Sequence record: PP496444.1
DNA length: 64,000 bases
Reading direction: 5' to 3' (one strand)
Made by a program: the position numbers and the translations under genes. Numbering within the stretch: position 1 is the first letter of the stretch; each line of letters begins with the position of its first letter. This document shows positions 1-64,000 of this stretch, piece by piece. The notes beneath the pieces are model-generated. The model had not been told where the DNA came from and searched no databases. It was given only the letters and a program-made list of their open reading frames with translations.

Positions 1-2251
1 ACTTGTCAGTCACCTTGACGTGCGGCGCATACAGCGCAGCAAACGAGGTGTTCGCGTTCAGAACCGACTGGCGGTAGTTCGCGATCTGATTCAAGTAGTC
101 CGCGGATGCCTCAGCAGCGTACGGGCAAGACAGGATAGCTACGCAGTCCATGCGCTGCTCTGCCAGTGCGATCAGTGCCTTGGCATACGATGCCGTAGCG
201 CGGCCACCATCCAGAAGGAGGGTGATTGGCAAGCCTTGCAGCTTGTCCAGTGCCTTGATCATCTCGGAGTCGGTCACCGCAGTACCGTCGTCACCACCAC
301 CTACGTAGATACCGTAAGGGGCCGACCCGTCGTCTTTGGTGATCAGGGAAGCATCACCTGCGTCCACGGTGAACGTGATGGTCACCTTAGATGCCGCAGC
401 GGTTACTGTGTCGATGGTAGGTACACCATCGTACGTGGCAGCAGCGATCAGAGCAGCAACCTCGGCAGCGGTATCAGCGCTGTACGGGATGGTTACCTTG
501 ACGCCCGCCAGTTCAACGATCTCGTCGTTGCCGGAAGTGTTACCCGACAGAATCACGAAGGACTGTTGCTCTGCGACTGCATCCACGCCTGCCACGAAGC
601 GGCGAACGATGGAGCAAGACGTGGTGCTGATGGTCGATGGAACGGTCTTGACCGGCAAGTCCGCATCCTTGGCCGCAGTCTTGTAGGTCACCAGAACCTT
701 GGCGCCGTCAGCAGCGACCGACGCGAAGTCTGCCACGGTGGTGTAGTTGCTGTTCGCAATGGACGCAGCAACGTCTGCCAAGTTGGTGCTGGCAGCAGTG
801 ACCTGAGTGACCACACCGTTTAGAGTGAAGTCTTCGATAGCGCCCGAGTTGTTGGCAGCGTTGACGTTGAACGACACGATCTTCGGCTTCTCAGCCTGTG
901 GTGCCACATACGGCTGCGTTACAGCAGGTGCGCCGAAAGTGGTGGTGTTGCCACCTGGGTTGGTCAGGCTGGTCGCTGCGTTCTCAGCAGAAACTTTGTA
1001 CGTCACCTGAACCGTGGTGTTGTTGATCACCGAGACGCTTTGGATCAGCGTGTCTGCAGCGTACGAAGCCGAGGCAATCGCAGCAGCTACAGCGGCAGCA
1101 GTGGTCGCGGCCAGAGGCACGGTGACCGTGGTGCTACCCAGAGTGAACTGTTCGTCCGCACCCGAGCTGTTGCCCGAGTTGACCAAGAAGGTCCACTTCT
1201 TGCCGACGCCAGTTACCGCAGCAGCGTAAGCCTGAACGACGGTGAAGCCGCTGGTACGAACGCTCTCCGGCTTGCCGACGATAAAGGACGATGGCGAACC
1301 AGCGGCCTCTTTCATGGTCAGGGTGACCACGGCGCCCGACGCTTCCACCTTGTCCACTGCCGGAATGGTTGCCCACTCGGTAGATGTTGCGATAGCCGAA
1401 GCCAGCGCAGACGTGGTGGTAGCGTTAGCCGGGATGTTGATGTTGATGGTCTTGCCGACGCCCGTAACCTTCAGCTTCAACACCTGACCAGTGCTGTTGC
1501 CAGACTGAACGGTGAACGACTGTTGCTGAACGGTCGCAGCCTTGCTGGCTACGAAGTCGCGGGTTTGAGTCAGGTCGCCGAATGCCACGGTCGTAACCTT
1601 GGTGTTCTTCGGCAGCAGCTTCTCGTCCGCGATTGGGTTGGAGACCCAACGGATGTAAGCCGACGATGCCAGAGCGGTCTCGACGTACATCGATTGGCCC
1701 AGCCCGTTGACCGCGCCTTGCAGACGGGACACTTCAAACGACTCGACCAGCGCGCCGTAGAAGTACACACGAATGCGGAACGGGTTGTAAGCAGGGGTCT
1801 GCTTGGTGACACGGTCGATGATCACCGAGATGTTCGAGGACCATGCACCTGGGCTCGACGCGTAGATCAAACCAGCGTCATCCACGGTGAACGGGTAGTC
1901 CTCTGGGTCGGTCAGGTCTTGGCTCGGAACGCGAACGTCCTGATCCGAAGTGGAGACCGGGATGAGCAAGCCACCTACCAGCGTCTGCGAACCGGCGCGG
2001 ATTACCCAGAGCTTGTTGGAAGCCTGCAGGAATGTCGCGGCGGAATACATGGCCAGGTCGGCGCCGATACGGATACTGGAGTTCTCCGTATAATTCTGAA
2101 TCAGATCCTGCTCGGAAGTCGTCAACTTCGCTTCTTCCTGCGACCCTCGCGGGGCACCTGGAAGTACGATTGCGCCGTATACACCCGGCGAACTTGCAAC
2201 CGTAGTCGAGATGTTGATTTCCGAGAGGGTTACCTTTGCTGCACCACTCAT
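1..2251 (-). CDS. Contractile tail sheath protein, partial (runs off the left edge), with four inserted Ig-like repeats
   Basis: Absent from the ORF track because there is no stop in the window. Manual translation from ATG 2251: MSGAAKVTLSEINISTTVASSPGVYGAIVL...FLQASNKLWVIRAG...YASSPGAWSSNISV...ESFEVSR...YVGGDDGTAV...LLLDGG...EQRMDCVAIL...ANTSFAALYAPHVKVTDK. These are typical sheath motifs. Confidence 0.9.
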   Translation of the reverse strand, partial: MSGAAKVTLSEINISTTVASSPGVYGAIVLPGAPRGSQEEAKLTTSEQDLIQNYTENSSIRIGADLAMYSAATFLQASNKLWVIRAGSQTLVGGLLIPVSTSDQDVRVPSQDLTDPEDYPFTVDDAGLIYASSPGAWSSNISVIIDRVTKQTPAYNPFRIRVYFYGALVESFEVSRLQGAVNGLGQSMYVETALASSAYIRWVSNPIADEKLLPKNTKVTTVAFGDLTQTRDFVASKAATVQQQSFTVQSGNSTGQVLKLKVTGVGKTININIPANATTTSALASAIATSTEWATIPAVDKVEASGAVVTLTMKEAAGSPSSFIVGKPESVRTSGFTVVQAYAAAVTGVGKKWTFLVNSGNSSGADEQFTLGSTTVTVPLAATTAAAVAAAIASASYAADTLIQSVSVINNTTVQVTYKVSAENAATSLTNPGGNTTTFGAPAVTQPYVAPQAEKPKIVSFNVNAANNSGAIEDFTLNGVVTQVTAASTNLADVAASIANSNYTTVADFASVAADGAKVLVTYKTAAKDADLPVKTVPSTISTTSCSIVRRFVAGVDAVAEQQSFVILSGNTSGNDEIVELAGVKVTIPYSADTAAEVAALIAAATYDGVPTIDTVTAAASKVTITFTVDAGDASLITKDDGSAPYGIYVGGGDDGTAVTDSEMIKALDKLQGLPITLLLDGGRATASYAKALIALAEQRMDCVAILSCPYAAEASADYLNQIANYRQSVLNANTSFAALYAPHVKVTDK

Positions 2252-2272
2252 AGTGATTCCCTCGATGGAATG

Positions 2273-2461
2273 TTAGGCCTGGATTTGTTCGGTGACCTTA
2301 CCCGGCAGCGGGTAGACCAACTGATCACGATCCAGACGTTTCAGGACGCCGAGCGGCGGCAGGGTAACGGAATCTTTTCCTTCCGGCCCATAGGCCAGCT
2401 GGATAGGGTGCTTCGCCGTCGAATACAGGTTGACGTACACTTTTTCTTGATCAGACATCAC
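2273..2461 (-). CDS. Small hypothetical protein in the structural operon
   Basis: 62-aa ORF tightly packed between structural genes, followed by the sheath RBS. Confidence 0.6.
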   Translation of the reverse strand: MMSDQEKVYVNLYSTAKHPIQLAYGPEGKDSVTLPPLGVLKRLDRDQLVYPLPGKVTEQIQA

Positions 2462-2476
2462 ATCTTCTCCTAACCG

Positions 2477-3169
2477 TTATGGCTTTGGCGTGGGCGTCAG
2501 GTCTATTTCCTTGCGGAACAACACCTCACCCTTACCGTTTTCACCTTCATCAAGCTGAGCAACGAAGATAATCTTCGAGCTGTTCTTGAGCTTCGTGTCG
2601 TACTTGCCACCGTCACTGGAGACGAAGCCGTGGACAGTAATGTCTACGTTGAACACGAACGCCGATACGTCCTGACCCGCCTTCGACTTGGGAGGCAATG
2701 TCAGGTCGCCACCGACTTGAGACTCAATAGTGAACTCGATACCTCGATACTCAAGCGTGAAATCCAGCAGGCTGAAATGCTGCATGAACTTCGCGTCACT
2801 GATGAATTTTAGCGCTCTCAGGTAATCGTCGGTAGCGAACTCCAGAACCATGCCCATCGTAACCGGGATGATACTGATTGCGTATTCTCGATCAGCGTCC
2901 TTGACAGCGAAGCGGTTAACAATGCCTCGCGCTGTCACATTGGGGCGGTGTCGATTGGAATCGCCAACGGTGCCGTAAGTCAGGTAAGCGAAAGGAAACT
3001 CTGGTTTCTTTTCCTTGCTCTGAACGAAGACATCGTATGCTTCTTCCCGAGTCCGGATCTTGACACTGTCTTTAGCGAGATCAAGTCCTTCTTCGACACG
3101 ACGGCACAAACCCGCCAGTACGAATACCTCAATGGGCTTGATCCGGGTACTTGCTGAAGACTTAGCCAT
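2477..3169 (-). CDS. Virion structural protein, possibly tail terminator/completion protein
   Basis: 230 aa; position between capsid and sheath genes; FPFAYL motif and beta-rich pattern. Function inferred from synteny. Confidence 0.45.
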   Translation of the reverse strand: MAKSSASTRIKPIEVFVLAGLCRRVEEGLDLAKDSVKIRTREEAYDVFVQSKEKKPEFPFAYLTYGTVGDSNRHRPNVTARGIVNRFAVKDADREYAISIIPVTMGMVLEFATDDYLRALKFISDAKFMQHFSLLDFTLEYRGIEFTIESQVGGDLTLPPKSKAGQDVSAFVFNVDITVHGFVSSDGGKYDTKLKNSSKIIFVAQLDEGENGKGEVLFRKEIDLTPTPKP

Positions 3170-3180
3170 TTTCTACCTCG

Positions 3181-3217
3181 AAAAAAGGGTGGGTGGGCGG
3201 TAACACCCACCCACCCT
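3181..3217 (-). terminator. Intrinsic terminator after the capsid gene
   Basis: Stem AGGGTGGGTGGG/CCCACCCACCCT (3186-3217) followed by a T6 tract on the minus strand. Confidence 0.8.
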
Positions 3218-3238
3218 ATATCACCTGACGTGCTGTGG

Positions 3239-4327
3239 TTACTGGCGGATAGCCTTGGTCACAGTGCGAGAGTTGATGATGGACATCGCGGTCAGCTGGC
3301 TCATGGTCCAACCACGACCTGGGAAGCGCTCGGTGGTCTCGTCGATTGGGCGAGCCTCGATGCCATCACGGTCGGAGTAAACACCATGGTTCTCTGGCGA
3401 GGAAACCACGTACATCTCGCCACGGCCCAACACCTTGTGTTGGGAATGACGGAACTGGTCAGTGATCACTTCCAGGCCGTACACGTTACCGATGTTGCCG
3501 GTTTGAATCAGCTCTTCGGCGTACGAGGTGGCGTTGAAAGTGTTGACCCAACTTTCTTCACTGATGATGTCGGTCAGGATGTCCGACGAGATCAGCCAGA
3601 ATGCCGCTGGCAGGCCCCACTGGGTGATGTTACTCACCATGTTGGCCAGAGCGCGAGTGGTCACCTGACCGGCGAGGATGGTCTGCTCGTTGGCTACGCC
3701 GACCGACGCATCGGCCAGACGTTTCCACAGACGGTCTTCGGCGACCATGAACGCTTCCAGCGTGGAGATGTACGTACGGTCGAGCAGGGTGGCCGGGCCG
3801 CGAGCCAGGTCTTTCTGTTCGATGTACGGACGCGCTTGGAGATAGAACTCTTGCGGGTAGTACACGTTGTCGCGAACCAGGTGGGTCGCAACTTGGGCAG
3901 GACCAGTCGAGAGGACCGCGACGGACTGCTTCATGTCCACGGTGACTTTCGGCTCTTGGCCTTGTTCCAGTTCCATGCGTTGCAGCAGACGGCGTGCGAA
4001 GCCGTCACGGTTGCCGGTCACTTGCATTTCGGCGGCGAACACTTCGCCCAGTGCAACCAGCTCTTCTTTGCTGGCGAATGCAGCTTCAACCATCTCGCGC
4101 TTGCGGGCGGCAGCAGCCGAAGCAGTTTCAACCTGCTTTTCGGTGGTCAGGACGTTGCCTTGCTGCGAAGCGCTGGCCAGTGCCTGGAGCATGCCAAACA
4201 GTTCTTTGTTCGACCCGGCGTTGAACTCGCCGTTCTGGCCAACCAGCTTACCGCCGCCTGCCATGGACAGTTCGGTGATGATGCTCGGACGGCTGACGGA
4301 CAGCCCTTTAAGTTGCAATGCTTTCAT
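3239..4327 (-). CDS. Major capsid protein (HK97 fold, jumbo-phage type)
   Basis: 362 aa; strongly biased codons; downstream terminator; helical N-terminal extension; LEAFMVAEDRLW, TGNIGNVYGLEVITD and GEMYVVSSPENHG segments; order scaffold-decoration-capsid. Confidence 0.75.
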   Translation of the reverse strand: MKALQLKGLSVSRPSIITELSMAGGGKLVGQNGEFNAGSNKELFGMLQALASASQQGNVLTTEKQVETASAAAARKREMVEAAFASKEELVALGEVFAAEMQVTGNRDGFARRLLQRMELEQGQEPKVTVDMKQSVAVLSTGPAQVATHLVRDNVYYPQEFYLQARPYIEQKDLARGPATLLDRTYISTLEAFMVAEDRLWKRLADASVGVANEQTILAGQVTTRALANMVSNITQWGLPAAFWLISSDILTDIISEESWVNTFNATSYAEELIQTGNIGNVYGLEVITDQFRHSQHKVLGRGEMYVVSSPENHGVYSDRDGIEARPIDETTERFPGRGWTMSQLTAMSIINSRTVTKAIRQ

Positions 4328-4390
4328 GAGGTTTTAATCCTGTGCAGGAAAATCAGAAGACCTTGTCTGTATGGATAAGGCTAACTAGCC

Positions 4391-5098
4391 TTACAGCAGG
4401 ACCAGTTTCAGGAACGGATAGCCTTCATCCGGGGCTTTCAGAACAGCAACGCCTTGCAGCACGGTGCCGTTGCCGCCGCTGGTGAACAGGCCGTTCGCGC
4501 CGAGGGTGACAACGGTCTCTGGGGACCAGTCAACGTTGGTGTCGAATTCGGAAGTCGCCAGTTCGCCTTTGGTGATGGCGGTGGTAATCCCGAGGAAGGC
4601 AGCCGCGGTGCGACCGGCAGACTGTTCGCCTTGCAGCGAAGCAGCTTCTACGACGGTCGGCGTGTAGCGATAGCCAGCCTGAATCGCTTGGTCTTTCTGT
4701 GCAGCGTTCAGCGTGACGGTCTTGCCGTCCGACGCGAGGCTGAACTTGCCAGCGGTGGCAGCATCACCAACGGTCAGCGTGGTCTTGGTGCCGTTGGCAG
4801 CAGTAGCCACCAGGCGCAGCGAACCGGCATCGGCGACAGCCTTGTCCAGCACCAGTGTAGTGCTGTTACGGTTGGCTTCGAAACCTTGCAGCTTCGGCAG
4901 GAAGTCCGGGAACTGGGTCTGGTTGATGTTGATACCGAAGAAGCGCTCACCGGTAACACCAGTGGAGGGCTTGACTGCCAACTCGCCGTCGGCGCCGGTA
5001 GTGATAACCAGAGCGCAACCTTCGTTGGTCAATTCGATCCCTTCAGCCACTTGGACTGGTTGGGATTCACGCAGATGAACGACGTCAAAACTGAGCAT
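4391..5098 (-). CDS. Head decoration/cement-like protein
   Basis: 235 aa, Ala/Gly/Thr-rich beta protein directly upstream of the capsid gene; C-terminal TLGANGLFT..VAVLKAP pattern. Confidence 0.5.
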   Translation of the reverse strand: MLSFDVVHLRESQPVQVAEGIELTNEGCALVITTGADGELAVKPSTGVTGERFFGININQTQFPDFLPKLQGFEANRNSTTLVLDKAVADAGSLRLVATAANGTKTTLTVGDAATAGKFSLASDGKTVTLNAAQKDQAIQAGYRYTPTVVEAASLQGEQSAGRTAAAFLGITTAITKGELATSEFDTNVDWSPETVVTLGANGLFTSGGNGTVLQGVAVLKAPDEGYPFLKLVLL

Positions 5099-5159
5099 GG
5101 TACGTTCCTCAAAGGAAGGATAGATAAAAACGGATGATTGTCTTGGGTTAGATCAACCC

Positions 5160-6680
5160 TTAACTGATGCGGAACATGCCGCCCTTGGCGAGTTCACGCA
5201 CACGCGAGTTACCTTGCTGAACGGGTTCATTCAGGAAAGACGCAGTGGTGACTTGACGCAGCGGGGTCTCGAGCTGGTTTTCCAACTGCGCAGTAGAAGC
5301 CTGACGGCCAGTGCTACGCTTTGAAGAACCTACTGGAGTGGTGGAAGCGATGGTTTCCGCCAGGTCATTCAAGCTGCTCGGGTCGCGAGCTGCCAGTGTC
5401 TGAGCCAGCGCGAGGACGTTTTGGTTATGTTCGTCTTCGGTATCCGCCAAAGCGCTCTCAACCATAGCTTGCGCGTTCTGAACACCGGCGGTGGTCAAAT
5501 CGGCAATCAGGCGTTCCTTCACTTTGTGTGGGGTGTTGTGGAAGAACCCACGGGTCATACCAGCTGTTGCCAGCTGAAGGCCATGCAGCAGTCGTTCGGT
5601 CTTGTCACCAACAGTGTCGGCAACTTCGGCAGCAGCGACAGCCTTAGCCTTTTCTTGCACGAATGCCTTCGCCATCGCGGCGGGGGCCTGGAAGCTGTTG
5701 CGGCGGAAGCCGTAGCTGGCCAGAGTCGCGTCCAAACCATCCTTGTTGAACGTCTGTGCGATTGCTTCCATGTACGCTGGTTCGCCGAAGATATCGGCGT
5801 TGGCGGTTTCCGCAGTCTTGTGCAGAACAGCCACGGTCTGATCGTTGACGTTAGCCAAGATCTTACCGTTCAGCGGGATGAACTCAGCAGTCGCGTCTTC
5901 ACTCAGGCCAACCGAGGCCATCGCTTCGAGAACGTCGATGTTCATATCTTCGGGCTCGTCACATTGGTCGGGATTCTGCGTGGACTGGATGACTTCGGCC
6001 TCTTCAACATCATTGGCTTCGTCGTCCGACTCATCTTCCTCGTCGTCAGCGGCGGATGCAACCACCGGCTTCTGCTTCGGCATGATGATCATCGGATTGT
6101 CTTCGGCGGAAGCTTCTTCCGACTCATCGTCGTCAGCTTCGTTCGATTCGTCGTCTTCCAGTTCTTCGTCGTCGGCGCTGGTGTCGTCAGCATCTTCTTC
6201 CGAGTCGTCTTCCGAGTCGTCGTCAGCGCTGGCTTCTTCGGCGGGTTGATCGCCGTCCCAGGCCCAATCACCGTCGGCCTCTTCTTCGTCAGTCGCTGAA
6301 TCATCTTCGGCGCCTGCGAGAGTGACGTTGGTGTTCAGTAGCATCCCCGTACCGCATTCAACACAGCAGATCTCTACGTGGCCTTCTTTGTTAACTGGCA
6401 TTTGCGCCAGCTCTTCATCGAACATCACGTTAGCCACGGTGCACTGACGGCACTGCGCACTGGTGAGGCTTGCTTCTTCTGTCTCGTGAAAGACGGAAGC
6501 AGTAATTGCCTCGGCGCGCTGTTTCGTGGCTGGACTGCCGCAGTGACCGCAGAACGGATCGCACCCCGCCAACGCAATCGTTTCCTCTTTGCAGTGACCG
6601 CACTGGTATGAAGCCAGTACAGCTTGCTTGAGGCTACGCATGGTTGGGGCGTGAGAAGCGATCATGGTGAGCTTCGGCAT
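5160..6680 (-). CDS. Prohead scaffold/core-like protein with four CxxC motifs and an acidic linker
   Basis: Start ATG 6680 (AGGAG upstream); CGHC, CGHC, CRQC, CVEC; long D/E tract; helical C-terminus; first gene of the head operon. Confidence 0.55.
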   Translation of the reverse strand: MPKLTMIASHAPTMRSLKQAVLASYQCGHCKEETIALAGCDPFCGHCGSPATKQRAEAITASVFHETEEASLTSAQCRQCTVANVMFDEELAQMPVNKEGHVEICCVECGTGMLLNTNVTLAGAEDDSATDEEEADGDWAWDGDQPAEEASADDDSEDDSEEDADDTSADDEELEDDESNEADDDESEEASAEDNPMIIMPKQKPVVASAADDEEDESDDEANDVEEAEVIQSTQNPDQCDEPEDMNIDVLEAMASVGLSEDATAEFIPLNGKILANVNDQTVAVLHKTAETANADIFGEPAYMEAIAQTFNKDGLDATLASYGFRRNSFQAPAAMAKAFVQEKAKAVAAAEVADTVGDKTERLLHGLQLATAGMTRGFFHNTPHKVKERLIADLTTAGVQNAQAMVESALADTEDEHNQNVLALAQTLAARDPSSLNDLAETIASTTPVGSSKRSTGRQASTAQLENQLETPLRQVTTASFLNEPVQQGNSRVRELAKGGMFRIS

Positions 6681-7007
6681 GCGAAGTGCTCCTCTTGCTG
6701 TCAATGGGCTGCTACACACTATAAGCATGAGCAGATCTTCGAGCAGGCCACCTCGACGGCCCCTGCTACAGTAAACTCGGATTCACCCCTCCACGCGTAT
6801 ATAACGTTTTGGGAACAACTGAAATTACATACGACCAGAGTGCCATACTGCCCATACCTGCGTCAAAACGCCCATTTGCCACTATGTCGGGATAAGCCGT
6901 CCCAAGTGTGCGCTAAGTCATTGATTACCTTGACAATTTATTGGGGAGTGGGTGGCCCCCTAATTCGTGGAAATTCAGGTATTTTGGCTATATCTGCGTC
7001 AAAGTGC

Positions 7008-7036
7008 TTGACAAACGGTTCCAGGCACCGTATACT
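7008..7036 (+). promoter_or_regulatory. Sigma70-type promoter
   Basis: TTGACA (7008-13), 17 nt, TATACT (7031-36), upstream of the SWIM gene. Confidence 0.85.
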
Positions 7037-7098
7037 GCGCATGCACGTTACTATTCCAGCGTGTACGTCCAGCGCCCACCGGGCATCAAGGAACCGAT

Positions 7099-7575
7099 AT
7101 GAAGAGTTTGATTCGACGCAAAGAAGGGTTTTACACGGAGTTGTTGGCCGGTGCTAAAGACCCAGTGACCCTTTCCAAGACTGCATTCAACCGTGGACTG
7201 ACCCGGATCGTTGCATCTATTACGAGCAGTGTGAAGCTGCGGTTCGTAGTAGATTCCGAAACCGGTGATGCGGAATACCGGGTGAGAGTGAAGTTCCAGA
7301 AAAGCCAGCTGACCCGCAAGGGAAGCCCGGCTATCAAGGTGGGGAGGGTACTGGTGCCCGTTGATCTTGACAGCATCGCAGTGCATTGCACATGTCAGGA
7401 CTTTCGGTTCACCTGGTACACCTATTTGAAGAACGCGGGGCACGCTGCCGGTTGGTTCAAGCAGGTGGAGTTGAAAGGTTCTGGCCGCACTCGGGAAGCT
7501 GACCACGCAGGTTGCTGCAAGCACATCGCCGGTGTACTGGCAATGGTTGAGCAGAACGTCATCGTCAAGCTGTGA
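7099..7575 (+). CDS. SWIM zinc-finger protein
   Basis: CTCQDF...CCKHIAGVL matches the SWIM CxC-xn-CxH pattern. Confidence 0.75.
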   Translation: MKSLIRRKEGFYTELLAGAKDPVTLSKTAFNRGLTRIVASITSSVKLRFVVDSETGDAEYRVRVKFQKSQLTRKGSPAIKVGRVLVPVDLDSIAVHCTCQDFRFTWYTYLKNAGHAAGWFKQVELKGSGRTREADHAGCCKHIAGVLAMVEQNVIVKL

Positions 7576-7610
7576 CCCAGATGCAGTGAGTAGTACATGA
7601 TAGAGAAAAT

Positions 7611-7646
7611 AAAACCCCGCCGGATTCGCGCCGTGCGGGGTTTTTT
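7611..7646. terminator. Bidirectional terminator between convergent genes
   Basis: AAAA-CCCCGC, 14-nt loop, GCGGGG-TTTTTT. Confidence 0.8.
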
Positions 7647-7663
7647 GTGTCTGCGATTCAGTC

Positions 7664-10600
7664 TTAGGCAAAGTCTTTACGTACCAGCACCAGCGGGACA
7701 CCTATCTTTCTTTCTGCTATCTCAGTGAATTCCTTTAAGTCTTCAACGGACAAGGGGGCGTCGGTCATCATCCCATCATGCTCTTGGGCTATCAGTATGT
7801 CTTGGTGCTTGGTATTGAACTCTATCATCACGGCTTGCTCCATGCCGCATAGGATAAAGTGCATGGCCTTCCCTCGCTCACTCCTGTTGATCCATGCCCC
7901 TAGGTGTTTGTCCTGATAGAAGTAAGCGCGCTGCCCTATGGCGTTGACTAGCATCACGGCATGAGCCTTATCTTTCCCTTCCTCCTTGGTCTTATCCAGT
8001 TTCTTTCGCATGCTTGAACTACGTCGAGCGATCAGGTCTATGTTTATAGGCATAGCAGGGTGATCACTTTCTTTCGTATCAGGGTGCCGAAGGAACATAC
8101 GAGTAAGGCTATCCACACACTGAACCACGGGATCAGCCAGCTCTTTTGCACATCCCATCAGTAGGTAAGAGAATTCCACCACTTTACACAACATCGCCGT
8201 CTTGGCGTTGGGGTGCATGTAGGGGAACTTCTTATTTGATTCGAACCAGCCTTCATATAGATCGTTAACCAGCTGCTTGAACACCCTAGACATGCGCAGT
8301 GATCCCAAACTGGTAGAAAGGTTAGAACCATACAAGGTGGATATGAATACTTTCTTACACGCGGACTGTAGAGTAGACACTCCATCATACCCTTGCTTGT
8401 TTAGTCTGACAGCCGCCAACCATTTACTCTGTCTAACTGGTTCTTTGTTGGCTACCCTCCATTCTTCTGTTTCAGGGCAGCGTTCCCATTCGGCTCCAAA
8501 TCTTTCTGCATGAAAATCTTTATCGAACGTTGTAGGTTCCCAGACGTCTTCAAATCCCCTATAGTCTTCGCTATTTACGCTCTGATAAAAACCAAAGTTG
8601 GAGTGTCTAGGGTCGCAATCATCCTCATCCTCGAAGACGGCACGACCGTCCACAATGCGAAAACCATCCCCGTATTCACTTGACAGCCAATCGTACAGAC
8701 TACCCATTCCAGAGTTAGTGGAGAACTCCCCAGCGGTGAAGAACATATACTCCATTGATGTCAGGAGTCCGGGGTGTTTAATCTCAACTAGGTTCAGCAG
8801 GTTTTCTACCCACCTCTTATTCAAGTAGCTATTGAATACCTTATCCGCCTTTGCGATAACTGATTCCTCTACGTAGTGGTTAAGTCGGTCCTTGTACCGA
8901 GTAACCAAAGAATGGACGATCAGAGGATGACAGGAGGCTATGTCATAGTTGTAATACCCAGAGTCCTTCATAATGGCTTGCTTTATGCTACTGGGCAAGG
9001 CACTGAATCCGTTGGGCTGATACAGCCTTGGCGATCTAACTCGAATGACACAATCAGACTGATGGCTTACCCGAAGCTGATCTGATCTGTCTAGACTAGA
9101 CTGAGTGCACCTAAGATTTTCTGGATTGGTTATCTTGTTCAACAGGAACATAACACTGGATACTGCCTGTGTTGACGCTTGCCGTTGGTAAGCTAAGAAT
9201 GCGTCGAACAAACTATTCAGGTCTACTTCAACTTGTTTCTGGGTCAGCAGGGTTGCATACTGCTTAAGGCTTGGCGGGACACTGAGCCTTCCAGACAAAT
9301 CGATACCCTCCGCAATTTCAGCATACGCAGGCTTAGTGTACGGCAGTCGGTTGCATAGGGCCGCACGTCGCATTAATACCTTAGCAGGTACCGGATGATC
9401 CACGGAGTGATATGTCTTTATGTGTTTTAGTCTAGTCCCCCTAGACTGTACTGTCCCGTCAGGGAGTTCTGAGGAGAAAACCATACACACGTCTCCACTT
9501 AGGGAGAAGGCGTATATGCCGTTTGGGATAAGTGTATTCTCACCCACAAGGTTGGACGGCAATTGGGTGATCGTCATTTTTTGACCTGACATTACTCGTT
9601 GAGTATGTTTCCGCCATAGCCGATCAACTCTTGTCCTAGCTTCACTTACGAAGGAACAGATTGATTCCCCCATGCGAAAAGTCTTTGTCTTTCCTCGAAA
9701 GATATCGTGTTCCGTAACCAGCTTCATAATGCCCATCTGGTCTAGGCATTTTAAGACGTCAGGCCATGCGTAGGTTTTCTTGTCTGATTGATCCCAATAG
9801 AATAAGCCTTCGAACCTGCGTTCCCCTTCTCTAGTGCCTAGCCCCCAACCCTCCCCCATGGTTGACCAATCCATTGTGTCGAAGTATTCGCCGCTTAGGT
9901 ATCCTCCGTTATTCTCCAAGTAGCAGGCGACATCGATTTTCCCTTCACGAGACTGATCATCCACCTGTTTATCCTCTCTCCATCTATTCCACTCGTAAAA
10001 GGCTCTGGCCCCCTCCAAGGTTAGGGGTAAGGTTAACTTCACTTTGTCATTTTCTGTTATCGGTATGCCTTTTGATTCCTTCTCCCTGCACATAGCATTA
10101 GAATAGTAACCTCCAGTCATCATCTCATACATGGAGTTAATGGCGTTATCCGTGGGGGAGTCATAGACGGCCTCCCTACCTTTGAAGTATCGATCTAGTA
10201 GCACGGGAAACAAGACTACTAGACGGGAGATTATCATGGCTAGTCCGTAACAACAGTTCGATCTGGGGGTGTACCCTCTAGCCGCCATGCGAATAACCAG
10301 TTCCTCATACGCGTCTAGAATGTAGTATCCCAACTCGGGGGTGACGACGGTAGGAGATCCGATCACTTTTGTATCTAGCCAGCACTTCCCATTAGCCAGT
10401 AGATTCTCCGAAGCATCAAGCGAAGGTTTAATGACGTGGCTACGGATCAGGGGGACTGACGTCTGAACTAAGGGTAAGTCGTCAGTTACTGCTTTGGCTT
10501 CCGGGAAGTGGCGGATGTAGGTAGCCATCGAGTCTAACAATGCCTGGCTGGGATACCCACGGCTGGGATATTTCACATCGGGAATCAGACCAGCTAATGC

Positions 10601-10696
10601 CTTTATAACTTGAGGATTTCGGTAACACGAGAATACATAATCAGGATTGCGCACCATATCAGCATGGGGCATATCGGATATATAGGAGTAGATCAT
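7664..10696 (-). CDS. Highly divergent family-A/T7-like nucleic acid polymerase (TV-Pol-like) with long N-terminal region
   Basis: PRLYQ..LPSSIK pre-motif; motif A YNYDIASCHP (D585); motif B CKKVFISTLYG (K781-Y789 with canonical spacing); motif C EHDG (D974). No exonuclease motifs seen; atypical codon usage. Confidence 0.6.
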   Translation of the reverse strand: MIYSYISDMPHADMVRNPDYVFSCYRNPQVIKALAGLIPDVKYPSRGYPSQALLDSMATYIRHFPEAKAVTDDLPLVQTSVPLIRSHVIKPSLDASENLLANGKCWLDTKVIGSPTVVTPELGYYILDAYEELVIRMAARGYTPRSNCCYGLAMIISRLVVLFPVLLDRYFKGREAVYDSPTDNAINSMYEMMTGGYYSNAMCREKESKGIPITENDKVKLTLPLTLEGARAFYEWNRWREDKQVDDQSREGKIDVACYLENNGGYLSGEYFDTMDWSTMGEGWGLGTREGERRFEGLFYWDQSDKKTYAWPDVLKCLDQMGIMKLVTEHDIFRGKTKTFRMGESICSFVSEARTRVDRLWRKHTQRVMSGQKMTITQLPSNLVGENTLIPNGIYAFSLSGDVCMVFSSELPDGTVQSRGTRLKHIKTYHSVDHPVPAKVLMRRAALCNRLPYTKPAYAEIAEGIDLSGRLSVPPSLKQYATLLTQKQVEVDLNSLFDAFLAYQRQASTQAVSSVMFLLNKITNPENLRCTQSSLDRSDQLRVSHQSDCVIRVRSPRLYQPNGFSALPSSIKQAIMKDSGYYNYDIASCHPLIVHSLVTRYKDRLNHYVEESVIAKADKVFNSYLNKRWVENLLNLVEIKHPGLLTSMEYMFFTAGEFSTNSGMGSLYDWLSSEYGDGFRIVDGRAVFEDEDDCDPRHSNFGFYQSVNSEDYRGFEDVWEPTTFDKDFHAERFGAEWERCPETEEWRVANKEPVRQSKWLAAVRLNKQGYDGVSTLQSACKKVFISTLYGSNLSTSLGSLRMSRVFKQLVNDLYEGWFESNKKFPYMHPNAKTAMLCKVVEFSYLLMGCAKELADPVVQCVDSLTRMFLRHPDTKESDHPAMPINIDLIARRSSSMRKKLDKTKEEGKDKAHAVMLVNAIGQRAYFYQDKHLGAWINRSERGKAMHFILCGMEQAVMIEFNTKHQDILIAQEHDGMMTDAPLSVEDLKEFTEIAERKIGVPLVLVRKDFA

Positions 10697-10729
10697 GGTA
10701 TAAATCCTATGGAATTCAACCCTATTTAC

Positions 10730-11310
10730 AGAACTACCTTTTGCAGAAAAGTCGGGAAAGTCCTAAAGGTCCCTATCTGTGTTAACTTAACGGATATAGA
10801 GGTGTATACCTACAATCCCTACCCTATATCCGTTATTCAGTCCCTACTGGGATACCTCGAGCTGCGGTAACTCGATCCCACGGTGCGCCCCACCCGGTCC
10901 GATCGAGGCCATACCGCAGGTATCCTAGCTTACCTTTTACTCCCCAGCTTCCTTTCCTTCCTTCATATGCTCCCCAGCTTCTACATAGGCAGTTAGTTCC
11001 TCCCATGCCTCTAGTCCTCCAGCTTCCTCATGCACTTATGCTCTGTAGTACTGATTCCCCACATGCCTGTGAGTTATGCTCTGTAGTCAGGATTCCAGCC
11101 TCCCAGGTGAAAAGGGTAGTCATGTACTGGGCATTCGTCCGGGGAATAGCGCCCGTGAATAGGGCTTCCAGGCGTGCGATATGGGGAGTTTTCCGGGTAT
11201 GGATGAGTCAGTATGGCGGGGGATGGGGATCGAAGCGCCTGCGAGCTTGTAGGAGCCCGTGGTTATTGGCTGGATATGCGGGACTGGGGCGGGGGTTTCC
11301 TGCGGAGGTG
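10730..11310. other. Large non-coding region with hairpins and direct repeats (candidate replication origin or structured element)
   Basis: 12-bp inverted repeat 10788-99/10824-35; nested stems 10850-10925; TCCCCAGCTTC x2; TTATGCTCTGTAGT x2; C/T-rich followed by G-rich tract; no credible ORF. Confidence 0.45.
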
Positions 11311-11344
11311 AAAAAGCCCGCACGGCTTGGGACCGATACGGGCT
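11311..11344 (-). terminator. Intrinsic terminator, large loop
   Basis: GCCCG/CGGGC stem, 18-nt loop, T5 on the minus strand. Confidence 0.65.
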
Positions 11345-11350
11345 CTGGTG

Positions 11351-11848
11351 TTACTTGCGCATCTCTATTGTTGGCTTCTTGGCATCGGGGTTCGGACGGG
11401 GTTTCGGTGCGTCCGTCTGCGTACTGCCCATCCGATGGCTCAGGATGACCTCGTACAGCTCGCCGCCCGGCTTCAACGTGTCGGGGTTCTCAGTATGCAG
11501 CACCGCGATCAGATCCATGATGTCCGTGTTGTGTCCCAGCTCCGCCGACGGTATCATCTGGAATTCCTGATTCACGCCGGGGATCGGATCTTGCGGTCGG
11601 TACAGCGCCACCACCCTGCCTTTGCCCGGCTCGGCGCCCAGCTTGCTGTCGTCTCGCCCCACCCACATCTCACGTGCGCCCGGCACACTGGCTGGCACGT
11701 GTTCAATAGAACCTTTCGGGTAGTGCGCGGAGAAGGTGGCGGTGAACCACCGCAGACTGCCTTTGTAGCAGCGGAACGGTTTGACCTCTCTGGCGTGGCG
11801 GGTCAGCGGGTTATTCAACGGTGTAGAGTGTTCGACGATCAGTGACAT
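11351..11848 (-). CDS. Hypothetical protein
   Basis: 165-aa ORF with RBS (GAGGA), ends at a terminator. Confidence 0.7.
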   Translation of the reverse strand: MSLIVEHSTPLNNPLTRHAREVKPFRCYKGSLRWFTATFSAHYPKGSIEHVPASVPGAREMWVGRDDSKLGAEPGKGRVVALYRPQDPIPGVNQEFQMIPSAELGHNTDIMDLIAVLHTENPDTLKPGGELYEVILSHRMGSTQTDAPKPRPNPDAKKPTIEMRK

Positions 11849-11860
11849 GATGTGTTCCTC

Positions 11861-12397
11861 TTAGTATTTCTTGCTGGCTTGCCGCACGAACGTGAGTGGC
11901 TCGAAAGGTGGTCTCTCAAACCACGATACCGGATTTCCGCGCTGCAATCCCTGCGACCACCCGGCATAGAAGTCTTCCTTAACCGAGGACTGACGGCGGT
12001 TGGTGATCTCAATGCGTCCGGTTGTCATCAGCGTCTTGATGTCCACGAAACCCGCACGCTCAACCTCGATGTCAACTTTGCTCCAGTGCTCTTTCGTCTT
12101 GGCGAAGTCGGACACGGCTTTCGGCTTGAACAGTTTCTTGTCGGTGAAGTACACGGCGGGATTGTTGATCTTACCCAGCTTCCTGTCGGCTTTGCTGGTA
12201 TGATACACGGCCTCTCTAACTACGCTGCCGATATCTGCGGCGCCGATACGTGCACCCAGACACTGCCATACGGTTGGGGAGAAGCACACGCGCAGCGTCT
12301 TGGCGCATTCCTCGTGATTCCTCCCGGATGGCACCTTGGCTTTCAGGGTGACGTGCTTGCCAATGTCTTTTTCAGACACGTGATAAAAGCGTGGCAT
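11861..12397 (-). CDS. Putative ADP-ribosyltransferase-fold protein
   Basis: N-terminal FYHVS, later RVCFS and CLGA, resembling ART strand-1 His and strand-2 Ser motifs. Confidence 0.45.
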   Translation of the reverse strand: MPRFYHVSEKDIGKHVTLKAKVPSGRNHEECAKTLRVCFSPTVWQCLGARIGAADIGSVVREAVYHTSKADRKLGKINNPAVYFTDKKLFKPKAVSDFAKTKEHWSKVDIEVERAGFVDIKTLMTTGRIEITNRRQSSVKEDFYAGWSQGLQRGNPVSWFERPPFEPLTFVRQASKKY

Positions 12398-12444
12398 GGT
12401 ATTCCTCTTGGGATAGTGGTGCGCCGTCCGTGGCGCGTTGTCGC

Positions 12445-12606
12445 TTAGTTGATGGCCGGGAATTCGATCAGCAAATCCTTCACCTCTTGCACCGACAGCG
12501 GCAAGCCGGTGATGGGGTGGATGCGCTCGTCCCGGATAATATCACGCAGCCGCTGGCGCTGCTCACGGGGCGTCTGTGGTTTGCTGGTGGGTTTGCATGA
12601 TGGCAT
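12445..12606 (-). CDS. Small hypothetical protein (53 aa)
   Basis: Manual translation MPSCKPTSKPQTPREQRQRLRDIIRDERIHPITGLPLSVQEVKDLLIEFPAIN; TAGGA RBS; directly downstream of a promoter. Confidence 0.55.
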   Translation of the reverse strand: MPSCKPTSKPQTPREQRQRLRDIIRDERIHPITGLPLSVQEVKDLLIEFPAIN

Positions 12607-12652
12607 GGTATGGCTTCCTATTGGACAGTGGGCGGCATTGTGCCGCGTGGGT

Positions 12653-12682
12653 ATGATAGCAGATGGGAATCATTCGTGTCAA
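12653..12682 (-). promoter_or_regulatory. Sigma70-type promoter with extended -10
   Basis: Minus strand: TTGACA, 18 nt ending TGC, TATCAT. Confidence 0.7.
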
Positions 12683-12701
12683 CACCCGACCGGCACAGGT
12701 G

Positions 12702-12735
12702 AAAAAGCCCACGCAGCGGTTAGGCAGGTGGGCTT
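12702..12735 (-). terminator. Intrinsic terminator, large loop
   Basis: GCCCAC/GTGGGC stem, 15-nt loop, T5 on the minus strand. Confidence 0.7.
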
Positions 12736-12739
12736 GAGA

Positions 12740-13012
12740 TCAAACGAGTTGCAGTGTCGGCGGTGGCTTCACACCTAAGTCAATGACGATGTGCAGTTCA
12801 AGATCTAGTGCCAGTCGAATCGAATCCGAGTATGGCTCTCTGGTCCACGCCCAGACATCGGGTAACGACGTGCGGTAGATATGAGCCACGGTTATCTTCC
12901 ACCGCTCCGGTGCATTCTTATCTCCTACATGCTTTCGGAACTGCGGGGTGAGGAAGGCGATCAACGACTCGTACGTACCTTCCCACACCATAACCTGATT
13001 ATTCCGGGACAT
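12740..13012 (-). CDS. Hypothetical protein, paralogue of 13969-14301
   Basis: Shared W.G..ESL.AFLT, WTR, LG.KP and L.LV motifs. Confidence 0.7.
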   Translation of the reverse strand: MSRNNQVMVWEGTYESLIAFLTPQFRKHVGDKNAPERWKITVAHIYRTSLPDVWAWTREPYSDSIRLALDLELHIVIDLGVKPPPTLQLV

Positions 13013-13337
13013 GAGGACCCACCTTGTTGGTCAGTACCCAGCCGATACTCAGGACCAGACGTGGCCCGTGGCAAAGAACTCGGTGACGGTTGATGTCGGG
13101 ACGGAACAGATTGAAGCGCCCCTTGATCTTGGCTTCGGGACATTGGAACGCGGACGTTGATCCCTTGAGCACGATATTCAACCGCCAGTGCCTCTTGCCT
13201 TCCACCGGATCAACGTGCCACGCGATGCCTTGCTTGTCCATGTACCGGATCAGGTATAAGTCACCCGAGCGCCATTGGAACAGCAGCATCTTGTGGTACT
13301 GCCCTGCACGACCTTGAACCCACTTGGGCCAGTTCAT
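12999..13337 (-). CDS. Minimal 2OG-Fe(II) dioxygenase-like (double-stranded beta-helix) protein
   Basis: Likely start ATG 13337 (TGATG overlap); HVD...RHRV...PRLVLSIG gives the HxD..H..R pattern. Confidence 0.6.
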   Translation of the reverse strand: MNWPKWVQGRAGQYHKMLLFQWRSGDLYLIRYMDKQGIAWHVDPVEGKRHWRLNIVLKGSTSAFQCPEAKIKGRFNLFRPDINRHRVLCHGPRLVLSIGWVLTNKVGPHVPE

Positions 13338-13963
13338 CAACGCTCTACCTGTACTGACTCGATGGCAATGATCTCGGCGCCGATGAGTAGGCTCTTCAGC
13401 CATTCTTCCCCACGCTCGTCTCCGTCCTCGACCTTAGTGTCTCCCATCATAATGAATGGGCACTCGTTGTGCACCTCGAGCCGGTCGTAGACCATACCAA
13501 CCGCAGAGTCGATGATATCCCAACCGGTGCAGTTGCCACCGATCTTAACTTCCATGACAGCACGGAGCAACCCGAATGCGAAGGTCAGCCGTACGGTCTG
13601 GAAGCAATTGCCCATCGTGTAGTACTTGCCCATCTGTTCGTGGTCATAGTTCAACAACCCAGAGGGTACTGGTTTAACCGTCGGCTCTTTGTAGGGTTTG
13701 ATTTCCTTCTGAAGCAGGATACCTACCTCGGAGTCTTTCGAGTTCTTGTCTTTGATGGTGGCTCGGTACACTGTGTCTGTGTCCGTATTGTAAACACCCA
13801 CCTTATCCCTCATCACTGTAATAGACGGCACAGTGGACCAGATGTACTCTTTGCAATGAGCTTGATCTGGGAAAGCGATACCGACGGACTTACCTTCTAC
13901 AATGACCAGCCATGGGCACGGACCGGGATGGGGAAAGCGAAGGGTCTTTTCATTAGTGGTCAT
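13337..13963 (-). CDS. Hypothetical protein
   Basis: 208-aa ORF in a translationally coupled chain. Confidence 0.65.
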   Translation of the reverse strand: MTTNEKTLRFPHPGPCPWLVIVEGKSVGIAFPDQAHCKEYIWSTVPSITVMRDKVGVYNTDTDTVYRATIKDKNSKDSEVGILLQKEIKPYKEPTVKPVPSGLLNYDHEQMGKYYTMGNCFQTVRLTFAFGLLRAVMEVKIGGNCTGWDIIDSAVGMVYDRLEVHNECPFIMMGDTKVEDGDERGEEWLKSLLIGAEIIAIESVQVER

Positions 13964-13968
13964 GGTTC

Positions 13969-14301
13969 TTACCTCGATGGGACAGGATGGTTGATGGGGT
14001 TCACCAGTTTAAGACCGGGTGAACTGGCATTCAGACGTGGTATCGGGTTGATGGTCATCTTGGTCAGTGGCTTCAACCCCAGCACGCGGACTACATCTTC
14101 CGGCAGCTCGGCACGGGTCCAGATAACCACGTTGTCCGACACCGTTGACCACACGTGAATCGGCAGATCGTTGATGGCACGCGCTTCCACCTTGTTCACG
14201 GTCTTCAACCGGTCCAGTGCTTCCTTGGTCAGAAAGGCGGTGAGTGATTCGACGTTGCCCAGCCAGGTCATGGTGGGAATGTTGCGGTTCGCAGTATTCA
14301 T
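13969..14301 (-). CDS. Hypothetical protein, paralogue of 12740-13012
   Basis: Shared motifs with 12740-13012. Confidence 0.7.
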   Translation of the reverse strand: MNTANRNIPTMTWLGNVESLTAFLTKEALDRLKTVNKVEARAINDLPIHVWSTVSDNVVIWTRAELPEDVVRVLGLKPLTKMTINPIPRLNASSPGLKLVNPINHPVPSR

Positions 14302-14507
14302 TGGTCAATCCCTTGATCGAGCGGCATGGAGAGGTGAGCTATGGCCGAGTTCAGCCAGATGATGCGGTTGTTGTAGCGCTGCTTGAGACGGCCGCTCGGT
14401 GGGTTATTACCTTGCAGCACCCCGCACATACGATTCAGCTCACAGCGGAGGGAAGCAATAGCCTGATCAACATGGATGTGCTCAGGATTAGAGTTCTCTT
14501 TGCTCAT
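14298..14507 (-). CDS. Hypothetical protein
   Basis: Start reassigned to ATG 14507 (AAAGGAAAG RBS); ATGA overlap with the next gene. Confidence 0.55.
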   Translation of the reverse strand: MSKENSNPEHIHVDQAIASLRCELNRMCGVLQGNNPPSGRLKQRYNNRIIWLNSAIAHLSMPLDQGIDQ

Positions 14508-14518
14508 GTATCTTTCCT

Positions 14519-14848
14519 TTATTGCGGTTGGGTCAATGCAGATTCGAGTTTCTTGTAGCAGGCTGCGACGATGCCTTTGGACATGCGGTCGGGCAACCAT
14601 GAGTTCTGGAGCATCATATGACTGTAGTGGAACAGATCACCTTGGAGCAACAAGTCGGACAGCTCCATACGATTGGCCAGATGGGTGGAGTATTGCTCAT
14701 CATTAAGATCCACCATCTTCGGACCCCATGTGGCAATCACGGCATTGAGATTGTCAGGAACGACGGCCAATGTCAGCACCGTCTCACCCTTCACGACACG
14801 CAACCCGGCCAGCGTCTTGCTCACATATCGTTCTAGAGTGACGCTCAT
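14519..14848 (-). CDS. Hypothetical protein
   Basis: Start ATG 14848 with GAAGGAAG RBS. Confidence 0.6.
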   Translation of the reverse strand: MSVTLERYVSKTLAGLRVVKGETVLTLAVVPDNLNAVIATWGPKMVDLNDEQYSTHLANRMELSDLLLQGDLFHYSHMMLQNSWLPDRMSKGIVAACYKKLESALTQPQ

Positions 14849-15198
14849 GTGTCTTCCTTCCCTAGCTGGACATTCACACCTTGCCACGTGGTCAGATCAA
14901 CTGACTCACGGGATTTGTACTTCTTCACGAAGTCCGCCATCAGTTCATCCGCGTCCGCTGCGATCTGGCCACGAATCTCTTCGGGTAGCTGCTTGAAGAT
15001 TTCCATGATCATCGGCGCGAACAACTCGGCACCCAGATTGCTATTGGATACCTCGTAGTGCTTGGCAATCGCCATCATCATGCACGAATCTTCAAGCGGC
15101 CATGAAAAGGACACCACCCGAGATGGAGTTGGCAGTACCCTTGTCTTGTGCGTGTTCAACTTGCGGAGTGCGCCCGCAATCATTTCACCTAACCCCAT
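14845..15198 (-). CDS. Hypothetical protein
   Basis: 117-aa ORF, GGAG RBS, overlaps the next start. Confidence 0.6.
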   Translation of the reverse strand: MGLGEMIAGALRKLNTHKTRVLPTPSRVVSFSWPLEDSCMMMAIAKHYEVSNSNLGAELFAPMIMEIFKQLPEEIRGQIAADADELMADFVKKYKSRESVDLTTWQGVNVQLGKEDT

Positions 15199-15207
15199 GA
15201 TGGCTCC

Positions 15208-15846
15208 TTAGATGTCAGCGATGATCTTCAGGATGAACGACCGTGCTGCTTCGTTCAAGGTCTCAATACCTGCCAACGCTTTCTTCTTGGCTGGCTTGTA
15301 CAACCCCAGACGGGATTCGTCAATACCCTCGATGGACCCGTCATAGTTGAAGTCGATGAACTCTGCCGACAACAACCAATAGGCACACGCACGAGACGCA
15401 GCGAAGTGGAACGCCCAGAGCTCGGCAGGATATTCACGCATGACGCCGCGACCTTCATCGTCATGGAGGCAGTACAGAGTATTGTAATCTTTGGGACCGC
15501 CAATGGTGAACTGGAAGGTGCGTTCCCCGATGTCCATCTTTTCGAACTCAGCAAAGTCTGCTTCGTTGAACAGCCAACTAACTGCCTCGATGGATTGAAC
15601 GACACCGCCGATGGTCCAGGTAGAAGTGATGACCGGAGATTCTCCCATGGTGCTGATGCCACCTTTGGAAACGGTCAGGACAGATACGTCGGGGTGCTGC
15701 ATGGTCAGGAACAGGTTGTCGGTTTGAACGTGGAACGGAACAAGTCCGATCTGCATGGACCGCTGGTATTCGTGGCGGCAGTCCAACCTGATGTGCAATT
15801 TCGGCTTGGGCGGGGTGACTCGGGACCGGGTGATCTTGGCTGGCAT
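15208..15846 (-). CDS. Hypothetical protein
   Basis: 212-aa ORF with GAGGA RBS, downstream of a promoter. Confidence 0.7.
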   Translation of the reverse strand: MPAKITRSRVTPPKPKLHIRLDCRHEYQRSMQIGLVPFHVQTDNLFLTMQHPDVSVLTVSKGGISTMGESPVITSTWTIGGVVQSIEAVSWLFNEADFAEFEKMDIGERTFQFTIGGPKDYNTLYCLHDDEGRGVMREYPAELWAFHFAASRACAYWLLSAEFIDFNYDGSIEGIDESRLGLYKPAKKKALAGIETLNEAARSFILKIIADI

Positions 15847-15898
15847 GTTATCTTCCTCGTTGGGTCAGTGGGCGGCTGCTTAGTGGCGCCGTGCTACC

Positions 15899-15927
15899 AG
15901 TATGGACTCATTTACCCAGTCTGTCAA
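15899..15927 (-). promoter_or_regulatory. Sigma70-type promoter with a GGGTAAATG motif in its spacer
   Basis: Minus strand: TTGACA, 17 nt (GACTGGGTAAATGAGTC), CATACT. Confidence 0.7.
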
Positions 15928-15935
15928 GCGCAACG

Positions 15936-15969
15936 AAAAAGCCCACCGCCGGTTAAGGTCAGTGGGCTT
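15936..15969 (-). terminator. Intrinsic terminator, large loop
   Basis: GCCCAC/GTGGGC stem, 15-nt loop, T5 on the minus strand; near-copy of 12702-12735. Confidence 0.7.
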
Positions 15970-15972
15970 GGG

Positions 15973-16632
15973 TTAGAACAAACTCTTTTTCGGTATTCTT
16001 TGTGCGCTGGCTTGCAACTCGTCCAGAGTGATTTGGAACCACTCATACTCTCCGGACGCCAGTGCACCGGTGCGACCTTCCTTGACGTACGCCAGTATGG
16101 CCTTGCGCTGCTCCCCGGCCAGTACATCTGCCCGCTCATTCCCCACGTTGCCTTTGTGACCTCGTACCCACGACACCTTGGCATCGGTTTTCTCTTTCAA
16201 CGCTTTGGCGCACAGCCATAGATCGAAGTTGGCGACCGCCTCCCCATTGGCCTTGCGCCCACCCCGACGCATCCATCCATCCAGATGATGAGTGAACCCC
16301 TTCTGGACGTACTCGCTGTCGGTGATTACCTGAACGGGTCGTGGTACTTGACCGAAGATCTGACGGTGCAGCATGTTATAGCGGAAGGCGTCAGCCATGG
16401 CTGCGATAACACCTGACAGTTCCATACGCGAGATGGTGGTGTCGGTGTACCCAGCGGCACGGTGACTGACCTCCAGTACGTTGGTCAGGTCCTCGAACTG
16501 GGTACGTAACGGCAAGAACACCGGAGCATTAAGATCCACCATGCGGACAGCAGCCCAACCGCCGATACGATCTTTCGATCCACAAGATCCATCAGTGTAG
16601 TACGTCAACGGGATGTTCTTCTTGCCACGCAT
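15973..16632 (-). CDS. rnhA: Ribonuclease HI
   Basis: YTDGSC, SRMEL, ITDSEYV, N.DLW, WVRGHKG..GNERAD. Confidence 0.93.
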   Translation of the reverse strand: MRGKKNIPLTYYTDGSCGSKDRIGGWAAVRMVDLNAPVFLPLRTQFEDLTNVLEVSHRAAGYTDTTISRMELSGVIAAMADAFRYNMLHRQIFGQVPRPVQVITDSEYVQKGFTHHLDGWMRRGGRKANGEAVANFDLWLCAKALKEKTDAKVSWVRGHKGNVGNERADVLAGEQRKAILAYVKEGRTGALASGEYEWFQITLDELQASAQRIPKKSLF

Positions 16633-16641
16633 GGTAGGACC

Positions 16642-17376
16642 TTACTTGGTGATTATCTTGTAGGTGAACAGCGCATCAGACAGGATACGATGAAACCTTT
16701 CGGCTTTGCTTACGAACAGGTCAGCAAGCGCTTCCGCATTCAGCTTCCGGTCGATCTGCCGAACGGCGCCGTCACCCATCACGTAGCCTTGATCCTGATC
16801 GCGAGTGCGTTCCTTGTCTTTCAGGATCGACAGGGTGATCGTGCTGCCGTAGCGAAACATGATCTGAGCGCGTCCGTGCGTGGTGCTCTGGATACGATCA
16901 ACGCTGTCCACTACCGTCTTCCCGTACGTCTGTGCAGCTTCCATGACGTGAGCAATCATCGGAGATGCATAACCGGGAGTGCACGCATAGCTAGAGCATT
17001 TCTGCCCCAAGGTATGCTTCAACGGGTTGAACAACTGGAAGGCTACTGCACTCGACAAAGAGTGCAGCCTGTTTTGGATATCGCCCTTGTCCGCCATGAC
17101 GTGCCAATTACGCAGTAAGATTCGGGACTCACTACGCAGCAGGTTTGGTAACTTCAAGAGTTCCACCAGCTCATCTTCTTGCAGCAAATGGCAATCTACG
17201 ATGAACGTACGGGCTTTATCTACCCACTGCCTGGGGTTGGTGTGGTAGCTCTGTTGAAACCCGAAAAGTCTAAAAGGATGTAGGCTCACACTCTTGGCTT
17301 GCAAGCTATCCAGATCGGTAAGGTTGTACAACGACTCGGGGTGATCATCGTTCGTGATTAAGGTAATATGATTCAT
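16642..17376 (-). CDS. Hypothetical protein
   Basis: 244-aa ORF in an operon. Confidence 0.65.
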   Translation of the reverse strand: MNHITLITNDDHPESLYNLTDLDSLQAKSVSLHPFRLFGFQQSYHTNPRQWVDKARTFIVDCHLLQEDELVELLKLPNLLRSESRILLRNWHVMADKGDIQNRLHSLSSAVAFQLFNPLKHTLGQKCSSYACTPGYASPMIAHVMEAAQTYGKTVVDSVDRIQSTTHGRAQIMFRYGSTITLSILKDKERTRDQDQGYVMGDGAVRQIDRKLNAEALADLFVSKAERFHRILSDALFTYKIITK

Positions 17377-17394
17377 GGTAGGGTACCTGGGTGC

Positions 17395-17703
17395 TTACAA
17401 CTTCTGAGGACTGACGGTGACGACACGAATATCGGCCACGCCAGCACTGATCTGCAGCTCTACTTTTATGAACAGGCTCTTGTCCTCGTTGGTGTAGTAG
17501 AACACCCCGTTGGTTCGCTTGAGGAAGAACTTGCCTTTGTTCTCACTGCGGTACACAGTGAAATCTTCCATGTTGTCTTTCTTGAACCTGGTGTAGATCA
17601 TTTCACTGGTCATCTTGGCGACGGCTTTCGTACCGAGGTCATCCAAGTCCCACTTGATGCCTACACCGGCGGACTGTTGCACGAAACTTGCGAGGGTAGT
17701 CAT
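17395..17703 (-). CDS. Hypothetical protein
   Basis: 102-aa ORF with ATGA overlap. Confidence 0.65.
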   Translation of the reverse strand: MTTLASFVQQSAGVGIKWDLDDLGTKAVAKMTSEMIYTRFKKDNMEDFTVYRSENKGKFFLKRTNGVFYYTNEDKSLFIKVELQISAGVADIRVVTVSPQKL

Positions 17704-18176
17704 TTGGTCTCCAACACCCGAATGAAATCGAGTGGGTCTTTAACGATGGGTAAGAAGCAGTGGCGGACACTTTCAAGTCCTGTCTGCGACGGATGCGGGT
17801 CATGGATGATCTCGCCGTCGTACATGACGACCATGTGCATACAGCCGCGCTTAGACATCCCACCGGCCAGATACAACGTCGGAAGCGCCACGTGCATGTC
17901 TCGCCGCCACAAGTGCATGCCCCGTGACTCGAACGCCTCTTCCAAGTTGCGCCAGAAGGCGTACGTGCGCTGTTCCTCGATCAGCTCCGGATCTTCGTGG
18001 CCCGGATAGAACCTACCGATCTGTTCAAGGGTGAGCCCGAACAAGGTGGCCACCGATGCTTCGGTACAGTTTCCTGCTCCGGGATTGCTGCTGTCGAAGA
18101 AGGTGGTCTGATTGACCCGACGCGCCATGGGCAGCAAAGCCACTGCGTCTTCCTTGCAATAGAAATCTACGCTCAT
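17700..18176 (-). CDS. Putative C39-like papain-fold peptidase
   Basis: NQTT..GNCTEASVAT (Cys), MHMVV (His), HDPHP (Asp); start likely 18176 (ATGA overlap). Confidence 0.5.
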   Translation of the reverse strand: MSVDFYCKEDAVALLPMARRVNQTTFFDSSNPGAGNCTEASVATLFGLTLEQIGRFYPGHEDPELIEEQRTYAFWRNLEEAFESRGMHLWRRDMHVALPTLYLAGGMSKRGCMHMVVMYDGEIIHDPHPSQTGLESVRHCFLPIVKDPLDFIRVLETK

Positions 18177-18325
18177 CGTGCTAGCATCCAAAGGCAGGTG
18201 GAGAAACTGAAAGTCTCACGGCATTCAGACCAAGTGAAGTACTCCCAGGTGAATGCGCCGATAATGATCACGGCGATTGCGAGGAACGCCAGCTTAATAT
18301 CTAGCGCCGTATCCTTCTTACTCAT
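18173..18325 (-). CDS. Small single-pass membrane protein (50 aa)
   Basis: Manual translation MSKKDTALDIKLAFLAIAVIIIGAFTWEYFTWSECRETFSFSTCLWMLAR; GAGAGG RBS. Confidence 0.55.
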   Translation of the reverse strand: MSKKDTALDIKLAFLAIAVIIIGAFTWEYFTWSECRETFSFSTCLWMLAR

Positions 18326-18528
18326 GGTTGCCTCTCCACGCGCTGACTGAAGGTTACCTTACCTGTGTATTGAGCGGCGCTCCGTCCTCGACCCTTGACC
18401 ATACGGTCCATCGCCTTGTCGATGGCTCGATTGAACAACGCATAGGTGATACGCTGTTTCATCTCAGTCCGCAATTTTGAGGTGGCTCGTTGAGGTATAG
18501 TCAACGGATACCGGTCTACCTTCTTCAT
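18322..18528 (-). CDS. Small basic hypothetical protein
   Basis: Start ATG 18528 overlapping the helicase stop (ATGA). Confidence 0.55.
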   Translation of the reverse strand: MKKVDRYPLTIPQRATSKLRTEMKQRITYALFNRAIDKAMDRMVKGRGRSAAQYTGKVTFSQRVERQP

Positions 18529-20138
18529 TTGTTCCACTCCTTGCGAGCCTTCAACTGGGCTTCGGTAGGGGCCACCCGGAACCGTGTGTTCTGGGGTGAC
18601 AAGTTCTTGAGCAATGTGGTGGTCACGCATTCGTGCGGCGTGATATGCAGCAGCAGGTCGCTGGCACGGGTGTACGAGACGTATTGAACGTGGGGCAGCT
18701 GCCCATCTTCACAGTCGAACCAGTCGTCGATGACCGCGACACGCTCGCTCTCCATCCCCTTCGCACCCCATGAGGTGTTAAGCTCCACACCTTTGCCGTG
18801 GTCGTTGGCAATGATCTTGGTGATGAACGTCTTCACTTCGGCAGCACTGCCAAGGTCCCAGTTGGTGACGATGTACAGCGCAGCGTCTGCCGCATCCTTG
18901 ATCAGTGGTTCCTTCGCCTCTTTGCGCAACTCATCCAAGGCCTTAACGAAGTCGAGAGTGGACTTGCGACCGCAACGCATGGCGACACCGATCACCTGCT
19001 CCAGCACTTTGGCCTTCTTGAAGGTAACCTCCAGTCCGCGATCCATGTACTCCAGCGCAATGCGGATCAGGTGCTTGTTACGGGCACTGACCACACGCTG
19101 CACGTCGAACTTGATCATGCTCTTGACGCGGTACGGGTCCTTCTTGGTGTGTGCCGTCAGCATCTTAACTTGTCCACCCTCAGCGAAGGCTTCCAGCGGC
19201 ACGTTGGGGAACCTGCCTTTGACAAACTCAACGATCTTCGACTTGGACCGGTACGTGGTGGTCGATGGCAGGCGCTTGGCGTTGAACTCCTTGAACATCT
19301 CGGCCATACCCGCACTCAACCCACCCCGGAACGCATAGATGGCCTGCCATGGATCACCGACGAAGACGAACAACATGCCGGGCTTCAGCCGACGGAACAG
19401 GCGCAACGTATCATGCTGCACAAGGTTGAAGTCTTGGAACTCATCGACGAACAACACGTCCGGCAGGATCTTCGCCAGCGTGGCGTACTGCGTGCGGATA
19501 AAGCTGTTGGACAGAACCATGCGGCTCATGTCGTTGAAGTCTACCGACGACGTGGTCTCATCGCTGGCTTCCAGCGCTTCGCAGATCTCAGGAAGCAGAG
19601 GCACCACCTTCTCATGCGGAATCAAGAAGCGATACTTGCCGGTGATCAACTCCTTGATCTTCTTCGGGTCGCTGTAGGGAATGCCCAATTCCCGAATACG
19701 CTCTCCGTGCCAGCGGATGTCCTTGTTCACCCGTGGCCCATCTTGCGGGAACAGTGCGTCCACCACCTGGAACCACTTGTCGAACATGACCGGCACCGCC
19801 TTAACTCCAGTCAAGGTCTTGAACAAGTCCAGGCCGTAGCTGTGCATGGTGGAGCTGGACACGGCTCTGTCCTTGATACGCTGATCGAACACCTTGGCGT
19901 TGTCCGTGTTGAACACGATGGCGCGCAGTGTCAGCCGTGGGCACTCTTTACGAAGACGGCGAATGGTCTCGATGATCAGGGTAGTCTTACCCGAGCCCGC
20001 ACCGGCATCAATGCCCACTGCATCTTGGGGCTTGCCGGTGTACAAGTCTTTCGGCATCGACTTGGCTTTCTTCATGATCTCGTCGAAGATGTCATTCTGT
20101 TGCTTGGACCAAACTCTTTCAGTGGGTGACGTTGACAT
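18525..20138 (-). CDS. UvrD/Rep-like SF1 DNA helicase
   Basis: AGAGSGKTT, VDEFQD, VGDPWQAIYAFRG, TYRS, AKGME, YVSYTRA. Confidence 0.92.
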   Translation of the reverse strand: MSTSPTERVWSKQQNDIFDEIMKKAKSMPKDLYTGKPQDAVGIDAGAGSGKTTLIIETIRRLRKECPRLTLRAIVFNTDNAKVFDQRIKDRAVSSSTMHSYGLDLFKTLTGVKAVPVMFDKWFQVVDALFPQDGPRVNKDIRWHGERIRELGIPYSDPKKIKELITGKYRFLIPHEKVVPLLPEICEALEASDETTSSVDFNDMSRMVLSNSFIRTQYATLAKILPDVLFVDEFQDFNLVQHDTLRLFRRLKPGMLFVFVGDPWQAIYAFRGGLSAGMAEMFKEFNAKRLPSTTTYRSKSKIVEFVKGRFPNVPLEAFAEGGQVKMLTAHTKKDPYRVKSMIKFDVQRVVSARNKHLIRIALEYMDRGLEVTFKKAKVLEQVIGVAMRCGRKSTLDFVKALDELRKEAKEPLIKDAADAALYIVTNWDLGSAAEVKTFITKIIANDHGKGVELNTSWGAKGMESERVAVIDDWFDCEDGQLPHVQYVSYTRASDLLLHITPHECVTTTLLKNLSPQNTRFRVAPTEAQLKARKEWNK

Positions 20139-20169
20139 GGGTTTACCTTAACACTTCACGGTTTCCACT

Positions 20170-20203
20170 CATTTACCCGAGACGTACCCGCGTGGGGTAA
20201 ATG
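20170..20203. promoter_or_regulatory. Divergent pair of GGGTAAATG motifs (candidate phage-specific promoters)
   Basis: CATTTACCC (20170-78) and GGGTAAATG (20195-203) face the two divergent genes. Confidence 0.5.
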
Positions 20204-20265
20204 GGCGTATAGCAATCGAATGCGTGGAATTAGCCCTGAACGGCGTCCATACTAGCGGAGAACAC

Positions 20266-21744
20266 ATGAAATCTGTAGCCATTGATTACCAAAAGATAGC
20301 CAAGGAGTGCCAGTGCACAGAGCTGCCGCCACGGGTAAGAGTAACCCGTGCACGGGTCTATCCAAACCTGAGGACGTGCCTACTCTATCTCAAGTACGAT
20401 GCCAAAGGTGAACTGGTGCAAGCCGAGATCACCGCGCCGTACGACACATCCACCGAGCCAAAGGTGCGTGTGCTCAAACACCCGGACAAGAAGTCGGAGT
20501 TCCTTTCATTATATAGGGCGCTGATCCGCCACCAGATTATACCGGAGTCGATACCGAAGAAAGGTAACGGCATTGCCCCGACGCTGGAGGTCATCGGTAC
20601 ACTGGTCAGTCTGCTGCCGGGGCGTGACGTTGAAACCTTCCGCACGCTGACCCCGGCCATCCAGACCGGTGGTGTCATATACGTGCCACTGGTTACCTCG
20701 CGTCCGATGCCGATGGTGCAACACTGGATACCTGTCAGCCAGCATTCAGAGCTGGGGATGATCGAACTCATTGACACCGACAGCAAGCCTCTACTGAACC
20801 AGTGGATCAACAGGTTGAGCAACACGGCCACCGGCTATGTGATCTACACGCCGGACGGTTCGCATGCACAGGAACTCCTCTGCTTCCGCGTACCCAACGT
20901 GCAAGGTGAGGAACTGTGCGTAGTCAAGAAGGTGGACTTCACGCTGACCGTGGCCCGCAGTCTCAAGCCAGTGCTGACCGTATCGACCAAGAGCACGCGT
21001 GCCGTGTCCCGCATCCCCCTGCCACATTACCTGATGCTGCGCAATCACCACATCAAGGTGGGTACCGTGATCTCGCTGCGCCGTAACGACCGGGGCGGGC
21101 TGGTGTACCATGAGACGGTAGCGGAGGAAGGCATGACACCCTTGCCTCTCTGCCCCTACTGTCACAGCGGATCTGTGCTGCTTCCCGGCAACAACGACGT
21201 GTACTGCAAGAACGACTCCTGCCGTGGCCTTGCCAACGTGCGCCTGCACTACGTCTTGAACAACAAGCTGGATGTCAAGTACCTGAGCAACACCAAGGTG
21301 ACAGCGCTGATCAACGACAAGCAGGACCTGTTCACCCTGCTCAAGACACCGACTCACCTACTGCGACACAGACCGGGCTTCGGTGCACGTACGGTCGATG
21401 CACTGGAGAAGAAGCTGGACAGCATTGCAAGTCTTCCGCTGCATACGCTGGCCGAACTGTCCTGCGCCTTCTACAACGTGGGCGTGCCCCCACTGGATGA
21501 GATGGTGTTCAAGAAGATCTTTTCCATCATGTCACTCGACTACCTGAAAGCGCTGCCGTCCACTGGCAAGATGTACAGTCAGTTGCTCGACATCGAAGGT
21601 ATCCGCAACAACCGCGCAGTGGCTTTCCTAGCGGGTTGGCCTGCCTTTCAACAGTGGATGCTAGACCTGGATGCTGCCCTACAATCTCGCAGCGCAGTCT
21701 CCACCACGGTAAATAGCCCAAAACAAATTCGAGGTGTGCAATGA
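20266..21744 (+). CDS. NAD+-dependent DNA ligase homologue, apparently catalytically inactive
   Basis: OB fold, CPYC..CKNDSC Zn finger and HhH repeats present. Motif I EPKxDG aligns to YPNLRT; no domain Ia; motif III EVIGT. Start ATG 20266 (GGAG). Confidence 0.65.
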   Translation: MKSVAIDYQKIAKECQCTELPPRVRVTRARVYPNLRTCLLYLKYDAKGELVQAEITAPYDTSTEPKVRVLKHPDKKSEFLSLYRALIRHQIIPESIPKKGNGIAPTLEVIGTLVSLLPGRDVETFRTLTPAIQTGGVIYVPLVTSRPMPMVQHWIPVSQHSELGMIELIDTDSKPLLNQWINRLSNTATGYVIYTPDGSHAQELLCFRVPNVQGEELCVVKKVDFTLTVARSLKPVLTVSTKSTRAVSRIPLPHYLMLRNHHIKVGTVISLRRNDRGGLVYHETVAEEGMTPLPLCPYCHSGSVLLPGNNDVYCKNDSCRGLANVRLHYVLNNKLDVKYLSNTKVTALINDKQDLFTLLKTPTHLLRHRPGFGARTVDALEKKLDSIASLPLHTLAELSCAFYNVGVPPLDEMVFKKIFSIMSLDYLKALPSTGKMYSQLLDIEGIRNNRAVAFLAGWPAFQQWMLDLDAALQSRSAVSTTVNSPKQIRGVQ

Positions 21745-22565
21745 GCAAGAACAAAGGAACACGTACCGCCGTGCTGGTCGGTGGAGGTTTGGACTCCCAC
21801 GCATACATGGTGTTGAACGCTGATCGAGCGCAGACAGACTTCATTCATGTGGACTACGGCCAGCGGGTTGCAGTGGCCGAGAGAAACGCCGTGCTGCACA
21901 TGGCCGAGAAGCTGGGCATTGCCCGCAGTCGTGTGTATACGTTGATCTGCGGCAAGACGAACCACATGCGCAAAGTCAACGAAGGCGTCGGCGTGTTGTT
22001 CGGCACTGGCCCGGTCGAGATGGACAACGCGTTCGTGAAAGGACGCAACCTGTTCCTGATTCAGAAGGCCATCGAACTGGGGCATGGTCACGTGCACTTG
22101 ACGTTGACGCAAGAACGTGGCCGGATGTTCCCCGATGCCGATCTGGGATTCGTCCAGCTGGTGGACAATCTGATGCACCGCAGCTACGACGTGAGAGTTA
22201 CTGCGCCCTACATCATGGAAGACAAGCATCGGGTGATGTTCAAGGCGTATCGCCACTGCCCCGAGTTCATCGACATGTCTTTCACGTGCTGGGTCGGCCC
22301 TCATGTAGAGTGCGGCATGTGCCCCCACTGCGTCAAGAAGGAAAAGATTAAAGCCGAGATGGTTATCCAGAAAGCTGAGTACGATCTCAACAAGGATACC
22401 CGAGAGGTGCAGTGGGAACAAGTCAAAGCAGGCTACGGCAGTGCATTGAAACCAAGCAGTGTTCAAATCTGTGAAGGAATAGCTGCACGTACGGATGAGG
22501 CATTAGTTTCATCTCCTATCCGTAGCCCTGATCAGGCCATGATCAAATCGATCCGAGGTAATTGA
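21741..22565 (+). CDS. queC: QueC-family (7-cyano-7-deazaguanine synthase-like) protein, paralogue 1
   Basis: GGGLDS PP-loop, DYGQR, KGRN, FPDA, Zn site C-x7-CGMCPHC. Confidence 0.82.
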   Translation: MSKNKGTRTAVLVGGGLDSHAYMVLNADRAQTDFIHVDYGQRVAVAERNAVLHMAEKLGIARSRVYTLICGKTNHMRKVNEGVGVLFGTGPVEMDNAFVKGRNLFLIQKAIELGHGHVHLTLTQERGRMFPDADLGFVQLVDNLMHRSYDVRVTAPYIMEDKHRVMFKAYRHCPEFIDMSFTCWVGPHVECGMCPHCVKKEKIKAEMVIQKAEYDLNKDTREVQWEQVKAGYGSALKPSSVQICEGIAARTDEALVSSPIRSPDQAMIKSIRGN

Positions 22566-22566
22566 C

Positions 22567-23334
22567 ATGAAAAAGTTCGCCAGCTGGTTCAAGCGTCTGC
22601 TGAGTAAGAAGCCCAAGTCGATCACGATGACGATGACAGACGCCGGTGGCAAGTTGATCACCATTCACATACCACAAGGTGCGGGTGTCGAATACACTCT
22701 GTCGAAGTCGGGTACCCACTTGAACGTCTCGGTCAAGGACGACATCTTCGTACTGAGCACGAACGGTGGTGGAGGTGGTGGGAGCGGCGGTGGTTCCAGG
22801 CCTGGTGTCAATGGTGGCCCCGGTCATACGCCCGTGTATCCGCGCCAAACCGCCCCAGTGGGTGCAGGCGCTCCGAACGCGGGTTGCGCTGGGGATGCAC
22901 CGAGTGGAGCAGGTGTAACGCCACCAGTGGGCGGACAAGCATCGTTTCCTATTGGCGCCCGAGTAACCGTATCAGGTGGTGGCCGGTGTAGTGGTCTGGC
23001 GGGTGACGGGCGTGAACGTAAAGAACTCGGGGGTGGCCCCGGTCCCGACGGAGACAGCTTCGTCGCATCCCCCATTCGCAGTAGTGACCGAGCCTACATG
23101 ATCCGAGGCTTGTACTACGTCATCACGACCCGCAAGATAACAGGCGAGGAATATCCGATCCACGAACTTCTGCACTGGGGCAAGAAGAGCATCGAACTCA
23201 TGGGCAAGTTCCACACAGTTCGAGATGCTATCGACGAACTCAAGAAGCAGCTGGGTATCGTGTTAGACGATATTACGGACTATCAGGTTGAATCCATCCC
23301 CAAACGCATGTGCAAGCCCCCGCGTAAACCTTGA
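22567..23334 (+). CDS. Hypothetical protein with Gly/Pro-rich linker
   Basis: 255 aa; poly-Gly tract; SPIRS.D.A..IRG motif shared with the QueC-1 tail. Confidence 0.6.
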   Translation: MKKFASWFKRLLSKKPKSITMTMTDAGGKLITIHIPQGAGVEYTLSKSGTHLNVSVKDDIFVLSTNGGGGGGSGGGSRPGVNGGPGHTPVYPRQTAPVGAGAPNAGCAGDAPSGAGVTPPVGGQASFPIGARVTVSGGGRCSGLAGDGRERKELGGGPGPDGDSFVASPIRSSDRAYMIRGLYYVITTRKITGEEYPIHELLHWGKKSIELMGKFHTVRDAIDELKKQLGIVLDDITDYQVESIPKRMCKPPRKP

Positions 23335-23372
23335 GCGGGTAAATGGCTCGTAACTAATCCGGAGACATCAGC

Positions 23373-24191
23373 ATGAACGCTACACCGCCAAAGATCCTTA
23401 TCGCATTCAGCGCTGGCACAGATTCAACGACAGCGGCCTACTACTACCGAGGTCTTGGGTATCAGGTAACGCTGGCTGTGTTTGACGATGGCCCCTGCAA
23501 CGACCCGCAGAGCCCATTGTACGATCCGAGCAAGCCGGAAGACCTGACCAACTTCTCGGATGAGTTCTACGACTACGTGCGACTGCATCAGGATCACACT
23601 GCCCGGCACTTGCAGTTCGACTTCGTTGAGATGCGCTATCCGCAGCTTCCGTTGCTGGAAGCCAACAAGACGGCCAAGCCCGGTCGGGACAACGCAGCGG
23701 CAGCAGAGGCTGATGGCTTGGGGTTCTGGGTCGGCTTCAAAGGCCTGATGGCAATGATGCTGATGAGCCACGGTGCGGCCAACGGCTACGAGGCTGTGGT
23801 CTTCGGACACATGCCGTACAACAGCCATTACGAAGATGAGCTGCCCCAGAACTTCGAGCTGCTGCGCCAGTACATGGTTACGGCCTACGGTAGCCGGGTA
23901 AACATCCCCCACATCTACCACCCGTTCTACCGCCCCAACTTCGATACCAAAGAAAAGGTTATCCAGCTGGCGTTGAACATCGGTGTGCCCCTGCGAGATA
24001 CTTATTCGTGCCGCCGAGGTGAAGTGGAAACCCGAGGCGTTCTCCTGCCACTTCTTCGTGGTGGTAAATCCAGCTATGTGAATCCCACCTACCGCTGGAA
24101 GCATTGTGGTACTTGTGAGAACTGTGTCGAACGCAAGCGAGCCTTCGCGGCGCTGGGCATGAAAGACCCTGCCCCTTATATGGAACATTGA
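23373..24191 (+). CDS. QueC-family protein, divergent paralogue 2
   Basis: FSAGTDS, KEKVIQLA..IGVP..TYSC, HCGTCENCVERKRAF; RN and YPDC motifs replaced by FK and YEDE. Confidence 0.78.
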   Translation: MNATPPKILIAFSAGTDSTTAAYYYRGLGYQVTLAVFDDGPCNDPQSPLYDPSKPEDLTNFSDEFYDYVRLHQDHTARHLQFDFVEMRYPQLPLLEANKTAKPGRDNAAAAEADGLGFWVGFKGLMAMMLMSHGAANGYEAVVFGHMPYNSHYEDELPQNFELLRQYMVTAYGSRVNIPHIYHPFYRPNFDTKEKVIQLALNIGVPLRDTYSCRRGEVETRGVLLPLLRGGKSSYVNPTYRWKHCGTCENCVERKRAFAALGMKDPAPYMEH

Positions 24192-24192
24192 T

Positions 24193-25212
24193 ATGGCCCT
24201 TTCAATCTGGCCGCTGACCGAGGAAGAACTCGGTCAGAACCTAGTCAACGAACTGAATCGTACCAGCAAGGCGCTGGTTAACCGGCGTATGTGGTCTTTG
24301 CCACTGCTCCGGCGTTTGTTTTATCGGCGCACTGAGATCGGTGTACCGGAACTGCTTCACGTCTGTTCCTCCAATTATCGGGGCCAGATTTACTTCTGCC
24401 TGCTTGTGAACTACCGAGACGTGGTGATGGGGAACCCTGAGCAATACGGCTGGGATCTCGCTGGCCGGTGGTTGTTCTACGACGTGGATCTGTTGGATAC
24501 CCCGGAGTTTAAGAAGGTTAAGCACGCCATCGGACAAGCTGCCCCTGTGATTACTGATGTGTCTTATGGTCAAGCATTCGTCCCAGATGAAGGTGGTATG
24601 GGGGACGAGCACTGGATCAAGAAACTGAAAGGTAACTACCGCCCTCACATTTTCGGCGAAAAGTCAAAACAGGTTATAGTCAGTCAGACCTGTGGTATGG
24701 CAGCTACTCATGTGCTGACTGAGGCGGTAATGTCATTCGGTATCCAGCGCGCCGAAAGATTCATCGCGGAAGGTCAAGCGGATGTCATGCCAGAGTTGTA
24801 CGACCTACCCATGCAGCTGGCCGGGCTAGGGTCTATACCTGGAACCCGGATCGGCACCGTTTCACTCACCTGCCGGGATACCCGTGCACTGATCGGAACC
24901 TTGTCGTTCTACGTTGTGGCAGGTTTGGGTCACAGCGACATCATGTACATGCACGAGATGCTGATCGATCCTGATCCGAAGTGGAAGCCTCTGTCGGTAG
25001 CGGTCAACTTGCACATCCAGGCAATCATGTACGTGCGACATCTCAACGACCGATCCAATCAGAGTGCTGACTTGGTGATCAACCTCGGATTCAACTTGGA
25101 CGAGAAGTATAACACCTACAAAGAGGTGTTCCGTCCGAACAAGTCAGAGATGGAAATCTACACCGGCATGCACACCGAGCCGGGTATTCCACTGTCCTGT
25201 TTCAAGGGGTAA
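24193..25212 (+). CDS. Fem/ATE-like GNAT-fold (amino)acyltransferase candidate 1
   Basis: DEHWIKKLKGNYR helix; C-terminal LSVA..L..AI....NLG....YKEVFRP resembling the ATE_C/Bpt terminus. Confidence 0.5.
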   Translation: MALSIWPLTEEELGQNLVNELNRTSKALVNRRMWSLPLLRRLFYRRTEIGVPELLHVCSSNYRGQIYFCLLVNYRDVVMGNPEQYGWDLAGRWLFYDVDLLDTPEFKKVKHAIGQAAPVITDVSYGQAFVPDEGGMGDEHWIKKLKGNYRPHIFGEKSKQVIVSQTCGMAATHVLTEAVMSFGIQRAERFIAEGQADVMPELYDLPMQLAGLGSIPGTRIGTVSLTCRDTRALIGTLSFYVVAGLGHSDIMYMHEMLIDPDPKWKPLSVAVNLHIQAIMYVRHLNDRSNQSADLVINLGFNLDEKYNTYKEVFRPNKSEMEIYTGMHTEPGIPLSCFKG

Positions 25213-25215
25213 GAC

Positions 25216-26226
25216 ATGTACACTCCGTATTCCCAAAATAGCCTTATGCAGTCCATCCCGCTGGACGACAAAGGCACGTTCGCACATCCGCCGTACACCA
25301 TGGAAGGGGAGTTCACCGACGTGTGGACAAACCCCAATCTGTATGGGTTCACCAGCCTGCTGGACGGGCAGAGAAATAGCCGGACGTACCGGTACTGGAT
25401 GACGTCTCACAACCTTCCCGCGTTGTTCATCGGCCCGCATCATGAAGACTCTTTCTGGTTTGAATTCAGCACGGGATTGGAACCCACCTGTATGCTGGAT
25501 TACAACGATATCAATATCCAAGGTGGTATGAAAGACTTCCTCGAACGGTTGACTGCATCTCGTCGGCGCGCACTACTCAAGGCAATGGAAACGGATACGG
25601 TCATCCACAAGGCAGGAACCGTAGCCAACTTCAATCTGTATTATCCGGTTGAAGGACGCCTGTACAGCCTGACATCCATTCACGAACGCCGGGTGCTAAA
25701 AGACATCTCCGAGTTTATCGAGTCTAAACTCTGGAGTATGAAGCAACAACCTACTGACCTCACGTACGGGGCTTTCACCACCTTGATGAATCATATCAGG
25801 TTGAAGCAACGTGAAGATACACCGCTGGGCCATAAGTTGCGCAACGTCCAGCTCTTGGTGATCCGAGATGAACGTTCCGGCTTTATCCTGTCGGTTCATC
25901 TGGTGGGGATACACACGCTGAAAGATGATAACATGAATCCCACCAAGACGTACTTGCACTCCTTTGCGCGCATCACTGTTCTTCATGCACGGATTGCGTT
26001 GCTCACGCTGATCAAGGCAGTTCAAGAGTTAAACGTCACCAGTCAGTACGCATCCCGTGCACAGGAAAAGATCGACTACATCGACGTAAGCAACGTGGTG
26101 CTGTCCGAGCGAGAGCAGTACAAGTCGGACTTCTTCACTGACCGGTCACAGGTACACGCATGGGCATCCCCGGCGTTGTTGGAACGGCAGTTACCTTTCA
26201 TCCATCCCCGTGACATAACTCTGTAA
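25216..26226 (+). CDS. Fem-like GNAT-fold transferase candidate 2
   Basis: MKDFLERLTASRRRALLK helix; C-terminal ..YIDV....QYK. Confidence 0.5.
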   Translation: MYTPYSQNSLMQSIPLDDKGTFAHPPYTMEGEFTDVWTNPNLYGFTSLLDGQRNSRTYRYWMTSHNLPALFIGPHHEDSFWFEFSTGLEPTCMLDYNDINIQGGMKDFLERLTASRRRALLKAMETDTVIHKAGTVANFNLYYPVEGRLYSLTSIHERRVLKDISEFIESKLWSMKQQPTDLTYGAFTTLMNHIRLKQREDTPLGHKLRNVQLLVIRDERSGFILSVHLVGIHTLKDDNMNPTKTYLHSFARITVLHARIALLTLIKAVQELNVTSQYASRAQEKIDYIDVSNVVLSEREQYKSDFFTDRSQVHAWASPALLERQLPFIHPRDITL

Positions 26227-26272
26227 ATGATGGGAACAGCCCCACCATCACTTTATCTATAGGGTAGTTCCC

Positions 26273-27322
26273 ATGCAAGACTATGACAAGACTTACATTA
26301 GCAGCTGTTTAGTTACCAATCTGGTGTACGCGGGTTTGAACAATCTTATCACGCCCCGTGCCATTGACCTGCTGATCGAACATCAGGCAGCTATGGAAAA
26401 CATCTATGCCAATTTGGAAACGGCCTATCAGATTCCACAACCTTACCCAAAGGAGTCATTCTACTTTCCGTCAGAGGGTACGCCGGTGTTGGTGTCCGAT
26501 TACCTGAATTCCAGTCCTGCTATTCGTTGCGGAGAACTGGCCGGGTTCGAGGCTAAGCCCAGTGCATTCTTCATGCCGACTGCTGGCATCTTCCCGGAAC
26601 ATCGCATCGACGTACGTGGCCTGTCTTTACGCGACTTCGATCATTATCTAGTCGAACGTGCGGAAGTATCGCGTATCACTACCAATCTGGTGGCCGACAA
26701 GTTCCGTTGCGAGACCCACGTGTACAAAGCGGATGAAGATCACGTCCTGATCCATGACGCCGAACGGCTGGGTATCAGTCAAGCGGACTTCCGCCGCATG
26801 TGGGTACAGACCCGCCGCCGGGAAATCGCTGACAACTATCTGCAGCACATGCCCATCGAAGACTCCGCCAAGGATGATCAGGTGGTGCGACTGGTCAACG
26901 AAGACGTAGCACGGGTGTTCGCCCAGAACGTTGATTATGACCGCATGGTTCCGCCTGAGATGATCTTCGACGGGCAGGGTAAGCCAGTGCTGACCGTGCT
27001 GAAAGATTGCAACGCCAAGGTGCTAGGGATCGGCGTATACGTCATCTACAAGTCCGCTGACCCTGAACAAGACAGCGAGCTGCACTGGCGCGGTGCTTTC
27101 TACGACCACGAAGATCCACGCACGGCATCCATGGGCATTGAACACGCTCTGGTCGCCAGCGCACTGCACACGGCGTACGCCTGCAATGCGGTCCTGTACT
27201 TGACCAAGGCACCGAAGTCCGTGTGTGACGCATGGAAGACGGAAGTGCACCAAGGTTACGGCCTGGTCCGTAATGCGATGCCGGAACTGTCTGACACCCC
27301 TTACATTCTGGCTATCCAGTAA
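26273..27322 (+). CDS. Fem-like GNAT-fold transferase candidate 3
   Basis: DFDHYL helix; SMGIEHAL..AL..A.....LYL.....WK terminus. Confidence 0.45.
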   Translation: MQDYDKTYISSCLVTNLVYAGLNNLITPRAIDLLIEHQAAMENIYANLETAYQIPQPYPKESFYFPSEGTPVLVSDYLNSSPAIRCGELAGFEAKPSAFFMPTAGIFPEHRIDVRGLSLRDFDHYLVERAEVSRITTNLVADKFRCETHVYKADEDHVLIHDAERLGISQADFRRMWVQTRRREIADNYLQHMPIEDSAKDDQVVRLVNEDVARVFAQNVDYDRMVPPEMIFDGQGKPVLTVLKDCNAKVLGIGVYVIYKSADPEQDSELHWRGAFYDHEDPRTASMGIEHALVASALHTAYACNAVLYLTKAPKSVCDAWKTEVHQGYGLVRNAMPELSDTPYILAIQ

Positions 27323-27355
27323 ATAGCCGGTAACTCCATCCATTGAGGTACTTCC

Positions 27356-29440
27356 ATGAAATCCGTGAACCCCATCTTCAAGCACGTTCCCCAGTTCGAC
27401 TGGCCTGTCATTCCGCGTGCACAGTGGGAAGAGATCATCAAGGGCAAAGAGCACGTGATGTTCGACTCTTTCTCGCAACTCGCCCAGGTGCTGGCTATCC
27501 CGGCGAGCAGTTACCAGTTCTACTTTGAAGATGGGTCCACGTTGTTCGCTGGTCCCGAAGCAACCTTCACCGCCGCCCCGTATCCGTTGTATCAGGATCT
27601 GGAATTCGTGCTGACCCCCGACGAGACGTTGGTACCCGGTCTTGCACTGGATACCAAACCGTGGGGCCTGTACACCGATGAATGGGTGGACAAGTACGAA
27701 GGTGAGGACAAGGGAGACCTTGATCACAAGACCGGGTTTGAGTTCATCCCGTTGCCAGACGCCTTGAAACTGGTAACCCTCAACCCGGAGACCATGCAGC
27801 TCCAGTACACCGCCATCGAGAGCTTCACGTACGACGGCGTGACCTACGTATACCTGCTGGCTGATGGCGTGTGCTGGGTACTGGCGGGCAAGTCCGGTGG
27901 TCTGGTTGCCAGCGAGCAGGACAAAGGCGCAGCGTACATCATGGTGTCTCATCCCGAGTTCGGCGGGTGCAGCGTAGACAACATGTACGCCAGCGAGTTC
28001 GGTGAAGAAGACGCGACGTTCTACGTCCAAGACGAGGAACACAACTACCTGGACGCGGCTAACCGTATCTTCGAGGAAGCCAAGGGGGTAGGTGCTGGTA
28101 CGTTCCTGACCATCGAGACCGGTGATGGACTGCCGACGGCACTGGCCTACAACCTGCGGCACAGTGATGTGTCCCATGTTAACCTGCCGATGCACAACAT
28201 CCACCAGTTCACCGTGTTGCACGAGAAGCTGGGTGAGACTCCTAACTTCTCCGATGCGCCGGAAGCGTGCCGCATGAAAGAGGTGATGGAGTATCTGGCG
28301 GACCCTGAGTCCCCGGTAGACCATTACTGGTCGGCCATCATGGTGCTGGAGAAGAACTTCCCCGGCTTCGCGGAAGCGTTGAAAGACTCCAGCGTCCCGA
28401 CCCGCGACATCGTGCACTCCAAACAGGCATTCAGCTTGGAGATCGATCGTCAGTTCGGCAAGGAAGTGGCGAGCAAGATCGGTCTGAACACTGGCGTCTT
28501 CGCCCAAGTAAAAGACCGCGATGAGTGGCTGGCGATCAAAGACAAGTTCCCTACGCCTTTTGTGGCCGTCAAGTACAACACCAAACACTTCATCGGTATC
28601 TTCGACAAGGAAGAGGTGGCGAAGTCCATCAATATGTGGCTGGCCGGTCAACCCGGAGAGTCGCTGATGATCGAAGAGTACTTCGGTGAAGGCAATCAGG
28701 AATTCAACCTGTGCTACGTGATCAACGAAGAGTTCGTGCAGCCGATGCTGTTCCTGTGCGAAGTCAACAAGATCCTCGGCAATGACACCGGTGGCAAAGG
28801 CGGCAACACACTGGCCTGCCATGATGCCCGCATCGAGAAGTACCCGGAGGCCTTCGAGCCGGTCAACGCTGCGCTGGCTCATCTGCATGAACACGTGGAA
28901 GGTGTGAAGGGCTGGGTTGATCTGAGCTTCATGGTCCGAGACGGCGTCCCGTACTTCACAGAGTGGTGCATCCGCATCGGCTGCTCCAACAACGCCACCA
29001 TCGTGCGCCAGATGGAAACGCCGCTTAACATCCTGCTGACTAACCTGACCAACAAAGAATACACCGACGTGAGCTGGAAGCATTCGATGTCTGTTAGCGT
29101 GGACATCTACAGCATGCCGCTGTCCGCAGGCAACGATGCCAACATGCAGTTCACAGACTCGCTGACCAACCCGGTGCAGATGGTGTCGCCACTCAATCTG
29201 GAACTGGCCGCTGAGAGTTTCTTCGACCCGATTGACTCGGCCTGGAACGCGGTGTTCGATGGTTACATCGTCGAGGCTTACAACCGCTACGGCACCGTCT
29301 CGGGCTACTCCACCAACTGGCAGTTCGCCTGCAGCGCGGCTTATAACCACTTGAAAGATCAGTCGGTGTTGTACGGAGCGTACCGTGATGCGCCTGTTCA
29401 CCACGACCCACTGACTCTGTTCCCTTTCCTCAAGGCGTAA
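27356..29440 (+). CDS. PurD/GARS-like ATP-grasp amide ligase with an N-terminal extra domain
   Basis: SLEIDRQFGK, VAVK, MIEEY, NDTGGKGGNT, FTEWCIRIG parallel the PurD LE.SK.FAK, VIEE, GPNTGGMG and EFN.RFG motifs. Confidence 0.72.
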   Translation: MKSVNPIFKHVPQFDWPVIPRAQWEEIIKGKEHVMFDSFSQLAQVLAIPASSYQFYFEDGSTLFAGPEATFTAAPYPLYQDLEFVLTPDETLVPGLALDTKPWGLYTDEWVDKYEGEDKGDLDHKTGFEFIPLPDALKLVTLNPETMQLQYTAIESFTYDGVTYVYLLADGVCWVLAGKSGGLVASEQDKGAAYIMVSHPEFGGCSVDNMYASEFGEEDATFYVQDEEHNYLDAANRIFEEAKGVGAGTFLTIETGDGLPTALAYNLRHSDVSHVNLPMHNIHQFTVLHEKLGETPNFSDAPEACRMKEVMEYLADPESPVDHYWSAIMVLEKNFPGFAEALKDSSVPTRDIVHSKQAFSLEIDRQFGKEVASKIGLNTGVFAQVKDRDEWLAIKDKFPTPFVAVKYNTKHFIGIFDKEEVAKSINMWLAGQPGESLMIEEYFGEGNQEFNLCYVINEEFVQPMLFLCEVNKILGNDTGGKGGNTLACHDARIEKYPEAFEPVNAALAHLHEHVEGVKGWVDLSFMVRDGVPYFTEWCIRIGCSNNATIVRQMETPLNILLTNLTNKEYTDVSWKHSMSVSVDIYSMPLSAGNDANMQFTDSLTNPVQMVSPLNLELAAESFFDPIDSAWNAVFDGYIVEAYNRYGTVSGYSTNWQFACSAAYNHLKDQSVLYGAYRDAPVHHDPLTLFPFLKA

Positions 29441-29443
29441 TCC

Positions 29444-30607
29444 ATGAGCACTCCATTCCAACAGTTCACCCTAGATGAGTGGATTCGCTACATGCGAGGC
29501 GAATCCACTATCTGGCGTATGTACGCCGACGATCATCCCGACAGGGTTGAGTTCAGCCCGGTATGGCGTGACGAGATGTACCGGTTGATGGTGCAGTTCA
29601 AAGAACTGCTGCCGATGTCGTTCTCCAATCCGGTGTACGGCTTCACCGAAGGCTTTTTTGAAGGGTTTGGACTCCAGCCCTTCTACGGCGATGATCCGTT
29701 CAATCCGATGGTTCAACCTCTAAGCCACCCTTTGGTGCACGTGGGCTTCCCGCTCACGCTGGACGAGATGGCATCAAGCATGAAGGACTGGCAGTCCCTG
29801 AGCGATCACCTGGGGCGTCCGCAGCTGGTCGATACATTCGAGCCGGTTCCGTTGCTATCGCGCAACCTGTACGAGCCTAACGCGTTGCTGACCGTACGGA
29901 ACAAGGAAGAGATCGTGATGAACGGAGGCTGGTCCAGTAGATACTTCCTCTGGCTGAACAGTCCGATCACCGAACTCAAAGGTAACTTCGACATTTATCT
30001 GGCCAGCCTGACCAAGAAGCGCCGCTACAAAGTGAAACAGGCACTGGCGACGGTCGGCACTGAAGAAAACCCGGCTATCAGTGTCAGTACCGGCAAAGGT
30101 TTCGGTTACAGTGAGCTGGCAGATCAAGTAGACAGCATCCTCGCGACATTTGAAGATCCAGTGGACATCGAGTGCATGCTTCTTCAGCTGCTGTTCGGCG
30201 TAGCAACCTGTCACACGCACCCTCATCTGGTCGATATCGTTTATGCAGATGAGCAGTTGGGGATCTTCATCAAGCGCAACGGCCACACGATGAACTTCCT
30301 CTACAACCGCGACCCGGACAACCGCGCTGATTCAGGCATCAACCTGCTGACCCAGTACGTGCGCCACTTGCACGAGAACGGCCCGGCAGACATTGCCTAC
30401 GTGGACCCGACATGTCGATATCGGCCTGACGAGGACAGTATGAACACCTACAAGCGGGTGATCACCAACGAGAACCGGTATCACCCAATGCCATTCGTCT
30501 CGGCTGACCCTGCGCATATCGAAGGTGTGCTAACCCCGGCGTTCATTGCGGGTATCTGGCAGCTGGATGCGACCAACGGCCCGGCCAATCCTGAGATGAT
30601 GGAGTAA
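29444..30607 (+). CDS. Fem-like GNAT-fold transferase candidate 4
   Basis: FDIYLASLTKKRRYKVKQ; DSGINLL....YVD....NTYKR. Confidence 0.6.
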   Translation: MSTPFQQFTLDEWIRYMRGESTIWRMYADDHPDRVEFSPVWRDEMYRLMVQFKELLPMSFSNPVYGFTEGFFEGFGLQPFYGDDPFNPMVQPLSHPLVHVGFPLTLDEMASSMKDWQSLSDHLGRPQLVDTFEPVPLLSRNLYEPNALLTVRNKEEIVMNGGWSSRYFLWLNSPITELKGNFDIYLASLTKKRRYKVKQALATVGTEENPAISVSTGKGFGYSELADQVDSILATFEDPVDIECMLLQLLFGVATCHTHPHLVDIVYADEQLGIFIKRNGHTMNFLYNRDPDNRADSGINLLTQYVRHLHENGPADIAYVDPTCRYRPDEDSMNTYKRVITNENRYHPMPFVSADPAHIEGVLTPAFIAGIWQLDATNGPANPEMME

Positions 30608-30609
30608 CC

Positions 30610-31557
30610 ATGGCAAAGCACAAAGTCAAGAGGTTGGAAATCAGCCACATCTACGACTTCTACCCGTTGTATCAGGTGATGTACGGGCGTGGCATGGAGA
30701 CCAAAGCATTCGAGGTCTCCAAGTTCGCCAAGATGGTGCTGGACTTTGAAGCCTCAACCAGTACCCGCCGGAAGTGGGACGTGCTGGAGCCTTTTAGCGG
30801 TATCAGCGAGCACGAACACTTCTTCGCTGCGACCGGCCTGAACATCGAGCACTACACCGGCATGGACATCGTGGTTCCAGAGGGGGCCACGAACGTCATT
30901 CAAGGGGACATCATCACCACACCTCTGCCGTCGCATGTCAACGCGGTGTTCGCCTTCTACTACAGTTTGCAGAATGTACGGGACGCCAAGACTGATATGC
31001 ACACGCGGGCCAAGCTGGTTGAGTTCTTTGATAACGTTCTCGGTCACCTGCAAGTCAACGCGAACAAGAGTCGTATGCCCGCAGTGTTCGCGTTCCACCT
31101 TGACCAGCCTGAAGAACCTAATTACTATCTGACGTCCCGTGCCGACGTTGGAGGTGAGCAATCATGGATCGCACCCGCGTGTGGTCTGCTGGGTCAACAT
31201 CTAGGGTGCAAGCCGACAGACACGCTGGAAGTGAAATGCAATCTGGACACTTGGTACAACCGCATTCAGTGCACGGCGTACGATCAGGCAGAGGACATCC
31301 AGATTCTGGTAAATGGGCGAGTAACCGCTACCGTTGACATCAAGAAGCCGTTCACCCATCGGGTCTGGACGGAGCATGAGGTCATCGATATCCTGCGGGG
31401 TCTGGACTACAAGCTGGATATCCGCATGTACAACGGCACCCTCTCCAATTACGACTTCGTGATGACCCGTCTGGATGACAAGCCCGTTCCCGGCGATGAA
31501 GAGGCTAATACTAATCAGATGACAACTGATATGCTGGTTGTCGTTAATCCGAGGTAA
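30610..31557 (+). CDS. Class I SAM-dependent methyltransferase-like protein 1
   Basis: VLEPFSG, YTGMDI, IQGDI...VNAVFAFYYSL. Confidence 0.65.
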   Translation: MAKHKVKRLEISHIYDFYPLYQVMYGRGMETKAFEVSKFAKMVLDFEASTSTRRKWDVLEPFSGISEHEHFFAATGLNIEHYTGMDIVVPEGATNVIQGDIITTPLPSHVNAVFAFYYSLQNVRDAKTDMHTRAKLVEFFDNVLGHLQVNANKSRMPAVFAFHLDQPEEPNYYLTSRADVGGEQSWIAPACGLLGQHLGCKPTDTLEVKCNLDTWYNRIQCTAYDQAEDIQILVNGRVTATVDIKKPFTHRVWTEHEVIDILRGLDYKLDIRMYNGTLSNYDFVMTRLDDKPVPGDEEANTNQMTTDMLVVVNPR

Positions 31558-31559
31558 GC

Positions 31560-32477
31560 ATGGCTAAGCCCAAAGTTCCAACCAGAACGGTCCCCACGTT
31601 GTACCAAGACTGGGGATTGTACAGCGCCATCTGCGAGCTGCCCGAGGTTACGATGCTGATGATGTCGCGCTTCGTGGCAGATCGGACCATCGAGCATGCT
31701 GAGCGCAACGATCTGGAAAGCGTGTCGATCATGGAGCCTTTCAGCGGCCCGATCCCGTACTACGAGCCAGACATCCGCAGCTTCCTGACTCGCGCTCGCG
31801 TTGATCTGGATACGTACGATCACGTCGAGTACCTGGACCATGGTGAGCTGTCGGAAGATAACAGTATCATCATCGGTGACATCACCACCATCGACCTGAA
31901 ACAGAAGTACGATGTCATCTACGGCAGTTACGGCAGCTTGGCCTGCTTGCTGCTGGATCAGACGCACAACAAAGCGTACGAGAAGTCGCATGCAGCGCTG
32001 GTCAACATCCGCGAGCACCTGAAACCCAACGGCATTTTCATCCTGAACGCCAACGGGTCCAGCGAAAGACTGTTGAACGATCTGCTGAACTCCGATGAGC
32101 CGGATCAGGAGATTCGTGTCCGTCCGGGGTCACAGCTGGGCAAGGCGTTCCGGCTCAAGCCAGACAGTAACGCGCTGCTTCGCTTCACCTATCAGGTGGA
32201 CTACGACCGGTGCACCACCTGCACCATGTGCTACTACAGCGATATGGTGCTGTCTGTAAATGGGGTTGACATCCAGCGCTGGGAGGTGGAATCCCCGACG
32301 TATCTTGCGCCGCTGGATGAACCCGAACTAATCCGAATGGCAGGCATGGCGGGTTTCAATCTGGGCAGGACTGAGTTCTACGGATTGGACACCACCGGGT
32401 ATCCTGCCTTCTTCAAGATGGATACGGTCTGCGACGGGGCATGGTCCCCCGCCGAATTCGTAGTCTTTCGCACCTAA
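31560..32477 (+). CDS. Class I SAM-dependent methyltransferase 2
   Basis: IMEPFSG, IGDITTIDLKQKYDVIY.SYGSL, HLKPNGIFIL (pattern of small-molecule N-methyltransferases). Confidence 0.72.
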   Translation: MAKPKVPTRTVPTLYQDWGLYSAICELPEVTMLMMSRFVADRTIEHAERNDLESVSIMEPFSGPIPYYEPDIRSFLTRARVDLDTYDHVEYLDHGELSEDNSIIIGDITTIDLKQKYDVIYGSYGSLACLLLDQTHNKAYEKSHAALVNIREHLKPNGIFILNANGSSERLLNDLLNSDEPDQEIRVRPGSQLGKAFRLKPDSNALLRFTYQVDYDRCTTCTMCYYSDMVLSVNGVDIQRWEVESPTYLAPLDEPELIRMAGMAGFNLGRTEFYGLDTTGYPAFFKMDTVCDGAWSPAEFVVFRT

Positions 32478-32487
32478 CGAGGTTCCT

Positions 32488-33723
32488 ATGAGCGTTATCA
32501 TCCCCACCGTAGCGGCAGACAGTGGTCAGCACGACATGATCATTCAAGGTTGTTCCACTGGTCGCGTCTCTATGGCTGAGCCTAACGAGGGCTCCAAACC
32601 CAAGTCGTCCAAGAAGCTGTACGAACGCGAAGACCTTATGGCGTACGACAGCGAGTCGGAACACTGGCAGAAGCAGTTGGCCCGCCGCTACGCCCACCAC
32701 GGTGAGATGGCTGGCGTGCTGAACAACGTCGAGGTGGTGCCGGAAGCCACCTACCAGAACTTCGACATGAAGATCACCCCGTACACCGCGCAGTTGATGG
32801 ACCAGAACGATCCCAACTGCCCGATCCGTCTGCAGTACATGCCGACCAACAAAGAGCTAGAGTCGATTCAGCGCGAAGAGACCATGCACAACGAACTGGG
32901 CGAGGAAGAAGACACCATCCCCGGTACCTCGGTAGTGCATCGCTATCCGCGTCGTGTCTTGTTCCTGACCACTACCCAGTGCGCCAGCTTTTGCCGTTAC
33001 TGCACCCGTGCACGTATCGTCTCCCATGGCGGCGAAGCAGCGATCACCAAGAAGCACCTGGATGCCAGCATCGACTACATCGCGGGCAACAAGGACATCG
33101 AAGACGTGCTGCTGTCCGGCGGTGACCCGTTCATCCTCCCAGACAACAAGCTTGACGAGATCCTCGGTCGTATCCGCGCCGAAGCACCTCACGTTCGCTT
33201 CCTGCGTATCGGTAGCCGACTGCCGGTCCAGATGCCAACCCGTATCACTCCAGAGCTGTGCGAGATTCTGGAACGCCACAACGTCAACATGGTCAACATC
33301 CATGTGAACCATCCGAAAGAGGTAACTCCTCTGCTGGCGTCCCGGTTGAAGATGCTGCGCAAAGCGGGCATCATGCTGGGCAATCAGGCCGTCATGCTGA
33401 AAGGTGTGAACGACTCCATCGAGGTGATGACCGAGCTGTGCTTGCGCATGGTCGAGATGGGCGTGCGTCCGTACTACGTCTACTCCAACGATCCGGTGGC
33501 ACAGGCTGCACACTTCACCGTGTCGCTGAAAGAGATGTTGGACATCAACGAAGGCATGCGTGGCTTCCTGTCTGGCCCGGCGATGCCCCTGTTTATCTGT
33601 GACGGAATCGGCGGCCTTGGAAAACTTCCTGTCCAGAACGACTACGTCAAGGTTAACGACTCCGGTGAAATCTGGGGCCGTAACTACGAGGGTTTGACTA
33701 CCCGAATGAAGCATCTGGAATAA
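32488..33723 (+). CDS. kamA: Lysine 2,3-aminomutase (radical SAM, PLP)
   Basis: HRYP.RVLF, CASFCRYCTR, LSGGDP, HVNHP, GNQAV.LKGVND, RPYY, GGLGKLP (PLP Lys). Confidence 0.92.
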   Translation: MSVIIPTVAADSGQHDMIIQGCSTGRVSMAEPNEGSKPKSSKKLYEREDLMAYDSESEHWQKQLARRYAHHGEMAGVLNNVEVVPEATYQNFDMKITPYTAQLMDQNDPNCPIRLQYMPTNKELESIQREETMHNELGEEEDTIPGTSVVHRYPRRVLFLTTTQCASFCRYCTRARIVSHGGEAAITKKHLDASIDYIAGNKDIEDVLLSGGDPFILPDNKLDEILGRIRAEAPHVRFLRIGSRLPVQMPTRITPELCEILERHNVNMVNIHVNHPKEVTPLLASRLKMLRKAGIMLGNQAVMLKGVNDSIEVMTELCLRMVEMGVRPYYVYSNDPVAQAAHFTVSLKEMLDINEGMRGFLSGPAMPLFICDGIGGLGKLPVQNDYVKVNDSGEIWGRNYEGLTTRMKHLE

Positions 33724-33764
33724 GCGTTCCCAGACACTCCCTAGTTCCATTGTACAAGCGTCGA

Positions 33765-33799
33765 AAGCCCCATTTGCGCTAGGTCCTGTAAATGGGGTT
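33765..33799 (+). terminator. Hairpin ending the modification operon
   Basis: AAGCCCCATTT/AAATGGGGTT stem with large loop; weak T tract. Confidence 0.4.
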
Positions 33800-33874
33800 G
33801 CTTATCAGCGTTGCACTGTGTTACGCTGGATTGGACCCATATTATTCCGATAACCGAAACCCCGAGGTATCACC

Positions 33875-34312
33875 ATGAGCTTCTCCGTAACCGTAGCTGC
33901 ACAGACCATCGCTGCTCCCGAGTCGCTGGGCAACCCGTCGAAAGGCGCAAGCGTCCTCGAAGCCAACGAAGGCTTTGCCGTGATCGAGTTCCAGCGTCCT
34001 CGCGCTTCAAAGCGTGACCAGATCGCCGTTCCTCGCGCCCAGATCCTTTCCCTGAGCCACGGCAGCGCCGACGGCGACAGCGGTTACCTGATCGCTCAAG
34101 GCATGGCCGGTGTGGCCGACGAATTTGAAGCCGCAAGCTTCACCATCGAAGGCAACGTTGCCACTTTCGTGACCGCTGAAGGCGCCACCATCGAAACCGA
34201 CGCACGTCTGACCCGCATCCTCGCTTACGGTGTGGAAGAAGGCGAAAACAGCCTGCTGGGCGCGCCGAAGAAGAAAGCTGGCAAAGAAAAAGCAAGCACC
34301 AAGAAGAAGTAA
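33875..34312 (+). CDS. Hypothetical protein with Lys-rich tail, probably abundant
   Basis: Strongly optimised codons, GAGG RBS, hairpins on both sides, KKKAGKEKASTKKK tail. Confidence 0.75.
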   Translation: MSFSVTVAAQTIAAPESLGNPSKGASVLEANEGFAVIEFQRPRASKRDQIAVPRAQILSLSHGSADGDSGYLIAQGMAGVADEFEAASFTIEGNVATFVTAEGATIETDARLTRILAYGVEEGENSLLGAPKKKAGKEKASTKKK

Positions 34313-34341
34313 TCAACACGGCCCGCGCCGGTTGAGATTGT

Positions 34342-34373
34342 AAAAAGCCCCTTCCGTTCGGTTGGGGCTTTTT
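34342..34373 (+). terminator. Intrinsic terminator
   Basis: AAAAAGCCCC, 12 nt, GGGGCTTTTT. Confidence 0.8.
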
Positions 34374-34392
34374 CGTTATACCGAGGTGTCCC

Positions 34393-34713
34393 ATGGCTAA
34401 AGACAGATTCCTGATCTACTCCAACAAATGCTTAGGGTGTAAACACCTCGTTGATGGAGCCAAGAAGACCTACACTGCTTGTCACTACAGTGAAGGCAAC
34501 GAACGCTGCCCCGCGCAGTACGTCCAGATTGTTACGGGTGTGGATATCCATGCCTTGGCTACTGAGTTGGCGAACGCCATCAGGGCCAATGATTCCAAGA
34601 AGTACGATCGGGTGAATGCCAAGATCGGTAAATTGGACACTGTGGTTGCCAGTAGTGTGAAGCTGGCCGCAGATAACCTAATAGCAGGGGCCGGTGATGG
34701 CGAAGGTAAATAG
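34393..34713 (+). CDS. Hypothetical Cys-containing protein
   Basis: CLGC..CH..C pattern, GAGGTG RBS. Confidence 0.65.
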   Translation: MAKDRFLIYSNKCLGCKHLVDGAKKTYTACHYSEGNERCPAQYVQIVTGVDIHALATELANAIRANDSKKYDRVNAKIGKLDTVVASSVKLAADNLIAGAGDGEGK

Positions 34714-36664
34714 TAAGCAGGAAGGTTACAGCGCAGATAGTATTCGGGCGCTGTCCGGCCTAGAGATTATTGTCAACAACATTTCGATGTATGCGGGCTC
34801 CAGTGACTCGGACGCAATCTTTACGCTGTGCCGTGAACCCGGCGACAACTGCGTGGATGAGGCACTGGCCGGTCGGAACGATGAAGTCTTGTACAAGATT
34901 CATGGCAAGTGGAAAGGATCTGCCTATTACCCTGACCGCGTGATCGTGGTGGATAATGGTACAGGTATCCCTATCGAGAAGCCGAAGGGTGAGTCCCGTA
35001 CTGCACTGGAGATCGTGACCAGCCACATTCACGGCGGCGGCAAGTTCAAGGACGCAGGCGCTTACGATCAGTCCCGAGGCACGCATGGCGTTGGCATCAA
35101 GCTGACTAACGCCTTGTCCTCCCTGTTCCAAGTGTTCACCTTCCGTAATGGCGCGTGGTGGACTATCCGTTATGAGAACGCCAAGCTGGTAGCCAACACC
35201 CGTAAGGCAACCCCGGCGGAAATGAAGGACGTCTTCACGCAGTTCGGCTCGGTACGTAAGAAAGGTACCATTCTGGTGTTTACCCCGGAATACAGCCACT
35301 TCGACAAAGGCTCCAACCTGTCCATAGCCACGCTGCGCAACTGGTGTGAGCTAGGTGCTTATCTGAACTCCGGCGTGCGCTTCCAGATCGACTACAACAA
35401 GTCGGAAAAGTCCCACGAGGTACTTGAGTACTACCACAAGGACGGTCTGACGGCGTATATGGAACGCCGGTTGGTTGATCTCAAGTGCGAAGTAATGACA
35501 GACACCCCCATGTTGTACCGGGGCAAGCACGTCGACCTACTGCTCACTTTCACCGACGCCGAAGGGTGTAAGCTGGACAGCTACACCAACACGCTGTACA
35601 ACTCTGTCGGAGGTAACCACCAGCGGTCTTTGTTCACGTGGATTGCCGAAGCGCTGGAACCGTACGCAGGCAAGCACGACTTCCACAAGGACGACATCCG
35701 CGAAGGTGTTGTCGGCATGATCAACTTCAAGATCGATACGCCGAAGTTCTCCGGCCAGACCAAGGAGCGACTGTCCGACCCCCGCTTTGAAGAACTGTGC
35801 ACCGATGAAATCTTTGAAGCACTCCAAAAGTTCTTCAAGAAGAACAAGGAACTGGCCCAGCAACTCTGTGAGCGTGCAGCTCGACTTCGCAATCTCAAGG
35901 AACAGTTCAGCCTGACTAAGAAGGCAGCGGGTGCACTCAAGAAAATGCGCACTGGCTCCAACCTCCTGCCCGGTAAGCTGACTGAGGTGAAGGAATGCCC
36001 AGTAGCTGAACGTGAACTATTCACAGTGGAAGGTGACTCTGCTGCGGGTACTGCCAAGTCCGCCCGGATGAAGAGCCCGTATCGCTATCAGGAAACGCTG
36101 GCCCTCAAAGGTAAGATCCTGAACGTGATCAAGGAAGTCCAGAAAGGTAAGGGCGACGCCATCTGGGACTCCGTGGAAGTGCAGTGCATCTTGGTGTCCA
36201 TGGGCTACAAGCCGGAATCCAAAGATCCACTCAAGGACCTGCGCATCGGCAAGTTCATCATCATGGCAGACGCCGACGATGACGGTGCCCACATCGCTAT
36301 GCTACAGATTGCACTGATTGCCAAGTTCTTGCCCGCCATGTTCGACATGGGCATGGTGTACATTGCTGACCTGCCGAAGCGTATGGTGACGATCAAGGAG
36401 AAGGGTCGGGACAAGATGTACTTCGGCAACACGGTCGATGAAATCCAAAAGCAGATCCCTCATATCAAGAACCCACCTATCGTGTATCTGAAAGGGCTGG
36501 GTGAAATGAGTGAAAACGCATTGCGTGAGACAGCGTTCGATCCGTCTACCCGCAAGCTGATCAAGATCATGCCCGCATCCGCCAGTGAACTGCTCGACAT
36601 CGACCGACTCATGGGCGTAGATACAAGCGAGCGTAAGCGCTTGCTGGGCATCGAGTCGGAATAA
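34697..36664 (+). CDS. gyrB: Type IIA DNA topoisomerase subunit B (GyrB/ParE-like)
   Basis: EPGDNCVDE, DNGTGIP, HGGGKF, GTHGVG, EGDSA, LKGKILN, DADDDG, KGLGEM. Confidence 0.95.
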   Translation: MAKVNSKQEGYSADSIRALSGLEIIVNNISMYAGSSDSDAIFTLCREPGDNCVDEALAGRNDEVLYKIHGKWKGSAYYPDRVIVVDNGTGIPIEKPKGESRTALEIVTSHIHGGGKFKDAGAYDQSRGTHGVGIKLTNALSSLFQVFTFRNGAWWTIRYENAKLVANTRKATPAEMKDVFTQFGSVRKKGTILVFTPEYSHFDKGSNLSIATLRNWCELGAYLNSGVRFQIDYNKSEKSHEVLEYYHKDGLTAYMERRLVDLKCEVMTDTPMLYRGKHVDLLLTFTDAEGCKLDSYTNTLYNSVGGNHQRSLFTWIAEALEPYAGKHDFHKDDIREGVVGMINFKIDTPKFSGQTKERLSDPRFEELCTDEIFEALQKFFKKNKELAQQLCERAARLRNLKEQFSLTKKAAGALKKMRTGSNLLPGKLTEVKECPVAERELFTVEGDSAAGTAKSARMKSPYRYQETLALKGKILNVIKEVQKGKGDAIWDSVEVQCILVSMGYKPESKDPLKDLRIGKFIIMADADDDGAHIAMLQIALIAKFLPAMFDMGMVYIADLPKRMVTIKEKGRDKMYFGNTVDEIQKQIPHIKNPPIVYLKGLGEMSENALRETAFDPSTRKLIKIMPASASELLDIDRLMGVDTSERKRLLGIESE

Positions 36665-36749
36665 TCCGCCCCATTGCATACCCCGATCCGTTACGCCCCG
36701 CCTGGAGCGGTATACGCGGTCGGGTAAATGCTGGGTAGTGAGGTGAGTC

Positions 36750-36965
36750 ATGCGCAATACAATGATGAAGGCAATCAAGTGCACGACGTGCAAAGGTCAG
36801 GGCTTCACTGTGGATACGTCTCGGTCCAAAGGATCGATGGACGAACAGATCGACAAGTGCTACAAGTGCAAAGGCGAAAAAGTAGTAATCGTCAAGATCG
36901 TTGACCCGTCCCCGGAAGATCAAGTCAATCAGTACGCTGCCCTATACGAACAGGATAAGAAGTAA
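36750..36965 (+). CDS. Small DnaJ-type zinc-finger protein
   Basis: CTTCKGQG...CYKCKGEK. Confidence 0.65.
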   Translation: MRNTMMKAIKCTTCKGQGFTVDTSRSKGSMDEQIDKCYKCKGEKVVIVKIVDPSPEDQVNQYAALYEQDKK

Positions 36966-38473
36966 TGGCGAAGGTAATCAGCAAGACGAAACTGGCCAAG
37001 GCTAAGAGTGGTATTGCAGCGGACGTGAACATCCGGGAAGTGCCACTTCTGGAATGGTCCATCGATGCCTACATCGGCACGTACGCCACCATGACGTTGG
37101 CAGACCGAGCCATCCCGGACATGTACGATGGTCTGATGCCGTCCGAGCGTCGAGCCATCTGGGCTGCTCACGTAGTAGGCGCCACCCCGGACAAGAAGTT
37201 CATGAAGTCGGCCCGTGTGGTAGGTGACATGATCGGTAAGTTCCACCCGCATGGTGATACCTCAGCATACGGCACCGTGGTCAAGAGCGTGAAGCACGTG
37301 AGCAATCCGTACTTCCTCGGTCAAGGTAACTGGGGTACGTTTGAAGATCCGAAGGGTTTCGCAGCAATGCGATACACCGAGACGAAGTTGTCCAAATACG
37401 CCATGCAGGTGTTGCTGGACAGTGACTACCTAGCGGTCACTGAGATGATCCCCAACTATGACGGATCGCTGGAAGAACCCTTCATCCTGCCCGCACTGCT
37501 CCCCAACCTGTTGCTCAACGGTTCCTATGGGGTGGCAACGGGTGCCACCACCTACTGCCCGTCGTTTGAAGCGGAAGGTGTAATCACGCTGATCCAGAAG
37601 CTGTTGAAAGGTCGTAAGCTGAAAGCCCGCGACTGCATGGCTAACCTGGTGTTCGACAACCCGTATGGTGGTTACGCGGTCATCGACGAAGATGACGAAG
37701 AGAGTACTGAGGAACTGGTAGCCCTTTTTGAAGGGGGGCAAGGGCGAGTCTACTACTCTTGTGATTACGAGCTGTTGGAAGATGAGCATGCCGCGTATAT
37801 CCGAGGCTTCGTTCCCTACCAATCGATCCTCAAGGGTGTTGAGAAGATCGCGGAGGACGAACGAGTAGCCAGCATCATCGATGATTCAGATATCGATGAT
37901 AACGGTAAGGGGTTCATCGCCTACAAAATAATCTTCAAGCGCAGCGTCAGCAAGATGATGTTGCAGGAAGTGGCTGACGACGTTCTGAGTGTCTTCGACA
38001 AGATGCAGAACTTCAAGATGAACGTCAACGAACGTGCCTGGAACGAGTACGAAGGAAAGGCCGACTGTAAATTCGGGATGATGGGCGTCGTCGGTATCCT
38101 TGAGAAGTGGGTGGCATGGCGACTGGCGCTGGAGCAACGCTACCTCGAATACAAGACCGCCAAGCTGGAGCAACGCAACTGGTCGCTCAACACCCTGCTG
38201 CTGGCATGCAACGCGCTGGACATCATTGTAGCCGCCTTGAAGCGCGACGACACCGAAGCGTATCTGGCCAAGACGATGAAGATCACGCCGGAACAGGCAG
38301 AGTACATCCTTGACCGCCAAGTGCGCTCCCTGAAGAAGTTGAATCAGGACAAGATGAAGGCGGAACTCAAATCCAACCTGGACACCATCAAGCAGCACAA
38401 GGAATGGATCAAGACTCCAGAGATTCCTGTGGCGGCACAACTCAAAGACTTCGCCAAGCTGTTGGCAGAGTAA
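36965..38473 (+). CDS. gyrA: Type IIA DNA topoisomerase subunit A lacking the C-terminal pinwheel
   Basis: RAIPDMYDGL.P..RR, KSARVVG..IGKFHPHGD, AAMRYTE (catalytic Tyr), LLNGS.GVATG; ends at 502 aa. Confidence 0.93.
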   Translation: MAKVISKTKLAKAKSGIAADVNIREVPLLEWSIDAYIGTYATMTLADRAIPDMYDGLMPSERRAIWAAHVVGATPDKKFMKSARVVGDMIGKFHPHGDTSAYGTVVKSVKHVSNPYFLGQGNWGTFEDPKGFAAMRYTETKLSKYAMQVLLDSDYLAVTEMIPNYDGSLEEPFILPALLPNLLLNGSYGVATGATTYCPSFEAEGVITLIQKLLKGRKLKARDCMANLVFDNPYGGYAVIDEDDEESTEELVALFEGGQGRVYYSCDYELLEDEHAAYIRGFVPYQSILKGVEKIAEDERVASIIDDSDIDDNGKGFIAYKIIFKRSVSKMMLQEVADDVLSVFDKMQNFKMNVNERAWNEYEGKADCKFGMMGVVGILEKWVAWRLALEQRYLEYKTAKLEQRNWSLNTLLLACNALDIIVAALKRDDTEAYLAKTMKITPEQAEYILDRQVRSLKKLNQDKMKAELKSNLDTIKQHKEWIKTPEIPVAAQLKDFAKLLAE

Positions 38474-38500
38474 CCCAATCCGAAACATGAGGCACATCCC

Positions 38501-39193
38501 ATGGCGAGCACGCTGGGCATTAAAGAAGCACAAGACATACTGGGACTGAAACCGGGCGCCGACCTCGCTGCCGTGAAGCAAGCGGTGCGCAAGCTGTGCC
38601 AGAAGTTTCACCCGGACAAGGAAGGCGGTGATCCTGAAATGTTCCGGCGTGCACGGGAAGCAGGTGAAGTGCTGGAGGAAGTTCTCGTTGACCACGACAT
38701 CATCCCGGACGAAGAATACCTGGATGCACTCAACTACGTCATCACCATGATCGGCCAGCGGTACGTGGCGGCTGAGATGGCGGGGCAAAACGAGAAGCGA
38801 CGCCGTGCACTTCAGATGGACATGGACGTGTTCAGCTTCGCGAGTCTCGTGCAGGCAGCATCCGACCTTTCCCGGCCACCGAGTGCAGAATCGTTTGTGC
38901 TCAACGCGCTGGAGCAGGAGATCCTTGCCAACATCGACGAGTTCCGAACCTCTATTGACCGCCACTCCGTTCAAGGTGCCGGGCTGCGTATGCTGGCCCG
39001 GAACATGAAGGCACCCAAGCTGGCGTACTCCGTGTGGCAAGATGCACGGGACTCGCTGGCGCAGGCCATCCGCCAACAGCGCAACAACATCCGCATGGCT
39101 AAGCTGCGCCTGAAAGCGATGGAAGAGTTTGAAGCCATCCAGTTAAAGCGTAAGCAGGAAGCCATTCGTCTGGCTCACGGGGTGCGTTCATGA
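38501..39193 (+). CDS. J-domain (DnaJ-like) protein
   Basis: ILGLKPGA....K.AVRKL..KFHPDKEGGD. Confidence 0.85.
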   Translation: MASTLGIKEAQDILGLKPGADLAAVKQAVRKLCQKFHPDKEGGDPEMFRRAREAGEVLEEVLVDHDIIPDEEYLDALNYVITMIGQRYVAAEMAGQNEKRRRALQMDMDVFSFASLVQAASDLSRPPSAESFVLNALEQEILANIDEFRTSIDRHSVQGAGLRMLARNMKAPKLAYSVWQDARDSLAQAIRQQRNNIRMAKLRLKAMEEFEAIQLKRKQEAIRLAHGVRS

Positions 39194-39801
39194 TCTCGGA
39201 ACAAATGCTGTACTGGTTGAAGAGAGCCGCCCCGTGGAAGCCAATACTGATTGTGGACATCGACGGCGTGGTCTTGAACAACGAACATCGCCTGCATCAC
39301 ATCGTGCACACGGTGGATGGCGTTCAGGTGAATCGCACCGATGCAGACTGGGTATCCTTTCACGCCAACGGTCATCTGGATACACCGGGGGCGGCAGCGG
39401 CATTCATTGAGGCGGCGTCCAACGCTTTCACTCCGGTCTTCGTTACGGCACGCGTGGCCTTCGGTGAGCAGCGTAAGCATGTGCACGATATGCTGGCAAA
39501 GACACTGCCCAAGGTAAAGGACTTCAACTGGCGCAGGGGTTGCCCGTCGAAAGATGAGATCTTCCCGTTGTTCATGCGGGCACCCAACGAGAACTGGGAG
39601 GCCAACAAGGTGAACGGCGGTGACGCCATCGTCCATCACTCTGAATACAAGCGGGTGGCTATCCATTGGCTCCGGGCTCAAGGGATCAACCCCATGGCCG
39701 GTCTGGATGACTCACTGACCATTTGCAAGATGTTCGCGGAGGAAGGCCTCCTGAGCTTGCGGGTGCACAACCACGTAGCAGACGCGGCGCTGATGCGCTG
39801 A
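39190..39801 (+). CDS. HAD-superfamily phosphatase (PNK 3'-phosphatase-like)
   Basis: IVDIDGV, FVTAR, LDD motifs. Confidence 0.75.
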   Translation: MISEQMLYWLKRAAPWKPILIVDIDGVVLNNEHRLHHIVHTVDGVQVNRTDADWVSFHANGHLDTPGAAAAFIEAASNAFTPVFVTARVAFGEQRKHVHDMLAKTLPKVKDFNWRRGCPSKDEIFPLFMRAPNENWEANKVNGGDAIVHHSEYKRVAIHWLRAQGINPMAGLDDSLTICKMFAEEGLLSLRVHNHVADAALMR

Positions 39802-39811
39802 GGAGAAGAGC

Positions 39812-40192
39812 ATGAAGACTGAAAAAGAAATGCAGCGCGCCAAGGTTTCCCAATCGATGGCCGCGCTTCTTAACGATGCCGTCGGCGGATCGATTGGTCC
39901 TTCGTTGCGTGACCTGGGTAATGCGGTCATGGGTAAACCTGACGCGGCTTACGAAGGTGGTATGTCCGCCGCCATGCGACAGGAGAAAGAGTCGCTGGAA
40001 AAGATGGGTGAGAACTATCTTACCATGATGAGCAAACCGAAACACAAGCGAAAGGTGATGAACCGAGCGATCAAGCAGGTCAACGACATCGTCTCCAAGC
40101 ACGGCCTGAATCCAAAAGTGCTGGCGCCGGTCCGCTTCGTGTCGTCCAAGAAGGACGTGTTCAAACTGGCGAAGGTCAAACCTAGCCGCTAA
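39812..40192 (+). CDS. Hypothetical basic protein
   Basis: 126-aa ORF with GAGGAG RBS. Confidence 0.65.
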   Translation: MKTEKEMQRAKVSQSMAALLNDAVGGSIGPSLRDLGNAVMGKPDAAYEGGMSAAMRQEKESLEKMGENYLTMMSKPKHKRKVMNRAIKQVNDIVSKHGLNPKVLAPVRFVSSKKDVFKLAKVKPSR

Positions 40193-40206
40193 CTGAGGTG
40201 ACACCC

Positions 40207-40347
40207 ATGCAACACTATCCAGTGTATCCGTATCACTCTGCACAGGCCGTTGACTTCCGTAAGACTTTCGCAGAAGCCCGTGCTGCTGGACTCTCAGAGT
40301 TCACGTGGGAAGGCAGACGCTACAACACCAAACTCGCAGGTGAGTAA
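40207..40347 (+). CDS. Small protein (46 aa) with F..AR..G...F.W.G..Y.T motif
   Basis: Manual translation MQHYPVYPYHSAQAVDFRKTFAEARAAGLSEFTWEGRRYNTKLAGE; GAGGTG RBS. Confidence 0.6.
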   Translation: MQHYPVYPYHSAQAVDFRKTFAEARAAGLSEFTWEGRRYNTKLAGE

Positions 40348-40385
40348 ACCCAATGCCCGGCCTAACCGTCGGGCATTGTCGCCTG

Positions 40386-40415
40386 TTGACAGCCCGCTTC
40401 GGTATGTGGCATACT
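40386..40415 (+). promoter_or_regulatory. Sigma70-type promoter with extended -10
   Basis: TTGACA, 18 nt ending TGG, CATACT. Confidence 0.6.
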
Positions 40416-40485
40416 GGCACCATGGGGCTACCATGGCCCCGGAAACGCTGGATCGACTCACCACTACCCCAAGAGGAATGCACCA

Positions 40486-40917
40486 ATGGCAAAGCCCGTA
40501 CCCACCCTGTTCATGAAGGCCCCTTTTGAAATCATCTGGGGCAAACCGGAAGCTGACCACGAACTGCCGGGCTCTCCGTTTGACGGCATCAACGTCAAAG
40601 GCAATGACTACGCTTCCACCGCGTCCAATCTGCTGGAGCTGCATACGATGGTCGAAGACTGGGCCTTCATCCGGTTCACCGTGTTCGGCTTTGAACTTAC
40701 TCTGGACCAGATGCTGATGCTTAGCTGGTGGGAGAGCAAACGTCCTGAGCATTGGTCGTTGGCAGAGCACGCTGACAACCCACGGATCAACACCATGTCT
40801 GCCCGTGAAGCCACGCTCGCGACTCGCTGCGGCCAGATTCTTAGGGTTGCGCTGGGCAACATGCAAGGTGTGGTACTGGATGCCGAATCGGTGCCGTACA
40901 AGAATTTCAACAACTGA
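40486..40917 (+). CDS. Hypothetical protein
   Basis: 143 aa, GAGGA RBS. Confidence 0.7.
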   Translation: MAKPVPTLFMKAPFEIIWGKPEADHELPGSPFDGINVKGNDYASTASNLLELHTMVEDWAFIRFTVFGFELTLDQMLMLSWWESKRPEHWSLAEHADNPRINTMSAREATLATRCGQILRVALGNMQGVVLDAESVPYKNFNN

Positions 40918-40971
40918 TCAACTGCGGACCTTTCAGGGTCCGTTCACTTCTGTCCCAAAGAGGAATGCAAC

Positions 40972-41316
40972 ATGAGCCGTGCACCGGTCCGCAACAAGGT
41001 CTACACTTATGGCGAAATCATCGACGATCTGTTCCTGCGTGACACACCGTGTCTGATGGTGTACGTCGGTGATGGCAGTAGCCCGATCAAGAGCTACTTC
41101 CCCGTCAACTATGAAGGCACCTACGAAGAGATGCGTAAGCTGCCGGGCTGGGAAGACAGCCGCTGGACGTTCACTCGTGAGACCAGCGAATGGATTCCAG
41201 TCTTCCACTGGGACAACGATCAAGGTAGTCCGCTGCAACTGGTGCAAGTGAACCGCAGCGAGTACTTCGATCTTGAGCACACGTCGATGGATCGTCTTAT
41301 CGTAACCCCGAAATAG
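40972..41316 (+). CDS. Hypothetical protein
   Basis: 114 aa, GAGGA RBS. Confidence 0.7.
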   Translation: MSRAPVRNKVYTYGEIIDDLFLRDTPCLMVYVGDGSSPIKSYFPVNYEGTYEEMRKLPGWEDSRWTFTRETSEWIPVFHWDNDQGSPLQLVQVNRSEYFDLEHTSMDRLIVTPK

Positions 41317-41326
41317 GTGGCTTGAC

Positions 41327-41788
41327 ATGATTCAGATGACACGTGACATCGACTTCTCCCTTCCGTACTCAAGCACCAACAAGGTGCTGTTCAAACTGAA
41401 CATCGGCAATATCAAGAACGGCGAGCGCATGGTGGGGTTTGAAGGGTGCCTAACTCTGACTATCGAATCCGTTGATCTGACTAAGGATTTGATCAGGCTT
41501 CTTGCAGCCGCGTCCAACCTAGAACTCCCTACCGTTGAATGGGCGGGACTTGACTACCTGATCGAGCGCGTCCAGCGGAAGTATGACTACGCTGTGATCG
41601 AGAACAGCTTCTCTCGGTCTATCACTGGATCAGACAGCAAGGGATTAGGCATCCGCCGTAATAAGCAGGTGTCTGGTAACCGCGAGTACACCCTGAAAGA
41701 GTGGACCGCGTGCTTCCTCCGGGGCCAAGGTGCCTATCCTGAGTACGAGCGGGAGTTCTTGTCGAGTCCCTGCCCACCCCACTTCTGA
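41327..41788 (+). CDS. Hypothetical protein
   Basis: 153-aa ORF in an operon. Confidence 0.6.
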   Translation: MIQMTRDIDFSLPYSSTNKVLFKLNIGNIKNGERMVGFEGCLTLTIESVDLTKDLIRLLAAASNLELPTVEWAGLDYLIERVQRKYDYAVIENSFSRSITGSDSKGLGIRRNKQVSGNREYTLKEWTACFLRGQGAYPEYEREFLSSPCPPHF

Positions 41789-41840
41789 CATCAGCGCTGG
41801 AGAGGTTCGGCCAAGTAATTCCGATCACGAAAAATAAAGT

Positions 41841-41869
41841 TTGACAAGCGAAACGGGCTCTGTCATAAT
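41841..41869 (+). promoter_or_regulatory. Strong sigma70-type promoter with A-rich UP element
   Basis: AAAAATAAAGT, TTGACA, 17 nt, CATAAT. Confidence 0.8.
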
Positions 41870-41922
41870 GTATGTGCCGCTGCGCTATGGCGGCACACTA
41901 CCCGAAGTTGAAAGGAACCGAG

Positions 41923-42825
41923 ATGACCAAAACATTTGCGCTGGCTCCTATGGAGAAAGCAAACTTGATCCAAGACGCTGAGTTCGCCGCGTCTGCTGTC
42001 AAGGAACTGCTGGCCCTATTGCTGCAAGCCACTACCGAGATGAAGAAAGAGCACGAAGACCCAATGTCTGCGGCCAAAGCTCGGTGTGATGAGTTGAATA
42101 AGACGGTGACCAAGATTGTGTCATCGCACAACGCCAAGAACCCTGAATTCATGTTGGCTATCGAGGCTTCGACCCGTGTGACCAACCATACCGTCTCAAT
42201 CATGGACTTGACCAAGCGTCGAGGATTGAGAGTCGGTAAACCCTATCTCCTAAGCTACAAGAAAGAGCTGGCCGACAAGCTGCTCCAACTCGTAGACTTT
42301 CATCAGTTCTCAAAAGGACTGCCCGTAAAAGGGACGAAAGACGCCTTGTCTGATACCGTGGTAGCACTCGCCGCCGATGCCGACAGCATCGATGCAAAGG
42401 TGAAGGCTAGCTCGGACAACTCCAAGAACCCCGTGTTCATGATGGAGATGAATATCGTCCCGCCGTTCAACTACTTCTACGTACAACCCCGCAAGTTCCT
42501 GCTGCACAAGCTCGCCTTCGACCGCATCGGCAAAGGTGACAACAGCGACTTCATCGTGTTGAAGAATCAAAAGGTTCTGGTGGTGGACAACGTCGCCGCC
42601 GAGAACTATAACATGGAGCCGCTGGAACTGGCCGCTACTCTGATCGAAGCCATCAATCTGAAACGCCCCGCTGGCACATCAGAGCTGGCGATGGTGATGG
42701 AAGAACATGCGTCGCTCAAAGGCAGTTCTGGTTACACGTTCTACTGGGTGGTTCCTCTGCCCACGCTTCACGTGCTGCAACCCATCATCGGCCAAGGTAC
42801 CCTCGCTTGGGGCTTGGCAGTCTAA
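41923..42825 (+). CDS. Hypothetical protein
   Basis: Start ATG 41923 (AAAGGA RBS); 300 aa. Confidence 0.7.
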   Translation: MTKTFALAPMEKANLIQDAEFAASAVKELLALLLQATTEMKKEHEDPMSAAKARCDELNKTVTKIVSSHNAKNPEFMLAIEASTRVTNHTVSIMDLTKRRGLRVGKPYLLSYKKELADKLLQLVDFHQFSKGLPVKGTKDALSDTVVALAADADSIDAKVKASSDNSKNPVFMMEMNIVPPFNYFYVQPRKFLLHKLAFDRIGKGDNSDFIVLKNQKVLVVDNVAAENYNMEPLELAATLIEAINLKRPAGTSELAMVMEEHASLKGSSGYTFYWVVPLPTLHVLQPIIGQGTLAWGLAV

Positions 42826-42855
42826 TCCGTTCACCCACCATAAAGAGTAATTGAA

Positions 42856-43161
42856 ATGGCAAAAGGTAAAACCCCGCTGTATCTGAGCTACATTGACACC
42901 ATCAATGGTCTGCTCGAATCCATCAAGTTCTCCGCAGAACTGCCGGTGCACAAGAAGTCCATCGACCGCTCGGGCCGTAACGTCGAGTGGTTGCGCAAGG
43001 GGATCAAACGTGGTAAGCTGACCATCCCCGGCGTCGATACCGGCAACGAGTTCTGGAAGCTGGCTCAACTGCTCGAGGTGGAAGCACCGGCATACGGCAC
43101 CGAGATTGTTCTCCCGGAGAATGCGGTGACCAAGACGATCGACAAGTATGAAACCTGCTAA
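42856..43161 (+). CDS. Hypothetical protein
   Basis: 101-aa ORF. Confidence 0.6.
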   Translation: MAKGKTPLYLSYIDTINGLLESIKFSAELPVHKKSIDRSGRNVEWLRKGIKRGKLTIPGVDTGNEFWKLAQLLEVEAPAYGTEIVLPENAVTKTIDKYETC

Positions 43162-43639
43162 CCTCAAAGCTCTTGGGATCGACACCAAACCCGGAGCGAT
43201 GAACATTCCTGACGGAAGGTGCTGGGTGTGCCCGGCGGTAGCGGGGCTGGAAGACCATCACATCATCCCACGACACTGTGGGGGCGAGGATGGGCCACAA
43301 GTCAGATTGTGCGGTGTGTGCCATACGGCGATCCACAATCTGGCCAACAACAAGAAAGTGCTGGCGCAAGAGATTGAACCGCTGGAGATCCATGAGTACA
43401 ACAAGGCTTGGTCCGATGCGCTGATGCTGCGCAAAGGTCATGCACTGGCGTACGTCATTGCGAAGTCCAACAAGGTGACGAAGGGTGATGCCAACCGAAA
43501 GGTGAAGTTCGCCACCACGTTCGACGGACCTACCAGCCGACAACTGAAACAACTCAAGAAGAGCATGGGCTGCACTAGCCTAGACCAGACCATTGTTGCA
43601 CTGATAAAACAGGCCCACGGGCGACTGTTTAGGGGATAG
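43148..43639 (+). CDS. HNH endonuclease-domain protein with a possible C-terminal ribbon-helix-helix domain
   Basis: CWVC...EDHHIIP...GG......LCGVCH..IH; C-terminal VKFATTFD..TSRQLKQLKK....SLDQTIVALI. Confidence 0.7.
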   Translation: MKPANLKALGIDTKPGAMNIPDGRCWVCPAVAGLEDHHIIPRHCGGEDGPQVRLCGVCHTAIHNLANNKKVLAQEIEPLEIHEYNKAWSDALMLRKGHALAYVIAKSNKVTKGDANRKVKFATTFDGPTSRQLKQLKKSMGCTSLDQTIVALIKQAHGRLFRG

Positions 43640-43641
43640 AG

Positions 43642-44565
43642 ATGACCAAAAGTACCGCAGCTAACCAGAAACAAGTGAAAGAAGTAGTTAGCTCACCGAA
43701 GCCGTTCAACACAAAGCTAGAGCTGTATGTAGAAGATCATTTGTATTTCGACACGAAGAAACCGTCGATCAAGGCGTCTTTCTCCGAGCTGGGGTTGCAG
43801 CCATTCGCTAAGGCACCGTCCAAGGGGTTCATCCCCAATCTGTCTAAGCTGGCACGTTCCACCAATGGTCCCGAACTGTTCCAACACCTCGGTTCCCTTA
43901 CTCAGAACCTAGACGCCAGCCAACTCCGGCTGCTGTCCGTGGTGTTCAACAACATGGCGAAGATGGAAGCCCATGGCTTGACGTTCGGCCAGAAGGTGTA
44001 CGTCAACGTTTCAAGTCCGCGCATCGAGTTCATCGAGTGTTATGCCGAGGCCATTGTCATTGGCGTCGAGTCGGAACATCCAGAGTCCCCGGTGTTCCTG
44101 AGCGTAGCCTTCGACAAGATGGCGGCAGATGCTCCAATGTGTTGGTCGATGCCCACCAGTTCGTTCCTGACAGAGCGTCAGTTCCGGCTGCTGCGCAAGA
44201 GGCTGCGTGCGGAAGGCAAGACCAATGTACCGGACAAGATCCGCAAGGAACACTTGTGCTGGGAACGTGAGAACTTCGGTAAGCCGTCGAACCGGCTGTC
44301 CGTTGATGAGACCGTTCAAACCATCGATACCGTCTCGGAGGATTGGCTGAACAGCAACGTCCTCTCCCTGCTCGATCCGTACGTGGACCCGGCAGCACTG
44401 GAAGAGACCGAAGTGGCCGATGTCGAAGTGGTTGAAGAGAAGAAGACACGTACCCGTGGCCCACGGAACCGTCGAGCAGAAGATAAGCAGACGCTAAGCC
44501 AAACTAAGGTCAAGTCGTCTGGTTCAGTGAAGATGAATAACAACAGCATCTCCATCAATCACTGA
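43642..44565 (+). CDS. Hypothetical protein
   Basis: 307-aa ORF in an operon. Confidence 0.7.
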   Translation: MTKSTAANQKQVKEVVSSPKPFNTKLELYVEDHLYFDTKKPSIKASFSELGLQPFAKAPSKGFIPNLSKLARSTNGPELFQHLGSLTQNLDASQLRLLSVVFNNMAKMEAHGLTFGQKVYVNVSSPRIEFIECYAEAIVIGVESEHPESPVFLSVAFDKMAADAPMCWSMPTSSFLTERQFRLLRKRLRAEGKTNVPDKIRKEHLCWERENFGKPSNRLSVDETVQTIDTVSEDWLNSNVLSLLDPYVDPAALEETEVADVEVVEEKKTRTRGPRNRRAEDKQTLSQTKVKSSGSVKMNNNSISINH

Positions 44566-44612
44566 TACTGATCCGCTACATACCTTCAGTTTACTAACCG
44601 AGACTCTGATAC

Positions 44613-45692
44613 ATGAAGATTACAAATGTGCATTCCACCCTACTCAACCTCGGAGTTAGCCGACCACTGCTGGAGCAAGCAGTTCAGGTTACGTTGAGTG
44701 CGTTGATGCGATTGATCTCAGTTGACGCGTACTGCAAGAAGATGAAGAAGGACTTCGGTATCGTGATGAACACCCAAGTGTTCAACGACACCTTCGACAA
44801 CGGCTACTATCTGAAACACCTAAAGTTGTACCTGGCATGGTGCATCGGCAAGAACTTGACGGACAGCATCGACATCCGCCGTGCAGGTCGCCAATTTGAA
44901 CTCGATGCCAGAGACCGCCAGCTGGTCAAGCTGATGAAACCCGTGGACCGCAAGATGGTGCTGAGCAAGATCAACCCGGAAGTCGAACTGTACTCGTCAC
45001 CCAAGGTGATGGACATCAAGATCGGTGCGGCCATTGACTCGCTGACAGACCACATCGGCAAGTTCACCAACAAGAAGTTGACCTTCACCACGAAGGGCAC
45101 GGGTCGGGACAAGGATGACGTGCACAGCGATCTGCGCATCGCCGCGATACGTGCCGCCTACAAGACCTACCCGTTCCAGTTGTGTGACTTGCATCTGATC
45201 AACTCGATGAAGTCTGCCATCCACAACGTCGGCATCAATCTGATCCAGTCGGCCACGACCAAGAGTCGTCAAGTGATGGTCAAGGAAGACGATGACTTCA
45301 TCATGCTCCGTGAGAACTTCGACTTCTACGGCAGTCACAACGACGTGGCGTCGGTGGTCAGTAGTTGCGGGCTGGACGGGGGCGCCGCAGGAGCCGAAGG
45401 CGGGTGTTCCACGACCGACAGCATCACATATCACCAGCTGCTGTCCCAAGTCAAAGGCCGGGCCGCACAGTTCCTTGTCATGCTGGCCGGTCACTACTCC
45501 GAAAGGTTCTCGGCGTACTTGCGACAGATCGGCATCAACAAAGACAACGATGAGTGGTCGCAATCAGTTCTCACCGGTCGGCGCACTTCGATCCAGCGCT
45601 ACTGTGAGATCATTGCAGACTACTGTAAAGTCCCACACGACATCGCCAACAAACTGCTAGCAGGTTATCGCCAGCAGATGGCTGCAATGTAA
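44613..45692 (+). CDS. Putative divergent RNA polymerase sigma factor
   Basis: Region-2-like segment IGKFTNKKL...DKDDVHSDLRIAAIRAAYKTYP...MKSAIHNVGINLIQS..TKSR; helical C-terminus. Confidence 0.5.
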   Translation: MKITNVHSTLLNLGVSRPLLEQAVQVTLSALMRLISVDAYCKKMKKDFGIVMNTQVFNDTFDNGYYLKHLKLYLAWCIGKNLTDSIDIRRAGRQFELDARDRQLVKLMKPVDRKMVLSKINPEVELYSSPKVMDIKIGAAIDSLTDHIGKFTNKKLTFTTKGTGRDKDDVHSDLRIAAIRAAYKTYPFQLCDLHLINSMKSAIHNVGINLIQSATTKSRQVMVKEDDDFIMLRENFDFYGSHNDVASVVSSCGLDGGAAGAEGGCSTTDSITYHQLLSQVKGRAAQFLVMLAGHYSERFSAYLRQIGINKDNDEWSQSVLTGRRTSIQRYCEIIADYCKVPHDIANKLLAGYRQQMAAM

Positions 45693-45703
45693 GGAGAGCT
45701 GTC

Positions 45704-45919
45704 ATGCCCCGTATTCAACTGTACAAAGCACAGAGTGACTGGTTCAACGGTCTGAAGTTCGCTGAGCGTCTTTACATCAGCGATGGCTATACGCTGGATG
45801 AGGTTGAGTCCCGCCTTGTCTCAGAACGAGTTCGCATCCTGCGGAATGCAGAGTACCTACGGGGCGTTGACGACTATCTTGGATATGCCCGTGAGAAGCT
45901 CCGGGCTGTTCACCACTAA
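45704..45919 (+). CDS. Hypothetical protein
   Basis: 71 aa, AAGGAG RBS. Confidence 0.6.
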   Translation: MPRIQLYKAQSDWFNGLKFAERLYISDGYTLDEVESRLVSERVRILRNAEYLRGVDDYLGYAREKLRAVHH

Positions 45920-45935
45920 TCAAGAGGAAATGACC

Positions 45936-46073
45936 ATGCGTCGAGCACAGCGTACCTCGCAAGGCTTTAAGAACGGCTCCCACAATCGCAAGATGAAGGA
46001 TCACCGTAAACAACTCAACCAACCTCAGACCGACGTACCAAAGGTTTGGGAAGCACTGGCAGAACTGGCATGA
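45936..46073 (+). CDS. Small basic protein (45 aa)
   Basis: GAGGA RBS; ATGA overlap with the next gene. Confidence 0.5.
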   Translation: MRRAQRTSQGFKNGSHNRKMKDHRKQLNQPQTDVPKVWEALAELA

Positions 46074-46759
46074 ACGACTACACACTGATCGTAATCTCGG
46101 GCACTCACCGCACCGGCAAGACCACGCTGATGGAGGAGTTCATCAAGCAGAACCCGGAGTTCCAGATGCTACCGTTCACCGTGACCAACGTCTGGCATGA
46201 AGTGTTCGGTAACCGTCCGTATACCATGGATCTTCCCGCGGCAGATCGCGTGCTGTTCCAATACGGGCTGCTCAACGCATGGACTCTCTGTGTGATGGAC
46301 CACGTGGCTCAAGGCGGTAAGTGGATCATTGACCGAGGTCCACTCGACTTCGCCAGCTATATGCGTCTGACCCTGATCGACTGCATGAGCCACGAAGTCA
46401 ACCTGCAAGCTGAGCACTTCGTAACTAACTGCATTCAGGCCACGGCCAGCCTTATCAGCTACGAGATCTTGGTCAGTCCTGCGCTGCACCGTATCAATGG
46501 TGAGATGGTAGAAGATGACATCACGAAGCTCACTGGCAAGGTGGGGCTGATGAACCAGACGGTGTTCCACTCCATCCTGCGTGACGTGGCGCAAGACACC
46601 CTTCGGTCCAGCATCTGCAGTGGCTACTCCGTCGGTCAACTGATCAACCTGCAGGAACTGCCGTCCAACATCCTTGATCTGCAGGATCGGGTCAACTGGC
46701 TGCGGGAGGTGATTGATGCCAAGTCAAAAGGAAAGGCCCGCCTACAGCCAACCGGCTAA
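46070..46759 (+). CDS. P-loop nucleotide-kinase-like protein (thymidylate kinase/AAA_28 type)
   Basis: ISGTHRTGKTTL; IIDRGPLDF. Confidence 0.75.
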   Translation: MNDYTLIVISGTHRTGKTTLMEEFIKQNPEFQMLPFTVTNVWHEVFGNRPYTMDLPAADRVLFQYGLLNAWTLCVMDHVAQGGKWIIDRGPLDFASYMRLTLIDCMSHEVNLQAEHFVTNCIQATASLISYEILVSPALHRINGEMVEDDITKLTGKVGLMNQTVFHSILRDVAQDTLRSSICSGYSVGQLINLQELPSNILDLQDRVNWLREVIDAKSKGKARLQPTG

Positions 46760-48329
46760 GGCTTTCTCCGTCGGCTTCCGGCTACTGGGACGCCCATGGT
46801 GGGAACCTGTCAACGCCAAGCATCGGTTCGCCACGGTCAATCTGCCGAACGCCGCGCTGACGCTGTACATGACAGACACCATGGGTGGCACCCAACTGAG
46901 CGTGACCACTCGTCTGAGTCGCCGCACTTCCAAACTAGAGAAGAAGCCCAAAGCTGCGTATATCAATCTGGGCCACTTCCTCGACTACCAACATGCCAGC
47001 AAGGCAGCGCTCGGGAAGCTCAAACAGTTTCTCGACAATCACCCGGAGCACTGTGTCATGCCTGAAGTCAACACCGCAGCAAAGCTGAACATCACACTGG
47101 ATCAGATGAAGTCGGTACTCGACGCTGCCGGGGTGAAAGAGCATACCGCTGATACTCTGTGCCGAGTGTTCCTGCCGGTCCCGATCAAAGGTGACCCGGA
47201 CGATGGGAAGTCCAAACTCTCCATCGCGCTGGCTAAGCTGACCGACGACATCGATGCGATCTACGCGATGTTCGACGCCACCTTTCCTATTCATTTCACC
47301 GCCATGGACTTCTTTCAGGCGGACGTGGCCTTCCAGAAGTTGATGCGACTGATCAACTTGAAAGCCAGCGATCTCGAATCGGGCGGCGAAGAGATAAGCA
47401 AGTCAATCGAAAGGCTTGTCGTCAGCATGTGGCGATTCAAGATTGACCCTGCACCCCATTTGCTGGCGCTGGGCATGGACCCCGACCAATCCACGGTGCT
47501 TGCCACCGGGAAGAAGTTGGAGGACGTGTACCAAGGTGATCCTGATTTCCTAAAGATGGATGACCAGCAAGAGCCTAGCCGGTCGGAGTCCTTTGCCCGG
47601 TACATGCGGGAGAGCATGAAGGAGAATGGCCGGATCAAGTGGGGTTCAACTGACCTTAAACGCTACCTTAAAGGTTTGGGGTTACATATCCGTATGATCT
47701 TTAGCGACCCTGACAAGACCCCCTACGTAAAACGATCCGTGTTCGTATGTGATCTTACCCAAGTAAGTATCCCAGAATTGGTAGAGGCTGGCGTCCTGTA
47801 CCCATCTGATGGCGCTCCGGTCTCCGCGTACCGAGCATTCAACAGTGAGACGTGGAAATATCAGGGCCGAGGGAGTTCATACCTAGTAATCCAGAAAGAC
47901 ACATGGGACTTCCTCACTGCAAAGGGTCTACAGGCGCTGGGCATCGATCCCTCAGACATTCCATCCATGGGTGCTCCAACAAAAGAAGAGGGCAAAGCTG
48001 CCCACGTACTGGATGGGTATGTAACTCCAGAGAATGGAGAGTGGCCGGAAGCAGTTACCGAATACCTGATCGGCTTGGGGTTTGAAAAGAAGGGGTATGC
48101 ACACGCCGGAACTGAATGCTATGTTATGCGTCAGCCATCCGGGATGAGCAAGAACGAGTTCATCCGCAATCTGGTTGATTCCAACGTAATCCAGGTTACC
48201 GGTTCGGGGAACTATGCCAAGATACGTGCATTCACCGACGGTTTCAAATCTAAGGTGTATAAATCAGACTTCGATGAGTACCTGATCCTGTACGTGGACA
48301 ACTGGCAGACGTCCTCCACGGCGAGCTGA
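46716..48329 (+). CDS. Large hypothetical protein
   Basis: 537 aa from ATG 46716 (GGAGG RBS); no recognisable motif. Confidence 0.7.
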   Translation: MPSQKERPAYSQPAKAFSVGFRLLGRPWWEPVNAKHRFATVNLPNAALTLYMTDTMGGTQLSVTTRLSRRTSKLEKKPKAAYINLGHFLDYQHASKAALGKLKQFLDNHPEHCVMPEVNTAAKLNITLDQMKSVLDAAGVKEHTADTLCRVFLPVPIKGDPDDGKSKLSIALAKLTDDIDAIYAMFDATFPIHFTAMDFFQADVAFQKLMRLINLKASDLESGGEEISKSIERLVVSMWRFKIDPAPHLLALGMDPDQSTVLATGKKLEDVYQGDPDFLKMDDQQEPSRSESFARYMRESMKENGRIKWGSTDLKRYLKGLGLHIRMIFSDPDKTPYVKRSVFVCDLTQVSIPELVEAGVLYPSDGAPVSAYRAFNSETWKYQGRGSSYLVIQKDTWDFLTAKGLQALGIDPSDIPSMGAPTKEEGKAAHVLDGYVTPENGEWPEAVTEYLIGLGFEKKGYAHAGTECYVMRQPSGMSKNEFIRNLVDSNVIQVTGSGNYAKIRAFTDGFKSKVYKSDFDEYLILYVDNWQTSSTAS

Positions 48330-48388
48330 CCGAGTAACCAGAGCCCTGTGCCAGTATGGACGGGGCTTTTCACATCTGAAAATAAAAG

Positions 48389-48418
48389 TTGCACGCCGTA
48401 CTGCCCATGTGCTATACT
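48389..48418 (+). promoter_or_regulatory. Sigma70-type promoter with UP element and extended -10
   Basis: GAAAATAAAAG, TTGCAC, 18 nt ending TGC, TATACT. Confidence 0.65.
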
Positions 48419-48464
48419 GGAATCACGGGAACTCCCCGCCACTATCCCACTGAGGAAACACGCC

Positions 48465-48725
48465 ATGACTACCCTCCAGATGACCGACACTCGCCCCGTC
48501 CAGTACAAGATCGCCGTGATCGCATTTATCCTGTGCACTGCGGTCGGTGTCATTCTCGGGATGCACCATTTCTTCTGGCTGCTGACCATGTGGTTCACGC
48601 CGCCAGGTATCGTTGACTACTCGTCGCCGTTCGTCTTCGGGTATGCCAGCGTCACGGTTCCTGTGATGATCGTTGCCGCCATGCTCGCCACCTTCCTGTG
48701 GCAGCTGATCGACGTGGAGGCTTAA
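48465..48725 (+). CDS. Small two-TM membrane protein
   Basis: Start ATG 48465 (GAGGA RBS); two hydrophobic stretches. Confidence 0.65.
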   Translation: MTTLQMTDTRPVQYKIAVIAFILCTAVGVILGMHHFFWLLTMWFTPPGIVDYSSPFVFGYASVTVPVMIVAAMLATFLWQLIDVEA

Positions 48726-48727
48726 TC

Positions 48728-49072
48728 ATGGGCCATCGCAGCAAGTTCCCATCGCTGGACAAGCAGGCACGTGAACTGGAAGCCATGCGCAAGTATCTGG
48801 GCTTGGGTACATCGGTCGTCACGCCGTTGGTCGAACAGAATCTGGTTCCGGTCACATCGGTCAAGCGGGCAGGCTGGAACGTGAGCATGTGGATCATGCC
48901 GAAAGATGGATACATCCCGGAGTATCTGGAAGTGTTCATCACCCTCATGGACAGACAGCTGGCATGGGACTCGGCGGTCCAGTCGATACCCAAGACACAC
49001 AAGCTGCACTTCGTCGTTGACTGCATCTACGTTTACGAAGTCAAGGAATGGCACCCGGAGTCATCGCGATGA
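48728..49072 (+). CDS. Hypothetical protein
   Basis: Start ATG 48728 (GGAGG RBS). Confidence 0.6.
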   Translation: MGHRSKFPSLDKQARELEAMRKYLGLGTSVVTPLVEQNLVPVTSVKRAGWNVSMWIMPKDGYIPEYLEVFITLMDRQLAWDSAVQSIPKTHKLHFVVDCIYVYEVKEWHPESSR

Positions 49073-49323
49073 ACGCTAAAGAAAGAGCAGCACCGAAGTT
49101 CGTGATCAAGAAAGATGGCAAGTATCACGCTGGTTCTTCCTACGCTACGGGGTACGGGTACAGCAACAGCTGGAGCAAGACGATAGAGGGTGCACGAATC
49201 TTCGTACCCGCCAATTTCCGCATTAACAGTGACGCCGGTGCGCTTGAGAACACAGCTGCCCGGCTCAAAGGTAAGATCATCCAAGTGATCCTGACACCAG
49301 CTAACCGATACATCGAGGTGTGA
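49069..49323 (+). CDS. Hypothetical protein
   Basis: ATGA overlap with the upstream gene. Confidence 0.6.
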   Translation: MNAKERAAPKFVIKKDGKYHAGSSYATGYGYSNSWSKTIEGARIFVPANFRINSDAGALENTAARLKGKIIQVILTPANRYIEV

Positions 49324-49324
49324 C

Positions 49325-49759
49325 ATGCAACTGACCCAACAGAAGGTAGCCAATCAGCAACTTACAGACCGTGAGCGGGAATACTGCGTCAACCGGCTCA
49401 AGGGATACCGCAACGAGATCAAAACGCTGCGGGTGTGGGAACGCAGCGACAAGATGAAGCGCCCAACCCGTGCCGCATCTCTTCGGGCACAACGTGCCAA
49501 AGACATTCAGCGTGCCATCTTCTACCGGGGCATCCTGCGCGGCACCGTCACACCGCCACGTGCCAATCTCGGTCAGAACCGCTTCATCGTTCCGGCCATC
49601 CCGGAAGGTTACACCATCAAGTGCACCCGCACTGGAGAGTGGAGTTGGGAATCCATCTTGGCTCCTGAGTCACACAGCAAGTCCGGCTTCGACATCTACT
49701 CGGAAGCGCTTAAAGATTGCGTCCGGGCACAGGGTGAAGAATACTCCGTCGCCTACTGA
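49325..49759 (+). CDS. Hypothetical protein
   Basis: 144 aa, GAGGTG RBS. Confidence 0.65.
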   Translation: MQLTQQKVANQQLTDREREYCVNRLKGYRNEIKTLRVWERSDKMKRPTRAASLRAQRAKDIQRAIFYRGILRGTVTPPRANLGQNRFIVPAIPEGYTIKCTRTGEWSWESILAPESHSKSGFDIYSEALKDCVRAQGEEYSVAY

Positions 49760-49766
49760 GATACAC

Positions 49767-49799
49767 AAAGCCCATGCGGTTTCGGCCCATGGGCTTTTT
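49767..49799 (+). terminator. Intrinsic terminator
   Basis: AAAGCCCATG, 11 nt, CATGGGCTTTTT. Confidence 0.8.
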
Positions 49800-49840
49800 C
49801 CTCTTTGTAAATAACCGTACAACCCAACGAGGTAACTGCT

Positions 49841-50317
49841 ATGAACTCTCTAACCGAACTGCTGACTGCATCTCCGTGGTATCTCATGGTCCCCGCATGG
49901 GTGGTCGTTCTGGCCATTGGCTGGGTCGTCATGTGGATCATCTGGAACGTGGTGCTTCGCTTCCTCAAGTGCTATGCCAGGGGATTCAGCTTGGGGCTGA
50001 TGAAGGCCTATATAGCCGTAAGGTCGGGTGCGCCGATCCAGTACGTCCTGTATTACGTCTTCATTGAAACCATCTTCGTCGGCCCGTTCCATTTTGTCCG
50101 TGAGGAAATGTTCTCTGGTGTTCATTACTCCAGCATGACTCTGTCCTACGGCGGTACATGGTCCGGTATCTTCCAGTGGTACATCAGAAAAGGTATGACC
50201 CGCAACAGCTGGAACGAATGGGAGGCAGAGCGAGTGGCGAACAAAGCCAAACAAGCAGAGATGAATCGCCGCAACCGCGAAGAATATCTGCGTGATCCTG
50301 ACAACTACGACTTGTGA
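49841..50317 (+). CDS. Membrane protein
   Basis: Hydrophobic N-terminal helices, GAGG RBS. Confidence 0.65.
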   Translation: MNSLTELLTASPWYLMVPAWVVVLAIGWVVMWIIWNVVLRFLKCYARGFSLGLMKAYIAVRSGAPIQYVLYYVFIETIFVGPFHFVREEMFSGVHYSSMTLSYGGTWSGIFQWYIRKGMTRNSWNEWEAERVANKAKQAEMNRRNREEYLRDPDNYDL

Positions 50318-50326
50318 GACCGCCCC

Positions 50327-50677
50327 ATGAATATCTCCTACCGCACTATCAGCTTCTCAACCCGCTTCCCCGACAGCGGCGGGCCAATCAAGTTCTACTT
50401 CCTTGTGGTTGGCAAGGTCACCCGCGCTGACTTCACTGTAAGGTTCACCTACGAGTGCAAGCGCAACCGTGTGCGCCCAACTCTGAAGTTCCATAACAGT
50501 GTGTTCCTCGGACTGGACGAGCAGGGATTACCTACGGGAGCCGAGCTAGATCCCGCTGAGGAACTGAGACTCCAGAACATGTTCACGGAGCTGGCGCGTG
50601 AGATCAAGCTGCAAGTCACCCAGCGACTCAAGCAAGAGCTGCTGGAACACGTCAACGCTATCGAGATCCCTGAGTGA
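50327..50677 (+). CDS. Hypothetical protein
   Basis: 116-aa ORF. Confidence 0.6.
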   Translation: MNISYRTISFSTRFPDSGGPIKFYFLVVGKVTRADFTVRFTYECKRNRVRPTLKFHNSVFLGLDEQGLPTGAELDPAEELRLQNMFTELAREIKLQVTQRLKQELLEHVNAIEIPE

Positions 50678-51351
50678 ATATATTCTTCGTCCACGCTGAT
50701 CCTGTTATTGCCGCAAGCATGCTCTGCGACCAGCATGTGACCAAGATGATCACCGAGTCTATCCAGATGCTATGCACGGCGCACCACCACTTCGGCAACC
50801 ACGAGGTACCGTACGAGCCGATGAATCCGAACCATCGGTGCAACATCTGGGTCCGGGAGTCCACTGAGAACTATCGGTGGCTATGGCGGCATGCCCATGC
50901 GCTGGCACTGGTGGCGGCGGGGCGCTATGGGGCTGTACGCTCGCAGGCGGTGACTTTGCTGTCCCGGCTCATCGATGCCCCGGCTGGCGTCGAACGTGGC
51001 GCCTTGACGCTCCCAGCGGCTGCTATCAGTGAGCCGCCCGGTTCCCCAATCCCACCGGAGTACTTTCAAGCATGGCGGGAGAGTGTGGTATGCTTCGAGT
51101 CTGCTGTCCGTGCTTATCGCCAATTCTATGTTCAACAGAAGTCGGTGTTCGCTCGCTGGTCTGGTTCGGCACCCGCATGGTACATCCAAGGTCTGAGGCA
51201 GTACAGACTGACGCATCGACTTCGTGAACGAGACCCTGAAAGACCGTGGCCCCGAGGAATGACCAAACCGGACACCTCCGTGCAGTTCAGGTCTCACCCT
51301 ACCCTAAGTGATTGGAGGCACTTCCCTAACCAACAAGAGGACCTTGTATGA
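50674..51351 (+). CDS. Pyrimidine-dimer DNA glycosylase (DenV/endonuclease V-like) family protein
   Basis: MNIF......A..LCDQHV.KM..E..QMLCTAH...NHRC.IWVRES..NY.WL. Confidence 0.75.
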   Translation: MNIFFVHADPVIAASMLCDQHVTKMITESIQMLCTAHHHFGNHEVPYEPMNPNHRCNIWVRESTENYRWLWRHAHALALVAAGRYGAVRSQAVTLLSRLIDAPAGVERGALTLPAAAISEPPGSPIPPEYFQAWRESVVCFESAVRAYRQFYVQQKSVFARWSGSAPAWYIQGLRQYRLTHRLRERDPERPWPRGMTKPDTSVQFRSHPTLSDWRHFPNQQEDLV

Positions 51352-51623
51352 CTACCCCGTTGACTGACGCTGAACTCCAGATGCTGGTTACTGCTGCACG
51401 TGACCAGATGGCTGACGTGATCACCAGACATTTGCGCACCGTACTGATGCCCCAGCATACCGGAACTGAGAAGGAGCAAGCCCGCATCGTGGCAGATGAC
51501 TGTGGTATCGATCTGATCCACATCGTGTTCCTGCTGGGTGGAGACTCGGCCAAGCTGTCCACGCACAAGCTGCTTGAGATAGCGATACGCATGCGACTGC
51601 GCCCCGTGTTCACCCTCACCTGA
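51348..51623 (+). CDS. Hypothetical protein
   Basis: 91 aa, ATGA overlap. Confidence 0.6.
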   Translation: MTTPLTDAELQMLVTAARDQMADVITRHLRTVLMPQHTGTEKEQARIVADDCGIDLIHIVFLLGGDSAKLSTHKLLEIAIRMRLRPVFTLT

Positions 51624-51639
51624 TACACAGCGTCACAAC

Positions 51640-51674
51640 AACCCCGCCCGGCCCTACGCTGCGCGGGGTTTTTT
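51640..51674 (+). terminator. Intrinsic terminator, large loop
   Basis: AACCCCGC, 15 nt, GCGGGGTTTTTT. Confidence 0.8.
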
Positions 51675-51747
51675 CGTCTTCGTCATACGCTTTCACTCTG
51701 GTAAATAGCACGCATGAAAGTCCCCGTTTTTGAAGAGGGTAACCTGT

Positions 51748-54700
51748 GTGTTAATATCCAAAGCATCATTAGAGAAGTTTGACTTCGGGAATCTGTTTGA
51801 TGAACACGTCAACAATGTCGGCAAGCCGTACAAGGTACAGTCAGTAAGATCCACCGATTGGTTCCAGTCCGATGAACGTCTGCTGGTGATCATGGGTCGG
51901 CCCAACTACCGCGATGCCAAAGACGAAGTGCGCTGCATGATGGGCGCAGACGAAACCCGCATGGTGTTCGACAACCTGATGGACTTGGCTGCGTCCAACG
52001 CGACGGCCTATGCGAAGAAGGCGGGCATCAAGCTCCGGTCTCGCAACAAGCACGCCATCATGGTCACCAACTTCCAGATCGCTGACCTGAGTTCGGCATC
52101 GGAGGAAACAGAGTCCATCGCCAACCACGCAGCGGCAAACCGCGTCTCCATGCTGATCCACGTGACCAAACCTACCAAGGTGTTGATCGTGGGGCTGTAT
52201 GCGGAGTCCTACCTGATGGAGCGCTCGGGCATTGAGTACCCGGCCAAGAAGCGCGGCAACCCACATCAGGTTGAGTTCAAGGTTGAGTTCAAGCCCAACG
52301 CGAAAGAACTCCAGCGCATGCAGTCGCTGGCGAAGATGCGTTCCAAGAAACTGATTCGGGAACTGGAGAGTAATGAGTACCATCCGTGGGTCAACTTCTT
52401 CCTTGAGGAAGTGGCGCATGAAGGTGCCAAGCTGTCTGACTTCGCGCAGAATAACGGAACCTATTCGCTGACCAACACCGTGCAGACGTTCAGCACCATC
52501 GACTATGACCGGGCATTCACCAGCGGTTCCGGCGAGAGCGACCTCGATGACGACGCGGTAGTGGAAGCCAACCTGCTCGGGTACGTGAGCCGGACTATCG
52601 CCAACTGCCTGCTGGGCTGCAACCCATTCAGCCTGCGTAGCCTGTTCAGCGAGAAGCAACCCTCCGGTCCGAAGGGAAAGCCTACGATCCAGTGCCACTA
52701 CGTCGATACGCTGAAGAAGTTCGACGCGATGTGGGACAAGGTGATGGACGCGGATCTGGTGTCCCTCGACGTGGAGACGACCGGCTTCTATCCGCACACG
52801 AACCGGCTGCTGTCGTTGCAGGTAGCCACGCGCAAGGAGGAAGGTTTCTTCGTTCCGCTCTATCACAAGGACACGCCGTTCACCAAGAAGGAACTGGAGC
52901 ATATCCGTCTGCGCGTCAAAGCGCTGCTGGAACTCAAGGTTACCTATCACAAGAATCAGCGTCGCAAGCGCATGATGCTCGGCCAGAACTTCGGCTTCGA
53001 CAAGAAGTGGCTGATGCACTGGTGTGACGTGCGATATCTGTACTGGCCGGTGTGGGATACCATCGCTGGCGAGTTCTGCCTTGACGACAACCTCAAGGGT
53101 CTGGTGGGTAAGGCACTCGGCTACAAGTACACCCCGTTCTCGTTGGACTCCATTGTGGCGTCGTATGAGAACTATCACTATCTGGAATCGGAGTTCGGCA
53201 AGGAAGATCGAACCACCATTGAACATGCCAAGTTCGGTCCAGGTGAGCCCGTGGTCACCTATGGTTGCATGGACGTCGTCTTCCCCATCGCCGCCATGGA
53301 ACAGCAACTGAACCGGGCAGAGTGCGAACACTGGGTGACGGGCAACTACCGGGAGACCATGTTCAACTTCATGTTGGCCCAGATGTCCAATATGATCAAG
53401 GTGCAGTCGGGGATGTCGCACCGAGGCATCATGATGGACCAAGGCTACATGGAGTTCCAGCTGAGCGAAGAAGGTGTGTTCGCCAAGGACGTGGAACGCC
53501 TGACCCGCGAGCTGTATTCCTCCAAGGCTGTGAAGAAGGCATCCGAGCTGATCCGGGGTAAGAAGGGTATCCCCCAAGGTTCCTTGTTCGGCAACAGCGG
53601 AGCAACTGGAGACGCAGCCGGGTTCAACCATGCCAAGCAGGAACACTTGGAGATCTTGTTCTTCGACGTGCTCAAGCTGGCGCCGATCAACGTCAAGAAG
53701 GAAACGGACAAGCGCTCGCTGGACGATGACTTCAAGAAGGCGTACAAAGCTGTCCCAGAGGTTGCATGCTGGGCACAGATGGGTAAGATGCAGCGACTGA
53801 TGGATACGTTCATCAAAGCCATCTACAACCACATGAATAACGATCCAGACTACTCGGTGCACAACAGGCTCCACCCCGGCTATGGGTTCAAGGAGGTTGT
53901 GACGGGTCGATCCAACAGTAGCAGGCCATCACTCCAGCAGATCCCGGTGCACAGTGCTGAGGCGAAGTATGTCAAGCGACAGTTCGTGGCTCCGATGTGG
54001 ACCTTGTTCGACGACGCTGACTATAGCTCTCACGAAGTGCGCTGCGCAGGCATCACGGCGTTCGACGAAGCCTCCTGCTCGGGCTTCCGTAAGATTCACA
54101 ACATCGTACTGGATCACAGGCTGTATCCGTCGAAGGACAACAAGATCGTCCTGCTCACGGCGGGTGACAGCCACAAGCAGAACTACTCCCGCTTCACTGG
54201 TCTGGACATCAAGGAGTGGATCACCTTCGACTTGACCGAGGAAGGGAAGAAGAAGGCAAAGGCACTGCGACAAATCGCCAAGACCATCGTGTTCGGTGCG
54301 ATCTATGGTAAGTCAGCACCGTCGCTGGCGGCAGAGCTGGGTATCAGTGTCGAGGAAGCCGAAGAACTGCTGTTCAACTTCTTCAAGGAGTTCGCAGACC
54401 TCAAGGACTGGCTGGAGTGGACCAAAGACTATTCCAACAAGCACTTGTACACCTTCGGCCCCCATGGTCGCAAGCGTCGTCTGTTCGGCTACATCACCGG
54501 CATCAAGCGCACCCAGTCTGCGATGGAGCGTCGCGCGCAGAACTCGCCAATTCAAGGCTTCGCATCGGACGTTATGTTCGACGCCGCCGAGATGTATGCG
54601 CAGAAGCAGCATGAGATGTACTCGCTGATCGAAGCCAACCGTAGCCTGCGCAAGCTGCTGAGCAAGGAACTGGAGATCGTCAATCAGTTCCCTACCGGCG

Positions 54701-55155
54701 CCAACGTTCTGGTGCACGACTCCAGTAAGTCAGAGTCTCCGTTCAACTTCCTGCTGATGAACATGCACATCAAAGAGTGGTGTATGACCACCGGCGTTCA
54801 GACATATCTGGAGTCCAACTTCGACATGCAGTTCTTGACCCCGTTCGGTATCGACTTCGACATCGGCGCATCGTGGGCAGACATGGAAGGCTGGGACTTC
54901 AACCCGACCACCCTGATCGGACCTCAGCCCAAGGATAAAGACGGCAAGCCGGGGATGGGTATCATCGAGACGGCACTGGAGAACAGCCAGAAGATTCACA
55001 ACTACTCGTTCAACACCGACAAGGTGGCGCAGGGTATGTTCACCACCTACCACATGCTGCGTGACGAGTTGAAGCTGGACGAACTCTTCCCGTTGAACAT
55101 GAAGTACTGCGTGGACAAGGACTGGCAGGTGCCTACTCCGAAACTTCCAAAGTGA
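51748..55155 (+). CDS. polA: Family A DNA polymerase with N-terminal UDG-like domain and 3'-5' exonuclease
   Basis: Likely start GTG 51748 (GAGGG RBS). Exonuclease: LDVETTG, NFGFD, YGCMD. Polymerase: TGRSNS.RPSLQQIP, DADYSSHEVR, RQIAKTIVFGAIYG, NSPIQG, VHDS. N-terminal KPTKVLIVGLYA is UDG-like. Confidence 0.95.
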   Translation: MLISKASLEKFDFGNLFDEHVNNVGKPYKVQSVRSTDWFQSDERLLVIMGRPNYRDAKDEVRCMMGADETRMVFDNLMDLAASNATAYAKKAGIKLRSRNKHAIMVTNFQIADLSSASEETESIANHAAANRVSMLIHVTKPTKVLIVGLYAESYLMERSGIEYPAKKRGNPHQVEFKVEFKPNAKELQRMQSLAKMRSKKLIRELESNEYHPWVNFFLEEVAHEGAKLSDFAQNNGTYSLTNTVQTFSTIDYDRAFTSGSGESDLDDDAVVEANLLGYVSRTIANCLLGCNPFSLRSLFSEKQPSGPKGKPTIQCHYVDTLKKFDAMWDKVMDADLVSLDVETTGFYPHTNRLLSLQVATRKEEGFFVPLYHKDTPFTKKELEHIRLRVKALLELKVTYHKNQRRKRMMLGQNFGFDKKWLMHWCDVRYLYWPVWDTIAGEFCLDDNLKGLVGKALGYKYTPFSLDSIVASYENYHYLESEFGKEDRTTIEHAKFGPGEPVVTYGCMDVVFPIAAMEQQLNRAECEHWVTGNYRETMFNFMLAQMSNMIKVQSGMSHRGIMMDQGYMEFQLSEEGVFAKDVERLTRELYSSKAVKKASELIRGKKGIPQGSLFGNSGATGDAAGFNHAKQEHLEILFFDVLKLAPINVKKETDKRSLDDDFKKAYKAVPEVACWAQMGKMQRLMDTFIKAIYNHMNNDPDYSVHNRLHPGYGFKEVVTGRSNSSRPSLQQIPVHSAEAKYVKRQFVAPMWTLFDDADYSSHEVRCAGITAFDEASCSGFRKIHNIVLDHRLYPSKDNKIVLLTAGDSHKQNYSRFTGLDIKEWITFDLTEEGKKKAKALRQIAKTIVFGAIYGKSAPSLAAELGISVEEAEELLFNFFKEFADLKDWLEWTKDYSNKHLYTFGPHGRKRRLFGYITGIKRTQSAMERRAQNSPIQGFASDVMFDAAEMYAQKQHEMYSLIEANRSLRKLLSKELEIVNQFPTGANVLVHDSSKSESPFNFLLMNMHIKEWCMTTGVQTYLESNFDMQFLTPFGIDFDIGASWADMEGWDFNPTTLIGPQPKDKDGKPGMGIIETALENSQKIHNYSFNTDKVAQGMFTTYHMLRDELKLDELFPLNMKYCVDKDWQVPTPKLPK

Positions 55156-55162
55156 GACAACT

Positions 55163-55423
55163 ATGAACATCATCTACAAGGAGGACTTCAACCCTGCTGA
55201 CGTAGAGTTGTACCGCCAAGTACAGAGCATCACGCCGACTGACCCAACGGAGGACCTGCTGATGCTGTGGTTCTCCTTCCGCTATATTGCACTACGTCAG
55301 TCTGTCCTCCGGGGCAAGACATTGACACCGGCCACCAACTGGTCGAACGAGACATTCGACGAAGCGGTGGACTCCCTGCTGGAAGACACATTGGGGCTCA
55401 AGCGCCCACCCATGGAGGCGTGA
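55163..55423 (+). CDS. Hypothetical protein
   Basis: 86-aa ORF. Confidence 0.6.
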   Translation: MNIIYKEDFNPADVELYRQVQSITPTDPTEDLLMLWFSFRYIALRQSVLRGKTLTPATNWSNETFDEAVDSLLEDTLGLKRPPMEA

Positions 55424-55427
55424 CGCC

Positions 55428-55751
55428 ATGATAGGTAACGGTGAAGGTTTCAAAGTAAGTCAGGAGATGCTGGACATCGCCGCTGACTACAAATCTCATA
55501 TGTTAGTGTCCACACTAGAGTGGGAACGAAGCAAGTGGACAGAACTGCGGTACGAGTTCCTCAAGGCTCAAGCCAAGTTCGAGGGTGAGGCACTCCTAGG
55601 TGGACCAGTGGGTGCACGGGTACATCGAGACTCGAACTTCTGGTACGAGCTAACGATGCGCATCCCCGCAGCCCACCCCGGTGAGACGATCGATGACGCG
55701 ATTGACCTGTGGCTGGAAACGCTTCTAGACATCCTTCGACCGGGTAAATAG
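55428..55751 (+). CDS. Hypothetical protein
   Basis: 107 aa, GGAGG RBS. Confidence 0.6.
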   Translation: MIGNGEGFKVSQEMLDIAADYKSHMLVSTLEWERSKWTELRYEFLKAQAKFEGEALLGGPVGARVHRDSNFWYELTMRIPAAHPGETIDDAIDLWLETLLDILRPGK

Positions 55752-55789
55752 CCGGTGACTAACTACGTATCTATAGGGATACCGCAAAC

Positions 55790-56761
55790 ATGAAAGATAT
55801 GCGCTATACCGAACTGTTCTATTCCCTCCAAGGTGAGGGGTTGCGCGTTGGGGTGCCGTCGGTATTCTTCCGCATGTTCGGTTGCAACTTCGAGTGCAAG
55901 GGATTCTCCAATCCTGAAATGAAAGATCCCAACGTGATCCCGGCCATCAACCTGCTGGCGGTCAACGAAGCGGATCTGGAGCTGGGCTGTGACTCTCGCT
56001 ACAGCTGGCACAAGGACTATCGCAACCTGGCCATCAAAGCCCCGCCTCACGAGGTAGCCAACACCCTGCTCGACTTCACGAAAGAGAAGTTCATGGCAGC
56101 GGTAGCCCGCTGGCCCAAGCGTAATCACGCAGGCAATGTCGTCCGCTTGATTCCCGGTCAGACTACGAGTGAAATACTCCAGATTGCCACGATGGCTCAT
56201 GTGCCGGACTGGGTCTTCACCGGCGGCGAACCGTTCATGCAGCAAGAGCAACTTGAAGCCCTGCTGCGCCACGCCATGTACGTGGTGGAGGAAGAACAGG
56301 TTGACTTCGGCGGCAATGGACTACCTATGCTGACCTTCGAGACCAACGCCAGCATCAAGATGCGTGACTCTATGGTCAGCTGCCTGAGTGAGTACAACGA
56401 CGGCTTTGGTGACTTGCACTTCTCCAACAGCCCCAAGCTGTCGTTCACCGGAGAGCATCGTAGTGCGGCGCTCAAGCCCGAGGTGATCGGTCAGCAAGAA
56501 CAAACCGGTGGCTCCAGTTCTTTCAAGTTCGTGGTGCGTCCGGCGCGTGAAGACTTCGATGAGCTGATGGAGTTCATGCAAGAGTACATGGCGTACACGG
56601 GCTCGGGGAATCTCGAAGGCATCTACGTCATGCCGGTCGGCGCCAGCCTACACCAACAGCAGGCCATCGCCACTCAGGTTGCGGAACTGGCATTGGAGTA
56701 CGGCGTCAACTACAGCCCTCGGCTCCAGTGTGACCTGTGGGCCAACAAGATAGGGACGTGA
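55790..56761 (+). CDS. queE: 7-carboxy-7-deazaguanine synthase (radical SAM)
   Basis: ELFYSLQGEG..VG.PSVF.R.FGCNFEC...CDS.YSW, FTGGEP, ETN, SNSPKL, SPRLQ..LW. Confidence 0.93.
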   Translation: MKDMRYTELFYSLQGEGLRVGVPSVFFRMFGCNFECKGFSNPEMKDPNVIPAINLLAVNEADLELGCDSRYSWHKDYRNLAIKAPPHEVANTLLDFTKEKFMAAVARWPKRNHAGNVVRLIPGQTTSEILQIATMAHVPDWVFTGGEPFMQQEQLEALLRHAMYVVEEEQVDFGGNGLPMLTFETNASIKMRDSMVSCLSEYNDGFGDLHFSNSPKLSFTGEHRSAALKPEVIGQQEQTGGSSSFKFVVRPAREDFDELMEFMQEYMAYTGSGNLEGIYVMPVGASLHQQQAIATQVAELALEYGVNYSPRLQCDLWANKIGT

Positions 56762-56763
56762 TC

Positions 56764-57108
56764 ATGGATTCCTTTCAAGAGTGGTTCATCTACGACATCA
56801 TGTTTTGGGTGACGATAGGCTTTATGCTGCTAGTTGTCTTGATCATCATGCTGGTGACGATTGTGATGATCAAGGTGGACCAGCACATGGTAAATAAAGG
56901 TTACTGGAGTGTACCCAAAAGCCGAGGTGACTCGGCCTTTCTGTGGTTCCACATAACCATGGCGGCAACCTTTTTCCTGCTTGTCATCACGTCTATCCTC
57001 GACTCCAAGCCCTTACTCATTATTGGAACCTTGGTGTACTGCGCTATCTCGATATACGCGCTGATCCTGAGATTCCCCACGACTACCAACAAGGACACCC
57101 CGCAATGA
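56764..57108 (+). CDS. Membrane protein (three hydrophobic segments)
   Basis: Hydrophobic stretches; atypical codons; start ATG 56764. Confidence 0.55.
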   Translation: MDSFQEWFIYDIMFWVTIGFMLLVVLIIMLVTIVMIKVDQHMVNKGYWSVPKSRGDSAFLWFHITMAATFFLLVITSILDSKPLLIIGTLVYCAISIYALILRFPTTTNKDTPQ

Positions 57109-58328
57109 CGATCAAAGACCGCAAGCGTAGAGAGAAGCGCAATTCCCGTGACAGCCGACTGGTCAAGTCTGCCAAGTCCCGTACGTCAACCTGGAAGCTG
57201 CACATCAACCCCGGCACACTGGTCAAGAGCATGCAGAACGCCCTGACCATGACCAAGAGCGAGCACGTGCTGCTGACCGTCGAGACGTCGCCGGAGGGTA
57301 ACGCCCAGATCGTGATCGTCGCCACGGGTAACGACACCCAATTCAAGCAGGTGGTGGTCGGCACTATCGATCAGCTCGGTCCAGAGCCGGGGCTTGGTTT
57401 GGACGTTAACGTCTTGACCGGCATTGCGCGTGGCCGGAAAGAGATGTGCCTGTTCACCGAACCAGACGACACCCGCATCCACTTCTCGTCGAAGGGTGCC
57501 AATGGCCGGGCGTACTCCGGAGACGTGTGCTCCGTTCCTGACATCGCCTTCGCCGTGGACAGCATTGCCCCAAGCAAAGACGACGTGGTGCTTGATCAGA
57601 GCATCCGCACCGCGTTGCAGTCTGCCGTCAACCGCGTGGGCTTGACCGACGTAGTGGAAGGCAAGGAGCTGGATCTGTGGGTGCAAGCCAACATGAAGGG
57701 CTTGACCGTGGCGTGTTTCGATACCCTGCACGTTGCCACACTGCACTTCCCAGAACTAAAGGTGAAGCGCGACTTCAATCTGAACTTGCCGCTGTCCACG
57801 TTCACCACGATCCAAGGTCTGACAGAGAGCGGTGAGTTCACCATCGGCATCGCAGACAACACCATTACGGCATACAGCGACGAGTTCTTCGTGAGCATGC
57901 CGCTGCTGCAAGAGACGGCGCGTACCCAATCGCTGGCGGACGTACTGGGATTGCTCCAGACCATCACCAGCAATGGCAATCCCGAGGCAAGCTTCACGTG
58001 TTCGGTGGAAGATCTGAACACCGCGCTCGGTTCGACCAATGCAGTCTTTGAAACCGGTGCCAAGACTCGCTTGACCATCGAAAAGAAGACCGGTGTAACG
58101 ATCAACATCAAGACCAGCTACGGTCAAGTAAATGACCAAGTGGCGAACGACAACTTCACAGGCAGCGGCGAGTTCGTAATCTCGCAACCGTTGCTGGAAG
58201 ATATCCTGCGGGTGTACAGCGACGACAAGATCACCATAAAGTTGTACAACAAGCCGACCTCGCTGCTGTCGGCCTCGGGTAAGGTAAAGGACTACGCCTA
58301 TACCTACATCGCCCTGTTGATGGATTGA
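57105..58328 (+). CDS. dnaN: DNA sliding clamp (DnaN beta-clamp-like)
   Basis: 407 aa from ATG 57105; repeated alpha/beta pattern (VATG, LTVACFD, I...LLEDIL); located in the replication block. Confidence 0.65.
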   Translation: MTIKDRKRREKRNSRDSRLVKSAKSRTSTWKLHINPGTLVKSMQNALTMTKSEHVLLTVETSPEGNAQIVIVATGNDTQFKQVVVGTIDQLGPEPGLGLDVNVLTGIARGRKEMCLFTEPDDTRIHFSSKGANGRAYSGDVCSVPDIAFAVDSIAPSKDDVVLDQSIRTALQSAVNRVGLTDVVEGKELDLWVQANMKGLTVACFDTLHVATLHFPELKVKRDFNLNLPLSTFTTIQGLTESGEFTIGIADNTITAYSDEFFVSMPLLQETARTQSLADVLGLLQTITSNGNPEASFTCSVEDLNTALGSTNAVFETGAKTRLTIEKKTGVTINIKTSYGQVNDQVANDNFTGSGEFVISQPLLEDILRVYSDDKITIKLYNKPTSLLSASGKVKDYAYTYIALLMD

Positions 58329-58717
58329 TGAAACCCTCGGATATCAAGCACATACCGTTGCACACGTTCGTCAAGGTGGGAGTGGCCGAATACCTGTTCC
58401 TGAACCGCAGCGCAGTAGCAGGTATCAAGCTGACCACTACCAAGATGGCGTTGGATGAGATTCCGAGTATCCATGTCCATGAGATAACCATGGGCAAGGA
58501 CGGTATCCATGTAGGGTATCTGTTCAAGACGCCCAAGAGGGTTTCACATGCCGCGAAGTCCCTGATCTTTGCGCCGTCTATTTCCATAGATGCGGCCAAG
58601 CGTTGTCAGGCTTCGTTCCAAGAATTCTTCGTCGGACTGGATTGCTGGGTGACCTCGGAAGGGGCCACGTTGTTCAACGCCCAGAAGTACGACGCTTCAT
58701 TACTCAGACCATTATAA
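58328..58717 (+). CDS. Hypothetical protein
   Basis: TGATG overlap with the clamp gene. Confidence 0.6.
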   Translation: MKPSDIKHIPLHTFVKVGVAEYLFLNRSAVAGIKLTTTKMALDEIPSIHVHEITMGKDGIHVGYLFKTPKRVSHAAKSLIFAPSISIDAAKRCQASFQEFFVGLDCWVTSEGATLFNAQKYDASLLRPL

Positions 58718-58726
58718 GGGCCTACC

Positions 58727-59467
58727 ATGGCTATTGATGCAGAGAAGTATCCGCTCCTGTCCATGGCTCAAGATCGACTCATTGAGTCATCTCAACGCCA
58801 TTTTGCCAACGATAACATCCATCCAGTATTCCAATATCTGGATAAGGTAGCACTCCCTGCGCCTTTGGCATCACAAGCGTTAGATGAGATGAAACGCGCA
58901 GTTGAAGAGAAGTACGGCGAGTTGCTGGAACTTCTCTTGATCGATTGGAAGAACGATCACAACTCCGAAGGTACTCCGCGCCGTGTCGCCAAGATGCTGG
59001 TCGAGGAAACCTATAAGGGCCGGTATTTGCCGACGCCTAAGATCACTGCGTTCCCCAACGACAGCAAGCGTACCCAGATGATCGTGGTCGGTCCACTGCG
59101 CGTCGAGAGCCAGTGCAGCCATCACCATCAGAATATCCGGGGGTCTGCTTGGATCGGCGTTATGCCGTCGGAAGATGGGATGCTGATCGGTCTGTCGAAG
59201 TTCAGCCGACTGCTGGATCACATCTGCCGCCGTCCTCAAATCCAAGAGGAAATGGTTGCTCAGGTGTGTCACCAGTTGAACGATCTGGTCAAGGGCAATC
59301 TCGGCGTCGCGGTCGTGATCAACGCAGAGCACCAGTGCATGGCCGTCCGGGGCGTGCAAGAACCGTGTGCCCAAACCGTCACGTCGGAGATGCTCGGTGC
59401 GTTCCTCGAACCTGGTGTTCGTCAGGAGTTCCTGACCTACGTGCAAATGAACCCAGCCCCGTGCTAA
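58727..59467 (+). CDS. folE: GTP cyclohydrolase I
   Basis: TPRRVAK, SQCSHH, GLSK..R....RRPQIQE, EHQCM..RG. Confidence 0.95.
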   Translation: MAIDAEKYPLLSMAQDRLIESSQRHFANDNIHPVFQYLDKVALPAPLASQALDEMKRAVEEKYGELLELLLIDWKNDHNSEGTPRRVAKMLVEETYKGRYLPTPKITAFPNDSKRTQMIVVGPLRVESQCSHHHQNIRGSAWIGVMPSEDGMLIGLSKFSRLLDHICRRPQIQEEMVAQVCHQLNDLVKGNLGVAVVINAEHQCMAVRGVQEPCAQTVTSEMLGAFLEPGVRQEFLTYVQMNPAPC

Positions 59468-59476
59468 GGTGACATC

Positions 59477-60058
59477 ATGGCAGTCAAGTCTACACCAAAG
59501 AAAGCGGAGAGGCCACCCAAGACAGACCGGGTAGCTCGGGGCTTCTCCGCCAAGACTGAAGATCCGTACAAGGACATCAACTACGTGTCCCTTGGCAAGA
59601 TCATCAAGTCAGTGCGTATCGACCCTCAAGGGATGAAGGTGGAAATCCGCCGCATCCACAAGGATCGAAGCTCTCGCAAGCTGACCAGTATCAACGTGAC
59701 AGGTGATGAGCTGTCCGCAACGGGGCGCCGGGATAACTCTCGCCGTTCCCGGTTGGTGGAGATCGCCAGTGACTGCCGTGAAGCGCGCAACGAAGTGGCG
59801 AAGGCATACGACGCCGTTCACCTGCACATTGCGGTTACCTACGGCAAGACGTACTTCACGGAGTTCAAGGCCATTGCATCGCTCAACTCTGCGGTGTACA
59901 ACATGGAACACTTCGTGAAGGCAGCTGATCTGCTGGGAACGCTGGACTCGGTTATCCAGATGGCAACCTTCGCCATCGAGGACATCGACAAGTCCGGCAT
60001 GAACCTGACCATGGCATTGAAAGCGCTGGAATTGAAAGCGCGAGGGAAGGACTTCTAA
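59477..60058 (+). CDS. Hypothetical helical protein (UvsY-like position)
   Basis: 193 aa, coupled to the SF2 helicase; function inferred from synteny only. Confidence 0.55.
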   Translation: MAVKSTPKKAERPPKTDRVARGFSAKTEDPYKDINYVSLGKIIKSVRIDPQGMKVEIRRIHKDRSSRKLTSINVTGDELSATGRRDNSRRSRLVEIASDCREARNEVAKAYDAVHLHIAVTYGKTYFTEFKAIASLNSAVYNMEHFVKAADLLGTLDSVIQMATFAIEDIDKSGMNLTMALKALELKARGKDF

Positions 60059-61647
60059 TGAGGCGTACTCGGCGGCGGGTGTTCAAGCCGTTCATTGAGT
60101 GCAATGCCATCTGGTTGCCGAAAAGCCAGGTGTACATGAGCACCGTGAAGCGGCTCTTCACGCTGGAGCTGGAGGACAAGCAAGTCAAGTCCAAGAAGCG
60201 TGAGGACCGGATGTACGAAGTGCAGGTGTTCCGTACGAGGAACTGGCATGGGGAAGAGATCGTCGGCTTGCCACTGGGTGACAAGAAGCGTGTGCGTCAA
60301 TGCCTGATGGACAAGCACGCGGTCAACGACGCGATAGATATGCGTCCGAAGTTCGACGATGTAAGAATCAAGGCGTGTTCAACGAGTATCGTGCTGCGGG
60401 ACTACCAAGATCCCGCCGTTCGCACCTTCACGACAAAGGAAATGGTCAGCGGCGTACTGCGTGCACGGCCTCGTTCCGGCAAGACGGTGATGGGTGTCGA
60501 GATAGCCATCCGTAACCGGGTTAAGACTCTGGTGCTGGTTCACCAGTCCGACCTGCTCAAGCAGTTCAAGCGTGACACCTTCGACGCGCTGACGGCGGCT
60601 GGCATGCGCTCCAAGATCTGCAAAACATGGAAAGACTTTCGGGAAACCGATTTCTGTCTGGCCACGTATCAGTCGTTCCTGAGTCCCGGCGGCAAGAAGC
60701 TCCTGCGCCGGATCGCGAACATGTTCGGCCTCGTCCTGACCGATGAGATTCACCGAGCGGCGTCCAAAGAATACAACAACGTTCTCTGCCAGCTGAATGC
60801 GCTCCAGTACATTGGTCTGACCGGTACACCGGATCGTAAAGACGGCAAGTACGACATGATCAACGTGTGCGTAGGTCCGATTCGGATCACGTGCAAGGCT
60901 CCGGCACTCAAGCCGAAAGTCCAGATGGTGTACACCGATCTTCCGCAGCGGCACTTCGGCGGTAATGGCTGGACCTACATGGTCAAGTACATCGCCACCA
61001 ACAAGGCTCGTAACGAACTGATCGCAGACCATGCGGTCCGGGATATGCTGGCAGGCCATCACGTGGTTATTCCGATCACCATGATCGAACACGGCAACCT
61101 TCTGGAAGCACTGATCAGCAAGAAGTGGGAAGCGTTGGGCAAGCAATTGCCTGTGGCTGCGCGCTTCGACGGACGACTGCAAGGCAACAAGCGTGACGCC
61201 GTGCTTGACGACATCCGAGACGGTAAATATGGTTGCACCATTGCCATGCGTTCGATGCTCACAGGCGTCAACGTTCCGCGCTGGTCGATGATCTATACGG
61301 TCATCCCTATTGCCAACGCCCCGACGTACACTCAAGAGGTAACCCGAGTCGGTACTCCAATGGAAGGTAAGAACCGTCCAGTGGTCAAGTGCTTCCTCGA
61401 TACTGAGATGACTGCGTGCGTGGCGTGTTTCCGTAAGATGTTCTTCGCGGTGCTCAACATTCGTTCTGACTTCACCGTCTCGTATGGTGTCCTCAGGTAC
61501 TTTCACATGTCCGGTCGCACGATTGAGCAGGTGGCGTCAACCCCGGCGTCCAGTGCCCGTGCCCCAAGCTATACCAGAAGCTCGCAGGCCATTACCCGGA
61601 CAGCCACTGCTCGGGGTGGGAAGATGCGTGGCTTCGGTGGGAGATAG
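60058..61647 (+). CDS. SF2 DNA helicase (UvsW/ResIII-like)
   Basis: LRDYQ, RPRSGKT, DEIH, LTGTP.RKDG, TGVNVP, QEVTRV. Confidence 0.9.
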   Translation: MRRTRRRVFKPFIECNAIWLPKSQVYMSTVKRLFTLELEDKQVKSKKREDRMYEVQVFRTRNWHGEEIVGLPLGDKKRVRQCLMDKHAVNDAIDMRPKFDDVRIKACSTSIVLRDYQDPAVRTFTTKEMVSGVLRARPRSGKTVMGVEIAIRNRVKTLVLVHQSDLLKQFKRDTFDALTAAGMRSKICKTWKDFRETDFCLATYQSFLSPGGKKLLRRIANMFGLVLTDEIHRAASKEYNNVLCQLNALQYIGLTGTPDRKDGKYDMINVCVGPIRITCKAPALKPKVQMVYTDLPQRHFGGNGWTYMVKYIATNKARNELIADHAVRDMLAGHHVVIPITMIEHGNLLEALISKKWEALGKQLPVAARFDGRLQGNKRDAVLDDIRDGKYGCTIAMRSMLTGVNVPRWSMIYTVIPIANAPTYTQEVTRVGTPMEGKNRPVVKCFLDTEMTACVACFRKMFFAVLNIRSDFTVSYGVLRYFHMSGRTIEQVASTPASSARAPSYTRSSQAITRTATARGGKMRGFGGR

Positions 61648-61649
61648 TT

Positions 61650-61913
61650 ATGCTGATGCTAGTTGTCAAAGGTTACAAGGTCGAGCGTGATCTGGAGGAG
61701 TTTCCTGCAAAGGATGGAGAGTTCGGTGCCAATAATGTCTACATCTACGGATCAGGTAGACCCGGTGACAGTAACATTGAGGCCACGATCAAAGCGGCGG
61801 TCGAATCCCAGGGCTTGACCGAAGCCGACATCATCTCGATCACCATGGTGCCATGGCAGGTTAACGGACGTGATCGCGGCAGCAACGACTATCACATCTT
61901 CCTTCGGGGATAA
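61650..61913 (+). CDS. Hypothetical protein
   Basis: 87 aa, GGAG RBS. Confidence 0.6.
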   Translation: MLMLVVKGYKVERDLEEFPAKDGEFGANNVYIYGSGRPGDSNIEATIKAAVESQGLTEADIISITMVPWQVNGRDRGSNDYHIFLRG

Positions 61914-61925
61914 GGAAAGCAGGCC

Positions 61926-62576
61926 ATGGCTGTCAACAGTAGTCAGATAAAACTCCCCAAGATGGGGAGTGTCACGTTCAGGAAGATGCAAGCGGTCAAC
62001 GTGCCGATCCATCGTCTGGCCCAGTCCAACATTCAATTCAACCTGCGGGAGAACTTGCAGGAAGACGTGTTCGTTGAACGCAGCCAACAATCCAAGGAAG
62101 TAAAGAACATCGTTCGACACACTGCTGCGTCTCAACTCCGAGCGTGGCAGTTGTTGATGCAAGAACCCTTTGATGAACCGTACACCATGTGCGTGTCCAC
62201 CTACGAGTCCGATTTTCTGCCCAAGATGGTAGCCGCCACACTGGTCGCTGCTGCCTTCGACGCGGGCGCCACTGTCAATCAGGTGGCTTGGCACACGATC
62301 ACCGGAGATGCGGTTGACTACATGCTGGTAGATCACCACGCCCGGAAGAAAGACCTGAAACTGATCGTGCTCGCCAACCTACCAACGTCCTACGATCACA
62401 CTAACCGGATGGACAGCTCTCTGTTGAAGTATGAGAAGGTGCGGGACATCATCGAGGTGTTCCCCAACGCGGCGGTGTGTGTGGTGTCAACAGGCACCAG
62501 TCCGTCGGACCTGTTCCACAAACTTCAACTTCCTCTGGACATCGCCATCCGCCTGATGGATAAGAGACAACTATGA
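61926..62576 (+). CDS. Degenerate DnaC/IstB-like helicase-loader homologue
   Basis: Immediately upstream of dnaB; LIVLANL at the Walker-B position; no intact Walker A. Confidence 0.4.
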   Translation: MAVNSSQIKLPKMGSVTFRKMQAVNVPIHRLAQSNIQFNLRENLQEDVFVERSQQSKEVKNIVRHTAASQLRAWQLLMQEPFDEPYTMCVSTYESDFLPKMVAATLVAAAFDAGATVNQVAWHTITGDAVDYMLVDHHARKKDLKLIVLANLPTSYDHTNRMDSSLLKYEKVRDIIEVFPNAAVCVVSTGTSPSDLFHKLQLPLDIAIRLMDKRQL

Positions 62577-64000
62577 AACTGGTTAACCAACCCGCAGAAG
62601 TACGTGCAGTTGTGTCCATCTGTAAGAGCCCAACAAAGCTTCGCTACAAGCTGTTGGCTAACCTCAATGAAACCCACTTCGACTCCGAAATCGCCAGCCG
62701 GGCATTCAGCCGTATCTCGACGCTGGCCCGGAAGCGCGCCACACTGGTGAGCTGGGAAGACTTGTGCGAAGACCCTACGCTGCCGGACGCCACCAAGGCT
62801 GCGCTGCGTAATGCCAAAGCCAAGCCGATCAAGACCGATAAGGACATGTCAACGCTGGTCGAGAACCTGTCCTACTATCGCAAGTGCCGACTGACCTTTG
62901 AAGCGGCGCAAGCGGCCATCACATCGTTCCAGACGGATGCGCCGAATGTAGACGGCATCGTGGTGAGTCTGGCCAACGCGGTAACGGCAGCGAACACCTC
63001 CATGGCCGTGGACAGCGAACTTCTGGTCTTCGGTAAGGGCTCCAACTCCAAGGAGATGATCGACGAACTACTGGACGGTGAAGCACCCGAGGTTATTCCA
63101 TTGGGCTTCTCCGGGTTCGATGATCGCAACGGTGGTCTGTTCCCCGGCTCACTGGTAATCGTGGCCGGTCCATCCGGTGGTGGTAAGTCGCTGACGGCTG
63201 GTCAGATGGCTATCAACTTCACGGAAGGTGGTTACTCGACGGCTATCGTGCCGTTGGAGATGACCAAGCGTGAGCAGACAGCACGTATCGTTGCCAACCT
63301 TGCGGACATCCCGGTCAACAAGATTCTCACCGGCAAGCTGACGCTCAACGAGAAGAAGAAGATTCGCAAGTCGATGAAGGACTACGAGCGCCGCTGCAAG
63401 AAGCTGGGTTCCTCGTACGCCATCTACGAACCGGAAGAAGACGTCACCATCGAAAACGTGTTGGGCAACCTTCGCCCGTTCGGCCATCGCGTCGTGATCA
63501 TCGACTACGTGGGTCTGCTGGACGGTGTTGATGGCGATGACTCTTGGAGACAGCTGGGTAAAGCCGCACGCTACGCCAAGATCTGGGCCAAGCAGAACAA
63601 CGTGCTGGTCATCCTGTTGGCACAAGCGGCGGAAGACGGTACGCTGCGTTACTCCAAGGTAATGACCGACCATGCCAACAACGCCTTCGTGTGGGTGACC
63701 ACGGAAGAGATGAAGGACCACGGCATCATTCGCGTCATGCAGCCTAAGGCACGTAACCATGACCCGGCTCCGTTCTACATCAAGATGCATTGGGGCAGTA
63801 TGAAGTGCGTCGGTCTCACGGATCAGGAAGCCGAGGAACAGATGTCAGCAACCGGGCATCGGAACGTGGTCGCCACGGAAAGACGTGGCGCGCGACAAGG
63901 CGGGGATAATTCAGGACAAGCTGGACGGAACAACAACTTGCGCCGTGAACTGCAAAACCGCAGGCAGCAAATGGGTGGCGGGCAACGACGCGCCGCATAA
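62573..64000 (+). CDS. dnaB: Replicative DNA helicase DnaB
   Basis: GPSGGGKS, LEM, IIDYVGL, LLAQ, KAR. Confidence 0.92.
   Translation: MKLVNQPAEVRAVVSICKSPTKLRYKLLANLNETHFDSEIASRAFSRISTLARKRATLVSWEDLCEDPTLPDATKAALRNAKAKPIKTDKDMSTLVENLSYYRKCRLTFEAAQAAITSFQTDAPNVDGIVVSLANAVTAANTSMAVDSELLVFGKGSNSKEMIDELLDGEAPEVIPLGFSGFDDRNGGLFPGSLVIVAGPSGGGKSLTAGQMAINFTEGGYSTAIVPLEMTKREQTARIVANLADIPVNKILTGKLTLNEKKKIRKSMKDYERRCKKLGSSYAIYEPEEDVTIENVLGNLRPFGHRVVIIDYVGLLDGVDGDDSWRQLGKAARYAKIWAKQNNVLVILLAQAAEDGTLRYSKVMTDHANNAFVWVTTEEMKDHGIIRVMQPKARNHDPAPFYIKMHWGSMKCVGLTDQEAEEQMSATGHRNVVATERRGARQGGDNSGQAGRNNNLRRELQNRRQQMGGGQRRAA

Follow-up and report, generated by a model that had tools for sequence, protein, structure and literature searches.

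The last 64 kb of the Pseudomonas putida jumbo phage vB_PpuM-Peetri (PP496444.1), referred to here as the window, encode an operon in which four proteins labelled hypothetical in GenBank (ORFs A–D) lie beside 7-deazaguanine enzymes, an ATP-grasp ligase and a KamA-like aminomutase. Most likely, the product of the operon is a previously undescribed 7-deazaguanine base that bears amino acids and is destined for phage DNA, and at least three of the ORFs, perhaps all four, encode two-domain GNAT proteins of the Fem/MprF/CelD kind with extreme sequence divergence. Whether A, B, D and possibly C are indeed tailoring enzymes of a phage pathway to hypermodified 7-deazaguanine in its own DNA we judge to be evenly balanced. 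A preliminary description had presented the ORFs as Fem/ATE-like paralogues around an ATP-grasp gene. Absent from it was the decisive context, namely the 7-deazaguanine pathway (QueC, FolE, QueE and TGT-like genes) together with the KamA-like aminomutase. This context is a stronger result than the fold evidence.

Operon and 7-deazaguanine genes

The operon genes, all on the + strand, encode a LigA-like protein, two QueC-like enzymes, A, B, C, a PurD-like ATP-grasp ligase, D, two methyltransferase-like proteins and a KamA-like aminomutase, in that order. Intergenic gaps are 1–46 nt from the second QueC-like gene through KamA. The operon is kept in eight sister phages, and dN/dS indicates purifying selection on all operon genes. 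ORFs A (24193-25212, 339 aa), B (25216-26226, 336 aa), C (26273-27322, 349 aa) and D (29444-30607, 387 aa) lie where the preliminary description placed them, with the ATP-grasp gene between C and D. They are real genes, since their dN/dS values against two sister phages (0.08–0.28 overall, 0.10–0.28 for A and 0.08–0.13 for B) are similar to those of the flanking enzymes. The expectation that they would be annotated as hypothetical also held: A–D reached no model in Pfam (E up to 1), PHROG or NCBIfam.

The first operon gene, Peetri_00182 (20266-21744, 492 aa), encodes a LigA-like DNA binder. The adenylation domain of NAD-dependent ligase is missing, but the C-terminal half resembles the OB/Zn-finger/HhH part with which that ligase binds DNA, and residues 234–351 match a DNA ligase structure (PDB 8ak4, E 0.022). 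Homologues in Vibrio phages (E about 1e-17) match DNA_ligase_OB (6.5e-8), HHH_5 (5e-4) and the ligase Zn finger. The N-terminal ~230 aa have no assigned identity. Two QueC-like PP-loop ATPases follow. The first (21741-22565, 274 aa) matches Pfam QueC (4.1e-18), PHROG 1550 (8.5e-17) and, below its equivalog cut-off, TIGR00364 (6.1e-17); the second (23373-24191, 272 aa) matches Pfam QueC at 9e-12, and its stop codon ends 1 nt short of ORF A. Between them is a Gly-rich 255-aa protein (22567-23334) that matched nothing in Pfam or PHROG and whose position is kept in sister phages.

The ATP-grasp gene (27356-29440, 694 aa) encodes a PurD-like amide ligase with an additional N-terminal region of ~350 aa. 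Its PurD-type domain spans residues 355–586 (Pfam GARS_A E 2e-4; TIGR00877 purD 7.6e-9; PDB 2xcl 1.5e-5). Downstream of D, Peetri_00191 (30610-31557, 315 aa) is possibly a Rossmann/SAM-binding protein; it matched nothing in Pfam or PDB, and is distantly paralogous to the gene that follows. That gene (31560-32477, 305 aa) encodes a class I SAM-methyltransferase-like protein on weak evidence (Methyltransf_31 E 0.034; NF041820 daptide methyltransferase E 0.008; class I methyltransferase PDB 9sot E 0.013). The last gene (32488-33723, 411 aa) encodes a KamA-family radical-SAM amino-acid 2,3-aminomutase (lysine 2,3-aminomutase PDB 2a5h, 7.5e-78). It passes the cut-off of the KamA family model TIGR00238 (1.3e-79) and falls below the equivalog cut-offs of the Lys, Glu and Arg aminomutase models.

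Further genes of 7-deazaguanine synthesis lie elsewhere on the + strand of the window. These are a QueE-like radical-SAM enzyme of the 7-carboxy-7-deazaguanine synthase type (55790-56761; PHROG 2076 2.9e-43, Fer4_12 5.6e-8) and FolE, the GTP cyclohydrolase I of the first step (58727-59467; PF01227 2.2e-39). With the two QueC-like genes they make up the precursor gene set, QueD excepted; neither QueD nor QueF was recognised within the 64-kb window. The TGT/DpdA-family transglycosylase of phage 7-deazaguanine systems has a putative counterpart, assigned at family level, in the unannotated Peetri_00102. This gene lies outside the window (PP496444.1 82042-83412), ~77 kb from the operon, and matches PF01702 TGT at E 5e-8 (32.8 bits; Pfam cut-off 26.3).

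A D-like gene with an ATP-grasp gene recurs in Vibrio phages and large metagenomic phage contigs, joined by QueC wherever the flank suffices. ATP-grasp homologues adjoin D-like genes in L004, L005, L009, L011, L015, L016 and L017, and homologues of the conserved-module member Peetri_00191 do so in L011, L015, L017 and L019 (E 1e-14 to 1e-48). Vibrio phages GR11A and GR7B carry LigA-like, DUF5591 (ArcS-type), QueC, QueC, a 351-aa ORF, D-like, ATP-grasp and KamA genes. L015 (167 kb) has two QueC genes, a 281-aa ORF (ATE_C E 0.007), D-like, ATP-grasp and 00191-like genes; L016 (182 kb) has Gat-QueC followed by D-like and ATP-grasp. L009 (238 kb) encodes Gat-QueC, FolE, a homologue of Peetri_00102, a GNAT, a PurD-like protein and D-like, with the Peetri_00102 homologue inside the deazaguanine cluster. 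L019 has 00191-like, D-like and KamA-like genes. On the metagenomic contig L017, one ORF fuses a QueC-like domain (E 2e-15), homologous to the second QueC-like enzyme, to an A-like domain (E 6e-8), and is followed by ATP-grasp, 00191-like and D-like genes. A-like ORFs occur in L011, L013 and L017. Since the ATP-grasp/D-like pair is also found without KamA, a beta-amino-acid step would not be universal. A bacterial D-like gene is placed with a RimK-type ATP-grasp gene amid polyamine genes, which points to amines as acceptors.

Fold and relatedness of ORFs A–D

Family search, an AF2 model and fold searches firmly place D among tandem-GNAT proteins, of the Fem/MprF/CelD type, which supports the Fem/ATE-like assignment of the preliminary description. 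The D family comprises 92 representatives. Among 84 D relatives, six match PF13480 (best 3.8e-8) and two match PF04339. The AF2 model is of moderate quality (pTM 0.65, pLDDT 57); Foldseek finds 2hqy, Sbb17, FemX and MprF with it, at E-values of 3e-4 to 0.1 and TM-scores of 0.3–0.56. Its ten best VIA matches are all aa-tRNA-dependent tandem-GNAT transferases (MprF/aaPGS, FemX, Sbb17, 2hqy; Z 8.1–11.1). Residues 12–348 align with both domains of FemX, MprF/aaPGS and Sbb17 (Z 10.0–11.1), and Z is 10–11 across both domains of 7z6a, 7f47, 5vrv, 4v36 and 9wqw. ATE1 reaches 7.8, and no single GNAT exceeds 8.1. In the ESM Atlas, TM is 0.54–0.56 to FemAB_like/PF13480 over 286–302 residues, and the nearest AFDB clusters are CelD/BioF2-like. 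The few near-invariant residues of the family include an Arg in the mid-protein helix and, in the aromatic-Lys element, the Lys. The aromatic-Lys pair may correspond to FemX Phe304-Lys305. K337 is kept in at least 90% of 84 family sequences.

For A, matches of an ESM Atlas model (pTM 0.63) to FemAB/PF13480 clusters range over TM 0.58–0.63 and 250–280 residues, among them a FemAB-family cluster with TM 0.63/0.62 across 279 residues (1–328); other PF13480 and tandem-GNAT clusters also match. The A-like family aligns with the D family by hhalign (E 8e-4, 155 columns, A136-314 to D180-341). Model and alignment support a tandem-GNAT fold shared with D, in agreement with the Fem-like assignment first made for A.

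B is a probable Fem/CelD-like protein, judging by its sequence alignment with the 84-sequence D family (hhalign E 1.1e-3), which is collinear across 274 columns when relaxed and extends to the C-terminal element. An HMM of the D family, built without A, B and C, was scored against all 88 window ORFs of at least 150 aa. B ranked second and was the best non-self match (E 0.0013–0.015), A ranked third (E 0.13–0.6) and C fell outside the top 12. Two of three pre-named candidates would fill the top two of 87 places with p about 8e-4.

The proteins contain all eight motifs quoted in the preliminary description. In A, B, C and D, respectively, the mid-protein motif begins at residues 138, 106, 120 and 182, and the C-terminal aromatic-Lys element at 307, 300, 319 and 334. 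The aromatic-Lys dipeptide occurs 1–4 times per protein and is uninformative by itself. Pairwise BLASTP among A–D gives a best E of 0.11 (A/D), and thin-profile hhalign among them found no similarity. None of the four matched PF13480 or PF04339 or reached the gathering threshold, even when the C-terminal halves were searched with an E limit of 10. By this curated sequence test, A–D appear to be sister clades to these families and not members.

The AF2 model of C is unusable (pLDDT 32.5), BLASTP, HMMER and hhalign linked C significantly to none of A, B and D and to no family, and its best Pfam signal is PF06852 at E 0.26. Homologues are limited to nine sister phages. It is a credible, if lesser, possibility that the four paralogues are partly wrong, with C and conceivably B unrelated and the short shared motifs due to chance; the dipeptide is common, and one 29-residue helix carries most of B's similarity to the D family. 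Against this stand the place of B directly after D among the 88 ORFs and its collinearity with D. Extra divergent Fem/ATE-like ORFs also accompany the D-like gene in other phages (L015, L011, L013, L017), and the language-model neighbours of C include viral Acetyltransf_1 GNATs, a weak lead with few shared features. C may be GNAT-like at its C terminus. Because C is unplaced, the claim of four paralogues becomes three probable ones (A, B and D) plus one open. The Fem/ATE-like fold claimed for all four stands for D and A, is probable for B and is at most possible for C.

Proposed pathway and alternatives

We infer the following chemistry, in this order. FolE and QueE would make 7-carboxy-7-deazaguanine together with a QueD that is either supplied by the host or has escaped recognition. 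The two QueC-like enzymes would adenylate the carboxyl, then couple it to an amine or take it on to the nitrile. The KamA-like aminomutase would provide a beta-amino acid, for example beta-lysine, which to our knowledge is carried by no tRNA, and the PurD-like ATP-grasp enzyme would ligate it via an acyl-phosphate. Each Fem-like protein would use aminoacyl-tRNA to add a single ordinary amino acid to a free amino group on the side chain as it grows, and the two methyltransferase-like proteins would cap amino groups. The TGT/DpdA-like enzyme would then swap guanine in DNA for the modified base, with the LigA-like OB/Zn/HhH protein keeping the machinery on DNA. The sequential aminoacyl transfers suggested earlier would be compatible with this genomic context. 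A literature search found no description of Fem-like, ATP-grasp or aminomutase tailoring of 7-deazaguanine DNA bases.

We know of no proven donor for most PF13480, CelD or BioF2-like proteins, so the presumed use of aminoacyl-tRNA rests on the predicted fold neighbours. The window contains no tRNA genes, and one doubtful tRNA-Gly lies elsewhere in the phage genome. The same pathway and fold could operate with acyl-CoA or acyl-carrier donors, or with catalytically dead Fem-like proteins as substrate-holding partners while the QueC-like and ATP-grasp ligases form all amide bonds. An adaptor role would suit them, because an ATP-grasp ligase adjoins every D-like gene examined and, in one case, a QueC-like ligase and an A-like domain form a single fusion protein. 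The acetyl-CoA tandem GNATs 2wpx and Eis also match D, at Z about 7–8. We nevertheless consider this variant unlikely. The ten top structural matches of D are aa-tRNA-dependent and score above acyl-CoA GNATs. By pattern search, the acyl-CoA loop Q/R-x-x-G-x-G/A is absent from its expected position in all four ORFs: B, C and D lack the pattern altogether, and A has it at residues 165 and 208, outside the expected region between strand 4 and helix 3 of the catalytic domain. Active enzymes are also favoured by the near-invariant Arg and Lys of the D family and by the Tyr-Lys pair of the C-terminal element, retained in five diverged A-like proteins.

A product not carried on DNA is more improbable still. 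It could be a free peptidyl-deazapurine or beta-lysine-containing metabolite, or a modification of tRNA or protein, for example a deazaguanylation-like conjugation serving as counter-defence. KamA, Fem-like and ATP-grasp enzymes together are typical of peptidyl-nucleoside and streptothricin-type natural products, Sbb17 is among the top structural matches of D, and the TGT-like gene is distant from the operon. QueC-like and TGT-like enzymes are able to conjugate deazaguanine to a protein N-terminus (bioRxiv 10.1101/2025.04.06.647259). DNA as the final carrier is favoured by the DNA-binding ligase part from which the first operon protein is built, by the setting of the operon among replication genes in Pseudomonas and Vibrio phages (helicase upstream, topoisomerase II downstream) and by the characterised phage 7-deazaguanine pathways, all of which end in DNA (PMC10516641).

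Comparison with known systems

D and A have the two-domain GNAT fold of the aminoacyl-tRNA-dependent transferases FemX/FemABX and MprF (aaPGS), a group that includes natural-product enzymes such as Sbb17. Probable further common features are a basic helix at the start of domain 2, an aromatic-Lys element near the C terminus and a primary amine as acceptor. In contrast to FemX and MprF, which act in cell wall or lipid synthesis, A–D are phage-encoded in a 7-deazaguanine context, have no detectable membership in PF02388 or PF09924, and number up to four paralogues in the single Peetri operon. The nearest sequence families to D relatives are PF13480 Acetyltransf_6 (CelD/BioF2-like) and PF04339 FemAB_like, and by structure, too, D and A come closest to their clusters in AFDB and the ESM Atlas; A–D themselves fall under any reporting threshold.

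The sole demonstrated precedent for the proposed chemistry is phage Mu Mom, a GNAT-fold enzyme that moves glycine from Gly-tRNA onto adenine in DNA (PMC13219725). Mom is a lone single-domain GNAT dimer acting on adenine N6, whereas Peetri combines tandem GNATs and ligases with a deazaguanine pathway. Mom is absent among the 50 Foldseek/VIA matches listed for D, from a library copy that may lack a Mom structure.

With phage 7-deazaguanine systems (DpdA plus FolE/QueD/QueE/QueC), Peetri shares FolE, QueE, QueC-like and TGT-family genes. Known tailoring enzymes in such systems are Gat-QueC, ArcS, QueF and DpdL/M/N, and the Vibrio relatives carry an ArcS-type DUF5591 gene. In the eight known derivatives the side chain bears methyl or formyl at most (PMC10516641).

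In the proposed route, one of the two QueC-like enzymes would carry out the chemistry of Cap9 and CmoY, in which ATP-dependent adenylation of a carboxyl on the base is followed by amine attack. Cap9, a QueC-like enzyme of type IV CBASS, joins 7-carboxy-deazaguanine to a protein amine through an amide bond (bioRxiv 10.1101/2025.04.06.647259), and CmoY attaches glycine to a carboxylated DNA base, 5-carboxymethylcytosine (PMC12783734). Cap9 serves protein conjugation in defence, CmoY is an asparagine-synthetase homologue, and neither has Fem-like partners.

The aminomutase and ligase have a parallel in EpmB/EpmA (EF-P beta-lysylation) and in streptothricin-type pathways, where a KamA-family enzyme makes a beta-amino acid and an ATP-dependent ligase joins it to an amine. 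The ligase in those systems is a LysRS paralogue or an NRPS, whereas that of Peetri is PurD-like, and the candidate substrates of the Peetri aminomutase are Lys, Arg or Glu.

Genomic setting of the four ORFs

ORFs A (window 24193-25212), B (25216-26226), C (26273-27322) and D (29444-30607) all lie on the + strand, and every motif that the preliminary description quoted from them is present. The ATP-grasp gene said to lie among them is a 694-aa gene between C and D (27356-29440), with a PurD-type domain at residues 355-586. As anticipated, GenBank lists A-D as hypothetical, and the ATP-grasp gene likewise. Window coordinates equal PP496444.1 coordinates minus 136,264; the whole Peetri genome is 200,264 bp. 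The paper describing the phage collection classes Peetri as a jumbo phage in a new genus cluster and makes no mention of DNA modification. Pseudomonas putida KT2440 is the culture host for Peetri and eight relatives.

The region is common to eight sister phages of P. putida at 84-86% nucleotide identity. Measured against two sister phages, A-D have dN/dS values of 0.08-0.28, comparable to those of neighbouring enzymes, which argues that they are functional genes. The full length of the ATP-grasp gene is overlapped on the minus strand by an 812-aa open frame (27023-29461), which was rejected as an antisense shadow. Further long antisense ORFs in the same 55% G+C region were also taken as shadows of the coding strand.

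Twelve consecutive same-strand genes occupy 20266-33723, separated by gaps of 1-46 nt from the stop codon of the second QueC-like gene through the KamA-like gene. Their order is LigA-like, QueC-like no. 1 (21741-22565), Gly-rich, QueC-like no. 2 (23373-24191), A, B, C, ATP-grasp, D, two methyltransferase-like genes and KamA-like (32488-33723). The first gene (20266-21744) encodes an N-terminal domain of about 230 aa without assigned identity, followed, as its C-terminal half, by the OB, Zn-finger and HhH part of an NAD-dependent ligase without the adenylation domain. Its Vibrio phage homologues are annotated ligA despite the absent adenylation domain. The Gly-rich 255-aa protein (22567-23334) stands where Vibrio phages have a DUF5591 protein. 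The last gene matches radical-SAM aminomutases of the KamA family (PDB 2a5h, 7.5e-78); family models did not distinguish the Lys, Glu and Arg subtypes. The methyltransferase-like pair, Peetri_00191 (30610-31557) and the next gene (31560-32477), are adjacent and very distant paralogues. Both have an E-P-F-S-G motif near residue 60, which we take to be reminiscent of the Dam-type SAM-binding motif. Only the second matches class I methyltransferases, weakly; homologues of the first occur in the conserved module of four other contigs.

Fold assignment of A, B, C and D

The proposal that all four ORFs are Fem/ATE-like GNAT paralogues held at the level of fold for D and A, is probable for B and is at most a possibility for C, whose similarity to the others is not detectable. 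Searches of A-D against Pfam, PHROGs and NCBIfam, and of their C-terminal halves against Pfam, gave nothing usable, and in a curated test none of the four was a member of PF13480, PF02388 or PF09924. Pairwise BLASTP within A-D reached E 0.11 at best, and hhalign with four-sequence profiles was uninformative. No PDB sequence matched the D profile, B or C. HMMs of A, B, C, V51 and V54 gave no cross-family matches among 96 collected proteins. Homologues of A, B and C were limited to nine sister phages and two metagenomic fragments. Scans of IMG/VR with the A, D and ATP-grasp alignments found no relatives, and a scan of JGI metagenomes returned a single 3.6-kb contig.

Searching exhaustively with a profile of seven D relatives gathered a D family of 92 cluster representatives. 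Among 84 aligned members, six matched PF13480 (Acetyltransf_6; best 3.8e-8) and two matched PF04339 (FemAB_like); D itself matched neither. Its language-model neighbours are mostly PF13480 or FemAB clusters. The AF2 model of D is of moderate confidence (pLDDT 57, pTM 0.65). Searched against the PDB with Foldseek, it matched 2hqy (3e-4), Sbb17 (3e-3), an aa-tRNA-dependent peptide synthase, FemX (1e-2) and MprF/aaPGS domains. Ten aa-tRNA-dependent tandem-GNAT enzymes lead the VIA-align results, with Z of 8.1-11.1 and both domains covered, against Z 7.8 for human ATE1 and no more than 8.1 for ordinary single GNATs. The AFDB clusters retrieved were CelD and BioF2-like, and the ESM Atlas returned FemAB_like and PF13480 models (TM 0.54-0.56 over ~290 residues). 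These results agree with one another, and D, although its model is of moderate confidence, is assigned firmly to the Fem-like tandem GNATs.

The same fold is predicted for A. The structures nearest to the ESM Atlas's own model of A (pTM 0.63) comprise a FemAB-family cluster (TM 0.63/0.62, 279 residues), other PF13480 clusters and tandem GNATs. Mig-14, LPG_synthase_C and PF13480 are among the feature neighbours of A. We widened the A family with four metagenomic relatives: P0009 (57% identity), the A-like domain of contig L017, a fragment from L011 and, in a second step, a 310-aa ORF from L013. By hhalign the family widened with the first three matched the D family at E 8e-4; the 155 aligned columns are collinear and begin at the basic helix and end at the Tyr-Lys element. 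Adding L013 gave E 3e-3.

B is probably also a Fem-like GNAT, judging from sequence statistics near E 1e-3. The six frames of the window contain 88 ORFs of 150 aa or longer, all of which we scored with an HMM derived from D-family sequences only. B was the top non-self match (E 0.0013-0.015) and A the next; the remaining ORFs were unremarkable. The chance that two of three pre-named candidates fill the top two of 87 places is about 8e-4. By hhalign, B matched the D family at E 1.1e-3, with the signal coming from one helix (B99-127/D176-204). At a relaxed threshold the alignment is collinear over 274 columns and pairs both C-terminal elements.

C has homologues in sister phages only, and BLASTP, HMMER and hhalign detected no similarity to A, B, D or any other protein. 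The D-domain HMM did not recruit it even after A and B had been added. An AF2 model from seven near-identical sequences had a pLDDT of 32.5. A language model gave a weak lead to viral Acetyltransf_1 GNATs, and the match to PF06852 had E 0.26. Judged by eye, the C-terminal ~110 residues run strand-strand-strand-helix-strand, a pattern that may be compatible with a GNAT core.

Recurrence of the module and 7-deazaguanine genes

Several large metagenomic contigs of phage origin carry related gene sets, as do cultured jumbo phages of Pseudomonas and Vibrio. The conserved module consists of QueC-like enzymes, Fem-like tandem GNATs and a PurD-like ATP-grasp; KamA-like and methyltransferase-like genes are optional. 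Vibrio coralliilyticus phages GR11A (L004) and GR7B (L005) carry LigA-like, DUF5591, QueC, QueC, a 351-aa ORF, D-like, ATP-grasp and KamA, with topoisomerase II downstream as in Peetri. Their DUF5591 (ArcS-type) protein (E 3.3e-7; L004:7966-8928, L005:7969-8976) has no clear counterpart in Peetri, where Peetri_00100 reached only E 0.005. A 167-kb contig (L015) has two QueC genes, a 281-aa ORF weakly matching ATE_C, D-like, PurD-like and a homologue of Peetri_00191. In a 182-kb contig (L016), Gat-QueC is followed by D-like and PurD-like genes, and a 238-kb contig (L009) has Gat-QueC, FolE, a gene closely related to the TGT-like one of Peetri (5e-75), a GNAT, PurD-like and D-like. Locus L019 comprises Peetri_00191-like, D-like and KamA-like genes, and L011 an A-like gene, ATP-grasp, D-like and both methyltransferase-like homologues. 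On Logan contig SRR13837215_66984 (L017:2-1480), a QueC-like domain (41-194, E 2e-15) and an A-like domain (311-465, E 6e-8) are encoded by a single unbroken ORF, followed by ATP-grasp, Peetri_00191-like and D-like genes. The Peetri counterparts of this fusion, QueC no. 2 and A, are one nucleotide apart (24191/24193).

The D family also reaches a bacterial assembly (GCA_016124835.1; L020:4682-11030), where a D-like gene is grouped with genes for a small GNAT and an ATP-grasp of the RimK/R2K type, flanked by ornithine/arginine decarboxylase, deoxyhypusine-synthase-like and arginase-family genes. The cluster appears to be one that modifies polyamines, and its gene neighbours suggest that the wider D family works on di- or polyamines.

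Elsewhere in the window are a QueE-like gene (55790-56761) and FolE (58727-59467). We considered and rejected a DpdA identity for the 407-aa protein between them (57105-58328); it matches PHROG 947, a clamp-like DNA polymerase processivity factor, at E 6e-7, and has no PDB match. No QueD or QueF signature was recognised in the small ORFs at 56764-57108, 58328-58717 and 59477-60058. The PP496444.1 record annotates no transglycosylase. Peetri_00102 (PP496444.1 82042-83412, minus; L018:32042-33412), annotated hypothetical, matches Pfam TGT, the queuine tRNA-ribosyltransferase family, at E 5e-8 and above the gathering score. Its homologue (5e-75) lies in the deazaguanine cluster of contig L009 (6457-8094), and Peetri_00102 is likely an unannotated DpdA-type transglycosylase.

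ARAGORN found no tRNA in the window; it placed a doubtful tRNA-Gly(GCC) at PP496444.1 8353-8433 (L014), inside CDS Peetri_00006, and locus tag 00007 is absent from the feature list. Other annotated genes of the record encode a thymidylate-synthase homologue that is long at 365 aa, a dNMP phosphatase and an NTP pyrophosphohydrolase of 362 aa (PP496444.1 26618-27715, 41905-42468 and 47016-48104). This set is frequent in phages in which a pyrimidine is replaced at the nucleotide level, so a second DNA modification in Peetri is possible.

Proposed pathway and known modifications

From gene content we infer that the operon encodes a 7-deazaguanine-based phage DNA hypermodification pathway with an undescribed tailoring module. 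Its product is a more tentative matter. These jumbo phages might, though our confidence in this is rather low, build a cationic, peptide-like side chain on a 7-deazaguanine DNA base, with a beta-amino acid, as many as three or four amino acids delivered by tRNA and an N-methylated end, using the Fem-like, PurD-like and QueC-like enzymes as an assembly line.

Because QueC-like enzymes are fused or adjacent, the carboxyl group of 7-carboxy-7-deazaguanine could be the handle for the side chain. A QueC-like enzyme forms an amide between 7-carboxy-7-deazaguanine and a protein amine (bioRxiv 10.1101/2025.04.06.647259), and an ATP-dependent ligase places glycine on carboxymethylcytosine of phage DNA (PMC12783734). 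The KamA-type enzyme would supply a beta-amino acid, which no tRNA carries. The PurD-like ATP-grasp would be the natural ligase for that beta-amino acid, given that PurD couples the carboxyl group of an amino acid to an amine. Fem-like proteins would then transfer ordinary amino acids from aminoacyl-tRNA onto free amines, one enzyme per step; Mom is a phage GNAT able to use charged tRNA on DNA (PMC13219725). The methyltransferase-like pair may cap the amine, and the LigA-like protein and TGT-like enzyme may tie the product to DNA. These steps are all read from domain identities and gene neighbourhood. To our knowledge, the single glycine transfer by Mom is the only tRNA-dependent DNA modification shown.

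Literature searches that paired deazaguanine with aminomutase, ATP-grasp or Fem-like enzymes turned up no account of the module. If the assembly-line reading is true, it would amount to tRNA-dependent, non-ribosomal peptide synthesis on DNA and to the largest 7-deazaguanine modification known. The module itself would yield new enzymes for site-specific DNA derivatisation and a new escape route from restriction, CRISPR and glycosylase defences, and would assign functions to about 90 clusters of 'hypothetical' proteins that form one clade. In the eight phage 7-deazaguanine derivatives known, the side chain bears a methyl or formyl group at most (PMC10516641). By predicted fold, not by curated families, D and A fall into the Fem/MprF group. 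Known 7-deazaguanine DNA modifications are small groups: nitrile, amide, amidine, aminomethyl, methyl and formyl. The conserved module points to an unexplored class of deazaguanines bearing amino acids or peptides.
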